Shown here piece after piece: positions 1 to 64,000 of a stretch of 64,000 nt of DNA. This stretch comes from a virus (Duplodnaviria; Caudoviricetes). Made by a program: the position numbers and the translations under genes. The notes under the pieces were generated by a model. It was not told the DNA's origin. It searched no databases and saw only the letters and a list, made by a program, of their open reading frames with translations. The stretch is from positions 10,435 through 74,434 of the IMG/VR virus record IMGVR_UViG_2905984197_000003; one strand, 5' to 3'. The stretch's first letter is position 1; each line of letters starts with the position of its first letter.

Positions 1-2191
1 GAAAAATAAGCATGGGAAAACCGTCCATTGTGGTTCTAATATTAGGATCCACTAACTGAGGAGGCACTAAGTAGCCTAACTGATTCAAAGAATCTTGTGC
101 AAGTCTTGCCAAACCAATATTGTGAGAACCGGAAGACTCCATAAAATCAGCTTTGAAGGTAAATGTCTTTTCCGCCAATGAATTATCACGAAGCTTGTAT
201 TTTGAAGAATTTAATTCGCCATTTTTGAAACCTCCATTAAATTTGATTTTAAAGTTTTTTCGGGGATAATACTGAGAAGATGTCCCCTGAACATCAACAC
301 TCGCATTTACATAAGAAAACGATTTTGCAGGTTCTTGAGCATTTTCATACTCTCCAACAATTGTTTTTTTATCGCCTTTATAAGTTGGCAAATCTCCAAC
401 AATGGTTAAGCATGGAATTGATTGTAAACATTTATCATAGGACAAATTTCCGAAGGCATCGTACAATTTATTTCTCTCGTAAATGTTGACTTTTTCAACC
501 AGGTTATCCATGTCAGCAATGAAGTTCGACAACATCTGATCGGCGTTTAGATTATTATTGTAAACCCTAATATTATATAGATTAATATTACAGTCACTGC
601 TTCCAATGGTAATGTTTTGAGGAGCTTGCTGTAAAAAGCTGTCTAATGAATTATACTGATATAATGAAGATATAATTCCATTGATATACACAAACACCAA
701 TCTTTGGTCTGCAACCTTTGTAACGACTACACTTACACGGATCCTTTCTTCTTCTTTGAAAAAAATTGAAGTTCCATCCTGCTCAGAACTGAACGAAAAC
801 GAATTTGAGGTAGCAACAAATCCGACATTTCCATTTTTGCAAGAAAAAATAGTACTGTCACTGTTTTTTATATCTGAAGTTGAAAATTCAAATTCTAATG
901 TTTTACCACCTGTTTTAAAATCGTTATCAAAAATTTTGAAAGGAATCTCAACCCTCGCATTTCCGCTCACTTTAAGCGCCACAGACCCTTTTGGATCTTG
1001 AATCCAACCATTGGTGCTGAAATCAAAATCAGTAAGCGTACATGACAAGCTTTTGTACTTCCATTCGTTTTTGTTCGTTTCAGAATTACTTCGGTTTCGG
1101 CTTGATAAAAACAATTCTAAACCTAATGTTTCCGCTTCTACCTGAATATCGAAAGCAGTTACAACTACTGAAGTATTTTTCGTGACATTGCCACATTTAA
1201 AAGTCACAGTGTGCGCACCTGAGTCCATAAATGTATAGGTGAACTTCTGCAAACTTCTATTCACCAATAATTCAGAAACCTTCACTCCATCGATCAAAAT
1301 CTCAACATCGCTATAATTTGACGATGGTGAATACACCAGATATTCAATTGAAGCTGGAGCATATTGATTTGCCACAACGTTATTTGCTGACGAAACCAAA
1401 GGCGTTAAATTCCCTGCCACAACGCAGATAATATCCGTCAAAACATGATTACTTTCGATGACCTCACCAGATAAATCAGCAGTCATATATGCTTCTAAAA
1501 CATGAACTCCGTGCGATTGTGCAGGGACTTCATAAAGAAGCTCTTTGTTATTAATTGAAGTAACTACTGGCGGAAGAGCTGATCCATTTAATTTGAAATG
1601 AATTGTCTTCTCGATATTACCCGTTGGGATATACCGGAAAATGATTGGTCCCGAATTAATAGTGGTCTTGCCGTATGTAGTACTTAAAGCAAGTGCTATT
1701 GTTTGAATATCATATTTTAATTTTCTGTTATTTCCATAACTGTCCGTTATACTGAGAGTAATGGTATTATCTCCCGCCAAAATAGATGACGTGATATCTA
1801 TCTCATTGACTCCCTGGTCAATGTTTTTATTAAATAGGATCGTGTTTCCTTTTAAAATACTCGCAGTTCCCCCGCCAGTCTCACTACCATCAACGCTGTC
1901 GATGGATGACCACGAAAAAACTATTTTAACTTCACTTCCAAATGATCTTACGAACGATGCAGGTATTTCAGATTTTGCTCGGAAAACAATTCCATTGGCT
2001 CCTCCGCTTCCCCCACCACCAGTCCCATATTCACTTTCTGACTTTTCTCCTAAAGCTGAATATGCGATCTGCTTAATGATCTTTCCGTCTTCATTCTTAA
2101 TGAAAAACATGACGGGATAAGTGAAATTATCTGCAACTTCTTTATCTGATCTTTCATATTTTGTGAAATAAATTCTTCCTGTATATCTCAT
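1..2191 (-). CDS. Large phage tail-associated protein with CotH-kinase-like region (partial, runs off the left edge)
   Basis: ATG at 2191 directly after the stop of the upstream gene. In-frame motifs near 60-300: VQGTSSQYYPRKNFKIKF, KADFMESSGSHN, RTTMDGFP. Probably absent from the ORF track because it has no stop in the window. Family call is from recall. Confidence 0.65.
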   Translation of the reverse strand, partial: MRYTGRIYFTKYERSDKEVADNFTYPVMFFIKNEDGKIIKQIAYSALGEKSESEYGTGGGGSGGANGIVFRAKSEIPASFVRSFGSEVKIVFSWSSIDSVDGSETGGGTASILKGNTILFNKNIDQGVNEIDITSSILAGDNTITLSITDSYGNNRKLKYDIQTIALALSTTYGKTTINSGPIIFRYIPTGNIEKTIHFKLNGSALPPVVTSINNKELLYEVPAQSHGVHVLEAYMTADLSGEVIESNHVLTDIICVVAGNLTPLVSSANNVVANQYAPASIEYLVYSPSSNYSDVEILIDGVKVSELLVNRSLQKFTYTFMDSGAHTVTFKCGNVTKNTSVVVTAFDIQVEAETLGLELFLSSRNRSNSETNKNEWKYKSLSCTLTDFDFSTNGWIQDPKGSVALKVSGNARVEIPFKIFDNDFKTGGKTLEFEFSTSDIKNSDSTIFSCKNGNVGFVATSNSFSFSSEQDGTSIFFKEEERIRVSVVVTKVADQRLVFVYINGIISSLYQYNSLDSFLQQAPQNITIGSSDCNINLYNIRVYNNNLNADQMLSNFIADMDNLVEKVNIYERNKLYDAFGNLSYDKCLQSIPCLTIVGDLPTYKGDKKTIVGEYENAQEPAKSFSYVNASVDVQGTSSQYYPRKNFKIKFNGGFKNGELNSSKYKLRDNSLAEKTFTFKADFMESSGSHNIGLARLAQDSLNQLGYLVPPQLVDPNIRTTMDGFPMLIF

Positions 2192-2192
2192 T

Positions 2193-2945
2193 TTAATCTT
2201 CTTGTGTTAAATCAATAAAACCATCTGCTCCACCTCCAGGCATATTAACCTCAAGAACAGACCAAACAAAACCGTCAAAGGAAATTATCCCGAAATTTTC
2301 AATCGTAACTCCCGAAGCATTTTCGTAGACTCCACTCCCTGCCCAAAACCATTTTGCTGATCCCGGCTTAACAATAATATTATCAGTAGGCCTTAAAATT
2401 CCTCCAAAGGCAAAATTTGCTTCTGGACTAACTTCAGACTCTTTAAGCAATTCTATCTGCTTCCTGTTTTCTTTGATATAGTCTACGATTTCCTGAAGCT
2501 CATCAAGATTATCATCATTAGAATCTAGTATTTCGTTGATTTCTGCAATCAGCTCAAGCATTTCATTATCTTTTGCCTGAAGTATATTTACAATTTCCTC
2601 AGTTTGCTCCTTTGTATAGACATTTCCGGTCTCTTCACCATCGTCTATAGTGGCGGCTAGTTTAATTTTTAATTTTTCTTTCCATTCTTCTACATTCTTA
2701 GCAGTAAGATTGGATGCATTAAGTTTTGCGAGCACTACATAATGTGCGTTTTCATCTTGCAGATGATTTGTAAAAGTTGTGCTGGATACCGTTTTTTGAA
2801 AAGTTTCATTTAAACCCGTTACCTCATCCATCTTGATATTTTCATCTAAATGACGGAATGAAGAAAAGGTCTGCTGAAACTGATGTTCTGTGGGCATATC
2901 ACCCTTTTCAAACCAGCTAAATATTGTTTTTAATGGTACTTTCAT
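2193..2945 (-). CDS. Phage structural/fibre-adaptor-like protein, paralogue of 10141-10752
   Basis: N-terminus PLKTIFSWFEKGDMPTEHQF and motif SNDDNLDELQEIVDYIK match PLNTIFSWFETGDFPTQTQF and SDDLSLDELQEIVGFIK of the paralogue. Confidence 0.6.
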   Translation of the reverse strand: MKVPLKTIFSWFEKGDMPTEHQFQQTFSSFRHLDENIKMDEVTGLNETFQKTVSSTTFTNHLQDENAHYVVLAKLNASNLTAKNVEEWKEKLKIKLAATIDDGEETGNVYTKEQTEEIVNILQAKDNEMLELIAEINEILDSNDDNLDELQEIVDYIKENRKQIELLKESEVSPEANFAFGGILRPTDNIIVKPGSAKWFWAGSGVYENASGVTIENFGIISFDGFVWSVLEVNMPGGGADGFIDLTQED

Positions 2946-3091
2946 TATTATTGAAAATTAGTTTTGATACAATTGATCATTTGAGGGAAAGTCTATTCTT
3001 GATGGACTTATTATAGATAAATAGAATTCTATATTTTTTGAGCAATTATTGATTTCCGCCCTCTTTTATCGTACTATCAATTAGTGAATTG
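2946..3091. repeat. Conserved non-coding leader, copy B (homologous to 10753-10901)
   Basis: Shared blocks aaaattagttttgataNaattgatNatt, aatagaattctatatttNttgagcNattat and tatcaattaNtgaattg; palindrome ATAGAATTCTAT at 3021-3032. Confidence 0.85.
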
Positions 3092-3475
3092 TTAATAGGG
3101 TTGACACCTCAGAAAACATATATTTTCGCAATGTTTTTTTTGTAATTTTATTTTAAATCAACTATATTCTCTTACGTTTTTTTCTATAGTGTTTTCTTGG
3201 TATACTTTTTTTGACTCCAATGATTATTCACATTCTTTAGAGTTCAAATTTCCTGTTTTCAGGGCTTTTATAAAAGTTTTTTGACCTTGCTATGCTGTAG
3301 TTGCAGTAATAAGTATTTTCTGAGAAATAATTATTTCATTCAAAAAGGAGTAATTTATTCCATAGTATAGCATACAAAACCCATAATCAGAAAATTGCTG
3401 TCTTCAAACTATGGGCCTTGTGATAAATTACAGAAAGTTGTTCTTAATTTATTATAGAGAGTTTTTGCTTCTTAA

Positions 3476-6400
3476 TTAGATGTCATATTGCTTTGTATCA
3501 ACAGGTTTTACATCAAATTTGAATCCTTTATTAGCAGCTATACCTGTTACTTTACAAAAACCAGGAATCTTAAACATTGTCCCTACATTATCATGAGTCA
3601 CTTCTATATAGCTGTCGCTATCATTAAAGATTTCAATACGCTGCCCTAATATTGGTTTTTGTGGTAATCTTACCATTTCTCTTGTTACAATATAAATATG
3701 AGCATTTCTAGAATGTCTTACATCTCCATCTGTGTTATACAGAGGATTAAGAATCAACTGCCTAGAATTGTTATTAATGTCAATTGTATCTACTGATAGA
3801 TCTCCGGCTAGCTGAACTTTATCTTCGTCATTACCGATCTCTCTTCCTATACCAAGTAATTTTGCATCAAAATGAATATTTAATCCTTCAAATCCATTAA
3901 CTGATGAACCATATTTCAGATATTCATTTATTCTACCAGCATAAAATCTATCATTACTTAAATCTACTAATCCTACTTCTCCTCCAATAAAGTCTTCTCC
4001 CAACGCTAACAAACCATAACCTAAGCTATCCATTAGTCTAATACTTCCAAATTGTGGAGCTTGTCCTGTCCCTAAATATTGGTCAATATTATTTAGATAA
4101 GATAAATTGAAATGGGTATGTGAACTTCCTCCTCCTGTCCCGGCATTCCATGAATTAATATTAGCTTGGGTTATATTATATACAGGATGTGATGTAGGAA
4201 TGAAATTAGTATTAACCCATGTTTGTGTTGCATAATTCCCGGCTGGAATTCCACCTAAATTATCAGCATTCCTTGCACTATCTACTCTAACCCCATAAGT
4301 TTCGGAGCCATTTCCGCCTACTAATGTTGGGTAACTAGGAGTCCATTTTTGTTCTGCATCTACATTTGATTTTGAAGCGCCCCAAGGAGTTGTACCACTT
4401 GAAATATCAAATATAGTATGCCCATTTCCATAATTATTCCAGGTCATTTCTCTTAGAACTCGTCTATTAGTAATCGCTGGTTGACCTACATAGTTCCAAT
4501 GATAAGGTGGTGCTACATCTAATAACTGATTTAAGTTTACTGCATGATTTCCTAATGTACCATTGGGAATTACGGGGCTTTGATTAAATGTATTGGTGTT
4601 GTTAAACGTCTGAACTCCATTCAATGTGGCATAACTTCCCAACTGAGTATTTAAAGCAGATTGTGTAACATACCCATTCAAATTAGCAGAGGTTAGAAAT
4701 CCTTGATTGTTTACCCAACTCTGTGTTGATAATGTATAAACTGCTATCTTTACTTGTTTCGTTCCTACTGGTTCAGCTGAGTTATCAATTGAAATTACAC
4801 GATTAACAGTTGTTATACCACCGCCACCGGTCGCTATAACTTTTACTGAAAACCCTTGCCAATACCATAATCTTGGAAACCAAAAACATAGGTTTCCGTT
4901 GATGTTCATTGCAATGATAGTGGTAAGATCCGCATAGGTTGAATATCCTGATTGGTTGATGATGGTATCTGCATAGATGTAACCCTGAACTTTTGTATCC
5001 ATAGGTATGCCACCTCCGTACATATTACCCTTAATTTCTAAAAGAAAAGAGTCACCTGCAGAGTGAGAATAGTCAATATTTGTTGTGATCAACGTACCAT
5101 CTGGAAAATCTCTATGTGAATTTACATACGAATCATCCTTACTATATTTTGTAAGCTGACCGCCGCCTCCCATAAGGAAGTAATCATCGGATGAATTATT
5201 TTTAATAAAACCTTGGGCTGTCACATTATCATTAACTTGCATGTTTCCGTTAAAGTAATGGAAATAATTAGGATTTGGTGTTGACCTATAACCATGATGT
5301 CCAGTGTTATAATCCATGAAAATTCCAGAAGAATTAGAACCCCCATTTACATCAGCTCCATAGTAGTATAGATTATTGAACCATCCTGCAATAATATGGT
5401 CATTGTTTTTATCATATAATCCTGTCTCGCCTCCAAAGTAATTATCAGATAAAAATATATTTCTACCTAAACTGTTGTCGAATGGTATATTAGCTCTGAC
5501 AAACTTATTCTCATTAACCCAATTTTGACTAGCAATATTTACTTCTGTTCCATTAGAATGTTTAACATAAGGTGTTACTGCTGTACCTCCAACAAAACCT
5601 AAAGCAAATGCGCCATTTTCTGCAATTATCCTACTACCTATAATATTTTGAACATAATTTGTTGTAGCTACTTCACTATTTCCATAAAACAATTCACCTC
5701 CATAAGGTTGCAGATTTAATCGGTATGCAGTTGGGGTACCGTTTGCTCTTTGCTGTTGAATATATCCTTGTCCTGTACCTTCAACCCAATGCACAGTACC
5801 ATAATTTGCATTATCATTAGCTAAAAATAATTTATAATTTGTTGGTAAAACACCTAAATCATTAGAACCTACAGCATCTAAAGTATCAATGACAAGCCCA
5901 CCAGTCATGGTATCACCTGCTTTATTTACTTTATTGTCTGGATTGAAATTACCTTCATGATACATTTTTCTCCAAGGCGTAGAGTCTGTCCTAAAAGATA
6001 TATTTTCACCTCCTTTTTGCACTACAATTTGTGAGAACTCAGGAGTACCCATGTAGCTCATGTGAAGCAAGTTTGCATAAGCAAACGGTACGTTACCTGA
6101 TGTAATATTGGGGTAAATATTGTAAAATCCTGTTTCTTTTGGTGTATCAATATTTACATAGGCATTTGGTGAGTAGCTACCTAACCCATACAAGTGATAA
6201 TCTTCCATTATCCCCTCATGCCAAACATTAAAACCTTTATACCTGATATAATCAGTAGCAACACTTAATGAATGTTCAGGTTGCCAAGGAGCCGACCCCC
6301 AACCCATATAAACTCCATGTAAAGTATCTCCTGTTGTTAAAGCTCCAATACCTGCCAATCTATCCGAATTAGCCAAGGTTTCCCAAAATAATCCAGTAGC

Positions 6401-9106
6401 ATTAAAGGTATCTGCTTGTTGAATTGTAATAGTTCCTTGCGCACTAATTCTACCACCTTCTGTTAAAGTACCACCTGATAATGGTAGATAATTGTTTAAC
6501 TGACTTTGACTTACTTTAGCATTCCAATCACTTGCAGCACCAAAAGCCGATGTAAGAATGTTACCATCATATGTAAATAAAACTTTTTCATCATAAGTTG
6601 CACCGCCATTTGATGAAAACTGGAAAGCGTAACCTTCACTACCATCACTACCATCTCTTTTGCTACCTACCTTCCATCTTGTATTATAAAAATGATAAAC
6701 ATGTCCTGAAACAACAGTATTAACACCTGATGAAGTCTTCCAAACATCTACTTGATTGTCTTCATTACCTAGGAATGATACTTGTGATGTTGGCGCAAAA
6801 GTTTTATCAGCAATTATTGTTTGTGGTGTATGAATCGTAACTACATTACTTAAATCTGCTGATGTAGCAAAATCACTAACAGGTTTATGACTACCACCAC
6901 CTAAAAGTAAATAATCATTACTTGAGCCTTCTTTAATAAATCCTGCTGTACGAACATAATCGAAACCATTACCATTAATATTCATGAAGTAAAATTCATT
7001 ATCTCTATAACTAACAGTTCCAGCATAAAACCCAGGTTGGTGGAATGCTAATGTTGGATAAATTGTACTACCGTTACCGTTAATCATTATACCAGCACCA
7101 TTATAATCATTTCCAGTAGCACCAACAAACTCTTTTTTACCAGTAATTTGCTGTGCTGTGTTTCTTGTTACTGGGTCTAAATTACCAGCATGCCATAAGC
7201 CATACCCATTATAAGTAGGGGTTGATGCATTTGGTGATATTCTTAATCTTTGGGCTACGCCAGATTCAACAATGTTGAATTCTCCACCCAAAGATTCCAT
7301 ATGCCATTTAAGTACTCCATTTTCAGAAAATTGTAAGTGATTGTTTGATGCATTTATGTCTAATGCACCAGTCATGGTATCACCTGACTTACTAACGTAA
7401 CCAGATAATTGACTTTGGTCAACTGGATTTTGTAGATTAACATTATCCCATCCCTTTCTCCAACCAATATCCATATGTCCTGACAGTCCTCTTGTATATG
7501 ATTGACCTGTAATAACATCAACAGCAATTTGTGTAAATTCGTTTGGGCTTTTTCTATGTGTCCAAACTGAACCATAATCCAATCCAGCAGGTCTACTTGT
7601 AGTATTATCATTAATTCCTAAAATAGAAGTTTCAGCAATATCATTAAGGTTATAATTTGTAGCACCTTCTTGACTTCTACCTAAGCCATAATTTCTATAA
7701 TCAGGTAAATTACCTGCATGCCACATAACATTTCCTTTATATTGAATAATATCGGAATTAACTGAAAATGATGTACTGACTTCCCAAGGTGTTGAACCCC
7801 AACCCATATACATATATTCAAAACCTCCATTAACTGTAAGTGTACCAATACCTGATATATTCTGAGTATCATCAATAGACTGCCAAAACATTCCTGTTGC
7901 AGAACCACCTACTTCACCTTGCTGTACATAAATATTACCTCTAGCATCAATTTTACCGCCACTTGTTAAAGTCCCTCCTGATAATGGTAGATAGTTTCCC
8001 ATCTGGGAATTTAACTGTCCTAAGTTAACTGCATGGTCATTTTGAATAGCATTAGGTACTGATATGTTAGTCCTAAAGGTAGTTAACAAATCTTCTACAA
8101 CAATTTTTTCAATAGAGTTTCTATAAAAAACAACATGATTATCATTTAAAGTTCCTGCTAAAAATCCACCAGATGCAGATTGAACAAATCCTCTTGCATT
8201 TGCAGGGTCACCATTAAGAATCCATTGTGTATATGCACCAGTAAAACCTTTTATTCCATCAATATTTTGGTCGCCTGTTGTTCTTACATAACCAGATAGT
8301 TGACTTTGGTCTACTTTGGCATTCCATAAATTAGCAGAACCAAAATTAGATGTTAGTATATTACCATCAGGTTGAATTAAAACTTTTTCATCATAAGTTG
8401 CACCAGCATCATCAGATAACTGAAAACTTAATCCTAAACTATTATCGCTACCTCCTCTTTTATTACCTACTAACCAATTGGTGTTGTAATGGACATATTC
8501 ATGTCCAGAAACTACTCCTATATCTCCTGTGGTTTTTCTGAATACTTTTACGTGATTTAAATCACTCCCTAAAAACTCAACTGCTGAAATAGGTGAAAAA
8601 TACTTATTGGCTATAATAACTTGATTTGTATTTAAAGTAACAAAATTAGCATTAACCCAGTTCATAGTTGCTCCTTGGGTTTGTGTCCAATTATAAGCAA
8701 TTGCCCAATCTATTGCACTTCCATAATTTAAAGTGGCAATATTTCCTTTTGAGTAAATTCCGTTAGCTGGAATGTATTGTTGGTCTGAATATTCATCAGA
8801 AGTTAATAAACCTCCAGTATTTATTTTTTTAGCTGTAACACCACCATTTGTAAGAAATGAAAAATTTGCACCACTATCATCATCAATACCTCTATAACTA
8901 CCATTATCATATTTTTGCCAATAGTTTCCTAATTGATTTGATGTTACTAAATTTAAGTCAGAAATAAGTTCTGTATGTGTTCTTCTACTAATTTTTTTTG
9001 TAGTAGGGTTCCAAACCAAAACAAAACCTGCATCGTTTGGAACGCTTTTCACGATAATTTCGCCTTCAACGGCGACGTGATTATTAAAATATTCAGGTGC
9101 GATCAT
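3476..9106 (-). CDS. Long modular tail fibre / receptor-binding protein (1876 aa) with internal duplications
   Basis: Gly/Asn/Thr-rich; fibre motifs YLPLSGGTL, K(S/A)GDTMTG, WHAGNL, HAVNLxQL; two large duplicated blocks. Confidence 0.8.
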   Translation of the reverse strand: MIAPEYFNNHVAVEGEIIVKSVPNDAGFVLVWNPTTKKISRRTHTELISDLNLVTSNQLGNYWQKYDNGSYRGIDDDSGANFSFLTNGGVTAKKINTGGLLTSDEYSDQQYIPANGIYSKGNIATLNYGSAIDWAIAYNWTQTQGATMNWVNANFVTLNTNQVIIANKYFSPISAVEFLGSDLNHVKVFRKTTGDIGVVSGHEYVHYNTNWLVGNKRGGSDNSLGLSFQLSDDAGATYDEKVLIQPDGNILTSNFGSANLWNAKVDQSQLSGYVRTTGDQNIDGIKGFTGAYTQWILNGDPANARGFVQSASGGFLAGTLNDNHVVFYRNSIEKIVVEDLLTTFRTNISVPNAIQNDHAVNLGQLNSQMGNYLPLSGGTLTSGGKIDARGNIYVQQGEVGGSATGMFWQSIDDTQNISGIGTLTVNGGFEYMYMGWGSTPWEVSTSFSVNSDIIQYKGNVMWHAGNLPDYRNYGLGRSQEGATNYNLNDIAETSILGINDNTTSRPAGLDYGSVWTHRKSPNEFTQIAVDVITGQSYTRGLSGHMDIGWRKGWDNVNLQNPVDQSQLSGYVSKSGDTMTGALDINASNNHLQFSENGVLKWHMESLGGEFNIVESGVAQRLRISPNASTPTYNGYGLWHAGNLDPVTRNTAQQITGKKEFVGATGNDYNGAGIMINGNGSTIYPTLAFHQPGFYAGTVSYRDNEFYFMNINGNGFDYVRTAGFIKEGSSNDYLLLGGGSHKPVSDFATSADLSNVVTIHTPQTIIADKTFAPTSQVSFLGNEDNQVDVWKTSSGVNTVVSGHVYHFYNTRWKVGSKRDGSDGSEGYAFQFSSNGGATYDEKVLFTYDGNILTSAFGAASDWNAKVSQSQLNNYLPLSGGTLTEGGRISAQGTITIQQADTFNATGLFWETLANSDRLAGIGALTTGDTLHGVYMGWGSAPWQPEHSLSVATDYIRYKGFNVWHEGIMEDYHLYGLGSYSPNAYVNIDTPKETGFYNIYPNITSGNVPFAYANLLHMSYMGTPEFSQIVVQKGGENISFRTDSTPWRKMYHEGNFNPDNKVNKAGDTMTGGLVIDTLDAVGSNDLGVLPTNYKLFLANDNANYGTVHWVEGTGQGYIQQQRANGTPTAYRLNLQPYGGELFYGNSEVATTNYVQNIIGSRIIAENGAFALGFVGGTAVTPYVKHSNGTEVNIASQNWVNENKFVRANIPFDNSLGRNIFLSDNYFGGETGLYDKNNDHIIAGWFNNLYYYGADVNGGSNSSGIFMDYNTGHHGYRSTPNPNYFHYFNGNMQVNDNVTAQGFIKNNSSDDYFLMGGGGQLTKYSKDDSYVNSHRDFPDGTLITTNIDYSHSAGDSFLLEIKGNMYGGGIPMDTKVQGYIYADTIINQSGYSTYADLTTIIAMNINGNLCFWFPRLWYWQGFSVKVIATGGGGITTVNRVISIDNSAEPVGTKQVKIAVYTLSTQSWVNNQGFLTSANLNGYVTQSALNTQLGSYATLNGVQTFNNTNTFNQSPVIPNGTLGNHAVNLNQLLDVAPPYHWNYVGQPAITNRRVLREMTWNNYGNGHTIFDISSGTTPWGASKSNVDAEQKWTPSYPTLVGGNGSETYGVRVDSARNADNLGGIPAGNYATQTWVNTNFIPTSHPVYNITQANINSWNAGTGGGSSHTHFNLSYLNNIDQYLGTGQAPQFGSIRLMDSLGYGLLALGEDFIGGEVGLVDLSNDRFYAGRINEYLKYGSSVNGFEGLNIHFDAKLLGIGREIGNDEDKVQLAGDLSVDTIDINNNSRQLILNPLYNTDGDVRHSRNAHIYIVTREMVRLPQKPILGQRIEIFNDSDSYIEVTHDNVGTMFKIPGFCKVTGIAANKGFKFDVKPVDTKQYDI

Positions 9107-10125
9107 TAATCCAATCTTGCGGTTAAGGTTATTCTATATTCATTCGGTGTTAACGGTGCCAAAACATCTATCTGTACATCATTTTCTGTAATTGGGACAC
9201 AGCTTACATTTATTCTTCTGTTATCTGCATTTCGGTAGCAGGTATAATCAACATTCCTGGTATTCCAATTATGATTAATAGGAAAAGTAACGGAAGAGCC
9301 ATCTCCGATCAGCACTGTTTTAGATTTGATTTTTGCATCCAAAACAACTTTTGTAGATCTTGGAGTCATTGCTTTAACAGCGTCAGTTCCCGCAATAGCT
9401 TCAACATCTGTGGCTATTTGAATAAGCCCTTTCACTGTATCGGTAGCATCTACAATGTCAGGAATACCTTTTTCTATAATCTGATAATTGGTAGAAACAT
9501 TCGAAGCGTTATCAATATTAGCAATAAGATGATCACCGATAGAAACAGGCTCATTGCCAACCCAGCCATTTGCCGTAATTACCCATACCATACCTGTTTT
9601 GATGGTCGCCGATGTCATTGGTGACGGAGCGGTCATTGAGCCTTTAGCAGTTGAAGGAATATAACCTCCGGGCTGATAAATCAATGCTCCTGTAAGGCTT
9701 TGTCCTATAAAGTTTTCGACATACGTTTTAATCTTATTGGATGACCATGTAAATGTATTTGACTGAGTAGCATCATTCAGGAAAATAGAAACAATATCTG
9801 CATTGGTAAGATTTCGGCCCGCTACTTTAATAACATGCCCTGAACTATTGGTCAGGATCTGACTCAGCAACAAAAGTCCGTTGGTCTGATCTGTCTGAAA
9901 AGGATTATTAGTCAACGGATAATCAGGATGTACGTAATTTTGAGCCAAGTCAATCCATTCGGTTCCGTTCCATTGGTGCAACTGACGTTTATAATCAATT
10001 ATCCAACCTGCAGGTACATTATCCGTACTTGGAAATGTATCAAAATATTGAAAACGGGTGCGTTTCAGTTCTCCGAAAAAATTATCCTGATGTGCGTTAT
10101 TACTTATTATTGCGTTATTATTCAT
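9106..10125 (-). CDS. Tail fibre-associated protein
   Basis: 339 aa; fibre-repeat motif DATDTVKGLIQIATDVEAIAGTDAVKAMTP; stop/start overlap with the long fibre gene. Confidence 0.7.
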   Translation of the reverse strand: MNNNAIISNNAHQDNFFGELKRTRFQYFDTFPSTDNVPAGWIIDYKRQLHQWNGTEWIDLAQNYVHPDYPLTNNPFQTDQTNGLLLLSQILTNSSGHVIKVAGRNLTNADIVSIFLNDATQSNTFTWSSNKIKTYVENFIGQSLTGALIYQPGGYIPSTAKGSMTAPSPMTSATIKTGMVWVITANGWVGNEPVSIGDHLIANIDNASNVSTNYQIIEKGIPDIVDATDTVKGLIQIATDVEAIAGTDAVKAMTPRSTKVVLDAKIKSKTVLIGDGSSVTFPINHNWNTRNVDYTCYRNADNRRINVSCVPITENDVQIDVLAPLTPNEYRITLTARLD

Positions 10126-10140
10126 AGTTTTTTTATTTTT

Positions 10141-10752
10141 TTATGGTTTAACTTTTAAAATGAGAATGTTAATTGGGTTAGGAAGATCTCCTAACATCTT
10201 AATCTCTATGGTTTGGTTGGTTGCGTAATCGTCAATATTTATTTTTTTACCCGTTACACTATCCCGTGCCTGAATGATCACGTTTTCCGTTTCAAGGGTA
10301 TTGGGGAAAACTGTACTTCCCGTAATTTGTACCACTGCACTTGTAGGGGTCTGTGAAATGAGCAAAACTTTATCATAGATTTGCTTATTAAATTCCTGTT
10401 GATTTTTGGGGCTCTGTAACCAATCGTAGTCAAGTAATAGCTTTACTTTATCTTCTCTTGATTCACCGATCGGAATAGCTTTTAAAGCTTCAATATCCTC
10501 ACGGCTTTTTTTAATGAAACCGACTATTTCCTGAAGCTCATCTAAAGACAGATCATCAGATAACAGTTTCTTTTTAATACCTTCTATCTCCAATTCAAAT
10601 GATTGAAAAACTTCTTGAAGTCCTTCAATATTTTCCTTAGGGATTAAATATTCTTTGTGATAAAAAGATAAAAACGTTTCTTTAAACTGTGTTTGCGTCG
10701 GAAAATCTCCAGTTTCAAACCAACTGAAGATTGTATTTAATGGTGTACTCAT
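10141..10752 (-). CDS. Phage structural/fibre-adaptor-like protein, paralogue of 2193-2945
   Basis: WFETGDFPTQTQF N-terminus and LDELQEIV motif shared with 2193-2945. Confidence 0.6.
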   Translation of the reverse strand: MSTPLNTIFSWFETGDFPTQTQFKETFLSFYHKEYLIPKENIEGLQEVFQSFELEIEGIKKKLLSDDLSLDELQEIVGFIKKSREDIEALKAIPIGESREDKVKLLLDYDWLQSPKNQQEFNKQIYDKVLLISQTPTSAVVQITGSTVFPNTLETENVIIQARDSVTGKKINIDDYATNQTIEIKMLGDLPNPINILILKVKP

Positions 10753-10901
10753 TTAATGATTAAAAATTAGTTTTGATAAAATTGATAATTGGAGAAAGGC
10801 CTGTATCGTTCACAGGTTGATTGCTTGAATAGAATTCTATATTTCTTGAGCGATTATGGATTTTTCACCCCTTTTTATCACCCTTATCAATTAATGAATT
10901 G
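10753..10901. repeat. Conserved non-coding leader, copy A (homologous to 2946-3091)
   Basis: Same three conserved blocks as copy B; palindrome ATAGAATTCTAT at 10829-10840. Confidence 0.85.
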
Positions 10902-11006
10902 CATGGTCATCATCAAGAAAACCATGCTTTAGTTGTATTGCTATCAAAGTCACCCATTCAAAATAAAATGACTTTAAATGCAATACGAATTACAGTTTTT
11001 AAAATT

Positions 11007-11447
11007 CTATTTTGCAAAAAACAAATCAGCTTCTGCTTTTCTACGTCTGATTAAACCATTCAAAACTTTACCTCCCGCGGTAGTATATCTTGAAGAAAAC
11101 CAATCTTTAATGGTTTCTGAATTTGCTTTTTTATTGATCAAAGAAAATAGAGTGTCCGATCCTCCTGTGTTGTAAGTATGCGATACAAGAGCGTCAAATT
11201 GATTTTGTGTAAGCGAGATTTTAATTTTATTCTTAACTATTTTTTCATACGTCGGCAAAACAGATGAAAATAATTCAGCTCCTTTTTCTTTGCTGATGGA
11301 AGGATCTTTCATGGTTACTTTTTTTCCGCCTGGGTAATACGTATTTCCGTAGCCAATTGTCGGGATTCCTGCTGAATCCAGATAAGGTTTGGAACTGAAT
11401 CCTTCAAATGATAAAATCAGATTGATTCCTTTTTGTGATGTTTTCAT
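11007..11447 (-). CDS. Endolysin, GH24 phage lysozyme
   Basis: Catalytic E-x8-D-x5-T pattern (FEGFSSKPYLDSAGIPTIGYG), LTQNQFDALVS, GLIRRRKAEADLF. Confidence 0.95.
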   Translation of the reverse strand: MKTSQKGINLILSFEGFSSKPYLDSAGIPTIGYGNTYYPGGKKVTMKDPSISKEKGAELFSSVLPTYEKIVKNKIKISLTQNQFDALVSHTYNTGGSDTLFSLINKKANSETIKDWFSSRYTTAGGKVLNGLIRRRKAEADLFFAK

Positions 11448-11458
11448 TATTTCTATTT

Positions 11459-12154
11459 TTAAAATCTTATTAAATTATATGATACTCCAATTCCGAAGGC
11501 TGGATAAAACTGATTTGCCGCGGGAACATAATAATAGCCTCCTTGAATACCAAAACCAAATCTTTTCGGCTTCACATCGATCCGTTTCTTGAAGTGTTCA
11601 ACACCGTTAATCTTCATGTTTTTATCGGGTGAAGAAATATCAATGTACGTATTTTCTTTGCCGAGCAACCATTTCCTATCTTTGTATTTAACAATATCTA
11701 CTACTGCGTTGTACTTGTAATCGACCGTACTATCTTGAATGTTTGATACTATTTGCATGTATTTACTTTCGTAAAAAACACGTGCTTTTTTATTTGCATC
11801 CAATTCGGTCTTTGTTGCTTTCAATTGACCATCTAAATTAAAGTTTGCTCTGGTTAATTCATCTATCTTTTCCTGTGCAATATTGAGAGCTGGCGCAAGC
11901 GTGTCACTTACGTAAGTCATGTAATTTTTGGTAACGTAGTTTTTTACTATTTCGCCTTCTTGTTCTTTAAATTTACCGTGAATAGTGCTGTCTTTTAGAT
12001 TCATCCATTTATCAAGGTAAATTGTATCTAATGATTTAGTAGTTTCTGAGGCGATTCTATCGTTTTTACTTAAAGTAAACCATCCTGTGAAAAGGTTTGC
12101 AGTCAATCCGATAACCGCTATAACCAATATCGCTAAAAATGCATTCTTTTTCAT
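11459..12154 (-). CDS. Putative spanin-like lysis protein
   Basis: Lies between holin-like gene and lysozyme; N-terminal hydrophobic helix, coiled-coil middle, C-terminal beta-strand-like segment ending GIGVSYNLIRF. Confidence 0.5.
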   Translation of the reverse strand: MKKNAFLAILVIAVIGLTANLFTGWFTLSKNDRIASETTKSLDTIYLDKWMNLKDSTIHGKFKEQEGEIVKNYVTKNYMTYVSDTLAPALNIAQEKIDELTRANFNLDGQLKATKTELDANKKARVFYESKYMQIVSNIQDSTVDYKYNAVVDIVKYKDRKWLLGKENTYIDISSPDKNMKINGVEHFKKRIDVKPKRFGFGIQGGYYYVPAANQFYPAFGIGVSYNLIRF

Positions 12155-12462
12155 TTTGATTGATTTAATAATGTTGTTGCTTGTTCCTGAGTTTTTTCAC
12201 GAAGAGTACTATCTGCTTTTTTTATAGTCTCATCTTTTATGTATCCTGCTTTTATTAATAATTGTCTGTTTAATTCATCTACCTTTTTTCTTTCTTCATA
12301 GTAGAGTGTTTTGTAATCTTCTTTTGATTCTTTACTGCTATTCAGATTAATGAAGTAGGTAATCCAAAACATGAGAAAGAAAACCGCAGCGACAAACGCA
12401 AGAGGATTTTTTGAAATTAATTGCTGAAATTTTCCCAGCTCGTTTGGATTTGGATTTGCCAT
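12151..12462 (-). CDS. Putative holin / small membrane lysis protein
   Basis: 103 aa, one TM segment (PLAFVAAVFFLMFWITYFI) and charged C-terminus; first gene of the lysis cassette. Confidence 0.55.
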   Translation of the reverse strand: MANPNPNELGKFQQLISKNPLAFVAAVFFLMFWITYFINLNSSKESKEDYKTLYYEERKKVDELNRQLLIKAGYIKDETIKKADSTLREKTQEQATTLLNQSK

Positions 12463-12495
12463 TTATACCTTTCATTTTTTTTATTGTTCGATTTT

Positions 12496-15270
12496 TTACC
12501 CGATTAGAAGTCCATATTGAAAATGACAAACTGTTCCACCTATCGTCTTTTGACCAGAAAAACCCTCTTGTAATGTTCCAACGAGATGAGGTACATATAC
12601 TTTAAAGCCCTTAAAGCCATTTGAATCTGCGTTGTTTAAAAACATATATCCGGAACTTACTTCAAGAGCATTATTAACTCCGGAGGCTCCAGAGGCTAAT
12701 AATCTTAATGCCGTATTATTAACATTTGAACCTGACGAGGATATTTCTGCACCTATATTGTTTATATTGCCTTCATTTCTGTTACTGAATATTCTGAATC
12801 TATTTTTGAAGGTTGGATTTCCTGGAAAATTATCTGATGAAATAGAAATTCCACTTATTAATTCTCCAGATGAATTAAATTCGCCAAATAATAACTTACC
12901 AAGTGTACTCGTCAAAGTTGTTGCGGTGATCTTCCAGCCGTTAACACCACCGATATATCCTTCGGTTGCATTTATTTTTCCGATTATTTCAGCGTTTTCC
13001 GCAATCATTTTTCCGTTTTGTTGAACTCTGAATGGTGCTGTATTTCTATTTGCATAATTAGAACCAGATCCAAATCTTACACTCGTTCCGGTTGTGTCTC
13101 CATCATCTGTAAGGCTTGAAACAAAAGCGTTTCTTTCTGTATCTGTTCCAAGTTCTAAAACTTGTGTTACTAAAAGTCCATTGTCAACAGAAGTGAAACC
13201 ATCTGATCCATCATTGAATTTTATTTTTCCTTTGATAACTCCGGTGTCAAGATTTATTGTCATTTGACCGTCCAATGAGGCGACAATTCCAGTTCTAATA
13301 AGCCCTCCGTTGATTGTACTTGTGCCAATAGTGATTGATAAAACTCTTACATTATCAACAACGGTATGAAGTATTCCAAGTAAGAAATAAAAGTCATTTA
13401 CATCATCATCAAACTTGATTTTTTCTTGCGTAAATTCAATTACAGCATCAGTTCCGGTTTTCGAGCAAACTGCATATACATATCTAAACCCGTCATCCGG
13501 AAGTGTCACATTGTTTTCAGCAATATTCCATGTTTTATTAAAAGTCTGCGAGTAAATCACACCTGCATTTGCTTTGACTTTGTTTTTATTTCCGTCGATC
13601 ATCAACTCGAAAACTACTGAACAGCTTAATTGCTGAGATTGGCTTCCAACAGTCAGCATGTTTGTTTCAATCGAATTTGGCTTGATGTTTTCCGGCCAGA
13701 AATAACCATCTGTATCGAAAGCGAGGTTTTGAAGCTCTTGAGTAGTTTTTAATCCTAACTTTGAATAGTTGATATTTCCAAGATTAGTAATGGATAAGAC
13801 ATTCTTAATTGTTTTTACGTCCAAAATTACTTGAGAAGCATAATTTATCTCATAAGAATCAGCAATCACAACTTTATATTTGAAAGGATTGTAAACTCCA
13901 TTTTCGATAAATGTTACCGTAGTAGAATTTATTCTAAGCATTTTATTAATTCCTAAAGGCTTGTCAACCACCGTAACATAATCACCAATGTCAAAGTTTC
14001 CGATTCCTATTTTCTCCATGTAAGCTGGATCAATTTCCAGATCATAAGAAACTTTTGCGTTTTTATGGAGCTCAAATTGCTCAAGACCTTTTACCAGTAA
14101 TTCATTTTCAGCATTATCAATGTAGCTTTGAGGCATGACGATATCTAAAATTACATATTCATCACCTAAGGCAAATTGAAAAGCTTCAGAATCTATATCG
14201 GGAAACTTCTGCCCCGAATCATTAGTGAACGGAATTATTTCGAACGTTTTCGTTGTATGGCTATAACCACCTTTTTTTATCTCAAATTCATAGCCGGCAA
14301 GATTACCAGTATTGAAATGAACCTTTGCCGATGTTCCTGCAATCAAATATTTAGTTGTCACATTATCGGCCTCTTTTGCGTTCAAATCGAAATCCATCCC
14401 AGAATCAAGAAACTTGAATTTTGTATCTCCTAAAGAAGTTATCTTTCCTGTTCTTTTGGGGTAGATATCATCAAATGTAATTGATCCTTCTTTTAATCCA
14501 AATCCTGCAATTAAACTTGTATCTTCGACGAAATCAGAATTTGGCAGCATCAAATTTGTTGAAAAATTTCTGTAACCATTCGGGATATTTTCAGTTCCGC
14601 CTAAAACGTAAAGTCTATTGATAATATCATTGTCATCAACATTTGAACGATTCAATCCGTACAAACCCTTACCTTTTCCATGTTCGAAAGTAAGAGGTAA
14701 TTTTCGCCCGAAATCTCCGGTATGGATTACGATTTTATCATTCTCAATTTTAACCCAGAAATCTACTTTAAATTCATCGCAAATTTTCTGTAAGGCCGAA
14801 AGACAAGTATCATCACCGAAAGTGATTGTTTTGGTTTCAGCGTTCGTGAAGTTTCCGATTTCCCAATCCAAAGAAAGCCTTTGCATATTGTTTTTAAGAC
14901 AAATCAAAAAGGTTTCAATAGTTCCGATTAGCGGAAATTCTAAGTTGAATTTCTGCCCGGTTCCGTCCGCATTGAAATACTTGCAACGAAGCATATCATA
15001 CATTAAACCTTGAGCGATAATATCGTACTCGTATTCAGCCTCACTAATTTTATTGACATTCGGTAAAGAATTCAATCTGTAGACAGAACCAAACAACACA
15101 AAGTAGTCATTGATTTTAATATCCAAAACAGAATTTGATTTCATTCGGATATTCAAAGTATCATCCGAAAGCAAAGCTTTACTTATTGCCGCCGATTCAA
15201 CAGAACGCTTCCCCCTTTCAACTAAGTTGAAAAGTGGTGAGCTGTTTCTGTAAATGGTTATGTTGTTCAT
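12496..15270 (-). CDS. Tail tip / baseplate hub-type minor tail protein (924 aa)
   Basis: Motifs TCLSALQKIC, GKGKGLY, INRLYVLGGTENIP, FDDIYPKRTG typical of siphovirus tail-tip proteins; located downstream of TMP and Dit. Confidence 0.8.
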   Translation of the reverse strand: MNNITIYRNSSPLFNLVERGKRSVESAAISKALLSDDTLNIRMKSNSVLDIKINDYFVLFGSVYRLNSLPNVNKISEAEYEYDIIAQGLMYDMLRCKYFNADGTGQKFNLEFPLIGTIETFLICLKNNMQRLSLDWEIGNFTNAETKTITFGDDTCLSALQKICDEFKVDFWVKIENDKIVIHTGDFGRKLPLTFEHGKGKGLYGLNRSNVDDNDIINRLYVLGGTENIPNGYRNFSTNLMLPNSDFVEDTSLIAGFGLKEGSITFDDIYPKRTGKITSLGDTKFKFLDSGMDFDLNAKEADNVTTKYLIAGTSAKVHFNTGNLAGYEFEIKKGGYSHTTKTFEIIPFTNDSGQKFPDIDSEAFQFALGDEYVILDIVMPQSYIDNAENELLVKGLEQFELHKNAKVSYDLEIDPAYMEKIGIGNFDIGDYVTVVDKPLGINKMLRINSTTVTFIENGVYNPFKYKVVIADSYEINYASQVILDVKTIKNVLSITNLGNINYSKLGLKTTQELQNLAFDTDGYFWPENIKPNSIETNMLTVGSQSQQLSCSVVFELMIDGNKNKVKANAGVIYSQTFNKTWNIAENNVTLPDDGFRYVYAVCSKTGTDAVIEFTQEKIKFDDDVNDFYFLLGILHTVVDNVRVLSITIGTSTINGGLIRTGIVASLDGQMTINLDTGVIKGKIKFNDGSDGFTSVDNGLLVTQVLELGTDTERNAFVSSLTDDGDTTGTSVRFGSGSNYANRNTAPFRVQQNGKMIAENAEIIGKINATEGYIGGVNGWKITATTLTSTLGKLLFGEFNSSGELISGISISSDNFPGNPTFKNRFRIFSNRNEGNINNIGAEISSSGSNVNNTALRLLASGASGVNNALEVSSGYMFLNNADSNGFKGFKVYVPHLVGTLQEGFSGQKTIGGTVCHFQYGLLIG

Positions 15271-15306
15271 TATATTTTTTTTACTTTTACTAGCAAATTA
15301 TTTCGT

Positions 15307-15555
15307 ATGTATATATATTTAATTGGAGTATTTTTAACTGAAAAGCAAGTTGATTCTATTATAAAAAAAAAGCATGAAGAATTAGATAGATGGCTCAAAC
15401 GCGAACAAATAACCCTTAACGAAAAATCTAAACAAGAAATAAATGAAGAATATGAAAAAATAAAAAGATCAAAAAAACCAAAATGGAAAAAAATTCATTT
15501 AACAATTGTTCTTGATGATATTATTGCTCAAGTTTCACAAATTAATGTTTGGTAG
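15307..15555 (+). CDS. Small basic hypothetical protein, antisense insert in the tail module
   Basis: 82-aa ORF filling the gap between two minus-strand tail genes; start uncertain. Confidence 0.45.
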   Translation: MYIYLIGVFLTEKQVDSIIKKKHEELDRWLKREQITLNEKSKQEINEEYEKIKRSKKPKWKKIHLTIVLDDIIAQVSQINVW

Positions 15556-16170
15556 TTAAAAAATCATTGATCTAAATCCTTCTTTGATAATATCTGCTCC
15601 CGCTTGATTCTCGTGGATATTATCACCACAATTATACTGATCTGCTAAATTGTCACTACCGTCACTTAGGAGAGAAACGTGATAATTATTTCTTTTATCT
15701 ACATTTGAAATCGTTGACATTATCGCGTTATTTAAAGTTACCCAATTAGCGTATGCTTGTGGTTTACCTGCATCCAAATAAGCTTTTTTTGCAGGATTCA
15801 TGCAGCTGATCCAAATCTCTGCATCAGGTCTTATATCTGATCTGATTTGATTTATGTAATTTTGATAGTTTGTTAAAACTGTATTAATGTTTTGCTCCAC
15901 ATCGTTCAATCCGATTTGAACTAAAACGACATCAAAGAAATTTTTGTTCGATAAAGCGTTCCAAGCTGCCAGCTGTTGATTAATTGTGTGACCAGGTACA
16001 GCAATATTTTGCGCTGAAAACCCTTGACTAATCTCATTTTGCGTAAATAACTGAGATGCTATGGTTTGCCCCCTACAAGCATACGCTGCAATTGTTGAAT
16101 CGCCTGAAATCAAAAACTTTTTTTTAGAGTTTTGATTTTCAATTCCGTCAATCGTCATATTTAACATCAT
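15556..16170 (-). CDS. SGNH/GDSL hydrolase (esterase)
   Basis: Blocks GDST, AVPG, GLND and DNIH all present. Confidence 0.9.
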   Translation of the reverse strand: MMLNMTIDGIENQNSKKKFLISGDSTIAAYACRGQTIASQLFTQNEISQGFSAQNIAVPGHTINQQLAAWNALSNKNFFDVVLVQIGLNDVEQNINTVLTNYQNYINQIRSDIRPDAEIWISCMNPAKKAYLDAGKPQAYANWVTLNNAIMSTISNVDKRNNYHVSLLSDGSDNLADQYNCGDNIHENQAGADIIKEGFRSMIF

Positions 16171-16172
16171 AA

Positions 16173-17810
16173 TTATAAGTTTAATAATTTGACATACTCA
16201 GTTGTTGCAGTGCCTCCAACAGGGTTAGACAATTTCAGCCAAAGTTCTCCGGATATTGCATTTGGGTAGGTGTACAAATCGGTGAAATTTGTCCCATCCG
16301 TTGATTTTAATAACTTGACTTGTGTCCCAATTCTACTAAATCTATATTTCAATATTCCAGATGGACTTCCTTGTTGACTTTGTGTACCATTTCTGTAATT
16401 TACATAATTAGCACCTAGTCCATTTCCTACTATAACATGGCAATTCCAAACGAGAGGATTTCCATAAGCTCTTAAAGTCGACACATCATCTAAACCGAAC
16501 ATTATACTTCCGATAACATTTCCACCAAACTCAAAGTAACCATCACCTATCAATGTTTGATCTGATACTCCAACCTCGTTTTGAGTGGTTATACGATGCA
16601 CGCCATCTGATAGAGTAGTAAATGATCCGTCATGTACTGAAAATGTCAAACTAATAGGTAAAGCCTGAGCGAGTGTTGTTGGATTTACAGTGTTACTAAA
16701 AACAGACACGTTGCCTGCTGCATCTTTAGATTTAACTTTAAATTCATAGCTTGTATTTAATAATAAACTTGTTACTTGGTAATTGTTTGAATTCGTAGAA
16801 GTTAGAAAAACACCGTCTTTATAAATATCGTAACCAACTACTCCAATATTGTCTGTAGCACCCGTCATAACTAAATTAACAGAATTATGCGTGATGTTTT
16901 CTGTTGTTAATGTTGGTTGGCTTGGATTTTGAGAATCAGGAATTGATACCGTTGTCTCAATTAAATTTTTATTTATCGAAAACATCAGGTTGGTGCCGAT
17001 TAAGATATACCCAATTAAACTTCTTTTATCCGGATTTAAATTTATATCTAGCGAGACTCCTTCAACAGTTAAAGTTTTATTTCCTACTAAATCTTGTTTG
17101 ACGACCAAATATCCTTGTGAAATATTCTTATTAATCGTTAAACTAGTGTTCGTTGTTATGTTAAAATATTTATTCCCATCCCATATAGACCCAATTAATA
17201 CACTGAATTCATTATCATCTGTACTTTCCGAGTTTCCTATTTGAATCCATTTTATAGACGTTCCAGGAATATCTGTACTTTGTGCAATTTGCCCTTCATC
17301 AACAATCCAATGAATATTATTCTTAATTATTTGATTACCTTCTGTTAAAGGAAAATCTATTGAACTTAAACTATCCCATAACCTTACATTTACAGAAGCT
17401 TGAGGCATTGCTTTTAAAATCTTTTCAGCAACTCCATTTTTAATCCAAATCTGAACTTCATTTAATTGAATATCTGTTGGTGAAACTGTAATAATCTCAT
17501 CATTTACATCAATAAAATTTGGAAAATTCCCGGATTGATTTACATCGTATTTTTCGTATAAATTAGTACCTGAAGTCCAAGGTGTAGGAATAGGATTAGT
17601 AACAGGATCATAAGGTAACCCTGGTTTTGCTACTCCTTTAATTCCAGATTGAGTTGTTGCTTCAACGTCAGCTCTCCATTCGTTATCCTCTATAATACTA
17701 TAAGTATTTCCCGGCATTCCATTTTTTGTAATAGTTGCGAAATTATCAGGTGGGATTATATCTGTGACGTTTACGTTAATCTGATTGATGTTAAATGTTC
17801 CTATTGGCAT
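16173..17810 (-). CDS. Minor tail protein with fibronectin type III domain
   Basis: FN3 signature PDSQNPSQPT...ATDNIGVVGYDIY...YEFKVKSKDAAGNVS followed by a beta-rich C-terminal domain. Confidence 0.8.
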   Translation of the reverse strand: MPIGTFNINQINVNVTDIIPPDNFATITKNGMPGNTYSIIEDNEWRADVEATTQSGIKGVAKPGLPYDPVTNPIPTPWTSGTNLYEKYDVNQSGNFPNFIDVNDEIITVSPTDIQLNEVQIWIKNGVAEKILKAMPQASVNVRLWDSLSSIDFPLTEGNQIIKNNIHWIVDEGQIAQSTDIPGTSIKWIQIGNSESTDDNEFSVLIGSIWDGNKYFNITTNTSLTINKNISQGYLVVKQDLVGNKTLTVEGVSLDINLNPDKRSLIGYILIGTNLMFSINKNLIETTVSIPDSQNPSQPTLTTENITHNSVNLVMTGATDNIGVVGYDIYKDGVFLTSTNSNNYQVTSLLLNTSYEFKVKSKDAAGNVSVFSNTVNPTTLAQALPISLTFSVHDGSFTTLSDGVHRITTQNEVGVSDQTLIGDGYFEFGGNVIGSIMFGLDDVSTLRAYGNPLVWNCHVIVGNGLGANYVNYRNGTQSQQGSPSGILKYRFSRIGTQVKLLKSTDGTNFTDLYTYPNAISGELWLKLSNPVGGTATTEYVKLLNL

Positions 17811-17823
17811 TGTTTTTATTATT

Positions 17824-18843
17824 TTAGATTTTTTCCCAAAGAATTTCCACTTCGGTTTGTAAATTTTTAATTTCTTCTATGTTTCCAGCGATGATGATGA
17901 TTTTCTCTTTTCCAATCATATCCTGCCATTCTCCTATTATTTCGGCTGTTTCTATTTTTGCATTTCCGTAAGTCAGATTGCTTATTTCGTTACCATCTGA
18001 ATCCAAAACCTTGTAAATGAATTTTCCATAATCAGACATCTTTAATTCGGCAAAAGTCTCAAGAGAGTTATATCCCGTTTTTCCATTAGTTATTTCAGAA
18101 ATTGCGACTGCTTGATAAGTGTTATCTAGCTTTCTGCCGATAACTACCAGAAACAAATCCTTCGGCGCCGTGATAACTACTTCAACCGAAAACCTGAAAG
18201 ATGTTTCATTCGTGGGAATCGTATAAGCTTCATAGAAGTCTGCATTTACACCGCTAACTGAAATCAGATTGATTCCTGAGCTTTCATAAGAAGGTGATTC
18301 GTAATTCTTAGTGAAGTTTACATTTCCTCTAGCCGTCTGTTTTGTTCCATCTCCAAAGAATAATTCAGTTTCAGTTGTAGATTCGTAGGAAAGTTTGAAC
18401 TTATCAAGAGATGTTTTTAGAATGGTTTTAATTGGATTAGGCTCGATAAGATTAATAGTAAAAATCCCAACCATTCCACCCTTTCTGAATGTTTTCTCCA
18501 AGGCAATATCTTCCTGCATGTAAACTTCGTAAGCCAAAGTTTTAAATTCGAAAGGAACAATATGAAGTCTTTGAGTTCCGGATCTTGCAAACTGATCCTT
18601 AAAAGCATGAAAATTGCTTAACATCACCTCCCAGTCCTCACCATCAACAAAACATTTTAATTGAATTTTTCTTTCCTTGAATTTGACATTTCGTAAATTA
18701 GGAGAAGCTCCGTGATATTCCGCCCAATCATAAGACTGCACAGCTTTTCTTTCCAAAGAATCAGCTATTCCGATAGAATCAGAAACATAAACTTTGAAAT
18801 CACGAAAGTTTTTGTTGTTAATAAAATACCCTACCTCATTCAT
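17824..18843 (-). CDS. Distal tail (Dit-like) protein
   Basis: Follows the TMP region; motifs DWAEYHG, FKERKIQLKCF, FTINLIEPNP. Confidence 0.7.
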   Translation of the reverse strand: MNEVGYFINNKNFRDFKVYVSDSIGIADSLERKAVQSYDWAEYHGASPNLRNVKFKERKIQLKCFVDGEDWEVMLSNFHAFKDQFARSGTQRLHIVPFEFKTLAYEVYMQEDIALEKTFRKGGMVGIFTINLIEPNPIKTILKTSLDKFKLSYESTTETELFFGDGTKQTARGNVNFTKNYESPSYESSGINLISVSGVNADFYEAYTIPTNETSFRFSVEVVITAPKDLFLVVIGRKLDNTYQAVAISEITNGKTGYNSLETFAELKMSDYGKFIYKVLDSDGNEISNLTYGNAKIETAEIIGEWQDMIGKEKIIIIAGNIEEIKNLQTEVEILWEKI

Positions 18844-19331
18844 CTTTTAAAGGTTGATTTGTGAACTTTTACATTTCCAGTGCTTTTCACTTGATTACTA
18901 TCATATTGAAAAACAGTTACCGAAGCTTTTTCCATGCATTCGATTTCTACCTCAGCATTATCCAGAATATTGATTATTAGAATTGCGTTTCCGGAAGCTT
19001 TTATTTTCGCCTTAGTATCATGTCTTAAAATCAGTTTTGATACTGAATAACTATTGTAACTTAATTCAATCTTACTTTCTCCGAAGTAAGCTGCTTCAAA
19101 CTCACTTTTATTACTACCTATATAATCCGTATGAAGTCCATAGATATCAGATTTGCCTTTGAAAGCTCTTAAAGTTTCAATATCCGGGAAGTCGTTTTTC
19201 ATACTCCAATCGTCACCTTCGAAATACATTTGGCAAAGATTTTCAAGTGAAGAATCGTTTTTCATTTTCTCCTGGTAATCTTTACACAGATTTTGCTTCT
19301 TTGCCAAGTTTAAAATATTGTTCGTTTTCAT
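18840..19331 (-). CDS. Phage hypothetical protein downstream of TMP
   Basis: 163 aa; overlaps both neighbours; beta-repeat-like C-terminus. Confidence 0.7.
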   Translation of the reverse strand: MKTNNILNLAKKQNLCKDYQEKMKNDSSLENLCQMYFEGDDWSMKNDFPDIETLRAFKGKSDIYGLHTDYIGSNKSEFEAAYFGESKIELSYNSYSVSKLILRHDTKAKIKASGNAILIINILDNAEVEIECMEKASVTVFQYDSNQVKSTGNVKVHKSTFKR

Positions 19332-22300
19332 TATGGTATACCGGCAGCGCCTTTTTTAACTTTTTGATTTAATTCAGAAATTTCTTTTAAAATCGCCTTC
19401 AGTGGTCTAGTATTAATTTCGATTTGACTTTGAATCAATAATTGATTTTTAAATACATTTTGATTAGCCTGGTGAATTTTAAGAATTGCAACGATGTTTA
19501 TTCGAACAGCATTAAACTGAGCTTCCAATGCTCCGGCAGTCTTTTCGGTAATTCCTTTGATATCGCCTTTCATGCCTTGAGCGTTTTCTGCAGCAGAACC
19601 GAATAAGTCCTCATATTGTTGGAGGGCTGCGGTATACTGTTGCATTGCCGTCAAGCCTAAAGCTTTTATCTTTTCACGCTCTTCTTCCGTAAGTCCATCA
19701 AAGGAACCTGAAACTGAGTTTGCTGCAATTTGTTGCTGAAGAATTTTAATTTTTTCCAGCAAATAATTTTTAGTAGAATTCAAATTAGCAGCAACAGAAC
19801 TATTTACTGTAGGTATTTTTTTTTCAATCTCTGCAATTTGATCTTGATAATTTTTAAGTGCCGCAGCTTGTTCGGCTGTGGCTCCAGCTTCCCCACCAAA
19901 TCCCATTGATTGATATAATTTATCAACCATACTTTTTACAGCTGGCTCTAAAATTTTAATTTTTAAAGCATTCGCAACAGCGTTTCTCATAACGTCATCA
20001 ACAACCTTATCAAATGCAGTTGCAGCATCTTCTCCTTTTCCAAAAGCATCAATTAATGCATCAGCTATTTTTTGTGACCAATCTTTAAAATCTGTAGTTG
20101 TTATTGATTTTTGAAAATTGTCAATTACATCTTGGATTTGTACATTAATATCTTTAATCTGCTCTGTATATGCTGCAACTTTATCTTGGTCTACCTTTTT
20201 CTTATCAGATTCTTTAGACCTCATATCATAAAGGATTCTTTGTTGCTCCTTGAGATTAGCAATAAGATCTCTTTGCATGGCTATTTGAGATTCGCCAGCT
20301 GTCTTCTCTATTGCTCTTTGAAGTTCTTCGTAAGCAAATTTTAGATCGTCAACAGCTCTTTTCCATTCACGAATACCTTTTTCTTTCTTTCCATCACCAG
20401 CAGTTGAAAGCATTTTTACTATACCTACAACCATTTGCGCTATTCCGCCAACCATTTGCTGGATATTTCCTGAGAAATATCCAACTAAAGCATTTACTAA
20501 ACCTTCTAATGTTTGAGTAAGATCTTTTGCAAATTTTTCAAAAGGGCCACCCTTACCATCCATTCCAAGTGCTTCGGACAATTCTTTTGCAGAGTTTACA
20601 GCTAAATCTGTGTAAAATTTAGTTTCTTGGATGTGTTGATTTAAACGGTTAAAATCTTCTTGTGTAGCAGTTCCTTCGCGAATTCTTTTTCTTAATTCTT
20701 TAAAGCTTGCTATAAGTGATTTAAAGGGACTGTTTCCGGTTGTAAGTTTTTTTAAGTCTTCAATCTTTTTTCTGAAAACTTCAACTTCTGCAGTGGGAGC
20801 TCCCAAATTAATCAGATTCTCCATTTCTTTTTCAAGTTGTGGAATCAGTTGGGAAATCTCTTTTTTAGTTAAAGCGTCAATGTTTCCAAAAGCTTTCTCA
20901 AAAAGATCTGTCTTTTCAAAAACCGACATAAAAGCACTTCGGTACTCTTTTGCTTCATCTTTTCCTGCAGCATTTAATAATTTTAATCGCTCAGAATCAG
21001 AAACACTCATTAATCCTATTCTTCGACGGAAGTCATTATATTTTTCAGAAATTTGTATTTGTTTTTGCTCAAAAGTTTCTTGTTCCTTTATGAAGTTAGA
21101 GTAAATCTCTTTTTGCTGCTGGGAAATTTCCTTTTTTCTTTCTTGAAGGTATTTTCTTTGCTGAAGAAAGAAATCGGTATTACCGCCTGATTTTTGATAA
21201 GCCTCACTCTGTGTATTTTCAATCACATCCAATTGGTCCACAAATGATGGCAACGCTTTCAAAGCATCATCAATTCCCCTTTTAAAGTTTTCAAAAGGTG
21301 TTTCTGTGCCATTTAGTTCAGTAATTTTTTGCTGAAGGAAAACAATATCTTTTTTATCCTTTTCTGTTAATAGTCCGGTAGTTTGCTTTGCTCTTAAGAC
21401 CTGTTCTTGTTTTTCTAAGTATTCAAGATAGTTTTGAGCACCGTTAAACAATTCTTTATATTGAGCATCAGCGGTTTCCTTACCATAAAATTCAGACATC
21501 TTATAGTAATTATTCCATTGGCGTTCTGACTCATCAATTCGCTCTTGGAAAGATTTGTATTGAAGGGATGTAATCTTGTTTTCAATAACCTCTCTACGTT
21601 TGTAAGCTTCTTCAAGACTTACACTTTCGCCTGTTAAATATGCATTACCTTTTTTATCCTTGTCTTTTCCAAATTTATCGAGTTTACGAAGTTTAACTTG
21701 ACCATTAATCGCAACATCTATAGCATCAGAAATCAAAGAAGCTCTTTGTTGAAGTTCTTTAATTGATCCTTTAGGAATAATTTCAGCAAGCTGATTTTCT
21801 TGCTTTTCTTTTTTCGGATTTAATAAATCATCAAGTTTTTTCTTTTGTGCTTCAAGTTTCCTGTAAGCTGCCTCAGTTGGCGCAGAATCCATTTGCGCTG
21901 AGATCTCATCGATCTGAGCTTTTATTTTCTGAGCCCAACCTTTTTTTGCAGGTGTTTTGTCTTCTGTAATTTCGGTTTCGGTAATATTTACACCTCTTTT
22001 TGCAAGATCATCTAACTTTTTCTGAATCTCTTCTTTCTCCGCCTCCTTATCCTTGACAATTCTATCTACACGCTCCTTTTTTCTTTCTTTTAGACTCCAG
22101 TTAAAACTACTATCGAAATCTGTGAAATCATCCCACATATCGCCAAGACCAAAATCTCCTCGAGTGTTTTTTAAATCTTCGGTATCTGTTTCTAACCTTC
22201 CTAATTCATTAACATATCTCTTTGCCTCGGCTTCAAGCTTCAACATTTCAATATATTTCTGAATCATTCCTGTAGCTTTCCCAGTTTTTACAGCCTCTGC

Positions 22301-24097
22301 ATCTAATTGATCAAGTCTTCCATTAGTTAGTAATGCAATTCTTTTATAGGCGGCAGCTTTCGTATCTTCTGATGAGGTTTGATCTTCAACAACTTTAATT
22401 AAAGCCTTTATTTTTGCTTCTTGTTCAGTAATTGTTGAAATCTGATTCTTAGCATCGTCATTCATTCTTTTCTGCGATTCTTCAGCAACCGTTAAGGCAG
22501 TATTATATTTATAAATAGCATATCCCAATGCTATAATCAAGGCCGTTGCTAAAGCATACGGATTAGAAAACAATGTTGCATTTAAGAATGATGCAGCTTT
22601 TGCCGCTGCCGTCATGGCAAGAGTTTGTGCTGTTTGAGCGAATGTTAATCTTTGAGTTGATAAAGTATTAAGCGTTTTTGCTGCTGTTTGCTCAATCTCA
22701 GTAGCCGTCTCTACCGTATTAGTTACCGCTGATAAACTTGTAGCTGTATTTTTAAGTTGAGTTTGTGTTGTTTGGAATTCAGTCGCTGTAGTTAAAGCTC
22801 CCTTTCTAGCTATTGAAGCATTCTCTTGCGCTGCTTGCACAGTGTTTTGAGCTTTTTCAACATTTTTCGTAGCAATTAAAACCTCTCTAGCTGAACCATT
22901 TGCTTGAACAGATCTTAATTCTGCTTTAGCTAAAGCAAGTTGAACCTGAGCATTTCCTAAAGCTTGTGCTTTTTCGATAGCTAAAGCAATTGCTTTTTGC
23001 TTTTTCACAGCTAATGAAGAAACCTCAGCTTGAAGCGTTGCGTATTTAGTCGTTAAAGCAGCTCTTTCAGCTTGGGCTTCAGCAAGAGTTGCAGCAGTTT
23101 GTCTTTGCGTAACTATTGCACGGCCGAGTTTCATCCTTTGCGAAAAAGATAAATACCCTATTTCCGTTGCTAATGTTTTATTCGCTACTGATTGAGCAGC
23201 TGAAGTGACCATTATAGCTGCTTTATATGCTCCATACGACAATACAAGAGTTTTTATTATTTCGAATAACTCTTGATAATGCTCAACTAAATGTGTTAAT
23301 CCATCAATACCGTCGTAAAGAATACCTTCATTAGCTTGACCAATTTTGTTTAGCATTTGATCCCATTGATCGCCAAGATTCGAAACTCTTCCAGACATTG
23401 AGGTAGACTGTTTTTCCATTAATTCGAAAAACATTCCTCCCTCGCTTGTCAGATTTTTGATTACCTGCTCAACATCTTTAAAACCTACCTTGCCAGCCTC
23501 AATCATACCTTTGATAGCTGTCTCATCAGTTTTTAGAACCTTGGCTAATTCAGCATACATTGGAATACCAGCTTCGGTGAACTGACGCATTTCCGTACCC
23601 ATTAATCTTCCGGCAGCTTTTACCTGACCATATGCAAGAATAATTCTATCAATAGGAACTGAAACCCCTGCGGAAATGTTTCCGATCCTAGTTAAAGTAT
23701 CTAAAAGGTCTTTCGCAGGAACCTGGAATGCAAGAAGTTGTTTCGCACCTACAGATACATCTTTTAAAGAAAACGGAGTTTTAGCAGCCAGATCAACCAT
23801 TTGCCCCATCAATACCTTAGCCTTATCAGCACTTCCAAGCATTGTAGAAAATGCAATTTCCGTTTTCTGGAATTCACCTCTTACATTGATAAGCTCTTTT
23901 GTAAATGAGAATAGTGTTTGAGCGGAAAAGTAACCACCGATAGCGGTTCCTAGATTACGGAAAGCCGAATCCATTTCCTGAGCTTCTTTTTTTGCAACTC
24001 CTGAAGCTTCACGAATGCTATTTTTGATACGAGTTATACCGGCGTCAAAATTATTAACGGATAAAAGTGCATCGAAATGTAAAGCTCCCTGATTCAT
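19331..24097 (-). CDS. Tail tape measure protein (1588 aa)
   Basis: Long Ala/Lys/Glu-rich helical protein with N-terminal tape-measure domain (AAKTPFS, AYGQVKAAGRLMG, LTSEGGMF); follows the chaperone genes. Confidence 0.95.
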   Translation of the reverse strand: MNQGALHFDALLSVNNFDAGITRIKNSIREASGVAKKEAQEMDSAFRNLGTAIGGYFSAQTLFSFTKELINVRGEFQKTEIAFSTMLGSADKAKVLMGQMVDLAAKTPFSLKDVSVGAKQLLAFQVPAKDLLDTLTRIGNISAGVSVPIDRIILAYGQVKAAGRLMGTEMRQFTEAGIPMYAELAKVLKTDETAIKGMIEAGKVGFKDVEQVIKNLTSEGGMFFELMEKQSTSMSGRVSNLGDQWDQMLNKIGQANEGILYDGIDGLTHLVEHYQELFEIIKTLVLSYGAYKAAIMVTSAAQSVANKTLATEIGYLSFSQRMKLGRAIVTQRQTAATLAEAQAERAALTTKYATLQAEVSSLAVKKQKAIALAIEKAQALGNAQVQLALAKAELRSVQANGSAREVLIATKNVEKAQNTVQAAQENASIARKGALTTATEFQTTQTQLKNTATSLSAVTNTVETATEIEQTAAKTLNTLSTQRLTFAQTAQTLAMTAAAKAASFLNATLFSNPYALATALIIALGYAIYKYNTALTVAEESQKRMNDDAKNQISTITEQEAKIKALIKVVEDQTSSEDTKAAAYKRIALLTNGRLDQLDAEAVKTGKATGMIQKYIEMLKLEAEAKRYVNELGRLETDTEDLKNTRGDFGLGDMWDDFTDFDSSFNWSLKERKKERVDRIVKDKEAEKEEIQKKLDDLAKRGVNITETEITEDKTPAKKGWAQKIKAQIDEISAQMDSAPTEAAYRKLEAQKKKLDDLLNPKKEKQENQLAEIIPKGSIKELQQRASLISDAIDVAINGQVKLRKLDKFGKDKDKKGNAYLTGESVSLEEAYKRREVIENKITSLQYKSFQERIDESERQWNNYYKMSEFYGKETADAQYKELFNGAQNYLEYLEKQEQVLRAKQTTGLLTEKDKKDIVFLQQKITELNGTETPFENFKRGIDDALKALPSFVDQLDVIENTQSEAYQKSGGNTDFFLQQRKYLQERKKEISQQQKEIYSNFIKEQETFEQKQIQISEKYNDFRRRIGLMSVSDSERLKLLNAAGKDEAKEYRSAFMSVFEKTDLFEKAFGNIDALTKKEISQLIPQLEKEMENLINLGAPTAEVEVFRKKIEDLKKLTTGNSPFKSLIASFKELRKRIREGTATQEDFNRLNQHIQETKFYTDLAVNSAKELSEALGMDGKGGPFEKFAKDLTQTLEGLVNALVGYFSGNIQQMVGGIAQMVVGIVKMLSTAGDGKKEKGIREWKRAVDDLKFAYEELQRAIEKTAGESQIAMQRDLIANLKEQQRILYDMRSKESDKKKVDQDKVAAYTEQIKDINVQIQDVIDNFQKSITTTDFKDWSQKIADALIDAFGKGEDAATAFDKVVDDVMRNAVANALKIKILEPAVKSMVDKLYQSMGFGGEAGATAEQAAALKNYQDQIAEIEKKIPTVNSSVAANLNSTKNYLLEKIKILQQQIAANSVSGSFDGLTEEEREKIKALGLTAMQQYTAALQQYEDLFGSAAENAQGMKGDIKGITEKTAGALEAQFNAVRINIVAILKIHQANQNVFKNQLLIQSQIEINTRPLKAILKEISELNQKVKKGAAGIP

Positions 24098-24492
24098 TAT
24101 TTTATATTTCGCTTGTTAAGCTCTTGAATATGTTTAGCGAAGTCTGAAGCGTTTTGAGGTGTTAATTCTTTCACTTCTTCTTTCGGCTTGCCTTCTGATT
24201 TATTGTCTACGTATTTTTGACTCGGTAAGTCAGATAACATTCGTAGAATGGTTCCCCACGGAATTCCCCACATTAATTCTTTGTAGGAAATGTTTAATGT
24301 TTTCATTGCAAATCCTGCAGTTCCGTAGATAGATTTGAGACCGGTGTTTTCCCATCTACCAGACTCGTCTCCTTCGGACTCGTTATCGTCATCTGTCCTA
24401 TTATTCTGATAGAGGTTATAAAATTTTTGATGTCGTACATCTGGAGTATCGCAATACTCATTTTCAATGCTATTTGTGGATTCAACTTCCAC
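24097..24492 (-). CDS. Tail assembly chaperone, -1-frame extension (gpT-like)
   Basis: ORF in the -1 frame overlapping the 3' part of 24303-24833 and ending at the TMP start; lambda G/GT arrangement. Confidence 0.65.
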   Translation of the reverse strand: MEVESTNSIENEYCDTPDVRHQKFYNLYQNNRTDDDNESEGDESGRWENTGLKSIYGTAGFAMKTLNISYKELMWGIPWGTILRMLSDLPSQKYVDNKSEGKPKEEVKELTPQNASDFAKHIQELNKRNIK

Positions 24493-24833
24493 TTAAGATA
24501 CTTTGAAAGCAAACCAGTAAACAGTTTGACCTTCCAGTAATCATGAAGAATACTAACTGCTATAAATCGCATAAGGGGATCTATGTTCTTCTCCATTTCT
24601 TTGAAAACAGATGAATTATCATCTGAAAGAAGATTAACCTTGAGCTTTACAGCGTATTTGTTGGCTTGAGTGATTGTTCCAAAATGCAAGGGTTTAATAT
24701 GGAATTCACGTTTTCCGATATTGATCTTAAAACCATGTTCTATAAGCAGGTCCGCTTCCTTTTCTTCAGCTTCTATTGCAGAAGTATTTTCTGCAATAAA
24801 TTCTTTGAATATTGAATCTTCAGGATTTTCCAT
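24303..24833 (-). CDS. Tail assembly chaperone (gpG-like)
   Basis: 176 aa, between tail tube and TMP genes. Confidence 0.75.
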   Translation of the reverse strand: MENPEDSIFKEFIAENTSAIEAEEKEADLLIEHGFKINIGKREFHIKPLHFGTITQANKYAVKLKVNLLSDDNSSVFKEMEKNIDPLMRFIAVSILHDYWKVKLFTGLLSKYLKWKLNPQIALKMSIAILQMYDIKNFITSIRIIGQMTITSPKETSLVDGKTPVSNLSTELQDLQ

Positions 24834-24839
24834 ATTTTG

Positions 24840-24870
24840 AAAAAATCCGTCTACAGAATGCAGACGGATT
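24840..24870 (-). terminator. Intrinsic terminator after the major tail gene
   Basis: aatccgtct...agacggatt stem followed by a T run on the minus strand. Confidence 0.65.
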
Positions 24871-24892
24871 GCATTTTAATTAGTTTTTAATA

Positions 24893-25393
24893 CTATTTTT
24901 CTCTGTATACTAGAGCATCTTCTCCATCTTTCTCTGGAGCCTGAACCGTCACAACAACCTTCATTGTTAAAACTCCTTCAGTTCCCACAGTTCCACCAAG
25001 TGGAGTTGCTACAACTTTTCCGTTTGTTACATCGATATCATATCCTACTTTTGTTTCAAGTGAGAATGATTTCTCGATGATTTCTTTAACAGCAGGTGGA
25101 GCATAACTCTTCTTGCCTGTGGTCGTGATAACCTCACCCCCCATGTAGTAGGCTTGAGTTTCTAAAGAAGGATTTGCAACTTCGAAGGTTAAAGTAGTTT
25201 CAGCATCGTTTTGTCCGATAGCTATTCTTTTTCCTTTTTCTTCAGTTTCAACCCAGTTAATAGTTTCGTCGGTAGTTTCAAGAACTACCGTACCTTTCAA
25301 GTGTTCATCGTGCTCTGTAAGCACGATTCCCATACCTCCATCGACAGCTTTGTCGCCTGATAGGATTCTTTTTACACCGAATGTCCAAGCCAT
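24893..25393 (-). CDS. Major tail tube protein
   Basis: 166 aa, beta-rich; canonical position upstream of the chaperones and TMP. Confidence 0.8.
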   Translation of the reverse strand: MAWTFGVKRILSGDKAVDGGMGIVLTEHDEHLKGTVVLETTDETINWVETEEKGKRIAIGQNDAETTLTFEVANPSLETQAYYMGGEVITTTGKKSYAPPAVKEIIEKSFSLETKVGYDIDVTNGKVVATPLGGTVGTEGVLTMKVVVTVQAPEKDGEDALVYREK

Positions 25394-25412
25394 TTTTATT
25401 TTTGATTAATTG

Positions 25413-25811
25413 TTATTGAATTGTTCTTGTTTTAAGTCTGATGACGGAAACCCATTCATTCTTTCCGTCGACTTTATAATCACGCTGAGACTCGATTTCG
25501 ATGTATGTCTTTTTATTTGGTAAATAAATCTCATCGAAAAGAGGCATCAGTAGTTTAGTAGCATTATTGAGCGTTGCTAAATCTGGTCTGTAAGATGTTC
25601 CGGATTTTAAATCGCTTGCGTAAATGTTTATCAGAATTGTAGAAGGATATAAAACCAGGTCAGGAACAAGTAAAGCTCCGATAACAACATCATTTTTCGT
25701 AGAATCGAAAGGTCTCTGATCAATATAAACATCACCTGTCATGATTGTTTTAAATTGACTAGAAGCGATAATTCCGTAAGCGATAGATTTTAATTCAAAA
25801 GATGTTATCAT
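25413..25811 (-). CDS. Tail terminator-like protein
   Basis: 132 aa; synteny immediately upstream of the tail tube gene. Confidence 0.6.
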   Translation of the reverse strand: MITSFELKSIAYGIIASSQFKTIMTGDVYIDQRPFDSTKNDVVIGALLVPDLVLYPSTILINIYASDLKSGTSYRPDLATLNNATKLLMPLFDEIYLPNKKTYIEIESQRDYKVDGKNEWVSVIRLKTRTIQ

Positions 25812-26284
25812 TGTGCTTTTCTCATTGAATTGACAATACTTTGTGCGACTTGCTTAATTCTGACATTTGCTAAGCTTTTTGCTGGTGCAATAACATCCAG
25901 ATGTTTAACATCCTCGATATAACTTGCGTATTCCATTCCTGCAACAACTATAAGCGCATATCCAACCTGAAAGTTTTTAGCAATTTCTTTAGCGAAATTT
26001 TCTCCCACTCTTTCTCCCGGAACTTCTTTCGAATCGAATTCAGGACCTCTTTGTCCTGCTTCAAACTTTGACGAAATAACATTTCCGTGTTTTACAACTA
26101 CATATCCGATCGAGTTTCTAAGATTTCCGGTTCTGTCAGTGTAAGTGTCAAGGCTTTTCGCCAAATTCACACATTCCATACCGAGAAAATTGAGATTTCT
26201 AATCATCAACTCGTCTAGCATTTTAACCTTGCCTTGCAGATATGAGTTGATTTCAGACATTTTGAAATTAGCTTCTATACCCAT
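25808..26284 (-). CDS. HK97 gp10-like neck / tail completion protein
   Basis: Motifs YTDRTGNLRNSIGY and VAGMEYASYIE. Confidence 0.8.
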   Translation of the reverse strand: MGIEANFKMSEINSYLQGKVKMLDELMIRNLNFLGMECVNLAKSLDTYTDRTGNLRNSIGYVVVKHGNVISSKFEAGQRGPEFDSKEVPGERVGENFAKEIAKNFQVGYALIVVAGMEYASYIEDVKHLDVIAPAKSLANVRIKQVAQSIVNSMRKAQ

Positions 26285-26598
26285 AATCTACAGTGTAATT
26301 GAGGAGCGTTTGAAAATCTTATTACATCACCTGAAAGAATTACCTCATCTCCATTTTTGATTAGAATCTTAGTATTTGCTGAAATCTTTTCAGTTCCATT
26401 CGGCATCACCACTTTTGAAGAATAATTCACAACTTCACCAGATTCTTTTGCAATGATATTTCCTGGTCCCGCTGCTCTTTCTCTACATTTACAGTGAAAA
26501 ACCTCCGTAGGTTCGGAAGGAATTGGAAAACCTGTTTCCGGATCAGTTCCGCCTTCAGTATTGCTTACCACATACAAATCGTGGGGATATTGTGTCAT
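26275..26598 (-). CDS. Head closure protein
   Basis: 107 aa; synteny in the neck module. Confidence 0.6.
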   Translation of the reverse strand: MTQYPHDLYVVSNTEGGTDPETGFPIPSEPTEVFHCKCRERAAGPGNIIAKESGEVVNYSSKVVMPNGTEKISANTKILIKNGDEVILSGDVIRFSNAPQLHCRLWV

Positions 26599-26921
26599 GC
26601 TAAATAGCTTATGTCCTTAACTTGAACTTTGCCTTTTTTCAAAAGATCTTCGATTCCTAATCTGATACATTCCATAGCATACCAGCTTTCTAAAGCTTTT
26701 CGGTCATATTTGACTGAATAATCATCTTCAGATATATCGGGAGTTATCAATAACTCAAGGATTATTTCCGTGAAAAGCTTATCCATATCATCGGGTTTTG
26801 TCAAATCAAAAGCACCGTCGATTTGCTTAGAAGCAAAAAAAACGTCCAGATCTGCATCACTCATAGTGATAGACAATCGTCTAAGCTTACTTTGGAAATA
26901 TTCCTTGTTTGTTACTGACAT
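26595..26921 (-). CDS. Head-tail connector (adaptor) protein
   Basis: 108 aa directly after the major capsid gene; PDISEDDYSVKYD motif. Confidence 0.6.
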   Translation of the reverse strand: MSVTNKEYFQSKLRRLSITMSDADLDVFFASKQIDGAFDLTKPDDMDKLFTEIILELLITPDISEDDYSVKYDRKALESWYAMECIRLGIEDLLKKGKVQVKDISYLA

Positions 26922-26925
26922 ATTC

Positions 26926-28032
26926 TTAGAAATCTCCGGTTGTACTCAGTAAGTAGATATACTTGATAGTGTCAACGACAGGGAATGCATTTAATTCTGC
27001 TTTTGTCCACTCACCCCAAGGCTCATTTGCTGACCATTTAGAAATAAGTGTTCTACCTTTTTTATTGTAGGTAACATGCTCAACAGGTTTCATTTCTTCC
27101 ATCGCTAAAGCATTTTTGATTTCTCCCAAATTACCTTCAGGAATAAATGCGATATTCGCAGCTTTGAAAGGTTGTAGAATTGAGACGTTTCCATCTTTTT
27201 CAATTGGAACACGGATGTCAACAATTTCGAAAACAGGAAGCTTTGCAGCTGTCATATACTCGTTGATTCTATCAGAGGTCAATGGAGCTGTTTGAGAATT
27301 TCTTGCTGCTGCCGAAAGTCCGAAAAATGTTCCTACTGTTTCTTTTACTTCTTTAGACTGCATGAACTGAAGAAAAGCGGTATTATCAATCAACATTTTA
27401 GCAAATGTTTTACCTTTACTATAAGCACCATTTACCAAATTGGTGATATCTGTAATTGGTTTTGAATTTACGGTATCGCTCCAATCAACAGATGCGTTGA
27501 TTTTATTCTCAGTAGGCATTTCCAATTCAATAGTACCAACCACAATACCGTCGGGGTTATTGTCAGCGGTAATAGTAATCGTTCCTGTTGAAATAGCTTC
27601 GGCAACGGTGTAATCAAGTCTTTTATCAACCGCTTCGGTAACATACTTTAAGTCGTCCCAAATCAATTTTAAAGCTTGATTCTTCTTTTCGTTGTCTTTG
27701 ATGGCCTTCATATCCTGAAGAACCATATAGTTTCTATATTTCTCTTCATCCAAGTCTCTCATCACCTTAATTGGCGGGATTTTACCTGTCAAAGACTGTA
27801 AAGTCTCACGACTTCTCAATGGAGTTTCACCATCACGAGTCACGAAAGATGCAGCAGGAGTAATTGTTGAATTACCCAATACTGTTGTGTAGGTTAATGA
27901 TATTTGCGGTAAGGCAAATGAGAAATATTTTGAATACCAAGGCTGATTGAATTTTTCAAGCCTTGTATCGATCATGATTTGCGTTGTCTCTTGGTCAGCG
28001 ACACTTCCAAAAACTGATGCTTCTTTAGCCAT
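26926..28032 (-). CDS. Major capsid protein
   Basis: 368 aa; ASFVTRDGETPLRSR, GKIPPIK and W(S)D...KPITDI motifs of gpE-like capsids; follows scaffold and decoration genes. Confidence 0.9.
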   Translation of the reverse strand: MAKEASVFGSVADQETTQIMIDTRLEKFNQPWYSKYFSFALPQISLTYTTVLGNSTITPAASFVTRDGETPLRSRETLQSLTGKIPPIKVMRDLDEEKYRNYMVLQDMKAIKDNEKKNQALKLIWDDLKYVTEAVDKRLDYTVAEAISTGTITITADNNPDGIVVGTIELEMPTENKINASVDWSDTVNSKPITDITNLVNGAYSKGKTFAKMLIDNTAFLQFMQSKEVKETVGTFFGLSAAARNSQTAPLTSDRINEYMTAAKLPVFEIVDIRVPIEKDGNVSILQPFKAANIAFIPEGNLGEIKNALAMEEMKPVEHVTYNKKGRTLISKWSANEPWGEWTKAELNAFPVVDTIKYIYLLSTTGDF

Positions 28033-28052
28033 TTTGTTTAATTTTTAAGAGA

Positions 28053-28424
28053 TTATCGAGATTCAGAGAAAATAATTAGAGGTAAGACATCTCTATGAGC
28101 TTGGTCAATTGAAGGTGTAACTCTTCTTGCGTAAACCGTTCCTCTCAGAACGACATCCACCGGAGCAGCATCTTCAATGATTACATCATTTTTCAAAAGA
28201 CCTTTAGCATCTGACACCTCATCAGGTTCATCGCCTGTTAGGGTTGCTTTCTTTGCTTTTCTAGTAGCTTCATCAAACGTCATAGGTGTACCAGCGGAAA
28301 TTGTCTCACCAGCTGTTAACCCTGTCATGTCTAATGAAAAACCACCTCGTGCAGTTTCCAGAATCTTCTGGAAAATCGGAATCGTTCTCGTTCCTGTTTT
28401 TGAGGTAATATCTAAATATCCCAT
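28053..28424 (-). CDS. Head decoration protein
   Basis: 123 aa between scaffold and capsid genes; ISAGTP and AKGLLKNDV motifs. Confidence 0.7.
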   Translation of the reverse strand: MGYLDITSKTGTRTIPIFQKILETARGGFSLDMTGLTAGETISAGTPMTFDEATRKAKKATLTGDEPDEVSDAKGLLKNDVIIEDAAPVDVVLRGTVYARRVTPSIDQAHRDVLPLIIFSESR

Positions 28425-28453
28425 TTTGTTATTGTTAAGATTGATTAATGCTC

Positions 28454-29062
28454 TTAGAATGACTTATTGAAAGCTTCAATGTCTGCCTTCTTTTGAGCTT
28501 CAGTCTGATTCCCAACCGAACTTGCGGGCTTATATCCGTCTCCGGCATCAGCTTCCGTTCTGTTTTGTAAAATTTCGGAGTAGAACTCCCCTTGTTTAGT
28601 AACAAACTCTTCAATTCCTTCGTCATTTTCGAAGCTTCTTCCGAGCATAACAGAATCGATTTCCTTATCTGTCATTTTCAAAGCTTTAAGTCCTGCAACT
28701 ACTTTTTGATTGTTTGTTTCGACTGCTTTTTCAGTTTTCAAACCCTGTACAGTCTCTGTAAGTTTTTGAATTGCCAAAAGCATAGGATCAGTTGTTTTAC
28801 CTTCCTCTGGTTTAGGTTCATCTGCTGCCCCTTCACCAGAATTTCCACCTTGTTCTTTCTTCTTAGTTGCCGCTGTCACTCTCGCATCAATCTCTGATTG
28901 AAAAGTTTTAGCAAGCGGTTCGAAAACCACACATTGAGCAGTTATTTCTTCATCGGTTGCGTTTTCTCCAAGAGAACCCGTAATAGAATCAGATAATCCC
29001 TGTAATGCCTTTTCGGAAAGCCCATTTTTTAGGAAATGTTTTTTTACGATTGGGTTAATCAT
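28454..29062 (-). CDS. Capsid scaffolding protein
   Basis: 202 aa, charged and helical with low-complexity linker (FQSEIDARVTAA...); upstream of decoration and capsid genes. Confidence 0.7.
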   Translation of the reverse strand: MINPIVKKHFLKNGLSEKALQGLSDSITGSLGENATDEEITAQCVVFEPLAKTFQSEIDARVTAATKKKEQGGNSGEGAADEPKPEEGKTTDPMLLAIQKLTETVQGLKTEKAVETNNQKVVAGLKALKMTDKEIDSVMLGRSFENDEGIEEFVTKQGEFYSEILQNRTEADAGDGYKPASSVGNQTEAQKKADIEAFNKSF

Positions 29063-29083
29063 TTTGATTTCATTTTAATGAAT

Positions 29084-29134
29084 CAAAAATAATACATTCA
29101 ATTGTACTATGTACGTTGGAAATTTGTATATTTG
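29084..29134. promoter_or_regulatory. Divergent Bacteroidetes-type promoters with an operator-like site between them
   Basis: TAnnTTTG on minus (29084-29091) and plus (29127-29134); TTGTA-N5-TACGTTGG at 29102-29119. Confidence 0.6.
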
Positions 29135-29233
29135 TCGTGTTAAAATATTGATATGTGTATTATTTCAATGGATTAAATAAATAAAAGACCGTGATTTTAT
29201 CGGCTTTTTTATCAATAATTAAATAGTTATAGC

Positions 29234-29542
29234 ATGGATAAAACTCACGCAAAACAACTTTCCTTAAGATTGGATAATTACCACCTAAAACAAATGCTTG
29301 ATAAAGCTAAAGAAGAAATAAAAGATTGGACTGTTGCTTCCAAAATTAACAAAGGACTTTCAAAAGGAACTGTTTGGAATATCCTCGCAAATAATTTTGA
29401 GGTGGATAAACACCTGAATAACATTGTTAAGTACAATTTGATTAGAGAGTATGGGGAATTTCTTCCGGAAAGTTTACAACCAAGAAAAAAGCAGTCCAAA
29501 CCTGAAATTATACCGGTTCATCAGGATCCTATTTTTAAATAG
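29234..29542 (+). CDS. Hypothetical protein, first gene of the plus-strand accessory block
   Basis: 102-aa ORF with AT-rich leader downstream of a promoter motif. Confidence 0.75.
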   Translation: MDKTHAKQLSLRLDNYHLKQMLDKAKEEIKDWTVASKINKGLSKGTVWNILANNFEVDKHLNNIVKYNLIREYGEFLPESLQPRKKQSKPEIIPVHQDPIFK

Positions 29543-29567
29543 ATTACTAACAAACAAAAATTAAATT

Positions 29568-29831
29568 ATGAAAACTGTAAAAGTAAAAATGACCAGAAAA
29601 GTTACTTACGAAGCCGTCTTAAAAGTAAGTGATGAAGATTTTGAATTAATAAAAGATATTGATAATGAAGATGTCGAAATGTATGACCGATCAACAATTA
29701 AAGATGTTGGCAACGGAATAAAAACCATTTCTACTAATAAAGTCTATGAGATATTGGATGATTTAGATGATCCTACTTTTGAAATAGATAAAGAAGAAAC
29801 AATGTTCGATGTTTTTGTAACTCCTGCTTAA
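29568..29831 (+). CDS. Acidic hypothetical protein
   Basis: 87-aa ORF in a tightly packed run. Confidence 0.75.
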   Translation: MKTVKVKMTRKVTYEAVLKVSDEDFELIKDIDNEDVEMYDRSTIKDVGNGIKTISTNKVYEILDDLDDPTFEIDKEETMFDVFVTPA

Positions 29832-29850
29832 CCCTTAAATAAAAACAAAG

Positions 29851-30117
29851 ATGAATACAATCTACAAATACGAATTGCAAACTATCGAACAACAAACTAT
29901 ATCAATGCCTGTTGGTAGTGAAATATTAAAACTTGATTTACAATTTGGCATCCCTTGTATTTGGGTTAAAGTTGATACTAATAGCGAATTAGGAGATAGA
30001 AATTTCTTCACAGTCGGAACAGGTAATTATCTGCATGATGGTGATTTAGATTTTATTGGAACATATCAGTTGTTAGATGGGAATTTTGTCTATCACGTTT
30101 TTGAAATCAATTTTTAA
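29851..30117 (+). CDS. Conserved small phage protein
   Basis: 88 aa; TIYKYEL...VGTG...IGTYQ...VYHVFE pattern common in phages. Confidence 0.8.
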   Translation: MNTIYKYELQTIEQQTISMPVGSEILKLDLQFGIPCIWVKVDTNSELGDRNFFTVGTGNYLHDGDLDFIGTYQLLDGNFVYHVFEINF

Positions 30118-30137
30118 CTACCAAATAAAATACTATT

Positions 30138-30578
30138 ATGAAACAGATAGAATTAGAATTACAGAAAAGACTTCTTGTTGTTGAGTATGTAGACAAAAAA
30201 GAAGCTGAATTGGATTTATTAACTCATAAAGCTTTTCCCGAATCTTATAAAACAGTCATTTGTTTAGGTTCTGAATTAACGGAAGAGATAGCGAAAGGAT
30301 TGGTTCATCAATCTATTCACACGGGTTTATTTGCTCACTATGTTAAAGATATTCCTGTAAATACATACTGCTATAAATCAGCTTTAGAATCTTTCTCAAC
30401 AGGGATAAAAAACGAAGGTTATAACATTGGAGGAAATCCCGTTTCATTGGAAAGAGAAAAACATTATAGGGATTTCGGAAATACTTTTGTTGCTGATGGA
30501 ATCCTTAGGTCTTGGCAAGAAGCTGATCGCCGAACCTTCAACCCAGAGAAAACATTAATATTTGAAATACTATTATGA
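30138..30578 (+). CDS. Phage hypothetical protein
   Basis: 146 aa; ATGA overlap with the next gene. Confidence 0.75.
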   Translation: MKQIELELQKRLLVVEYVDKKEAELDLLTHKAFPESYKTVICLGSELTEEIAKGLVHQSIHTGLFAHYVKDIPVNTYCYKSALESFSTGIKNEGYNIGGNPVSLEREKHYRDFGNTFVADGILRSWQEADRRTFNPEKTLIFEILL

Positions 30579-30940
30579 GCAGATTAGAAGAGATAAAAGA
30601 CAAGTATGCTAAAACCAAACAATTCGACAATTGGACAGATTTCATAAATGATGAATCGCATTGGATGGTTGAAAAACACATGGATAAAGTTTGCGAAATC
30701 TACGCAAAAGAATGTTCTCAGGCTTCTTTGGAGAAAGCGAAAAAAGACCTTTATAATTATTGGATATTTTTTGAAGAAGGCAAAACCAATTCACCTGAAT
30801 TCACAATTAAAGTAGAAGATCCTGCAAAAGTTTATAACACCGCTTATGAAGCTTATGGTCCACAAGTAGAAGATTTATTTTACAGCTGTGTATCTCATGA
30901 AGAATCAATCACCAACCCTGAAAACATTGTACTCCTTTAA
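30575..30940 (+). CDS. Phage hypothetical protein
   Basis: 121 aa; translationally coupled to the previous gene. Confidence 0.75.
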   Translation: MSRLEEIKDKYAKTKQFDNWTDFINDESHWMVEKHMDKVCEIYAKECSQASLEKAKKDLYNYWIFFEEGKTNSPEFTIKVEDPAKVYNTAYEAYGPQVEDLFYSCVSHEESITNPENIVLL

Positions 30941-30971
30941 TTTTTGACGAATTGGAACTAAAATAAACGAT

Positions 30972-31399
30972 ATGGAAAATACAATTGAAAATGGCTTGAA
31001 AAAGAACTGCAGCCAAGAAGTATATCTCTTTGGGGATCTGTAGCTCAAACCGATTTTGTTCCTGAGTTATGTTCAGAGTTTGAAGGTGATGGTCAACAAT
31101 TAATTTATTTTGGAACCGTAAACCAACGTCCTCGCTATTGGCTGATGAGAATTGATTCTAAGCATGATATTGAAAGTGAAGAGTTCAGTGATAAAATTGA
31201 AGAAATAGTTATTGAACCATTGTGTGAGGAATTTGGAGAGACAAAATGGCTAAGTGAGGAAAACTTTACAATGGAAAAAAATAGAAAAGGATTCAGTGAT
31301 TATGATGTAGAAGAATTTGACAATTACAATGAATGGATGGAAGAATATTCAGTGCTGAAAATGGTGATTGTTTGGGTGAAAATTATCTTGGAAGTTTAA
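30972..31399 (+). pseudogene. Acidic hypothetical protein with apparent 1-nt frameshift near 30988-30991
   Basis: ATG at 30972 (MENTIE). The reading frame of ORF 31145-31399 opens at 30989; adding one A gives MENTIEKWLEKELQPRS...MRIDSK. Confidence 0.5.
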
Positions 31400-31590
31400 C
31401 AAATGCAAAACTTACTAAAGTGATTCTTACAATCGCTCATCTTGACCATGATAAAGAGAATTGGGAAGTGAAAGATGAAAGATTGAAGGCACTTTGCCAA
31501 AGATGTCATTTGGTTTTAGATAAAGACCATCACGCAGAAAATAGAAGAAACACAATTAGCAAAAAGAAAGGATTAGAACCACTTTTTTAA
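31400..31590 (+). pseudogene. C-terminal remnant of an HNH-like protein
   Basis: KVILTIAHLDHDKEN...LKALCQRCH present, but the N-terminal CxxC half is replaced by the upstream gene. Confidence 0.65.
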
Positions 31591-31633
31591 GCTGACATCT
31601 TACTGTCTAAAAAACAATTTAAAAATAATTACA

Positions 31634-31930
31634 ATGGCAAGCAAAAATAAGCAAGAGTGCAAAGAACAGTTTCTTGAACATTTTAAAATGACTGAAGAGG
31701 ATTTGTCTGTAATATGGCGATGGTTCTTAGAATATGGCATGACTAGAGGTCAGAACGAAAACAAACCACACCAATGTAGAGCAAATCATTACTTCTTACA
31801 GGAGATATCGGAACGCTTCACTGTAAATTGGAAAGAGTGGAATAAGAAATTATCTCCAGAACTAAAAATATTAGTAATAAACTTATACCCACAATTGATG
31901 GTTAAGAATTACGATTTTGAATGGTTGTAA
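31634..31930 (+). CDS. Hypothetical protein
   Basis: 98-aa ORF with AT-rich leader. Confidence 0.7.
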   Translation: MASKNKQECKEQFLEHFKMTEEDLSVIWRWFLEYGMTRGQNENKPHQCRANHYFLQEISERFTVNWKEWNKKLSPELKILVINLYPQLMVKNYDFEWL

Positions 31931-32015
31931 AAATATTTAGTTTTCATGGTTTAGTTTTATCCTCGGCTACGGAAAACCACAATGAAAAACAATAACATCA
32001 ACTTAATTTTATAGC

Positions 32016-32240
32016 ATGAAAGAATTTAAAATTGAAGGACAACCGAATTTAATCCTTGAAGTTGTCAGGGCTTTAAAGTACAATTCTTCAGGGATTGGTT
32101 TACGAAAGCTTTACGACATCAAAATAGAAAGAAAATCATATTTCAATAATAAAATAATATTCACGGCTAAAGAAGGAAGAGAAATCAATACTCAACACTT
32201 TTTTTACTTAGCACTAGACATCAACTTAACAATATCATGA
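32016..32240 (+). CDS. Hypothetical protein
   Basis: 74 aa; ATGA overlap with the lipoprotein gene. Confidence 0.65.
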   Translation: MKEFKIEGQPNLILEVVRALKYNSSGIGLRKLYDIKIERKSYFNNKIIFTAKEGREINTQHFFYLALDINLTIS

Positions 32241-32626
32241 AAACTCTACTACTTTTACTTACATTAATTTTCTTCACATCTTGCACTGATGAGAGAGAAT
32301 CTGAACACTTCCAACCTCAGCACCAAATAATGGTGAATTTCGAGGCTAAAAAAGGTTCGGAAGGAGGAAATAATTTGCAATTAGCAAATGATAATGAAAC
32401 TAATATTGTAGAGAAGATTATCAGGAATCAAGAATTGCCCGAAAATATTAATTATCAAACTGTTTGCTCCGGTTCTAATGACAAAGGTTTGCAATTCGCT
32501 TACATTGAGATCAAAGGTGAGCTAAAAGGATTATTTCTCGCTGTTTTTGATGAAAATAGATTGATGGTTTTCAGAATAGAAAGCTTTTCCGGAAATTGTC
32601 TGCTAAAATGGGTTAGCGAAGTTTAG
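32237..32626 (+). CDS. Lipoprotein of unknown function
   Basis: SPII signal MKTLLLLLTLIFFTS-C followed by acidic TDERES. Confidence 0.8.
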   Translation: MKTLLLLLTLIFFTSCTDERESEHFQPQHQIMVNFEAKKGSEGGNNLQLANDNETNIVEKIIRNQELPENINYQTVCSGSNDKGLQFAYIEIKGELKGLFLAVFDENRLMVFRIESFSGNCLLKWVSEV

Positions 32627-32668
32627 TATATTTACTGTTAAATAAATTTTTAATTAAACGAATTACCA

Positions 32669-32959
32669 ATGAACGCACAAACAATTTTTAACAAATTAAG
32701 ACCAAATACTTTAGAAGTAATTGTTACAGACCTACAAAAACAGTTAAAATCTTTAGATGACTTTCTGTCAACAAGCGATAAGCCTGATCCCAATGACAAC
32801 GCTGAGAAATTTAAAGAAATTAGAGATTTAGAGCTTTTAGCTGTCAAAGCTTTTAATTTTGTTTCTGCAGAGAAACAATTAGAGCCATATAAATTATGTG
32901 AAAAAAGCGAATCTTATTTACAATTAGACAATGTCAAAAAAAATAATCTACCACGTTAA
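32669..32959 (+). CDS. Hypothetical protein
   Basis: 96-aa ORF in the plus-strand run. Confidence 0.65.
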   Translation: MNAQTIFNKLRPNTLEVIVTDLQKQLKSLDDFLSTSDKPDPNDNAEKFKEIRDLELLAVKAFNFVSAEKQLEPYKLCEKSESYLQLDNVKKNNLPR

Positions 32960-33149
32960 ACTCCACGAACCAATAGAAGGTAAAGCTGATTTCTTTTTCA
33001 GCTCTATTACTGCTATTTATAATACCTTCACTGTTGAACAAATAGGTGTGGCCAGACAGACATTATATCAGCAAAGTCTTAATCCTGGTGATGAGTATAG
33101 AACGAAGTTTTGTGTAGTGAAAAAAGAAGAGGTTTTGAATAATAAATAA
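32931..33149 (+). CDS. Hypothetical protein, possibly DNA-binding
   Basis: 72 aa; FFSSITAIY...EQIGVARQTLY resembles a helix-turn-helix. Confidence 0.65.
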   Translation: MSKKIIYHVKLHEPIEGKADFFFSSITAIYNTFTVEQIGVARQTLYQQSLNPGDEYRTKFCVVKKEEVLNNK

Positions 33150-33155
33150 ATTTAA

Positions 33156-33602
33156 ATGGAAAATATAGAATCAAGAATAAAAGATATAGCCATTGGGTTA
33201 TCTGTTCCATCTGAGAAAATAAAATTAGTTTACGATAACGTAAAATCAAAAGGCATAATGCACGGTGATGACCTTCGTCAATTGACAGAAATAGGAATGC
33301 CTATGGTTAAAGAACTATGTGCTTTATACGGCAAAACCACAACCGAAATTCAGTTAATGGTTCAAAATGGTGAAATTGATTTTAAGCATTTTGGAGCCGT
33401 TTTCCTATATCTTACTAATGAGGGTGGAATGTTTTATGAGCTAAAAAAGAAGCAATCGCAAATATGGGGATATCAATACAAGGAAGCTTTGAAACAGATT
33501 ATTATGAAAGCATACAATGTCGGATGGTTTGATTCTGAAAATAAAGGTCTTGATGATTATTCAGCAGAAAAATATTATAAAGAAAATTTTGAAAAAATTT
33601 AA
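33156..33602 (+). CDS. Stand-alone mini protein carrying a tape-measure domain
   Basis: Residues 7-101 align without gaps to TMP residues 137-231 with 42/95 identities (manual count). Confidence 0.85.
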   Translation: MENIESRIKDIAIGLSVPSEKIKLVYDNVKSKGIMHGDDLRQLTEIGMPMVKELCALYGKTTTEIQLMVQNGEIDFKHFGAVFLYLTNEGGMFYELKKKQSQIWGYQYKEALKQIIMKAYNVGWFDSENKGLDDYSAEKYYKENFEKI

Positions 33603-33605
33603 TCC

Positions 33606-33995
33606 ATGGATAGTAAAGAATTAAGAATAGGGAACTTCGTAAGCACTTCAATCGACGGAACTGATATATATATAGTTGAAGAAATAAAAATGCACGGATT
33701 ATTTCTTTCAAATCAAAAATCGATAACAGATACAGGCGAAGTTCAATATCATAATATATATCCAATACCATTAACAGCAGATTGGCTTCTGAAATTTGAA
33801 TTTATTCATTTAGGAATTGGATTTGTATCTCCGGATGATCTTCTTTTCGTGTGTGCTGGAAATAACGGGAAGTATGAAGTATTTTTATACAAAGAAGTTG
33901 AGGAAGATGTTTATTTAATTCATTGTGAGCAAGTCCACCAACTACAAAACTTATATTTCGCGCTTACAGGAAAAGAGTTAAATTTGAATAATTAA
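33606..33995 (+). CDS. Conserved Bacteroidetes phage hypothetical protein
   Basis: ELRIGN...PIPLTxxWLLK...VHQLQNLYFALTGKEL pattern. Confidence 0.8.
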   Translation: MDSKELRIGNFVSTSIDGTDIYIVEEIKMHGLFLSNQKSITDTGEVQYHNIYPIPLTADWLLKFEFIHLGIGFVSPDDLLFVCAGNNGKYEVFLYKEVEEDVYLIHCEQVHQLQNLYFALTGKELNLNN

Positions 33996-34013
33996 TAACT
34001 AAAAATATATAAA

Positions 34014-34244
34014 ATGGAAGAAAAAATTATAACGTTTACGCACGCTGGTGGAGTTAAAAAAGCTTCATTTGCAACTTCAGATATTCAAAGCTTCAAAACA
34101 TCGATAGATAAATGTTTAAAAGGTGAACTTCACGCAATTACACTTACTGATGATGATGGAGTTGATTCTATTTACCCGTCTCTTTATCTGCAAAATTGCC
34201 ATATAGAAATAAAAGATAAACTTGTAAGACATCGAAATCTATAA
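34014..34244 (+). CDS. Hypothetical protein, last gene of the plus-strand block
   Basis: 76 aa, followed by a terminator hairpin. Confidence 0.7.
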   Translation: MEEKIITFTHAGGVKKASFATSDIQSFKTSIDKCLKGELHAITLTDDDGVDSIYPSLYLQNCHIEIKDKLVRHRNL

Positions 34245-34246
34245 AC

Positions 34247-34269
34247 AAAGCCCCAATAAAGGGGCTTTT
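34247..34269. terminator. Bidirectional intrinsic terminator
   Basis: aaagcccc-aataaa-ggggcttt between convergent genes. Confidence 0.8.
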
Positions 34270-34272
34270 ATA

Positions 34273-34518
34273 TTATCCAATATCCAAAAGTTGATGAAAC
34301 CTTTTCCAAAAAGTTTTTGACGTGTTAGGTATTTCTATACCTTCACCTTTTAAAATCATTTTTTCTCCTTCAATGATTATTACCAAATCATAAACTTTGA
34401 AAGTTTTAATTCCACCTTCAACATGTTGGGAAAATGTTTTTCCAGCATTATTCAATACAGATTGAACCGTATATGCATTATCATTTTTTACAAATTCTTC
34501 TCTTTCTGATTGTTCCAT
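34273..34518 (-). CDS. Hypothetical protein with its own promoter
   Basis: 81 aa; TATATTTG on the minus strand just upstream (about 34535-34542). Confidence 0.7.
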   Translation of the reverse strand: MEQSEREEFVKNDNAYTVQSVLNNAGKTFSQHVEGGIKTFKVYDLVIIIEGEKMILKGEGIEIPNTSKTFWKRFHQLLDIG

Positions 34519-34603
34519 GGTTTTAATTTTTCCACAAATATAACAAAAAAGGCACTACTCAAGTTTACCAGCAAAACCCTGCTTGCATTAACTACTATAC
34601 CTA

Positions 34604-34630
34604 AAAAATAAAGCCCCGATTAACCGGGGC
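34604..34630 (-). terminator. Intrinsic terminator
   Basis: gccccg-attaac-cggggc stem with an A-rich left flank (U-tract on minus). Confidence 0.65.
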
Positions 34631-34650
34631 AGTTAAGAATTTTGAAAAAG

Positions 34651-34682
34651 TTTGCGTAATAACGAAATTATATATAATTTTG
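34651..34682 (+). promoter_or_regulatory. Canonical -33/-7 promoter with no long ORF downstream
   Basis: TTTG (34651-34654), 20-nt spacer, TAATTTTG (34675-34682). Confidence 0.55.
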
Positions 34683-34737
34683 TGTTACACAATAACGTAA
34701 TTCTTATAGTTAGCGCTTAAAGAAATACGATAGAAGC

Positions 34738-34833
34738 TTAAAGAAGGAAATTAATCAAGTAAGCTATTAGTTTTACCAGTTCGATAGTAATTTTGAGTTC
34801 TGGTGATTTTAAAAGTGATTTTAGTTTTTTCAT
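34738..34833 (-). CDS. 31-aa peptide with basic N-terminus and hydrophobic C-terminus (possible type I toxin)
   Basis: Translated by hand: MKKLKSLLKSPELKITIELVKLIAYLINFLL*; A-rich leader. Confidence 0.5.
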   Translation of the reverse strand: MKKLKSLLKSPELKITIELVKLIAYLINFLL

Positions 34834-35040
34834 AAGATTAGATTTTAGAAATTTTTTAATTGATTTTTGTACATACGTGTACATGTTGATAATGCTATTT
34901 ATCATTTTATTAATTTTTAATTATTTAATTTATTTGATATAAGAACCCCTCTCATGGTGTTCCGATACACAGAGTTACTTTATCTAATTGCGGATTTGAA
35001 TTTTTCTTTTACATAAGCTTTACATTTATTCGATTACAAA

Positions 35041-35088
35041 AAATATCCTTCTTGTCTATTCCCCAATATTCCGAAGGGTATTTTTTTT
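35041..35088 (+). terminator. Putative intrinsic terminator ending a plus-strand non-coding transcript
   Basis: atatccttc...gaagggtat stem with a large loop, followed by a T run. Confidence 0.45.
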
Positions 35089-35368
35089 ACTTCCTGTCCC
35101 AACTGTCTATATTTTAATACTTTAAGTTATTTCTCCGTGAAACAGAGGATAGTGTTTCTATCAATAGCTACATACAAAGTTAATGTATTGAAGTTGATTT
35201 TCAAATGGGCTGCGAGTAATTAGTGAAATTAGTAGATAATAGCGTTTTCTTAATTTCAATCATTTCTAATGCAAATTTAAAGTTTAAATTTCGTAAGTCA
35301 AAAAATCTTAATTTTAAAATTAAGATTAGCCCTCAATGGTAATATACTAGAAAACACAAAAAAGCCAT

Positions 35369-36421
35369 CTACAAAAGATGGCTAACTTTTTCTTGATTAT
35401 TCAATATGAAATATGGTTTTGATTTAGCGTTTTGAATCTTCTGCTTATTCTCGGTAACCCAAGAAGTAAACTGATTAGGAAGTTTAGTAATTGCATCTGC
35501 AGGTTCTAAAGGTTTTAATCCTGCGAATATTCTTTCATTATCCTTCTCCATTTCCGCCCAAGTCTTCAAGATGGTTATTACCGTACATCTGCATTGTGGA
35601 TGCCAACCCCAAAATTTAAAGTCCTTTGGATATTCCCCCGCCATCGCTTCACAAAACGGGCAATGATTAGGATTATTTGAAAGTTTTATTCTAATTCCCT
35701 TGACAAAATCAAACTGCTGCATCTTTTGAAAGTTCGCTTCGTGATAAGCAGTATTGTTTTCGGTCCTGGTTAAACGCTCAGCATTTTTGTAAGATGATCG
35801 ATAAACACCTTGTCCAGGTTTATAAGCTTTTGCATTTTTAGACAGCACTAAATTACCATGTTTATCTCTTACTCTTCGAAAGAGTCGATCAGGATCCGTA
35901 AGGTTTGCTTTTAATTCTCTTGCAAGTTTGGCAGCAGACTTCCCCTCCCCGATTCCGATATCCAAACCTAACTCAATTTCCTTTTTAAATTGCTCAGATA
36001 ACTTCCAAACCTTATCGGATAACCTCAACCCGTCTATCTTACGATTTTGGAAGGCTTTTAAAGCTTCTTTATTCGGATTAAGGTATTCTTTCACCTTTTC
36101 TTTAGGAAGATTGATTTTTGAGGCTATTTCATTGACTAAAGCTGATTGTTTTTTCTCTCCATACTTCCAACTCTGTTCGAATTGGTTGAACATTTCCGCA
36201 GAAACGTTTTTCGTAAAGCCTTCGAAAAGTTTATCTACTTGTGGTTTTAGTTGTGGATAGTCTTTAAATGAAAATAGTTTTGTTGTATCTATTTGACCGA
36301 GGGAAATAAGCTTTACAATATCTTCGATGAGTTTTTGGTAGAAACTTTTTATCTTACGAACATTATACTCACCTCTTTCAAAGTGAGTATTATCAAAAAT
36401 ATCATCATGAAGATCTGCCAT
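35369..36421 (-). CDS. Minor head / head morphogenesis protein (SPP1 gp7 / MuF-like)
   Basis: AERLTRTE, CPFCEAMAG and WHPQCRC motifs; follows the portal gene. Confidence 0.88.
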   Translation of the reverse strand: MADLHDDIFDNTHFERGEYNVRKIKSFYQKLIEDIVKLISLGQIDTTKLFSFKDYPQLKPQVDKLFEGFTKNVSAEMFNQFEQSWKYGEKKQSALVNEIASKINLPKEKVKEYLNPNKEALKAFQNRKIDGLRLSDKVWKLSEQFKKEIELGLDIGIGEGKSAAKLARELKANLTDPDRLFRRVRDKHGNLVLSKNAKAYKPGQGVYRSSYKNAERLTRTENNTAYHEANFQKMQQFDFVKGIRIKLSNNPNHCPFCEAMAGEYPKDFKFWGWHPQCRCTVITILKTWAEMEKDNERIFAGLKPLEPADAITKLPNQFTSWVTENKQKIQNAKSKPYFILNNQEKVSHLL

Positions 36422-36425
36422 TATT

Positions 36426-37838
36426 TTACAACTCTACAGGATTATTAAACACACTCTCAGTTTTCGCTTTCTCCTGCTCAGCTTCAAGAATTAACCAATC
36501 TTCTTTCGGTGCCAATTGCGAAAGCTCAGCAGAATACTCCTGAGAAACTAAAGGCTTGTTTCCGTTCGCTGTCATGAGTGTTTCAACCCATTCTTTCGTA
36601 TCTTGAATCATGTAAGGTTTAATCACCGGTTCAAGTTCCAGATTATTTGTAGCATCCGCTAATTTTAAGTTCAGCAAATTACCAACATAAGACTTTAGGA
36701 TATTGAAACGTCTCTGGAAGTAATCCTCCCAAATTTCATTCTTCTCCATTACCTTCAAATGAGCATCCATAAACAACATTTTAAGCATAATCCCCGACAC
36801 TTGAGACATTCCTTTAACTTGTCTAAACAAATCAGGTGTTTTAGTGAATTTGTGAATGTTTTCGAGCCTTGTTTCAATTTCCAAACGAACTGATTCCGGA
36901 GCAGCTTCCCAAGAAATAACCTTCATATCAGAACCTAAATCACCCATAATAGCCTTATTCGCTTCTCCAGCTTGTGGTAAAGACGTAACTGTTCCAGTTA
37001 TGAATGTTACTGGCGCTGCATGATAATCATTAATCTCAGCATGACGGGAAAATAATAGCTCCAAACGTTCGATATCGTACTTCACGTCTTCATATTCGGT
37101 TTCTTCCTGAGAAGCATAAACAACAGGGATTTTTCCAATCACATTCTTACCCGCTCCTTCAATAACCTCATCGATCCATCCCGCATCTGCTTTTTTAAAT
37201 CTTCTTACTTCGGTATCTGTATAAGTTTCGAAATATTCGATTGTGTTTCTTTCTTTGTCAATCAAAGTGAAAGCCCGAGAGAACGCAACCATGTTGTCAA
37301 ACCCATCAAACATCGGATAAAGAACATCATTCTTCCAAGGAACAAATAACTTTAGTTTAATCCTGAAGTTACACGGAAAACCATAATCTTCGTGAGTATC
37401 TACTTTCTGATAATACCAATACTCAGCGATCTCGGTTGATCGATAAAGTTCCCTTGCTATCTGTCTATTCTTGATATTTGCTTTATTCTCAAACAGAATT
37501 CTTTCAATAGCTTTTTCGACAACCTCTTCCTGACTACCTTCCTCGGCATTACTTTTAATTGTAACAGGGTTACCAAAACCAAATGAAACAGCGCTGTTTA
37601 CGATGTATTTCTGAACTGGAATTGCAATTCTGTTTACGAGTTTAGTTCTTTGAACCTCGCCTTTTTCGTTTTTAATCTCTTTATCCGGAAGGAAGGTTTT
37701 ATCTTGAATAGTTCGGTGCTCCGAAACCTTCCATTCTTTTTTAAGATCTTCGATTTTCGGTTTTGCCGAGCGGTCAACCTTTAGAACTTCGATTTGTTCC
37801 GCTGGTGAAGCTTTTTCTGTAATTTCTGCTATGTTCAT
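36426..37838 (-). CDS. Portal protein (SPP1 gp6-like)
   Basis: 470 aa; VNRIAIP, GKIPVVY, FTKTPDL and SGIMLK motifs. Confidence 0.9.
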   Translation of the reverse strand: MNIAEITEKASPAEQIEVLKVDRSAKPKIEDLKKEWKVSEHRTIQDKTFLPDKEIKNEKGEVQRTKLVNRIAIPVQKYIVNSAVSFGFGNPVTIKSNAEEGSQEEVVEKAIERILFENKANIKNRQIARELYRSTEIAEYWYYQKVDTHEDYGFPCNFRIKLKLFVPWKNDVLYPMFDGFDNMVAFSRAFTLIDKERNTIEYFETYTDTEVRRFKKADAGWIDEVIEGAGKNVIGKIPVVYASQEETEYEDVKYDIERLELLFSRHAEINDYHAAPVTFITGTVTSLPQAGEANKAIMGDLGSDMKVISWEAAPESVRLEIETRLENIHKFTKTPDLFRQVKGMSQVSGIMLKMLFMDAHLKVMEKNEIWEDYFQRRFNILKSYVGNLLNLKLADATNNLELEPVIKPYMIQDTKEWVETLMTANGNKPLVSQEYSAELSQLAPKEDWLILEAEQEKAKTESVFNNPVEL

Positions 37839-37843
37839 GAGGA

Positions 37844-38035
37844 TTATTTCTTTTCGTTAAAACACTTCGAGATAAATTCAGCGTGTTCTAATGCTTCGTT
37901 TTTCTCTTTTGTTTGTGTTATTTCATCTTCCGTTTGAATGTAAGGAACAACAGCAATTTTATATTTACCACCTAATTCAGTTCCTATAACGTTCCAAGCT
38001 GATTTACTTTTCGAGTGTTTCACTATTGTCTTCAT
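37844..38035 (-). CDS. Small hypothetical protein between terminase and portal
   Basis: 63-aa ORF. Confidence 0.7.
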   Translation of the reverse strand: MKTIVKHSKSKSAWNVIGTELGGKYKIAVVPYIQTEDEITQTKEKNEALEHAEFISKCFNEKK

Positions 38036-38157
38036 ACCTTATTTTTTCCTATTACCTTAGTTTTCGCAGCTTCCAATGAAGCAAACTTTATTTCCGGAGT
38101 ATTGTAGATCAAATGATCTGTAGCTGTCCAGTTGGCTTTTATTTCTTATAAACTCAT
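38032..38157 (-). pseudogene. Relic 41-codon gene with TAA at codon 4
   Basis: ATGA overlaps at both ends; reads MSL*EIKANW...FASLEAAKTK, similar to parts of 30575-30940 (MSRLEEIK...QASLEKAK). Confidence 0.5.
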
Positions 38158-38564
38158 GATTTTAATTTAATAAAACCACATTCAATTTGATCTTTAACTG
38201 ATATACCATTCCACCAGTAAGCGTAACCAAGCTCACGAACCTTATCAATGATATTTGCCCATTCCCAACCTTTTACTGTTGTTATTTTAGATATACTTAA
38301 AAGAATTTCTTTTGTTTGAGCAATCATTGATGATTCGAGAATATTTCTTTGCCAAAGAAGCAATTCAGCAATTTTTAAAACATCTTCGTCTGTGATACTT
38401 TCAAGTGATTTTAACTTCAAATGACTTTCTTCAATCCTATACATATTCGATGCTTCAATCGGACATAGAATGCGATCTCCACCATTTGTCAAATCCGATA
38501 AAACTCTCTGTCCCCAATATTGAGCAAAAAATTTTGCTTTGTTTTCAATCGAAATATTCATCAT
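38154..38564 (-). CDS. Phage hypothetical protein
   Basis: 136 aa; ENKAKFFAQYWGQ and LKSLESITDED motifs. Confidence 0.75.
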   Translation of the reverse strand: MMNISIENKAKFFAQYWGQRVLSDLTNGGDRILCPIEASNMYRIEESHLKLKSLESITDEDVLKIAELLLWQRNILESSMIAQTKEILLSISKITTVKGWEWANIIDKVRELGYAYWWNGISVKDQIECGFIKLKS

Positions 38565-38776
38565 CGTTTATTTATTTTAAATGAAACAGCCTTTCCAGCG
38601 ATATCGTAAGTCATTCCAAAACGCAATTCACATTCACATTGAATGGTCGTACATCCCGATTTGTTTTTGTTGCATCTTTCAAGATAAATATCCTCTGAAT
38701 CATCATAAGGTTTTTCACAATGAGGACATTTAAAGTTTGTTTTTGCGTATGAAATATGAATTATGGCATTTTTCAT
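38561..38776 (-). CDS. Small Cys-rich (zinc-ribbon-like) protein
   Basis: 71 aa; CPHC...CEC. Confidence 0.7.
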   Translation of the reverse strand: MKNAIIHISYAKTNFKCPHCEKPYDDSEDIYLERCNKNKSGCTTIQCECELRFGMTYDIAGKAVSFKINKR

Positions 38777-38804
38777 CGTCTTTTATTTTTAGGTTTAATT
38801 TTAA

Positions 38805-40364
38805 CTACCAAAGAATCCCACTCAATCCCTCGGCACTCATCACCGGAGAAATAGGATGGAAAGTATTTGCGAGAGCGTCAAACTCATCAGTCGAACGCTT
38901 CAATCTTAATTTTATATCTTCTTTCTTTTCCATTTGAATCTTACCATCAGACCGGAAAAACCATTTGATTTCCGTAGCTTCTTCAAGGAAAGAATCGGAA
39001 GGCGGAAGCATAGCATCGTTGTTGTTTTTCGGGTCCAACCATTCACGAACAGACCAGAACAAAAACGCTCTCATGTTGAGGAATTCGTACTGCTCAGTAC
39101 TGTCCTTAAGTTTTCGGCCACGGAACTCAGGCTTGGCGGAATACTTACAGGAAATAACACGCTTCTCAAGACCAAGCTCTACCAACCTCGAATAAACTCC
39201 AGCACCTTCTCCGATGGTATCAATAGACGCAACCGCTTTCGGATCAATACGAAGAGTATTAGCAATTTTTCCCGCCTCTTCCATATGATTGGCTTTACCT
39301 GCAGAATGTTTTGTACTGAACTTCTCAACATAATTACCATATCTAAAGCAATCTACAGTATTATCACGTCCCATCCCGGCAATATCACTTCCAAGGATAA
39401 GATTGTGCTTCTTTTTATGGTTTTTAGTATTTAATTTTTGGAACTCAGTCCAGCGTTTATTTGCTAATTCTACCCATTGCTGAGGTATAAGAGCTTCTTC
39501 AGATACTTTCGGAAACTTACCAAGGATCTTTGCTCTGCATAGATCGTTCGGGCGGTACCAGATGCCCTCAAATTCAAAATCATCCTCTTCAATCAGAATA
39601 TCATTCTCAGAGATTATCGTACACCATTCATTCAACTTATCAACAATCCATTCATAATCGACCTGCCCGGGAATAATCATTTTCTTTTGAACAACATTTA
39701 CAGCATTCAAAGAATTCAAACTGAACTTACTCCATCTTTCTCCCTTCTGAGATTTTGCCGCATAACCGGTTGAGACGTTTGGATTAAAAACAATCAGCAT
39801 TCTGGAATTACCTTGCAAGTTACCTTCAATAGCGTTGAAGGTTGTTTCTGATATACCCGTGGCTTCAGTAACAACAAACATTGTATTAACAGCGTGAAAA
39901 CCCGTCCATGCTTCCGTTGCGTTATCATCGGCTTTAAATCCTGTCAAAAACCATTCATCCCAATCGGTACGAATATCATTTCCAACTAATCTACCGGGTA
40001 AATCAATTCCTTGGCTTAAAGCGTTGTTGTAAAGTCTTGAGATTTCGGGTTGCATAATGTTATTTACCTGTCTACCTGTCGGAGCGGTCATTGCAACTTT
40101 AGTATTGTGGATTAGTTTTCCGTTTTTCCATCTTGGCGTTAAGTACATAAAGCACATAGCAGCAACAGCACTTAAAAAGTCCTTTCCTCTTGAAGTCCCG
40201 GACATAACCGAGGTTCTCGGATTCATTTGAACGGAATCAATAATTGCTTGCTGTTCGGGATCCATCCTTGCAAGTAATACATCATGAGCAAACTTATTCC
40301 ATCCGCCCGGCGCACGCCATTCGGTGAATTTGTTTAACGCTTTTTGATGGAGGTCTTTACTCAT
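38805..40364 (-). CDS. terL: Terminase large subunit
   Basis: Walker A-like SGTSRGKD, Walker B-like FVVTEATG, VFNP coupling motif, nuclease GSDIA and STDEFDAL; upstream of portal. Confidence 0.92.
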   Translation of the reverse strand: MSKDLHQKALNKFTEWRAPGGWNKFAHDVLLARMDPEQQAIIDSVQMNPRTSVMSGTSRGKDFLSAVAAMCFMYLTPRWKNGKLIHNTKVAMTAPTGRQVNNIMQPEISRLYNNALSQGIDLPGRLVGNDIRTDWDEWFLTGFKADDNATEAWTGFHAVNTMFVVTEATGISETTFNAIEGNLQGNSRMLIVFNPNVSTGYAAKSQKGERWSKFSLNSLNAVNVVQKKMIIPGQVDYEWIVDKLNEWCTIISENDILIEEDDFEFEGIWYRPNDLCRAKILGKFPKVSEEALIPQQWVELANKRWTEFQKLNTKNHKKKHNLILGSDIAGMGRDNTVDCFRYGNYVEKFSTKHSAGKANHMEEAGKIANTLRIDPKAVASIDTIGEGAGVYSRLVELGLEKRVISCKYSAKPEFRGRKLKDSTEQYEFLNMRAFLFWSVREWLDPKNNNDAMLPPSDSFLEEATEIKWFFRSDGKIQMEKKEDIKLRLKRSTDEFDALANTFHPISPVMSAEGLSGILW

Positions 40365-40445
40365 GGTAAAATTTTATAAAACGTTTTTTCAATGAGTTTT
40401 TTAATTGCTTGTCTTAGTCTTTCAAACGCTTCTAATGTTGACATT

Positions 40446-41240
40446 TTATTCTTCATCCTCTTCGGAAGATTGTATTAAGAAATTAGTAAATGATAGAGTT
40501 TCGCCGTTGCTGGAGACGTCTTTCTTATCAGCAAGACCTAAATCACGGGAGATGATGTTGGCGTTTAGTAAGTTTCCGGCAGCGCCTTCGAACTTTTGAC
40601 GGTAGATAACCGTCCTGATATCAGTGATGACCGTAGAATAATCGCCAGACTCTTCTTTGTCTTTTTCGAACTGTCGGAAGTAAGCTTCGTTGCAATTTAG
40701 ATAGAAACAAAGCCCCGCCAGCGTCATCGCTCGCATGATTGGAACTTTTTCTGTAACGATAGTGCCCTGATAATTAAAGACCTTTGTTTCATACAAAGGA
40801 TTTTCTTCAACCCATCTGAAATATTCGCAAGCAGCTTCCCATAACAACGTTGGAGTTCCAAATAGTTTATCTCTTCCATGCTTAGCCCTGTTCATCCAGA
40901 ATTGATTTCCTTTTGGGAAGTTTCCCGGATTCGCCTTAACTTCAACCTCAGCAGGTTTTGCGGGAGTAGTCTTTCGAGTTGTTGGTTTCTTTGCCGGAGT
41001 TTTAGCTGTAGTCTTTTTTGCAGCAGGTTTTCGTGTTGTAGGTTTTGCGGGAGCTTTTACCGTTGAAGCAGGTGTAGCCTTTAATTCTTTATTAAAAGTC
41101 GTCCTTTTTGGTGTCGCTGGCTTTTCTGGTGTTTTAGATACTGTTGCTGCCTTAACAGTTTTAACCACTACCTTTTTAGGAGTGGTTGGTTTTTTAGGAG
41201 GTGTTGATTTGTTATTATTCTTCTGCATCGATTTCTCCAT
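40446..41240 (-). CDS. terS: Terminase small subunit (P22 gp3-like) with long Lys/Pro/Thr/Ala-rich N-terminal extension
   Basis: PKGNQFW...HGRDKLF, RAMTLAGLC and QKFEGAAGNLLNANIISRDLGLADK motifs; first about 100 aa are histone-H1-like. Confidence 0.9.
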   Translation of the reverse strand: MEKSMQKNNNKSTPPKKPTTPKKVVVKTVKAATVSKTPEKPATPKRTTFNKELKATPASTVKAPAKPTTRKPAAKKTTAKTPAKKPTTRKTTPAKPAEVEVKANPGNFPKGNQFWMNRAKHGRDKLFGTPTLLWEAACEYFRWVEENPLYETKVFNYQGTIVTEKVPIMRAMTLAGLCFYLNCNEAYFRQFEKDKEESGDYSTVITDIRTVIYRQKFEGAAGNLLNANIISRDLGLADKKDVSSNGETLSFTNFLIQSSEEDEE

Positions 41241-41703
41241 TCTTTAGAAGCTTATCGTATTCAGCTTTCATTACGGGTGTAAGTTCTTCCCAACATTTGG
41301 GACAAAACCAATTAGAATCGTCATCTTGCGACATTGTTTCAATATCCGTTTTCTCTTCACAACTTTCGCATTTTAACAATGAAATTACATCACCTACCTC
41401 CGTTGTCATGAATAATGGTTGCAATGGCTGACCAAAAGTTTTAACTGAAATGAAAAGCTTTTTAGTTTCTTTTAACTTCTCAATTTCGACGTCGGTCAAT
41501 TCCCAACAAATCGAAACATCACCATTAATTGCAATGTGTGCGGGTAATGGTTGATATTCTGGCTGATTTACTGCAAAAACAGTATTAGTGTATTCAAAGT
41601 TAATTGGTATCATAACAGTATTTTTTAAATTCAAACTCTCGCATTGAAACTCGCTCGTGAGATATTTATCAGTAATTATTTTTACGAAGTTCCCTGATGG
41701 CAA
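41215..41703 (-). CDS. Phage hypothetical protein with C-terminal zinc finger
   Basis: QPEYQPLPA motif and CESC...CPKC; true start may be the internal MIPINF. Confidence 0.7.
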   Translation of the reverse strand: MPSGNFVKIITDKYLTSEFQCESLNLKNTVMIPINFEYTNTVFAVNQPEYQPLPAHIAINGDVSICWELTDVEIEKLKETKKLFISVKTFGQPLQPLFMTTEVGDVISLLKCESCEEKTDIETMSQDDDSNWFCPKCWEELTPVMKAEYDKLLKNGEIDAEE

Positions 41704-41784
41704 TATCTCTGTGTTTTAACCAACCTTCGAGTTGAGGTGCAAGGTTTATGCTGAACTTCAACAATACAACGTGTACCATGTTTG

Positions 41785-41854
41785 TGAGCTGTGAGAGAAT
41801 CGAACTCTCAATTACAGATTTTTATCTATATGTTTACCAATGCATCAACAGTTC
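41785..41854 (-). ncRNA. tRNA-like element with collapsed anticodon loop
   Basis: Acceptor GAACTGT/ACAGCTC, D-loop TGGT, T arm GAGAG-TTCGATT-CTCTC, anticodon arm TAGAT-AAAA-ATCTG. Confidence 0.65.
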
Positions 41855-41912
41855 TTTTAAATAAAATCAGCGCATTGTTTACGCTGATTTTTTTCTTTGT
41901 TTTTGTAAATTT

Positions 41913-42329
41913 TTAGCAGCTACAACCCCATGAGCCCGAGAACACAATAGGATTAAAATCGTAACTTGGCTGTAACTCTGGCATAGTATTATGGTAAAGA
42001 GGTTGCCAGTGTACATTATAATTTCCAATAGGAGTTTCAAAGCAGGCGTTACCTACACTTGAGGTCCAAGAAGTATGACAAAGCAATTTCCATTTTCCAG
42101 CATACTCGATTTCTTTCCCGTACCCTATGCCTTGCAAATCTCCTGAGATCTCATCAAAAATCATTTGCTCTTTTGGGTCTTTTTGAGCTTCTTTTGATGA
42201 AGCTTTCGTTTCTACTTGCTTACTTTGATTTACTGTTTCAGGAAAAGAATCTGCTGCTCCTGTGTTGCTGCAAGATGTTAAGAATGTGGAGAAAACTCCG
42301 ATTAATGCTAAAGTAAATAGCTTTTTCAT
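41913..42329 (-). CDS. Lipoprotein of unknown function
   Basis: SPII signal ...FLTS-C; four further Cys, ending in GCSC. Confidence 0.8.
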   Translation of the reverse strand: MKKLFTLALIGVFSTFLTSCSNTGAADSFPETVNQSKQVETKASSKEAQKDPKEQMIFDEISGDLQGIGYGKEIEYAGKWKLLCHTSWTSSVGNACFETPIGNYNVHWQPLYHNTMPELQPSYDFNPIVFSGSWGCSC

Positions 42330-42460
42330 TTAAAGTTTATTTTATAAATATTGCCTACTCTATGAGCTTTTCGGCTTACGCTAGAATAAAAAAAACCCGA
42401 CCGACGATAGTCAGCCGGGTAAAAACTATAACCATGAAAACTCAATAAACATGAGAATCG

Positions 42461-42533
42461 TGGAGTGTAAGGGTTCAAACCTCTTCTGTTGGCGCAATGA
42501 CAACCGCTTTAATCAACTTAAGCTATATACCCC
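42461..42533 (-). ncRNA. Degenerate tRNA-like element
   Basis: GGGGTAT/ACACTCC acceptor, TAGCT...AGC D arm, GTTG/CAAC anticodon stem, AGG-TTTGAAC-CCT T arm. Confidence 0.55.
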
Positions 42534-42670
42534 ATTAAAAAAGGAGGGGCTTTCTCCCATATAAATTACAGCGTTTCGAACCGCCTTATTTATGCGTTAC
42601 TTTCCTTTTCACCTCTCTGCAATTACCGTTTCGCCGTTGCTACATTTGGGGCATGCATATCATGATTTTG

Positions 42671-42733
42671 TGGATGATAAAGGAGTCGAAACTTTGAAGC
42701 TTATTATTTTCACTTCCTAAACCCAGACACCCC
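42671..42733 (-). ncRNA. Highly degenerate tRNA-like element
   Basis: T-arm-like AAAG..TTCGACT..CTTT and GGGTG/CATCC acceptor remnant; D and anticodon arms unclear. Confidence 0.35.
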
Positions 42734-42822
42734 GCTATGGCTATTCCCAAACTCTAAGCTTGTACAATTCTCCAGGTGATCAACCTGTTTTCATTTGGGA
42801 ACAGCGCTCTTTAAAATGTTTG

Positions 42823-42892
42823 TGGAGAATAACGGATTCGAACCGGATCTACTGCATTATCTACAGTGGCTTTACCATTAAGCTAATTCCCC
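42823..42892 (-). ncRNA. tRNA-like element with non-canonical anticodon loop
   Basis: Acceptor GGGGAAT/ATTCTCC, D arm GCTT-AATGGTA-AAGC, anticodon arm ACTGT-AGATAAT-GCAGT (no U33), T arm CGG-TTCGAAT-CCG. Confidence 0.7.
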
Positions 42893-42978
42893 TTAAAAAC
42901 AGTTCTAAGCTTCTCAGTTTAGAACTGACCAAATCACAAAATATCTATATGAAAAATTAAAGTCTTTTAAAAGCACTT

Positions 42979-43311
42979 TCACCTGCGCTGATTGGATTTT
43001 ACTCCTTTCGTAAGTGCTTTATTTTTATTTATCCTTTCCAGAATCGATTCATAATCTTTTCTGAATACTGCATTGTGTTTAAGTTCAATCGAACAGTTTT
43101 TCAAATAAGCGTAAATGCTTCCAATAGTTAACCCGAAGTAATCAGCAATATCATTAGTTTTGATATTAAACTTATTTCTACAAATGATTACGAAAATCAT
43201 TCTTCCGAACACTAATTGTTGTTTCCTAGACTGGCTTCTAAGCACCTTAGGAGTCACCCCCACCTCATCAGAAACTATTTTACAAACTTTTAAAAGAACT
43301 TCTTTACTCAT
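42979..43311 (-). CDS. DnaA C-terminal-like HTH protein, candidate late-gene regulator
   Basis: SRKQQLVFGRMIF...TNDIADYFG resembles DnaA domain IV; sits at the early/late junction with its own promoter motif. Confidence 0.7.
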   Translation of the reverse strand: MSKEVLLKVCKIVSDEVGVTPKVLRSQSRKQQLVFGRMIFVIICRNKFNIKTNDIADYFGLTIGSIYAYLKNCSIELKHNAVFRKDYESILERINKNKALTKGVKSNQRR

Positions 43312-43339
43312 CTACAAATCAATACTTTGATTTAGATAA

Positions 43340-43383
43340 CAAATATAATAATTATTTTCTTTCATACGTACATAATACGTTGG
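43340..43383 (-). promoter_or_regulatory. Promoter -7 element with upstream ACGTA-N5-TACGT operator
   Basis: TATATTTG on minus at 43340-43347; ACGTA-cataa-TACGT-TGG at 43366-43383. Confidence 0.65.
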
Positions 43384-43398
43384 AAGTTTTAAATTTTT

Positions 43399-43686
43399 TT
43401 ATTCTTTTTCAATTACATCAAGAATAACCCTGGCGTCTTTCGCTGTTGAAGGTTGTTCACGCTCTTTATAAACCAATCCCAAAGAAGGAGAAGCAGCTGA
43501 AAAGGTCTTGTTTTTATGAATTGTGATTGCATTCCAAGTTTCAGGAGCGATGTTTTTCTGATAGTTTGTACAAAAGGTTTCTCCAGACCTTTCACGGATT
43601 ACTTCCTTCTCGTATCCGTTTTCTTCTAAAAATTGGTAGAAGTTGAATTTGTTACTTTCCATTGATTTTATTTCTAATGTTTTCAA
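43399..43686 (-). CDS. Hypothetical protein
   Basis: 95-aa ORF; start may be the internal MESNK. Confidence 0.7.
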   Translation of the reverse strand: MKTLEIKSMESNKFNFYQFLEENGYEKEVIRERSGETFCTNYQKNIAPETWNAITIHKNKTFSAASPSLGLVYKEREQPSTAKDARVILDVIEKE

Positions 43687-43864
43687 ATTGTTTCTGAATC
43701 ACGATATCATAATCTCTTTCAAGAACTTTGATAAAATCGCTTTGTTCGTTGATCAGCTTTTCCTGTTTTGCAATTATTCTTTTGTAGCCTTTAATTGAAG
43801 TATTTTCAAAACCTACAAAAACCAAAATTACAACTATGCCGATGATTATTGCTTCTATTTCCAT
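43652..43864 (-). CDS. Small membrane-anchored protein
   Basis: N-terminal hydrophobic helix followed by a coiled coil. Confidence 0.65.
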   Translation of the reverse strand: MEIEAIIIGIVVILVFVGFENTSIKGYKRIIAKQEKLINEQSDFIKVLERDYDIVIQKQFENIRNKINGK

Positions 43865-43954
43865 TTTTTAAATTTAAATATTTAGTATAGATTGTCATTA
43901 CGGTTTTCCGTATCTGGTAGAAGCAGTTTTAAATCATGCTCAGGATCGTTTTTA

Positions 43955-44242
43955 TTATGCTTTTTTAAACGCTTTAAATTCGGCCTCAGTCATTGCTTCA
44001 AGTTTAGATTTTAAAACATTCATTAAGTCGTTCACATGAACACCACTTATCAACATCGCCTGACTAACTCTCTTATATTTAGCTTTGCTTAATTCTGAAT
44101 ATCTCTGAAAACCTAAAGAATAAATTGGTTCAACATCTGAATGAAAGATTGAGAAAAGATCTTTTACGCTTTCCACTACCTCAGGTGTAACTTCGTAAGT
44201 AGTGATTGTTCTTGCTCTGTGATTAATTACTGTAGTGTTCAT
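43955..44242 (-). CDS. Hypothetical protein divergent from an HTH gene
   Basis: 95 aa; own -7 motif at 44264-44271 overlapped by palindromes. Confidence 0.7.
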   Translation of the reverse strand: MNTTVINHRARTITTYEVTPEVVESVKDLFSIFHSDVEPIYSLGFQRYSELSKAKYKRVSQAMLISGVHVNDLMNVLKSKLEAMTEAEFKAFKKA

Positions 44243-44263
44243 AACTGTTTGTTTTTGTTACTA

Positions 44264-44305
44264 CAAATATAAAACAAATGTTTTATATATACAAATGTTT
44301 TATAT
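44264..44305. promoter_or_regulatory. Tandem palindromic operators between divergent genes
   Basis: TATAAAACA-AA-TGTTTTATA and adjacent TATATACA-AA-TGTTTTATA. Confidence 0.6.
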
Positions 44306-44330
44306 CATTTTTTTTAATTATTTTTACACA

Positions 44331-44561
44331 ATGAAACTAAAAGAATTTTTGGATAACAATCCTATTATTAATTCGGCTCAATTAGCAGCTAAGATGTGGC
44401 CGGAAAACAAATCCGCAAGATCTAAACTTACAAATAAGCTAAACGAAAATATCGTGGGCTCTGGAAAGCAACGTATAACAGACTTGGACGATAAAGCAGC
44501 ATTGGAAGTTTTACAAAAACTTTCAGATGAAATAGAAAAATTTAGACAATCGATAGTTTAA
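44331..44561 (+). CDS. Small HTH-like transcriptional regulator
   Basis: Probable start 44331 (MKLKEFL); INSAQLAAKMWP...ARSKLTNKLN helix-turn-helix pattern. Confidence 0.7.
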   Translation: MKLKEFLDNNPIINSAQLAAKMWPENKSARSKLTNKLNENIVGSGKQRITDLDDKAALEVLQKLSDEIEKFRQSIV

Positions 44562-47086
44562 GTAGTACTGCTTTCTTGCATTAAGTCAAATAAAGTGGGC
44601 ATGTTTAATTTTTCATGCATTGACCTTACATAGAATAATCCATCTTTGTAATAATCAGAATTAAGTTCGACGGCCTTGGCTTTACGTCCTAACTTAAGAG
44701 CTCTGGTAGGCACCGTCATTAATCCCCCGAAAGGTTCGTAAACAGTCTCGCCTTTCATCGAAAATAATTCAATCAACCTGTCAACGATATCGATTTGAAG
44801 CGGGCAGATATGCTTTTCTTTGTTGCTTGAAACCTGACGTGCATTCAAAGTATTCATTCGGTTAATATCGGTCCACACAAAATCATTATTAGAGTGAGGT
44901 GGAATGGTCATGTATTCACGGGAAATCTTTCCTTTTTGCTCCAGAGCTGTAGATAGTTTTAGATGATTTTCAAAAGTGTACAAACCATCGTCATTATATT
45001 GCTTCCAAACTCTCCAAACCTCTTTCAAATCTTTATCTTTCAGATCATCTACATTCAGATAATGATTGCCGGAGCTTCTCCAGTAAGCATGTGCATCTAA
45101 TTGCCATCTTTCGACTGGATATTCATCTTTTTCCTTGAAAACAGGAAGATCAGAATAAGCATTATCGACGTTTGTAGGTGCTTTTCTGAATAACAGAATA
45201 TATTCAGGCATACCAACTCCCATTTTAGAACCGTCCTTGCATTTTTCCGAATGGCCAAGTCTGTAAGTTTGGTTGTTTTCACGAACAACATCTGTTGTGA
45301 TTGTGATTTTGCCAATTAAATGAAAACCATGTTTTTTAAATGATCTTACGGTATCACCGCTGAAATCATCCATTGAAGTAAATGAAGTCCCGTTTTGGTA
45401 AGAATATCTGATTCTATCTTTCACATGGATTGCAGCAACTCTTCCAGGAATAAGCATCCTAAATAAATGAGGAACTAAATAATCCATTTGATCAAAGAAA
45501 CCTTCATTATTAATATTGTGACCGAAATCATTATAATTACCTGAATACTCGAAGTGATTACCGAAAGGAATCGATGTTACTACCATTCCAATTGAGTTAT
45601 CTGGAACCTCGTTTTCATCTGCTGAAATAATTACAGTGTCATTATTGTAAAGTGTTGCATCGCCGATAACAATCTTATCTCCGTTGCTAAATATTTGTCT
45701 TTCCATTTTGTCTCTAATTAATTCGTTATTTAATCCGTATTCTCTTACTAATTTTATCATTTCAGACTGCAGTTCTTTGTGCTTTTCCCACTTCTTCATT
45801 AAAGTTGAGAATATATGATCTTCGTTATTCGTGTAGATTACATGAACATTTACTGATTTATTTTGACCAAACCTGTAAATCCTGTGTATAGCCTGAATGA
45901 AGTCGTTAAACTTGTAATCGATCCCTACGAAAATCATATTATTGCAATGTTCCTGAAAGTTGCACCCGGATCCTGCTATCTTAGGTTTTGTCGAAAGAAT
46001 TTGATATTTACCTTCAGAGAAATCAATAAGCAACTTTTCTTTAACGTCATTTGCTTGGGAGCCATAAACAGAATTAAGTTCAATTTCTTCTAACTTAAAT
46101 TTCTTTTCAATAGCATTTCTTTCCGCTTCTAGATGATGCCATAAAATCCACTTATCTTCGCTTGTTCCGCAATCCCAAACTATTTCAAATGCTTTGTTTA
46201 CTCGCGCATCAATAGTTTCAGACTTTTCGCGTGAAGTGTCAATTAATGATTTGGTATTATCTTTAAAAAGAATCAAGTCGCCAAATTTATTATGAATAAG
46301 TTCATCGGTTAGGTTCTCAATTCTATGTTCGATTACGTTTAATTTAGGTAGATCATAGCCTTCATTTGGATAACCTAAATCTGAAGGAGTATTAATGAAA
46401 ACCGCCCAGCTTGAAACCCACATCCAGAAATCATTTTTCTGAGATTCTAAAAGCATCAAGTCTCCAGCTTTTTGCGGATTTCGTTTAAAGAATTTTGTAA
46501 GTAAATTTCCACGATCCGCAATGCCTAAGAATTCAGCATAATTAAGAATCTCGATGTAGTCATTTGGAGAAGGCGTTGCAGTTGCTACAAATCTATACGG
46601 TATCTGTTTGAAATATTTGATTATGTAATTTGTAGTTTCAGTTTTTAAGTTTCGTAAAATAGATGCTTCATCAAAAGAAACCCCTCCGAACTTATCTGCT
46701 TTAATATCTCCCTTCCGGATTCGTTCGTAATTTGTTAGATAAATCTTTTTAGAATACTCAGTGATCGAATCTGTATCTTTTATGTACTCAATTTCAAATC
46801 CGGTATTCAATTTTTCATTATCCCTTTTAAACTCCCCCATAACTCCCAGAGGACACGCGATAAGAAAAGGCTTTCCGGTTTCGTTGATGCAATTCACCGC
46901 ATTGATAAGCTGCATAACTGTTTTCCCGAGTCCGAATGAAGCGAATATCGCACGTCTACCACCTCGCAATGTCCAGCTGCATATATCTTTCTGATGATCT
47001 TTTGCAAATTCAGGAATCCAGCTAGGCTCAAATCCGAAATCCTCAGATATTATCACTTTGTTTTTTAAAAATTCTTCGTATCTCAT
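44558..47086 (-). CDS. SNF2-like helicase fused to an amino (N4/N6) DNA methyltransferase
   Basis: FGLGKT, FDEAS, ATATP and QAIHRIYRFGQ helicase motifs; TSIPF (motif IV) and EPFGG (motif I) in beta-class order. Confidence 0.9.
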   Translation of the reverse strand: MRYEEFLKNKVIISEDFGFEPSWIPEFAKDHQKDICSWTLRGGRRAIFASFGLGKTVMQLINAVNCINETGKPFLIACPLGVMGEFKRDNEKLNTGFEIEYIKDTDSITEYSKKIYLTNYERIRKGDIKADKFGGVSFDEASILRNLKTETTNYIIKYFKQIPYRFVATATPSPNDYIEILNYAEFLGIADRGNLLTKFFKRNPQKAGDLMLLESQKNDFWMWVSSWAVFINTPSDLGYPNEGYDLPKLNVIEHRIENLTDELIHNKFGDLILFKDNTKSLIDTSREKSETIDARVNKAFEIVWDCGTSEDKWILWHHLEAERNAIEKKFKLEEIELNSVYGSQANDVKEKLLIDFSEGKYQILSTKPKIAGSGCNFQEHCNNMIFVGIDYKFNDFIQAIHRIYRFGQNKSVNVHVIYTNNEDHIFSTLMKKWEKHKELQSEMIKLVREYGLNNELIRDKMERQIFSNGDKIVIGDATLYNNDTVIISADENEVPDNSIGMVVTSIPFGNHFEYSGNYNDFGHNINNEGFFDQMDYLVPHLFRMLIPGRVAAIHVKDRIRYSYQNGTSFTSMDDFSGDTVRSFKKHGFHLIGKITITTDVVRENNQTYRLGHSEKCKDGSKMGVGMPEYILLFRKAPTNVDNAYSDLPVFKEKDEYPVERWQLDAHAYWRSSGNHYLNVDDLKDKDLKEVWRVWKQYNDDGLYTFENHLKLSTALEQKGKISREYMTIPPHSNNDFVWTDINRMNTLNARQVSSNKEKHICPLQIDIVDRLIELFSMKGETVYEPFGGLMTVPTRALKLGRKAKAVELNSDYYKDGLFYVRSMHEKLNMPTLFDLMQESSTT

Positions 47087-47494
47087 TTACTTTTCAATTA
47101 ATAGTTTTAAGTCGTTTTCTATCTCCAGGTAATTATCAGCTGTGTATCTTAGAATCTGCCATCCTAATTTTGTGGCTAGATTATATTTTGTGATATCCTT
47201 TGTATAACCTGAGATTGTAGTATGCCCTGATTTTTCGGAGAAAATCCCCTCATATTCAATAGCTATTCTATATTTTTCAATCGCCCAGTCAAACCTGAAC
47301 TTTCGGACCTCATCGAATTTGTATTCTTCCTCAAACCCTAATCCTGATTTTTCTAAAACCGATATGATGTGAAGTTTGTACTTTCCTATTTCTTTCGGGA
47401 TAACAATCTTCTTTTCTGGTTCTTTAGGAAAATCTACTTTCTTTATTCTTCCTTCTTTCTCCAATTTTTGGAGAAGTAATTTGCTCCAAGTCAT
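47087..47494 (-). CDS. PD-(D/E)XK-type endonuclease (possible resolvase)
   Basis: EYKF...RKFRFDWA...IAIEYEG...KYNLA..LGWQILR. Confidence 0.8.
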   Translation of the reverse strand: MTWSKLLLQKLEKEGRIKKVDFPKEPEKKIVIPKEIGKYKLHIISVLEKSGLGFEEEYKFDEVRKFRFDWAIEKYRIAIEYEGIFSEKSGHTTISGYTKDITKYNLATKLGWQILRYTADNYLEIENDLKLLIEK

Positions 47495-47655
47495 ACTCTC
47501 TTCAAAATTTCAATTGCTTTTTCTATCTCTCTAATCTCAGTTTCATACTTTCTCCGAATATCAAAGCTTTCTGAAGTCGGATTTCGTTTGAAGAAATACA
47601 AAGCTTTATTCTTGATTTTCAAAACCGTCTTTAAAATTTTAATTACTGTTTCCAT
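47491..47655 (-). CDS. 54-aa hypothetical protein (below ORF-track cutoff)
   Basis: METVIKILK...EILKRV*; fills the gap after dnaB with an ATGA overlap downstream. Confidence 0.6.
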   Translation of the reverse strand: METVIKILKTVLKIKNKALYFFKRNPTSESFDIRRKYETEIREIEKAIEILKRV

Positions 47656-47658
47656 ACT

Positions 47659-49155
47659 TTAAAATCTAAATCCATCATTGTCATCATCTAAATTTTCTGG
47701 AGCATCAAAAGCCTGTGCAGGTGTTGAAAATGGTAAAGGATTTTCATATCCTCCGAAATCAGTACCCGTATCAAAGAATTTCGATATATCACCTCTGAAA
47801 CTCAGTCTCGATTCGAATATGCTTCCGTTTCTGAACTTCGCACACATAAACTCCGCTTCATTCTTCGTGCTCGTTTCTTCTCCATCGGAGTCATTATCCC
47901 AAGTATCAATCTTGTAATATTCCGGACGGAAAAGAAATCCTACAACATCAGCATCTTGTTCGATGGCCCCCGAATCTCTTAAGTCTGAAAGCTGAGGTCT
48001 TTTTCCTGGTCTTTTTTCGACTTCTCTGGAAAGTTGTGATAAAACAATCACCGGCACCTGTAGCTCTAAAGCAAGAAGCTTTAATTTTCGTGAGATAACT
48101 GATACTACCGAATTATCACTTTTCCCTTTGCTGTCTGAAATTTCAATCAACTGCAGGTAGTCAATCACAATCATTTTCACACCTTTTTCCTTTTTCAACA
48201 ATCTCGCTTTAGCAAGTATCTGATTTAGGTTATTTGTGTTTTCAACGATGTGGAAAGGAAGATTATCGAAAGTTGAGGTTTCATAAAGCTTCTGCATTTC
48301 CAAGTCTGACAAACTCATATCCCGGAATGTATTCCCACCGATTTCCGTTTCATTGCTTACCATTTTGGTGTGCAACTGACCTGCACTCATTTCCAACGAG
48401 AAGAATCCAACAGGATGACCTTTTTTCGCCGCGTGGAAAACATCATCCAAAACGAAGGTCGTTTTCCCCATTGCCGGTCTTCCCGCAATCACAATCATAT
48501 CTCCATCTCTCCAACCTCTCAACTTACTCTCAACAGATTTGTGCTTACTCGGAATTCCAGGGATAACTTTCAATTTCTGCTGCTCGATTAATTCCTGATG
48601 CAGTTGCAAAGATGTTTTATCATCCTTTTGCTGTGCTATCACCTCTTCAATTTCATTCATTCTGCCGATATGAGCATCGATTTCTTCGAAAATATCCGTT
48701 GACTCTCGGTAAAGAACATCAATCGCATGAGCGCAATTAGCAATCATTTTTCGAGCGAGATATTTCTGCAAAACCATCATCAGGTGATAATCCAAATGAG
48801 CTCCCGAACTTACTCCCATTGTCAACTCAATCACGTAGTGGTCACCTCCTGCATTGCTCAGTTTTTCAATTCTTCTCAACTCCTGAATTACCGTCATGAT
48901 GTCTACCGGATAATCTTTCGATTGCAAATCGATCATAGCTTTGAAAATCGACTGATGTCTTGGATCATAGAAAACCTCATCTTTTCCCGCAAAACGTTTT
49001 TTAATCTTCTCAATCGCTGATTTTTCAATCAAAGCGGTACCAATCACCAACCTTTCGAAATCAATTGCGTTTGGGGGGATCCTTCCGGTAGACAAAGCCA
49101 TTTCTTTTGCAAAATCCCCTGAAATTAGTGAGGTTAAAGTTTCTTTTTGTGCCAT
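47659..49155 (-). CDS. dnaB: Replicative DNA helicase
   Basis: AGRPAMGKT, FFSLEM, IDYLQL, LSQLSR, DLRDSGAIEQDAD. Confidence 0.97.
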   Translation of the reverse strand: MAQKETLTSLISGDFAKEMALSTGRIPPNAIDFERLVIGTALIEKSAIEKIKKRFAGKDEVFYDPRHQSIFKAMIDLQSKDYPVDIMTVIQELRRIEKLSNAGGDHYVIELTMGVSSGAHLDYHLMMVLQKYLARKMIANCAHAIDVLYRESTDIFEEIDAHIGRMNEIEEVIAQQKDDKTSLQLHQELIEQQKLKVIPGIPSKHKSVESKLRGWRDGDMIVIAGRPAMGKTTFVLDDVFHAAKKGHPVGFFSLEMSAGQLHTKMVSNETEIGGNTFRDMSLSDLEMQKLYETSTFDNLPFHIVENTNNLNQILAKARLLKKEKGVKMIVIDYLQLIEISDSKGKSDNSVVSVISRKLKLLALELQVPVIVLSQLSREVEKRPGKRPQLSDLRDSGAIEQDADVVGFLFRPEYYKIDTWDNDSDGEETSTKNEAEFMCAKFRNGSIFESRLSFRGDISKFFDTGTDFGGYENPLPFSTPAQAFDAPENLDDDNDGFRF

Positions 49156-50000
49156 TATTTAGCAAATTGTTTTTTGTTGTTTAACCATTTTTTTAGCATC
49201 CCTTTCGTTTCCCAAGCGTCCATTCCCTGAAATCTCATCTTTCCATTTTGCGCTGTCATAGCGTAATGCTCGAAAAATTCTTTTTTTGTTTCCTGCTTCA
49301 CAGTGCCGGTTATCGCTTTTATCTCATCCCAGAACTCCTGTTTGCTCCAATTCTTGAAATTATTTACCGGTACCGGATTTTTATTCAGCCAGAATTCAAA
49401 GTTTTTAGCCATGTCAGAATCATTTCGCCATTTATCATCTTCCCAGGAAACTTTTTTCTCAACAAATTCATCGATTTTTGATCTTAGTTGTTCATCAGAA
49501 AGTTTATGCTGCATTTTCAGCCGGTCCATTTGAATCTGTCTTTTGGTTTTTAGCAAATTTTTTAAATCAGAAATTTTTTCTTGCTCATCCGCCACTTCTT
49601 CTACTACGTCTTTTGATTCTTTTTCTAAAAGAATACCATTATCATACTCATTATCATATTCATTATCACGTTCGTTTTGCTTCGAAATTGAAGCATTTGC
49701 TTCGCTTGCTTTCTCTTGCTTCGATGCTCTTGATTTTCCGCTAGTTACACCACCTTTCTTTCCTGCTTCTGACCTTTTTTTGCAAACCTCTTCGTATTTC
49801 TTCAAATCTTTTTTTAGAACATTTTTCAATTTTTGAGCTGCGAATTGGAGCAATCTATCCTCATTTTCGAACTCTGGATTTTCATCGTTAACGTATTGAA
49901 GCAAATGTTTAATTAGCTTCCCTGCTTCAGCATCTGTTAAAAATTCGAAGTCTTGCTTCCATTCCGCATAAAAGACAAAAGTGTTCTTATTTTCAGCCAT
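49155..50000 (-). CDS. Phage replication initiator protein
   Basis: N-terminal LTDAEAGKLIK...KRSEAGKKGG, repetitive linker, directly upstream of dnaB. Confidence 0.8.
   Translation of the reverse strand: MAENKNTFVFYAEWKQDFEFLTDAEAGKLIKHLLQYVNDENPEFENEDRLLQFAAQKLKNVLKKDLKKYEEVCKKRSEAGKKGGVTSGKSRASKQEKASEANASISKQNERDNEYDNEYDNGILLEKESKDVVEEVADEQEKISDLKNLLKTKRQIQMDRLKMQHKLSDEQLRSKIDEFVEKKVSWEDDKWRNDSDMAKNFEFWLNKNPVPVNNFKNWSKQEFWDEIKAITGTVKQETKKEFFEHYAMTAQNGKMRFQGMDAWETKGMLKKWLNNKKQFAK
49637..49730. other. Putative replication origin iterons inside the initiator gene
   Basis: ttgcttcg three times plus ttgctt, and cattatca repeats; lambdoid origins lie in this position. Confidence 0.45.
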
Positions 50001-50024
50001 TCTTTTAAATTTATTACTGACTTA

Positions 50025-50243
50025 TTATTTCAATTCTAGCTTTCCATCAACCTCTTTAAGATCCTTATTTCCGACGTTAATGTCAAAATACTTGTAATCG
50101 TACCGATTGCCTAAATTCGTCTCAAAAACGATCTTCTGAATCTTTCCTATTCCTGTGAAGTTAACCTTCTTAATGCCTTTGTATTTGTAAGGCGTAACAT
50201 TGATAATTACCTCCTGGTCTATATCTAATTCTTTAACTTTCAT
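50025..50243 (-). CDS. Hypothetical protein
   Basis: 72 aa, overlapping the upstream HNH gene. Confidence 0.7.
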   Translation of the reverse strand: MKVKELDIDQEVIINVTPYKYKGIKKVNFTGIGKIQKIVFETNLGNRYDYKYFDINVGNKDLKEVDGKLELK

Positions 50244-50499
50244 AGATTTTCATTGTTTTTTGGTGAGTTTCATTTAAAAACTCTTTGGTGAAAATATTTG
50301 CATGTGCTTTCTCATGACAGGTTCTACACAGTGCGATAAGATTCTCAATTTTATCTTGCTGATCTTTTGTTTTGCTACCGAATTCCGATCTCCGAATTAT
50401 GTGATGAATCTCGGTTGCTTGACAATGGCATATTTCACAGTGGTAGAACCCGGAATGAGAGGGGAAATACTCCAGATATACTTTCGTATGTTTTTCCAT
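50233..50499 (-). CDS. HNH endonuclease
   Basis: CEIC...EIHHI...ENLIALCRTCHEKAH. Confidence 0.9.
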   Translation of the reverse strand: MEKHTKVYLEYFPSHSGFYHCEICHCQATEIHHIIRRSEFGSKTKDQQDKIENLIALCRTCHEKAHANIFTKEFLNETHQKTMKIYES

Positions 50500-50508
50500 T
50501 TAAGACTC

Positions 50509-51501
50509 CTAATCGTAGTAAATCATGTAAAATTTACCTTTTTCATCCTGACCTTGGGAAATCATTTTCCTGTCACCGTGAACGTAGATGTGAAAATTCT
50601 TATCTAATTTGATAATTGATTTAAAATGACGTTGAGACTTCTTAACTGCTGCAGTAGATATTGGGAATTCTTCAGAAACATTTATCTGATATTCTTGCTC
50701 GTAATCAGTTTTGAAATTATTGAAGCTTTCGATTACATGTTCATCTTTCAAAACCTCAGCAGCGAAATCATCAAGTTTAAATTCTTCTTTTTCCTTGAAA
50801 AAATTAAGAGTATTATTTAAAAAATCAGCCTGATCAACTTTTGACACTTCAAATTCCTGAGGAAGTTGTTTTGTGAAATAATCTTTATAGATTGATAGTG
50901 ATTCCTGAGTATGGTAGTAATCATCCTCCCTCTGTCTAACTTTGAGGAAATCTTCAAACCAGTAATACATATCACCGTTTTTGTTGTTGTCAACTACTGA
51001 AAGAACATATCCGGTTTCTTTGTCTTTGTTGAAAATTAAAGCTGCTTTGTCAATTTTCGCTAAACTGATTCCCTGGTCTTTTTCAAGATCCATTGTTTCA
51101 TCGTGTGGGAATATTTTCAAGAAAGATTCTCTTTTCTCAGTTTTGAAGATTCCGATTTTATCAACTTCATTTTCGTTTTCAGCTTGGAAGAATACGATGA
51201 ACAATTCCCCACCTTGCACTCTTGGATTTTCGGCAGCATCATACAAATGTCTACCGATATTTTTTGACTGATCAATAAGTAATTCTGGATTTGCAAAAAT
51301 AAAATCTACTGTTGAGTAAATTAAATTATTGGTTAAATATGAATCACTGTAAAACTGAAATGTTTCTTCGCTTTTAAAAGCGCTTAAAAAGTAGTTTTGA
51401 ATAAGTTCGGACATATTCTCGTCCAATTGTAATTCTTCATTCGTAAACGATGCTCCTTCACCGTTGATTTTGTTTCCTATTTTGTGTGCTACTATTTTCA
51501 T
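50509..51501 (-). CDS. Nucleoid-associated protein (YejK/NdpA-like)
   Basis: 330 aa; AHKIGNK, IGIFKTE, KIDKAALIFN, YWFEDFL, IKLDKNFHIYVHG. Confidence 0.8.
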   Translation of the reverse strand: MKIVAHKIGNKINGEGASFTNEELQLDENMSELIQNYFLSAFKSEETFQFYSDSYLTNNLIYSTVDFIFANPELLIDQSKNIGRHLYDAAENPRVQGGELFIVFFQAENENEVDKIGIFKTEKRESFLKIFPHDETMDLEKDQGISLAKIDKAALIFNKDKETGYVLSVVDNNKNGDMYYWFEDFLKVRQREDDYYHTQESLSIYKDYFTKQLPQEFEVSKVDQADFLNNTLNFFKEKEEFKLDDFAAEVLKDEHVIESFNNFKTDYEQEYQINVSEEFPISTAAVKKSQRHFKSIIKLDKNFHIYVHGDRKMISQGQDEKGKFYMIYYD

Positions 51502-51502
51502 T

Positions 51503-51949
51503 TTAGAGGTAAATTTTGTTTTCGTGTTGTTCGATCTTGTTTTTGATTTCTTCCAGGTGGATAAGATCTTTAGGTTCCGGAAGGTAAAGTCCTAAAGTCT
51601 GAGCTGAGTAGTTTCTGAATCTCTCAGTAGCAAGCGAAAACTCTTCTGTATTTAAATTTGCTGAACTTCTCCAGTCTTCTCTTTCTTCTCCGGTTACATA
51701 GTTGATATGTGTGGTTTTGAATATATCCGGATTGACTTTCTTTTTGAAGTGCTCCAATTTAATTTCAGCGAGCGTATCTCCATATTCTAAAGCGTAATGA
51801 CTTAAAATTAAATGCAGATAATTGTTCTGGCTGTAGGTTCTGTTTTTCTTCTTTTCCAAAACCTCAATCTTTGCATTTTTCTCAAAGAGATGTTTAATTC
51901 TCCTGATAGCTCTCTGTTTCATGGTTGGATTGGATAAGTCGAAAATCAT
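51503..51949 (-). CDS. NinB-like recombination accessory protein
   Basis: RTYSQNNYLH...RSSANLNTEEF...GLYLPEP. Confidence 0.65.
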   Translation of the reverse strand: MIFDLSNPTMKQRAIRRIKHLFEKNAKIEVLEKKKNRTYSQNNYLHLILSHYALEYGDTLAEIKLEHFKKKVNPDIFKTTHINYVTGEEREDWRSSANLNTEEFSLATERFRNYSAQTLGLYLPEPKDLIHLEEIKNKIEQHENKIYL

Positions 51950-51960
51950 AGGAGGGAATT

Positions 51961-52647
51961 TTAATATCTTGACCAGTAAGTTTCCATACTTCCGTCTAAG
52001 TCAGTAATTTTAACCTGAGCAGAATACAATCTGAAAATCTTAGCTTCAATACCATATAAGTGCGATAACAATTCTGGTGTAGCTGATTTTCTTCCTCGCC
52101 AATTATTAATATACATCGATAGAATTCTTGCGCCTTCATTTCTTGTAGAAATCGTGAATTCGAAAGTGCATTGTCTTTTTTCTTTATTAGCTTCAATATC
52201 GGCATACACATGAACCCAATTATATGTACTTTCATCTTCATCATCTACAATAAATGTAATTTTCCCTTCTCCATCTTGGTCTTGATCCTCCATTGCTGCC
52301 TCGATAAACATTTGGTTGATTTCATAAAGAGAAATTTCTTTTTTATCAACAAATCCGACAATATTTTGAGTCATATCAATGATCGGTTGTATATTTACTT
52401 GGCTAACTAAGTTTTCGTTTATTACTTTTCCGATCAAAGAACTGTAATCAATTAAATCAAACTTCTGAAGATTTACATTGATACTTTCTTCAATTTTGCT
52501 TTTAATTGAGTCTTTTACATTACCCCATCGAAAAATATCGGAAACAATATCCTCGATCATTTTTGTGGTTTTGTCCTCAATCATCTGAGGTAGTTTTTCA
52601 GCAATGACTTTTTCAATTGCTATGTTTGTTTCTTTGTTAAAATCCAT
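51961..52647 (-). CDS. Hypothetical protein
   Basis: 228-aa ORF in the early operon. Confidence 0.75.
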   Translation of the reverse strand: MDFNKETNIAIEKVIAEKLPQMIEDKTTKMIEDIVSDIFRWGNVKDSIKSKIEESINVNLQKFDLIDYSSLIGKVINENLVSQVNIQPIIDMTQNIVGFVDKKEISLYEINQMFIEAAMEDQDQDGEGKITFIVDDEDESTYNWVHVYADIEANKEKRQCTFEFTISTRNEGARILSMYINNWRGRKSATPELLSHLYGIEAKIFRLYSAQVKITDLDGSMETYWSRY

Positions 52648-52658
52648 GATTATAATTA

Positions 52659-53396
52659 TTAAAAAGGTGTTTTATTTATATTAATTGTCATTCCTCCGTT
52701 CGCTGTGTGAACTTCTTTTCCGGTGATTCCTGAGACTTTCTTTGCGAAGTTTATCTCATGGGAATTGCTGTCAGATAAGTGAATCAAAACGATGTTATTT
52801 ACCTGTGAGAGATCATTTGCGAGTAGAAAATCCATACATGTCTCAATACTCATGTGAGAGTTGTAAATCCTGTCTCTCAAGAACTTTTTATCTCCTAACT
52901 TCTCATTGATGATATCAGCATCGTAATTCGCTTCGATAATGATATTGTTCAAACCTTTGAAGGTGTAAGGACAATAAACCGTATCAGTAAGAAATAGCAC
53001 CGTTCCGCAATCTGTGTGATTAACCAAGAATCCGCAAGGCTCAGCAACATCATGGATTGTAGGAAAGGAAATGACATTGAAGTTTCCGACTTTGAATTGT
53101 CCTTTCTGTGGAATCACAACTTTTCTTGAGCTTACTGTATTCTTTGAAGTTGAGTTTTGGAAAGTTCCTGCGGTTGCATAAACATTGATTCCAGATCCTA
53201 AAACTTCATTGATACTCTTTGCGTGATCGCCGTGCTCGTGCGTGCAGATGGCGCCGGATATTTTGTTCACTTTGAAATCAATCGCTTTTTTAATATCCAT
53301 GATGTTCACTCCGCACTCGATAAGTAATGCTTCCTCCTCATTTTCGAGGAGGTATGCATTGCCTTTACTCCCAGAACCAATTACTTTCAGCTTCAT
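52659..53396 (-). CDS. Metallo-beta-lactamase-fold hydrolase (probable exonuclease partner of RecT)
   Basis: GSGSKGN, THEHGDH, HD, TDT, IEANY, IHLS. Confidence 0.9.
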   Translation of the reverse strand: MKLKVIGSGSKGNAYLLENEEEALLIECGVNIMDIKKAIDFKVNKISGAICTHEHGDHAKSINEVLGSGINVYATAGTFQNSTSKNTVSSRKVVIPQKGQFKVGNFNVISFPTIHDVAEPCGFLVNHTDCGTVLFLTDTVYCPYTFKGLNNIIIEANYDADIINEKLGDKKFLRDRIYNSHMSIETCMDFLLANDLSQVNNIVLIHLSDSNSHEINFAKKVSGITGKEVHTANGGMTININKTPF

Positions 53397-54274
53397 CAGA
53401 AAGATGGTCCTGAATTAGAATCTACTTCTTCCTTTACTCCGAAATCCTCCATGATCTCTTCATACTCTGCAGCATCTGAAATATCTTTGAAGCCGATTTC
53501 CTCCTTATTCGCATTTTCTCTTATATCCTGCTTCACATCTGATGAAACTCTATCTGATGAAACAGCTCGATCTTCATTTTCATAAAGAACAGCATCGTCA
53601 GAACCTCTTACCAAAAGTTTACAAGCTCTATTGATTACAGTTTTCATGGCCATCTGATCAGGAAAGTTTTTGTGAGCTGGAGAATTACCTTTCATAGCAC
53701 CCTGATTCCAAGAATCTCTGATCTGAGCCATGCTCATAATTTCAACATCCTTGCTTCCATCCTGCATATCTAAGATTGCATAAGCTCCTACTACATCTTT
53801 ACTTCCTAAACTTGCAAGAGTTTGTTTATGAACTAAAACTCTGGATTTACCTGTTTCCGGATTATTTTCAAATTCAAATTGATCTTCCTTGAAAATCGCT
53901 TTTGCTTTGATATCTTTCAATCCTCCGAATCTTTTCGCTAAAACGATGTTCCCGGTATATTCGATTGAGCAATCAAGTTTATCACCGTAAGGAATGAAAT
54001 CACATTGCTTTTTCATTGGAGATAATCCCCAGACTACCATTTTTAATAGAGCATTTGCGATTGATTCTTTTGTACAAACTTCAAGAACCATTTTACCCTG
54101 ACTGTTTTTTTGTTCGCTCAACAGTAGATATGCTGATTTTAGAGCGTTTTCAGGTGAATAGTTTTCCGGGATTCTTAATTCTCCGGCAGCTTGAAAAGCA
54201 TCTACTTTTGCCAGTACCTGAGCTGAAATATCTTTTTTTACGTTTGCTAATTGTGTATTGTTTTCTGTTTGCAT
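53396..54274 (-). CDS. recT: RecT-family single-strand annealing protein
   Basis: CTKESIANAL, GLSPMKKQC, VGAYA, QMAMKTVINRACK. Confidence 0.9.
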   Translation of the reverse strand: MQTENNTQLANVKKDISAQVLAKVDAFQAAGELRIPENYSPENALKSAYLLLSEQKNSQGKMVLEVCTKESIANALLKMVVWGLSPMKKQCDFIPYGDKLDCSIEYTGNIVLAKRFGGLKDIKAKAIFKEDQFEFENNPETGKSRVLVHKQTLASLGSKDVVGAYAILDMQDGSKDVEIMSMAQIRDSWNQGAMKGNSPAHKNFPDQMAMKTVINRACKLLVRGSDDAVLYENEDRAVSSDRVSSDVKQDIRENANKEEIGFKDISDAAEYEEIMEDFGVKEEVDSNSGPSF

Positions 54275-54292
54275 GATTTTATATTTTTGTGA

Positions 54293-56305
54293 TTATGCTA
54301 TTCTTAATTTTTTATCTTCCGGCGATACGAAAAGATTGACGATTTGTGAAGGACTATCGATAAGGTTTACAACTGATTCTCTGTTGTCAATAATGATCGG
54401 GGCTGAAACATTGTAGAACTCGCAAAGAGTATTGATAATGTCAATTCCTGCATTGATTCTTGAAGCGGTGTTTGCATCAGAAATAGGCACTCCATTGACT
54501 AAAGCATCACAACATTCGATCAATGCACCGTTGATTTGCTTTTCAAACAATCTGAATTTCACAAATGAGAATTTCTCATTGATTCTATCTTCGATTGTAT
54601 CTACTTTCAGTTTTATGAAATTGTCAATAGTGTATTGAGTTTTCTCAATATCAGCGATTGACTGAGCAAGCATCTTTTCTTCTTTTTGAAGTTCAGCGAT
54701 ACGGTTGTTGGCTGTCTGAATTTGATCATTAGCTTGAAGAGAATTTCTCAAAACTTGAATCTCAGAATTGATACTTTGTTTTTGAGTTCTCAGATCGTTT
54801 TGATCATTCGGGTCAGGAAGTTCGAAAACTTTAGCTTCCAATGCAGCAACCTGAACTTTAAGATCTTTTAAGTCCTTGTTTTCAGAAGTGTATTTTGCAA
54901 TCAGTTCCTGTGGATCAAGAGAAGTAATTAACTCATCTTTCTTTTGATCTTCTAATTCTTTTTCTAAGATTGAGATCGAATCAGCAGTTTCTTTGATGAA
55001 AGCTTCACCGCTTCCAATTCTGGTATTTACCTCAGATAATTCAGCAGCTGCATTTGCTTTTTTATCGGAAATTGCTTTTCCCTCAGCATTGATACCATCA
55101 AGAATACTTTTCTTATTAGTATTAAATTTGGTTTGTAATTCAGCTTTCTGATTTTCTACCGTCGACGTATCAAGCGGTCTCTCACAGCAAGGACAAACTG
55201 CGTTTTCATCTGAGAATACAAAGTTTTTAGCATTCTCAACATTCCACAATTCTCTTTTATCCTGAATAGATTTTTCATATGAAGAAATTGAAGTTTCAAG
55301 AGTTGTTTTTTCAGATCTTAATCTGATCAGTTTTTGTTCTGCAGGTTGAAGTTCATTCGATTTTTTATCGTTGATCTGCTTCTGGATTTGATCAGCTTTA
55401 GAATCTCCGGACTTAGCTTCGTTTTTAGCTTTTTCAGCGATTTCAAAAACAATTGTATTTACTTTTCGTGCAAGTTTGAAAATCTCATCTTGATTTGCAT
55501 TTCTTTGATTAATAACCTCATCAAAAGCTTTCGATTTATCAAGCAATTGATTCTCGATGTTTTCAATCTGAGATTCTTTTGCTTTAATTCCAGCATTTAT
55601 TTCCTCGGCGTTTACCGCATCTGGCTTACTTCTTTCCACCTCATCGATACGAGTAGGAATCATCTTGATATCATCCTTCGCTTTTTTGATGGTAGCAGCA
55701 ATCTGCTTTTTATATTCCTCTAAAGATTTGTTCGTCAATTGAGCAACTAAAGCGATGTATTCTTCATTTCCTGCAACTAAATCAGCATCTGAAACCTCAC
55801 CAGCAATTTTCACTAAAACATCTCTTCTATCCTGCCATTTCAAAGAATTAAATGCAGATGGAGATGTGATAAGTTTAAAAACTTTTTCATCGATAATTTC
55901 ACCTACCTTCTCGTTATATTGCTTCTGAGACATCGGAACATCATTCCAATAGTATAAAGTTTCATTTCCCGAAAATTCTGATTCTAAAGCTCCTTTAGTT
56001 TTTACCCACTTTTCACGGAAAACTCTTTTTAATCTTACCGGTTCTGAGTTTACAAGGAAATCACCTTCCACTTCATGGTCTATTTTCGGGATCACATTGT
56101 TTTCAGAGTCCAATGTTTTAAGTTCGAAATCTTTTCTGTCTGTGCTATCCTTTCCAAAAAGCAACCAGGTACATGCATCGAATAGAGAAGTTTTTCCGGT
56201 CCCATTATCACCGAAGATATTCGTGTTGTTGTCGAAATCAATACTTAGATTTCTAAGACCCTTGAAGTTTAATACGGATAATCTTTTTAATTGTACATTG
56301 TTCAT
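54293..56305 (-). CDS. Rad50/SbcC-like ATPase with coiled coil and zinc hook
   Basis: Start adjusted to MNNVQLK at 56305; LNFKG, GDNGTGKT, central CPCC, PIIIDNRES. Confidence 0.9.
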   Translation of the reverse strand: MNNVQLKRLSVLNFKGLRNLSIDFDNNTNIFGDNGTGKTSLFDACTWLLFGKDSTDRKDFELKTLDSENNVIPKIDHEVEGDFLVNSEPVRLKRVFREKWVKTKGALESEFSGNETLYYWNDVPMSQKQYNEKVGEIIDEKVFKLITSPSAFNSLKWQDRRDVLVKIAGEVSDADLVAGNEEYIALVAQLTNKSLEEYKKQIAATIKKAKDDIKMIPTRIDEVERSKPDAVNAEEINAGIKAKESQIENIENQLLDKSKAFDEVINQRNANQDEIFKLARKVNTIVFEIAEKAKNEAKSGDSKADQIQKQINDKKSNELQPAEQKLIRLRSEKTTLETSISSYEKSIQDKRELWNVENAKNFVFSDENAVCPCCERPLDTSTVENQKAELQTKFNTNKKSILDGINAEGKAISDKKANAAAELSEVNTRIGSGEAFIKETADSISILEKELEDQKKDELITSLDPQELIAKYTSENKDLKDLKVQVAALEAKVFELPDPNDQNDLRTQKQSINSEIQVLRNSLQANDQIQTANNRIAELQKEEKMLAQSIADIEKTQYTIDNFIKLKVDTIEDRINEKFSFVKFRLFEKQINGALIECCDALVNGVPISDANTASRINAGIDIINTLCEFYNVSAPIIIDNRESVVNLIDSPSQIVNLFVSPEDKKLRIA

Positions 56306-56315
56306 CTTTATAGTT

Positions 56316-56534
56316 TTAAAATTGTTTTTTAATTTCTTTATATTTTTGATTTGCTTCGAGTTCGGTTTCAAATTGAGCTACAGATACAAATGGATATTTA
56401 GTTTTATTGATGCTCTTATTTTCCATTCTAACAACCCATTTTTTTGAAACTTCACTGTAGAAAACTCCTTCTTCGTTTGGAAATTTTTCTTCTTTAAACC
56501 TTTTGAAGCTTCTACCGTGGTTTAAACCCGCCAT
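56316..56534 (-). CDS. Hypothetical protein
   Basis: 72-aa ORF in the early operon. Confidence 0.7.
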   Translation of the reverse strand: MAGLNHGRSFKRFKEEKFPNEEGVFYSEVSKKWVVRMENKSINKTKYPFVSVAQFETELEANQKYKEIKKQF

Positions 56535-56536
56535 TA

Positions 56537-56680
56537 TTAAAGCTTTTCATTTTGCAAATCCTTAATCTCTTTGATAAACTCATTTACAGCGGTTAATTCT
56601 GCGTGAGTTAAAGTGTCATATCCAATTCGTTTCGCATTAACGAACCATATCCCTCCGATGTTTTCAATTCTGATGTTCAT
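56537..56680 (-). CDS. 47-aa hypothetical protein (below ORF-track cutoff)
   Basis: MNIRIENIGGIWFVNAK...QNEKL*; fills the operon gap. Confidence 0.6.
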   Translation of the reverse strand: MNIRIENIGGIWFVNAKRIGYDTLTHAELTAVNEFIKEIKDLQNEKL

Positions 56681-56846
56681 GGCCATATTTTATGAAGTTG
56701 GAAAATTCTTTGTGATAGATTCTCAGAAATCCAACCACTAAATACACACAAGCCGGAAGTAAAAAGACCGTGATGTTTTGGTTTTCAGAACAGGCTAAAA
56801 CATAGACTGTATTGAGAACAAGAAGGAAGTTTAAAAAGTTTTTCAT
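56664..56846 (-). CDS. Small two-TM membrane protein
   Basis: 60 aa with two hydrophobic segments. Confidence 0.6.
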   Translation of the reverse strand: MKNFLNFLLVLNTVYVLACSENQNITVFLLPACVYLVVGFLRIYHKEFSNFIKYGHEHQN

Positions 56847-56858
56847 TTGATTGAGTTT

Positions 56859-57095
56859 TTAAGTTTGTTTTGGAGCTTTATCCCATCCCCGGCGTTTTGC
56901 CGCTTGTGCTAATAAAAGCTGAACACTTGGAGAAAGTTCTTGCGCGGCATCCACTCCGCTATTCTCTTGTGCTATTTGTTTTTCCAGTAGTTCAATTCTT
57001 TCCCAGACTTCAGCGTTGGCTTTCTTTTGTTGATCTTCTACTCTCCATTGCTTTACCCTAAGTGCGTGAACTGCTTTCTCCAGTGTTCTGCTCAT
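56859..57095 (-). CDS. Hypothetical protein
   Basis: 78 aa; ATGA overlap. Confidence 0.7.
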   Translation of the reverse strand: MSRTLEKAVHALRVKQWRVEDQQKKANAEVWERIELLEKQIAQENSGVDAAQELSPSVQLLLAQAAKRRGWDKAPKQT

Positions 57096-57310
57096 GATAT
57101 TTTATTTTCTGATGGAAATTTTCTGTGATACTCTTGCTCGATTGCGTGATAGTTCGTTGCTTTCAGCGCATAAGCGTTATAAAGTGTTCTATCAGCTGTT
57201 GCTTTGTCTGCTGTTTCCTTCATGCAGAAGAGAAATGAATCAAAGACAAATTGCTTTTCAAAATCTCTCATTCCTTTGAATGGATCTGCTGTTTTTAAGT
57301 TTGGTTTCAT
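57092..57310 (-). CDS. Hypothetical protein
   Basis: 72 aa; ATGA overlaps on both sides. Confidence 0.7.
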   Translation of the reverse strand: MKPNLKTADPFKGMRDFEKQFVFDSFLFCMKETADKATADRTLYNAYALKATNYHAIEQEYHRKFPSENKIS

Positions 57311-57582
57311 ACGCAGTCTAAAAGCATTTGATTAACCGTCTTCTTACACAGCCTTGCGCTTTTTATTTTCGCATCGGCATTCTTACTAGCTATCGACATC
57401 AGTCTTTTTAAGGCTAGAACATTCTTTTCAGTCACGGGATTAGTTCTGTAAACTATATCTCTCAGAGTCGATGAGCTACAGCTATTTTCCTCTGCTGCCA
57501 CATCGGCGATATCTTCTTTCGTTGTAAACTCACGTAGGTAAGTTGACAACTGAGATGAAATAGGCTGGCTAATTTTTAACAT
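57307..57582 (-). CDS. Cro-like regulator, first gene of the lytic operon
   Basis: Probable start MLKISQ at 57582; TKEDIADVA...SSSTLRDIV HTH pattern; divergent from the repressor. Confidence 0.7.
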   Translation of the reverse strand: MLKISQPISSQLSTYLREFTTKEDIADVAAEENSCSSSTLRDIVYRTNPVTEKNVLALKRLMSIASKNADAKIKSARLCKKTVNQMLLDCV

Positions 57583-57640
57583 TGTTATATTATTTGTATT
57601 TTCGTACTGTAAAAAGCAATTGTTTATCGTAATTGCTTTA

Positions 57641-57682
57641 CAAATGTACAAACATTGTATGTAATTACAAACAATGTTTGTA
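57641..57682. promoter_or_regulatory. Lytic promoter overlapped by two 17-bp operators
   Basis: TACATTTG on minus (57641-57648); TACAAACA-T-TGTATGTA (57647-57663) and perfect palindrome TACAAACA-A-TGTTTGTA (57666-57682). Confidence 0.8.
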
Positions 57683-57813
57683 TTTAAAATTATAAATAAA
57701 CTATAACTCTTTGATTTTCAGTCTTATTATTTTTAAAGTAAATTTTATATTTGCGAAAATTATAATTGTAAAGATTGGATTTTGTAAGAAGTTGAAAACA
57801 TATTTCAATTATT

Positions 57814-58302
57814 ATGAGCGAAAAAACAAACAACGTAAGTACACTTCCTGATGTTAACCGAAGAATTTTAGAACTGGTTTCAGAAAGAGCTAATGGAAAT
57901 GTTTCAGAATTTTCAAGAATTATAGAGCAGGAACAGCAAAAAGTCGATCGTTTATTCAAGGTTGACAAGCGTACACAAAAGTTCCCGAAACCATCCGATA
58001 GTATACTCGAGTCTATAATTAAAAAATTAGATATTTCTAAAGGCTGGTTATTACTTGGAGTAAGTGAAGGGAATCAATCAGAGGATAGAGATGCAAAATC
58101 CTTCAAATTTCTATCAATAGAAGAAAAGCTTAATTTGCTATACCAGCAAAATTTAGAATTAAAAGAAGAAAATGAAAATATTAAAGACATTTTAGATGAG
58201 ATGTCATTAACTATGGAAATTTCTCTTGCACCAATATTAAGACACTTTAAACTGAAAGTTGACGACAAACAGAGTGCACAAAAAAATAGCTCAATTAGTT
58301 AA
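57814..58302 (+). CDS. CI-like repressor: N-terminal HTH, no S24 peptidase domain
   Basis: NVSEFSRII...QQKVDRL...ISKGWLLLG, then a coiled-coil-like tail; TATATTTG at 57746-57753; divergent from the cro-like gene. Confidence 0.8.
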   Translation: MSEKTNNVSTLPDVNRRILELVSERANGNVSEFSRIIEQEQQKVDRLFKVDKRTQKFPKPSDSILESIIKKLDISKGWLLLGVSEGNQSEDRDAKSFKFLSIEEKLNLLYQQNLELKEENENIKDILDEMSLTMEISLAPILRHFKLKVDDKQSAQKNSSIS

Positions 58303-58543
58303 AGCCTAATTGAGCTATTTTTATACCAAGTCTAAATTTTTGCAAATTTGCTTCTAAAGATATGGATTCTACCAGAATCAATCTCTGCTCATCTGAAAGT
58401 GTTGCGAATCTAACCTGTCTCAGAAGATGATAGTTATTTGAAATATACTCTTCATATTTTATTAAGCCCCTATCAAAAAAGTCTTCATTGCGATAATGTA
58501 GCTGCCGGATAAAATTACGCTGCTCCTTATTTACTTTCTTCAT
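58295..58543 (-). CDS. Small cytoplasmic protein, third gene of the repressor-convergent operon
   Basis: 82 aa; overlaps the membrane-protein gene by 17 nt and the repressor 3' end by 8 nt. Confidence 0.7.
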   Translation of the reverse strand: MKKVNKEQRNFIRQLHYRNEDFFDRGLIKYEEYISNNYHLLRQVRFATLSDEQRLILVESISLEANLQKFRLGIKIAQLGFN

Positions 58544-59039
58544 CGCTTTTCGTTTTTGATATTGAAATTCTTTCTATGGTTCTGAATTGTATTTCATCTT
58601 GAAGTTTCAAGTTTTTCACATATTCCTGCAGTCTATATATAATGTACAATCCTGGTAAAAGCATTATTAAGAACCCTAACCTATGAAACCAATCTGGATC
58701 AATATTAAAACCAAATCGCATAAGTTCATACATTACTAATGAGTATGTAGCTGCGTAAATAGGAAAGAAATAAGTATGAGGATAAGCTTTTAATAATCTT
58801 CCTAAACTTGTAAGAAGTATAGAAACGTATAAACTTTCAATCCAAACATCCGATCGAAGTAAAACTCCCCTCGCGTCAAGAGTTTTATTAAATTCAGGGT
58901 CTATCCATGACCATATATTATCTGTAAACGGAACAAAACCCGATAATATAACTATTATCGAGCCTACTAATTTAATATAAGTAAATCTGTGTTTACCTCC
59001 TAGGCGGAATTGGGACGTTTTTAGGATCTCCTCCTTCAT
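58527..59039 (-). CDS. Four-TM membrane protein with charged C-terminal tail
   Basis: Probable ATG at 59039 (MKEEILK); four hydrophobic segments; start lies inside the upstream gene. Confidence 0.8.
   Translation of the reverse strand: MKEEILKTSQFRLGGKHRFTYIKLVGSIIVILSGFVPFTDNIWSWIDPEFNKTLDARGVLLRSDVWIESLYVSILLTSLGRLLKAYPHTYFFPIYAATYSLVMYELMRFGFNIDPDWFHRLGFLIMLLPGLYIIYRLQEYVKNLKLQDEIQFRTIERISISKTKSDEESK

Positions 59040-64000: not shown

What the first reader, a model, noticed from the sequence alone, without database searches (positions are those of the whole stretch)
33156..33602. Stand-alone mini tape-measure-domain protein on the opposite strand from the tail genes
Seen: residues 7-101 of this 148-aa protein align without gaps to residues 137-231 of the prophage's own TMP (nt about 23405-23689), with 42/95 identities including SVP, RQxTExGxPM and LTxEGGMFxEL. 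A different 47-aa tail follows. The frame is intact despite this divergence, and the gene lies in the accessory block, not the tail operon. Established: some prophage defence and exclusion proteins target TMPs. Inference: it may be a TMP decoy that titrates a TMP-sensing or TMP-blocking defence, or a dominant-negative inhibitor of tail assembly or DNA ejection by related phages.
Basis: partly seen in the sequence, partly recalled or inferred. Interest (0 to 1): 0.75.

Follow-up and report, generated by a model that had tools for sequence, protein, structure and literature searches.

The report
Stand-alone tape-measure core domain gene
A Chryseobacterium prophage carries a small, conserved, optional gene that copies only the best-conserved folded module of phage tail tape measure proteins; it probably acts in phage-phage or phage-immunity conflict, but its function is untested.

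Summary
ORF 33156..33602 (+) encodes 148 aa. Residues 6-101 align without gaps to residues 136-231 of the resident 1588-aa tape measure protein (TMP): 42/96 identical, E=6e-24.

It is a gene family, not a relic. Nineteen short protein clusters were found in Chryseobacterium and Myroides. The 16 placed in a tree of the domain form one branch.

It lies in an opposite-strand accessory block inside the head module, a slot also used in related phages.

It is optional. Two sibling prophages have a 98-100% identical TMP core but no mini gene. It does not track the resident TMP: two other phages keep a 93% identical mini beside a TMP core only 65% identical.

It is predicted soluble and all-helical, and it matches the only confidently folded part of the TMP N-terminus.

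My best guess (about 0.35) is a competitor that blocks tail assembly of other phages, working like Tab or Tai. The main rival (about 0.25) is a non-activating decoy for TMP-sensing immunity such as Avs18. Expression and binding could not be tested.

The parts
33156..33602 (+). Mini-TMP gene, 148 aa, predicted soluble and all-helical
   Evidence: ORF. Family of 146-164 aa homologues at 59-93% identity. AF2 mean pLDDT 84.6 with 8 helices. Maximum 19-residue hydropathy 0.65, so no membrane segment or signal peptide.
33171..33458 (+). Part homologous to the TMP core (residues 6-101)
   Evidence: BLASTP 42/96, E=6e-24. phrog_9959 E=3e-22. hhalign of the mini family against the TMP cores gives probability 99.9%. 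Twenty-three positions are conserved in both minis and TMPs.
33459..33599 (+). C-terminal tail (residues 102-148): a long helix, a loop and a short helix. Conserved in the family, missing in some variants.
   Evidence: Invariant tail columns. Tail-only search finds only P0001, P0002 and P0014. The tail is replaced after K99 in L003 and L037. No significant similarity to the TMP continuation. Helices 92-126 and 137-144 parallel TMP helices 222-255 and 266-272.
19331..24097 (-). Resident tape measure protein, 1588 aa
   Evidence: ORF. TMP_3 at 94.8 bits over residues 67-253. phrog_9959 E=1.4e-185.
23405..23689 (-). TMP residues 137-231, the paralogous core. It lies inside the only confidently predicted fold of the first 300 residues.
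   Evidence: Alignment. AF2 of TMP 1-300 gives pLDDT 78-92 only for residues about 121-220 (70 for 221-230) and below 50 for residues 1-74 and 231-300.
29234..34244 (+). Opposite-strand accessory block of about 17 small ORFs. It includes a lipoprotein candidate (32237..32626) and an HNH fragment (31333..31590).
   Evidence: GC is 0.31-0.33 with positive GC skew, against 0.34-0.38 and negative skew in the flanks. Block content differs between near-identical phages.
32931..33149 (+). 72-aa gene directly upstream (6-nt gap), phrog_10608. It recurs as the neighbour of the mini slot.
   Evidence: Homologues directly precede a mini in L001, L003, L037 and L072. In L041 and L042 the homologue is present without a mini.
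33606..33995 (+). 129-aa gene directly downstream, phrog_10066
   Evidence: Homologues occur in the same blocks of L035, L041 and L042.
34247..34268 (+). Terminator-like hairpin closing the + strand block
   Evidence: This is a consensus scan only: 6 sites found against 2.7 expected.
29127..29134 (+). Candidate -7 box (TATATTTG) 100 nt upstream of the first block gene. Weak evidence.
   Evidence: The motif is not enriched in the window (93 matches against 89 expected). The consensus itself is recalled, not taken from a call.

Best explanation
What it is (confidence about 0.95): a real, conserved, stand-alone paralogue of the folded core module of siphophage tape measure proteins. It corresponds to the second half of Pfam TMP_3, at about TMP residues 131-278. 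It is carried as an optional accessory gene in an opposite-strand block inside the head-morphogenesis region of Chryseobacterium and Myroides prophages.

How it most likely works (confidence about 0.35, inferred): the soluble cytoplasmic protein mimics the TMP core and competes for whatever that core binds during tail assembly. Candidates are other TMP protomers, the tail assembly chaperone, or the tail-end proteins. This would poison tail assembly of superinfecting or co-resident phages that have TMP_3-type TMPs. Infected cells would then release tailless particles and the lysogen population would be protected. That outcome is the one shown for Tab and Tai, reached here by paralogue mimicry.

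Shown: the homology, the conservation, the optional nature, the location, the predicted fold and the predicted solubility. Inferred: expression from the prophage, binding, and any effect on other phages.
For: Identity and conservation:
- Homology to the TMP core.
- Narrow but real family: 14 of 18 candidates at E<=1e-3 and 19 of 1691 candidates at E<=1e-5. All 19 are short proteins of 88-230 aa.
- In a tree of 166 domain rows (166 of 168 kept), the 16 minis lie on one side of a branch with SH-aLRT 98, although subfamilies share only 30-45% identity. The stand-alone form is therefore old and maintained.
- Fifty-seven columns are invariant among 12 members at 58-93% identity.

Optional accessory gene:
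- Siblings L041 and L042 have a TMP core 98-100% identical to the window's. They carry the 72-aa and 129-aa-like neighbours but no mini.

No tracking of the resident TMP:
- L003 and L037 have a mini 93% identical, while their TMP residues 136-231 are 65% identical.
- Each resident TMP core is only 28-44% identical to its mini. Other TMPs of the same bacterial family reach 54-58%.

Geometry like Tab:
- The gene is on the opposite strand inside the late region, with a terminator-like hairpin at the block end (Tab layout read in PMC10884400 section 8).
- The same slot holds opposite-strand genes in an isolated Riemerella phage, in G339 with a 98-aa mini and in G435 with a 96-aa diverged mini.

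Localisation and fold:
- No signal peptide or membrane segment. It would therefore meet TMPs while they are being made, not during injection.
- It equals the only confidently folded module of the TMP N-terminus. It could plausibly fold and bind on its own.

Other:
- A mini-like ORF also sits in a chromosome with no TMP_3-type TMP detected (G087). This fits a host-side benefit.
Against: - No expression data: no RNA holder was listed. Promoter motifs are at chance level.
- The partner of the TMP_3 core is unknown, and no solved structure exists.
- dN/dS from the four available DNA copies is inconclusive: 0.18-1.2, with only 3-14 changes of each kind per pair.
- The higher identity to foreign TMPs may only reflect the divergence of the resident TMP lineage from the family consensus.
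- The block could be an early lytic operon rather than a lysogeny-expressed moron. That would favour a counter-defence role.
- No antidote gene was identified, and no known defence model matches (PADLOC, 0 of 10 block proteins).
- Some variants are truncated (P0010 at 111 aa, P0166 at 94 aa).
Confidence: 0.35

Rival explanations
1. Counter-defence decoy. The mini is a non-activating mimic of the TMP core. It occupies TMP-sensing or TMP-binding host or prophage immunity (an Avs18-type STAND receptor, a SNIPE-type nuclease or a Tab-type blocker), so that the phage's real TMP is not sensed or blocked.
For: - SeAvs18 is modelled to bind a roughly 130-residue alpha-helical, most-conserved TMP segment, and that segment is necessary and sufficient for activation (PMC13581612 section 12, passages read; preprint section 11).
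- The mini is a helical module of about 100-148 residues. It coincides with the best-conserved, best-folded part of these TMPs. Its fold matches TMP cores of very diverse phages (19 BFVD hits at E<=1e-3).
- Fold-level sensing would explain why the mini need not resemble the resident TMP.
- Eight positions are fixed differently in minis than in TMPs, for example F to L at position 43 and FNLME to YELKK at 94-98. Such changes could uncouple binding from activation.
- SNIPE associates with TMPs (abstract only).
Against: - A free TMP core would be expected to trigger such a sensor, not silence it.
- I could not establish that the Avs18-bound segment is the TMP_3 core: figures and supplements were not available.
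- No Avs18-like gene was sought or shown in these hosts.
- Siblings with the same TMP core do without the mini.
- A mini-like ORF in a genome without such a TMP (G087) is hard to explain as phage counter-defence.
- Expression timing is unknown.
Confidence: 0.25
2. Non-essential helper of the phage's own tail assembly or ejection. For example, it could cap or chaperone the N-terminal TMP module or tune tail termination.
For: It is homologous to a tail component. It usually co-resides with a TMP_3-type TMP within about 6-20 kb: 4 of the 5 mini-bearing genomes in the genus search.
Against: - It is on the opposite strand from the tail operon, in a variable accessory block.
- It is absent from siblings with a 98-100% identical TMP core.
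- The same mini sits beside TMP cores only 65% identical to each other.
- None of 276 matching records of the phage collection has a stand-alone form: 0 cover at least 80% of the query.
Confidence: 0.12
3. Recombination relic with no function. It would be a TMP fragment left in the accessory block and drifting.
For: - Truncated or altered variants exist: a 111-aa form in L003 and L037, a 94-aa form with stops in the match in G087, and a 230-aa fusion in G435.
- One pairwise dN/dS is 1.2 (L001 against L037, 3 synonymous and 14 non-synonymous changes).
- The family is rare: 5 of 240 genomes of the genus.
Against: - Frames of the same length and the same start (MENIESRI...) persist down to 58% identity, and to 30-45% in subfamilies.
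- The minis form one branch in the tree.
- There are 57 invariant columns, including in the tail.
- The mini is better conserved (93%) than the TMP core (65%) between otherwise 96-99% identical phages.
Confidence: 0.08

Closest known systems
Tab (tail assembly blocker) of Pseudomonas phage JBD26, with anti-Tab (PMC10884400; introduction, section 7 passages and section 8 read)
   Same: Both are prophage accessory genes on the strand opposite to the late operon, inside the morphogenesis region. Tab's action is linked to the TMP of other phages, and its outcome is tailless particles. It is dispensable for the carrier phage.
   Different: Tab is not described as a TMP homologue, and its specificity maps to the TMP C-terminus. 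It has a dedicated antidote gene in the late operon. Here the protein is itself a copy of the N-terminal TMP core, no antidote was identified, and no phenotype is known. Sequence relatedness to Tab was not tested because no Tab sequence or model was at hand.
Tai / Ati tail assembly inhibition systems of phi80, PICIs and P4-like satellites (PMC11364771; abstract, sections 10-11 and passages read)
   Same: These are small moron-encoded proteins of prophages that protect the population by blocking tail assembly of other phages. They sit in accessory hot spots near the packaging and morphogenesis genes.
   Different: Escape mutations map to the central tail fibre J or the needle gp26, not to the TMP. 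The systems are found in Proteobacteria, and no homology to a structural protein is reported. The mini gave no PADLOC match (PADLOC-DB dates from 2023 and may not hold Tai).
TMP core segment recognised by the STAND receptor Avs18 (PMC13581612; passages read)
   Same: It is a helical module of about 130 residues, the most conserved part of TMPs, and active as an isolated fragment. The mini is a natural isolated fragment of the most conserved, best-folded TMP part here.
   Different: That segment is called 'central' and comes from other phages. I could not verify that it is the same module. It is an experimental truncation used as a trigger, not a phage-encoded gene.
Full-length tape measure proteins with Pfam TMP_3 (PF20155) / phrog_9959
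   Same: They share the core fold and motifs (23 shared conserved positions) and the helix pattern.
   Different: The mini has 148 aa against 1200-1700 aa. It lacks the first half of TMP_3, the ruler part and the position in the tail operon. It falls below the Pfam cut-off.

Membership tests
Tape measure protein (Pfam TMP_3 PF20155 / phrog_9959) | Significant sequence homology to the TMP_3 core | tested here: met
   BLASTP E=6e-24. phrog_9959 E=3.1e-22. hhalign probability 99.9%.
Tape measure protein (Pfam TMP_3 PF20155 / phrog_9959) | Reaches the curated Pfam whole-protein cut-off (41 bits) with the full domain | tested here: not met
   27.3 bits, with only profile positions 99-176 of 192.
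Tape measure protein (Pfam TMP_3 PF20155 / phrog_9959) | A long ruler protein encoded between the tail assembly chaperone and the distal tail genes | tested here: not met
   148 aa. It lies in the + strand block about 9 kb from the tail operon, on the other strand.
Tab-type prophage tail assembly blocker | Prophage gene on the strand opposite to the late operon, within the late region | tested here: met
   Integration is shown for a sibling inside an 803-kb contig. Layout of tab from PMC10884400 section 8.
Tab-type prophage tail assembly blocker | Own promoter and expression from the prophage | tested here: inconclusive
   Promoter-like matches are at chance level. No RNA run was listed.
Tab-type prophage tail assembly blocker | Sequence relatedness to Tab | not tested
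   No Tab sequence or model in the libraries used. PADLOC-DB 2023 gave no match.
Tab-type prophage tail assembly blocker | Paired antidote gene co-transcribed with the late operon | tested here: inconclusive
   None identified in the window. In G435 a mini-fusion (P0163) lies on the late strand between the TerS-like gene and TerL. This is a lead only.
Tab-type prophage tail assembly blocker | Blocks tail assembly of other phages through their TMP | not testable with these tools
   Needs plating assays and electron microscopy.
Moron (independent transcription unit inside a late operon) | Flanked by late genes, with its own terminator and deviating base composition | tested here: met
   Flanks. 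Terminator-like hairpin at 34247-34268. GC 0.31-0.33 and reversed skew. The promoter is not shown.
Envelope-located superinfection exclusion proteins (Ltp, HK97 gp15 type) | Signal peptide, lipobox or membrane segment | tested here: not met
   Maximum 19-residue Kyte-Doolittle mean is 0.65, with no hydrophobic N-terminus. The names Ltp and gp15 come from titles and references.
Ligand or mimic of the TMP-sensing receptor Avs18 | Corresponds to the roughly 130-residue helical, most conserved TMP segment bound by SeAvs18 | not testable with these tools
   The mini is helical and equals the best-folded, conserved TMP part here. The coordinates of the published segment are in figures and supplements that I could not see.

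The most novel reading that the evidence does not exclude
The mini is a phage-encoded mimic of a molecular pattern. It would be a domesticated copy of the TMP core, the same kind of module that NLR-like Avs18 receptors recognise. It would bind TMP-sensing or TMP-blocking immunity without activating it, or act in the other direction as a captured structural-gene fragment that restricts related phages, as Gag-derived Fv1 does in mice (recalled). G435 carries one diverged copy on the accessory strand and one fused copy on the late strand. This hints that pairs of such copies could work as inhibitor and antidote.
Probability: 0.2. Interest if true: 0.85.

Novelty: new variant of a known kind. Interest (0 to 1): 0.6.

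Why it matters
Tail assembly interference (Tab, Tai) and sensing of conserved structural cores (the Avs families) are recent discoveries. In both, the TMP has emerged as a target.

A natural, conserved, stand-alone copy of the TMP core would be a new way to play either side of that conflict. Inside a prophage accessory hot spot it could work by structural mimicry, either as a dominant-negative subunit or as a receptor decoy.

It also marks the TMP_3 core as an autonomous folding and binding module whose partner is unknown. It gives a small soluble handle (17 kDa) for finding that partner.

My six full-text searches listed no paper describing stand-alone TMP-core paralogues. I saw only their result lists and abstract starts.

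Tried and rejected
- RNA evidence: no RNA holder listed. The 4 runs found are one study and probably DNA. I did not lay reads.
- dN/dS: only four DNA copies (window, L001=L002, L003, L037). Nei-Gojobori ratios are 0.18-1.2 from 3-14 changes of each kind per pair, too few to decide.
- Tail as a diverged TMP continuation: hhalign on tails alone gave P=0.43-0.47, so it is not supported by sequence. The predicted helices are colinear, but the mini's alignment contained TMP rows, which may bias this.
- Search with the tail alone: only P0001, P0002 and P0014 (3 of 3 candidates).
- Solved structures: 0 sequence matches for TMP 1-253, and no Foldseek PDB hit at E<=1e-3 among 79 at E<=10.
- PADLOC on the mini and 9 neighbours: 0 of 10 matched. 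Pfam and PHROG on the neighbours gave only DUF7352, an HNH fragment and two unknown-function PHROGs.
- Promoter motifs: the sigma-70-like scan found 39 against 31.2 expected. TTTG-N17-23-TAnnTTTG found 9 against 5.6. TAnnTTTG found 93 against 89. None is informative.
- Integrase: no tyrosine or serine recombinase domain on the window's contig, so the integration mechanism is unknown.
- Metagenome and viral scans added only L003/L037-type copies and TMPs.
- Earlier findings of this scan: nothing.
- Co-evolution or gene conversion with the resident TMP: rejected.
- Envelope-located exclusion protein: rejected.

Full report
**1. Observation**

The ORF at 33156..33602 (+) encodes 148 aa. The resident tape measure protein (TMP) is 19331..24097 (-), 1588 aa. 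BLASTP aligns mini residues 6-101 with TMP residues 136-231 without gaps: 42/96 identical, E=6e-24. Profiles agree. phrog_9959 (tail length tape measure protein) scores E=3.1e-22. Pfam TMP_3 scores 27.3 bits, below its 41-bit cut-off, because only profile positions 99-176 of 192 are present. The TMP itself matches positions 1-191 at 94.8 bits.

**2. Setting**

Nearly all genes from 2 to about 59.3 kb run on the minus strand: replication genes, terminase-position gene, portal, MuF-like gene, head genes, tail genes. The exception is a run of about 17 small + strand ORFs, 29234..34244. It is inserted between a scaffold-position gene and the MuF-like and portal genes.

- The run has lower GC (0.31-0.33) and reversed skew.
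- It ends at a terminator-like hairpin.
- It holds a lipoprotein candidate, an HNH fragment, DUF7352 and unknowns.
- No known defence model matches: PADLOC, 0 of 10 proteins.
- The mini starts 6 nt after a 72-aa gene (phrog_10608) and ends 3 nt before a 129-aa gene (phrog_10066).

The window is the last 64 kb of a 127.8-kb contig of a 4.3-Mb genome. A sibling phage lies inside an 803-kb contig, so these are integrated elements. No tyrosine or serine recombinase domain was found on the window's contig.

**3. A gene family, not a one-off**

A word-indexed search of 5.8 billion proteins found 14 of 18 candidates at E<=1e-3. Twelve of them are 146-164 aa at 59-100% identity, one is a 111-aa form and one is an 88-aa form. 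Sources name Chryseobacterium and Myroides.

A profile of divergent members found 19 of 1691 candidates at E<=1e-5. All are short (88-230 aa), and two are further 110-aa members.

An exhaustive scan of 1.84 billion representatives gave 5868 hits at E<=1e-3. Of the 150 listed, the mini family is one cluster (P0004), with P0031 as a second short form. Almost all the rest are long TMPs or contig-cut pieces of them.

In genomes, 38 of 401 of the bacterial family and 25 of 240 of the genus have any match. Minis occur in 5 of the 240: G000, G449, G435, G339 and G087.

In the isolated-phage collection, 276 records match and none covers at least 80% of the query. The 30 listed rows lie under annotated TMPs or in unannotated records.

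**4. Age and constraint**

In a maximum-likelihood tree of the domain (166 of 168 sequences kept, 97 columns), the 16 minis lie on one side of a branch with SH-aLRT 98. Three of them are long branches, so attraction cannot be excluded. They also share the start MxNIE and the same truncation points.

Twelve core members have 57 invariant columns, in the tail as well. Twenty-three positions are conserved in both minis and TMPs. Eight are fixed differently in the two groups.

Pairwise dN/dS on the four available DNA copies is 0.18-1.2, from only a handful of changes, so it is uninformative.

**5. Relation to the resident TMP**

Gene-by-gene comparison gives the most informative result.

- L003 and L037 are phages whose chaperone-position, tube-position, MuF-like and portal proteins, and in L003 all the other compared head and tail proteins, are 96-99% identical to the window's.
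- They carry a mini that is 93% identical.
- Their TMP switches lineage near residue 135: residues 1-66 are 91-94% identical, 67-135 are 88%, 136-231 are 65% and 232-300 are 57%.

Conversely, L041 and L042 are more distant phages (68-97% in other proteins). Their TMP core is 98-100% identical to the window's. They have the 72-aa and 129-aa-like genes, but no mini between them.

The mini is therefore an optional cassette. It neither co-evolves with nor depends on a particular resident TMP core.

Resident cores are 28-44% identical to their mini. Some TMPs of the same bacterial family reach 54-58%. This pattern would suit self-tolerance, but it may only reflect lineage divergence.

**6. The slot**

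The site between the MuF-like gene and the scaffold-position gene is a hot spot.

| Phage or genome | What the slot holds |
|---|---|
| Riemerella phage vB_RanS_PJN03 (isolated) | Two opposite-strand small genes, no mini |
| G339 | A 98-aa mini, 33% identical to the window's and 28% to its own TMP |
| G435 | A homologue of the 72-aa gene, followed directly by a 96-aa ORF that matches the mini profile over 47 columns (hhalign 92%, E=5.7e-7) |

**7. Structure**

AlphaFold2 with a 42-row alignment gives an all-helical model: mean pLDDT 84.6, above 89 for residues 11-90, and eight helices.

- No PDB chain matches at E<=1e-3.
- No PDB sequence matches TMP residues 1-253.
- In the viral predicted-structure library, 19 hits at E<=1e-3 are mostly named TMPs of very different phages; a few rows carry no name.

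The first 300 residues of the resident TMP fold confidently only at about 121-220, with pLDDT 78-92 (70 for 221-230). Residues 1-74 and 231-300 fall below 50. The mini therefore equals the one autonomous module of the TMP N-terminus.

The helix pattern of the mini, including the tail (92-126 and 137-144), parallels TMP helices 222-255 and 266-272 at an offset of about 130. Tail sequences show no significant similarity. Whether the tail derives from the TMP continuation stays open.

The protein has no hydrophobic segment (maximum 0.65), so it is predicted to be cytoplasmic.

**8. Mechanism**

A soluble copy of a structural protein's folded core is optional for its carrier. It lies on the opposite strand in a variable hot spot. 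It is independent of the resident TMP lineage. These features are best read as a molecular mimic used in conflict.

Two directions have precedents.

- Interference. Tab of JBD26 is a prophage gene on the opposite strand within the late region. It blocks tail assembly of other phages via their TMP and is neutralised by a late-operon antidote (PMC10884400). Tai systems do the same via other tail proteins (PMC11364771).
- Sensing. Avs18 binds a roughly 130-residue helical, most-conserved TMP segment that is sufficient for activation. SNIPE associates with TMPs (abstract only).

I prefer interference (about 0.35) for three reasons: the Tab-like geometry, the cytoplasmic location, and the mini-like ORF in G087, a genome with no TMP_3-type TMP detected. 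I hold the decoy reading at about 0.25, a dispensable helper at about 0.12 and a relic at about 0.08. The remainder is something else.

Expression, binding and phenotype are all untested.

**9. Novelty**

It is not a TMP: it fails the length, position and Pfam cut-off tests. Membership of the Tab or Tai families was not testable by sequence.

Six full-text searches (lists and abstract starts seen) showed no description of stand-alone TMP-core paralogues.

I rate it a new variant of a known kind, namely prophage accessory genes acting on tail assembly or on its sensing, here by paralogue mimicry. Interest is 0.6: the family is real, conserved, narrow and directly testable, but it has no functional evidence yet.

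Noticed in passing
L072 (G435:C1:5136000-5154000) 8942..9634 (-): P0163, 230 aa, joins a mini-like N-terminus (about residues 1-115) to a C-terminal part with a borderline KH_2 match (21.8 against 22 bits). It lies on the late strand between a TerS-like gene (10560..11150) and TerL (7385..8941). In JBD26-like phages this inter-terminase gap holds tab and anti-tab. The same prophage also has a diverged 96-aa mini (1787..2077 +) in the opposite-strand block.
   Followed up: partly
L036 (G087:C11:948000-967000) 9119..9403 (+): A 94-aa mini-like ORF (P0166, 3 member sequences) lacks the EGGMF motif and has stops inside the match. It lies between ribosome-recycling-factor-like and UMP-kinase-like genes (named by eye from their translations, not by a search), with no phage genes nearby. 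The genome has no TMP_3-type TMP hit.
   Followed up: partly
window 23274-24097 (-), compared with L003 and L037: The TMP is mosaic between otherwise 96-99% identical phages. Identity drops from 88-94% (residues 1-135) to 65% (136-231) and 57% (232-300). The lineage switch falls at the start of the core module that the mini copies. This could mark recombination or diversifying pressure on that module.
   Followed up: partly
L003 and L037 10001-10336: A 111-aa variant of the mini. After K99 the tail and most of the 129-aa downstream gene are replaced by unrelated, largely non-coding-looking sequence. The variant recurs in two different loci, and as P0010 it has 4 member sequences.
   Followed up: partly
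window 42822-42892 (-): ARAGORN calls a tRNA-Tyr with anticodon ATA, which is unusual for tRNA-Tyr, inside the phage.
   Followed up: no
window 29184-29211: A hairpin followed by a T run lies between the candidate promoter box (29127-29134) and the first gene of the + strand block (29234). It could be an attenuator or a bidirectional terminator (read by eye).
   Followed up: no
window 34519-35368: An ORF-poor gap of about 850 nt lies between the block and the MuF-like gene. It has three of the nine full two-box promoter-pattern matches in the window (34651-34682 +, 35175-35205 -, 35272-35302 -) and terminator-like hairpins at 34613-34630 and 35363-35383.
   Followed up: no
window 32237-32626 (+): A 129-aa protein with a lipoprotein-like N-terminus (hydrophobic stretch, then Cys16) lies in the same block. 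It could be an exclusion protein or a spanin-type lysis protein. It has no family match.
   Followed up: no
window 31333-31590 (+), compared with L041 10964..11377: The HNH endonuclease match (phrog_1571, E=1.4e-15) is an 85-aa ORF overlapping the preceding ORF. The sibling phage has an intact 137-aa version, so the window's copy looks truncated or frameshifted.
   Followed up: no
P0014 (88 aa, no locus): This protein carries the mini's C-terminal tail (78% identical over it) behind an unrelated 40-residue N-terminus. The tail can therefore occur without the TMP core.
   Followed up: no
window contig (G000:C3): No tyrosine or serine recombinase domain was found on the 127.8-kb contig that carries the prophage. 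How this phage group integrates is unclear.
   Followed up: partly
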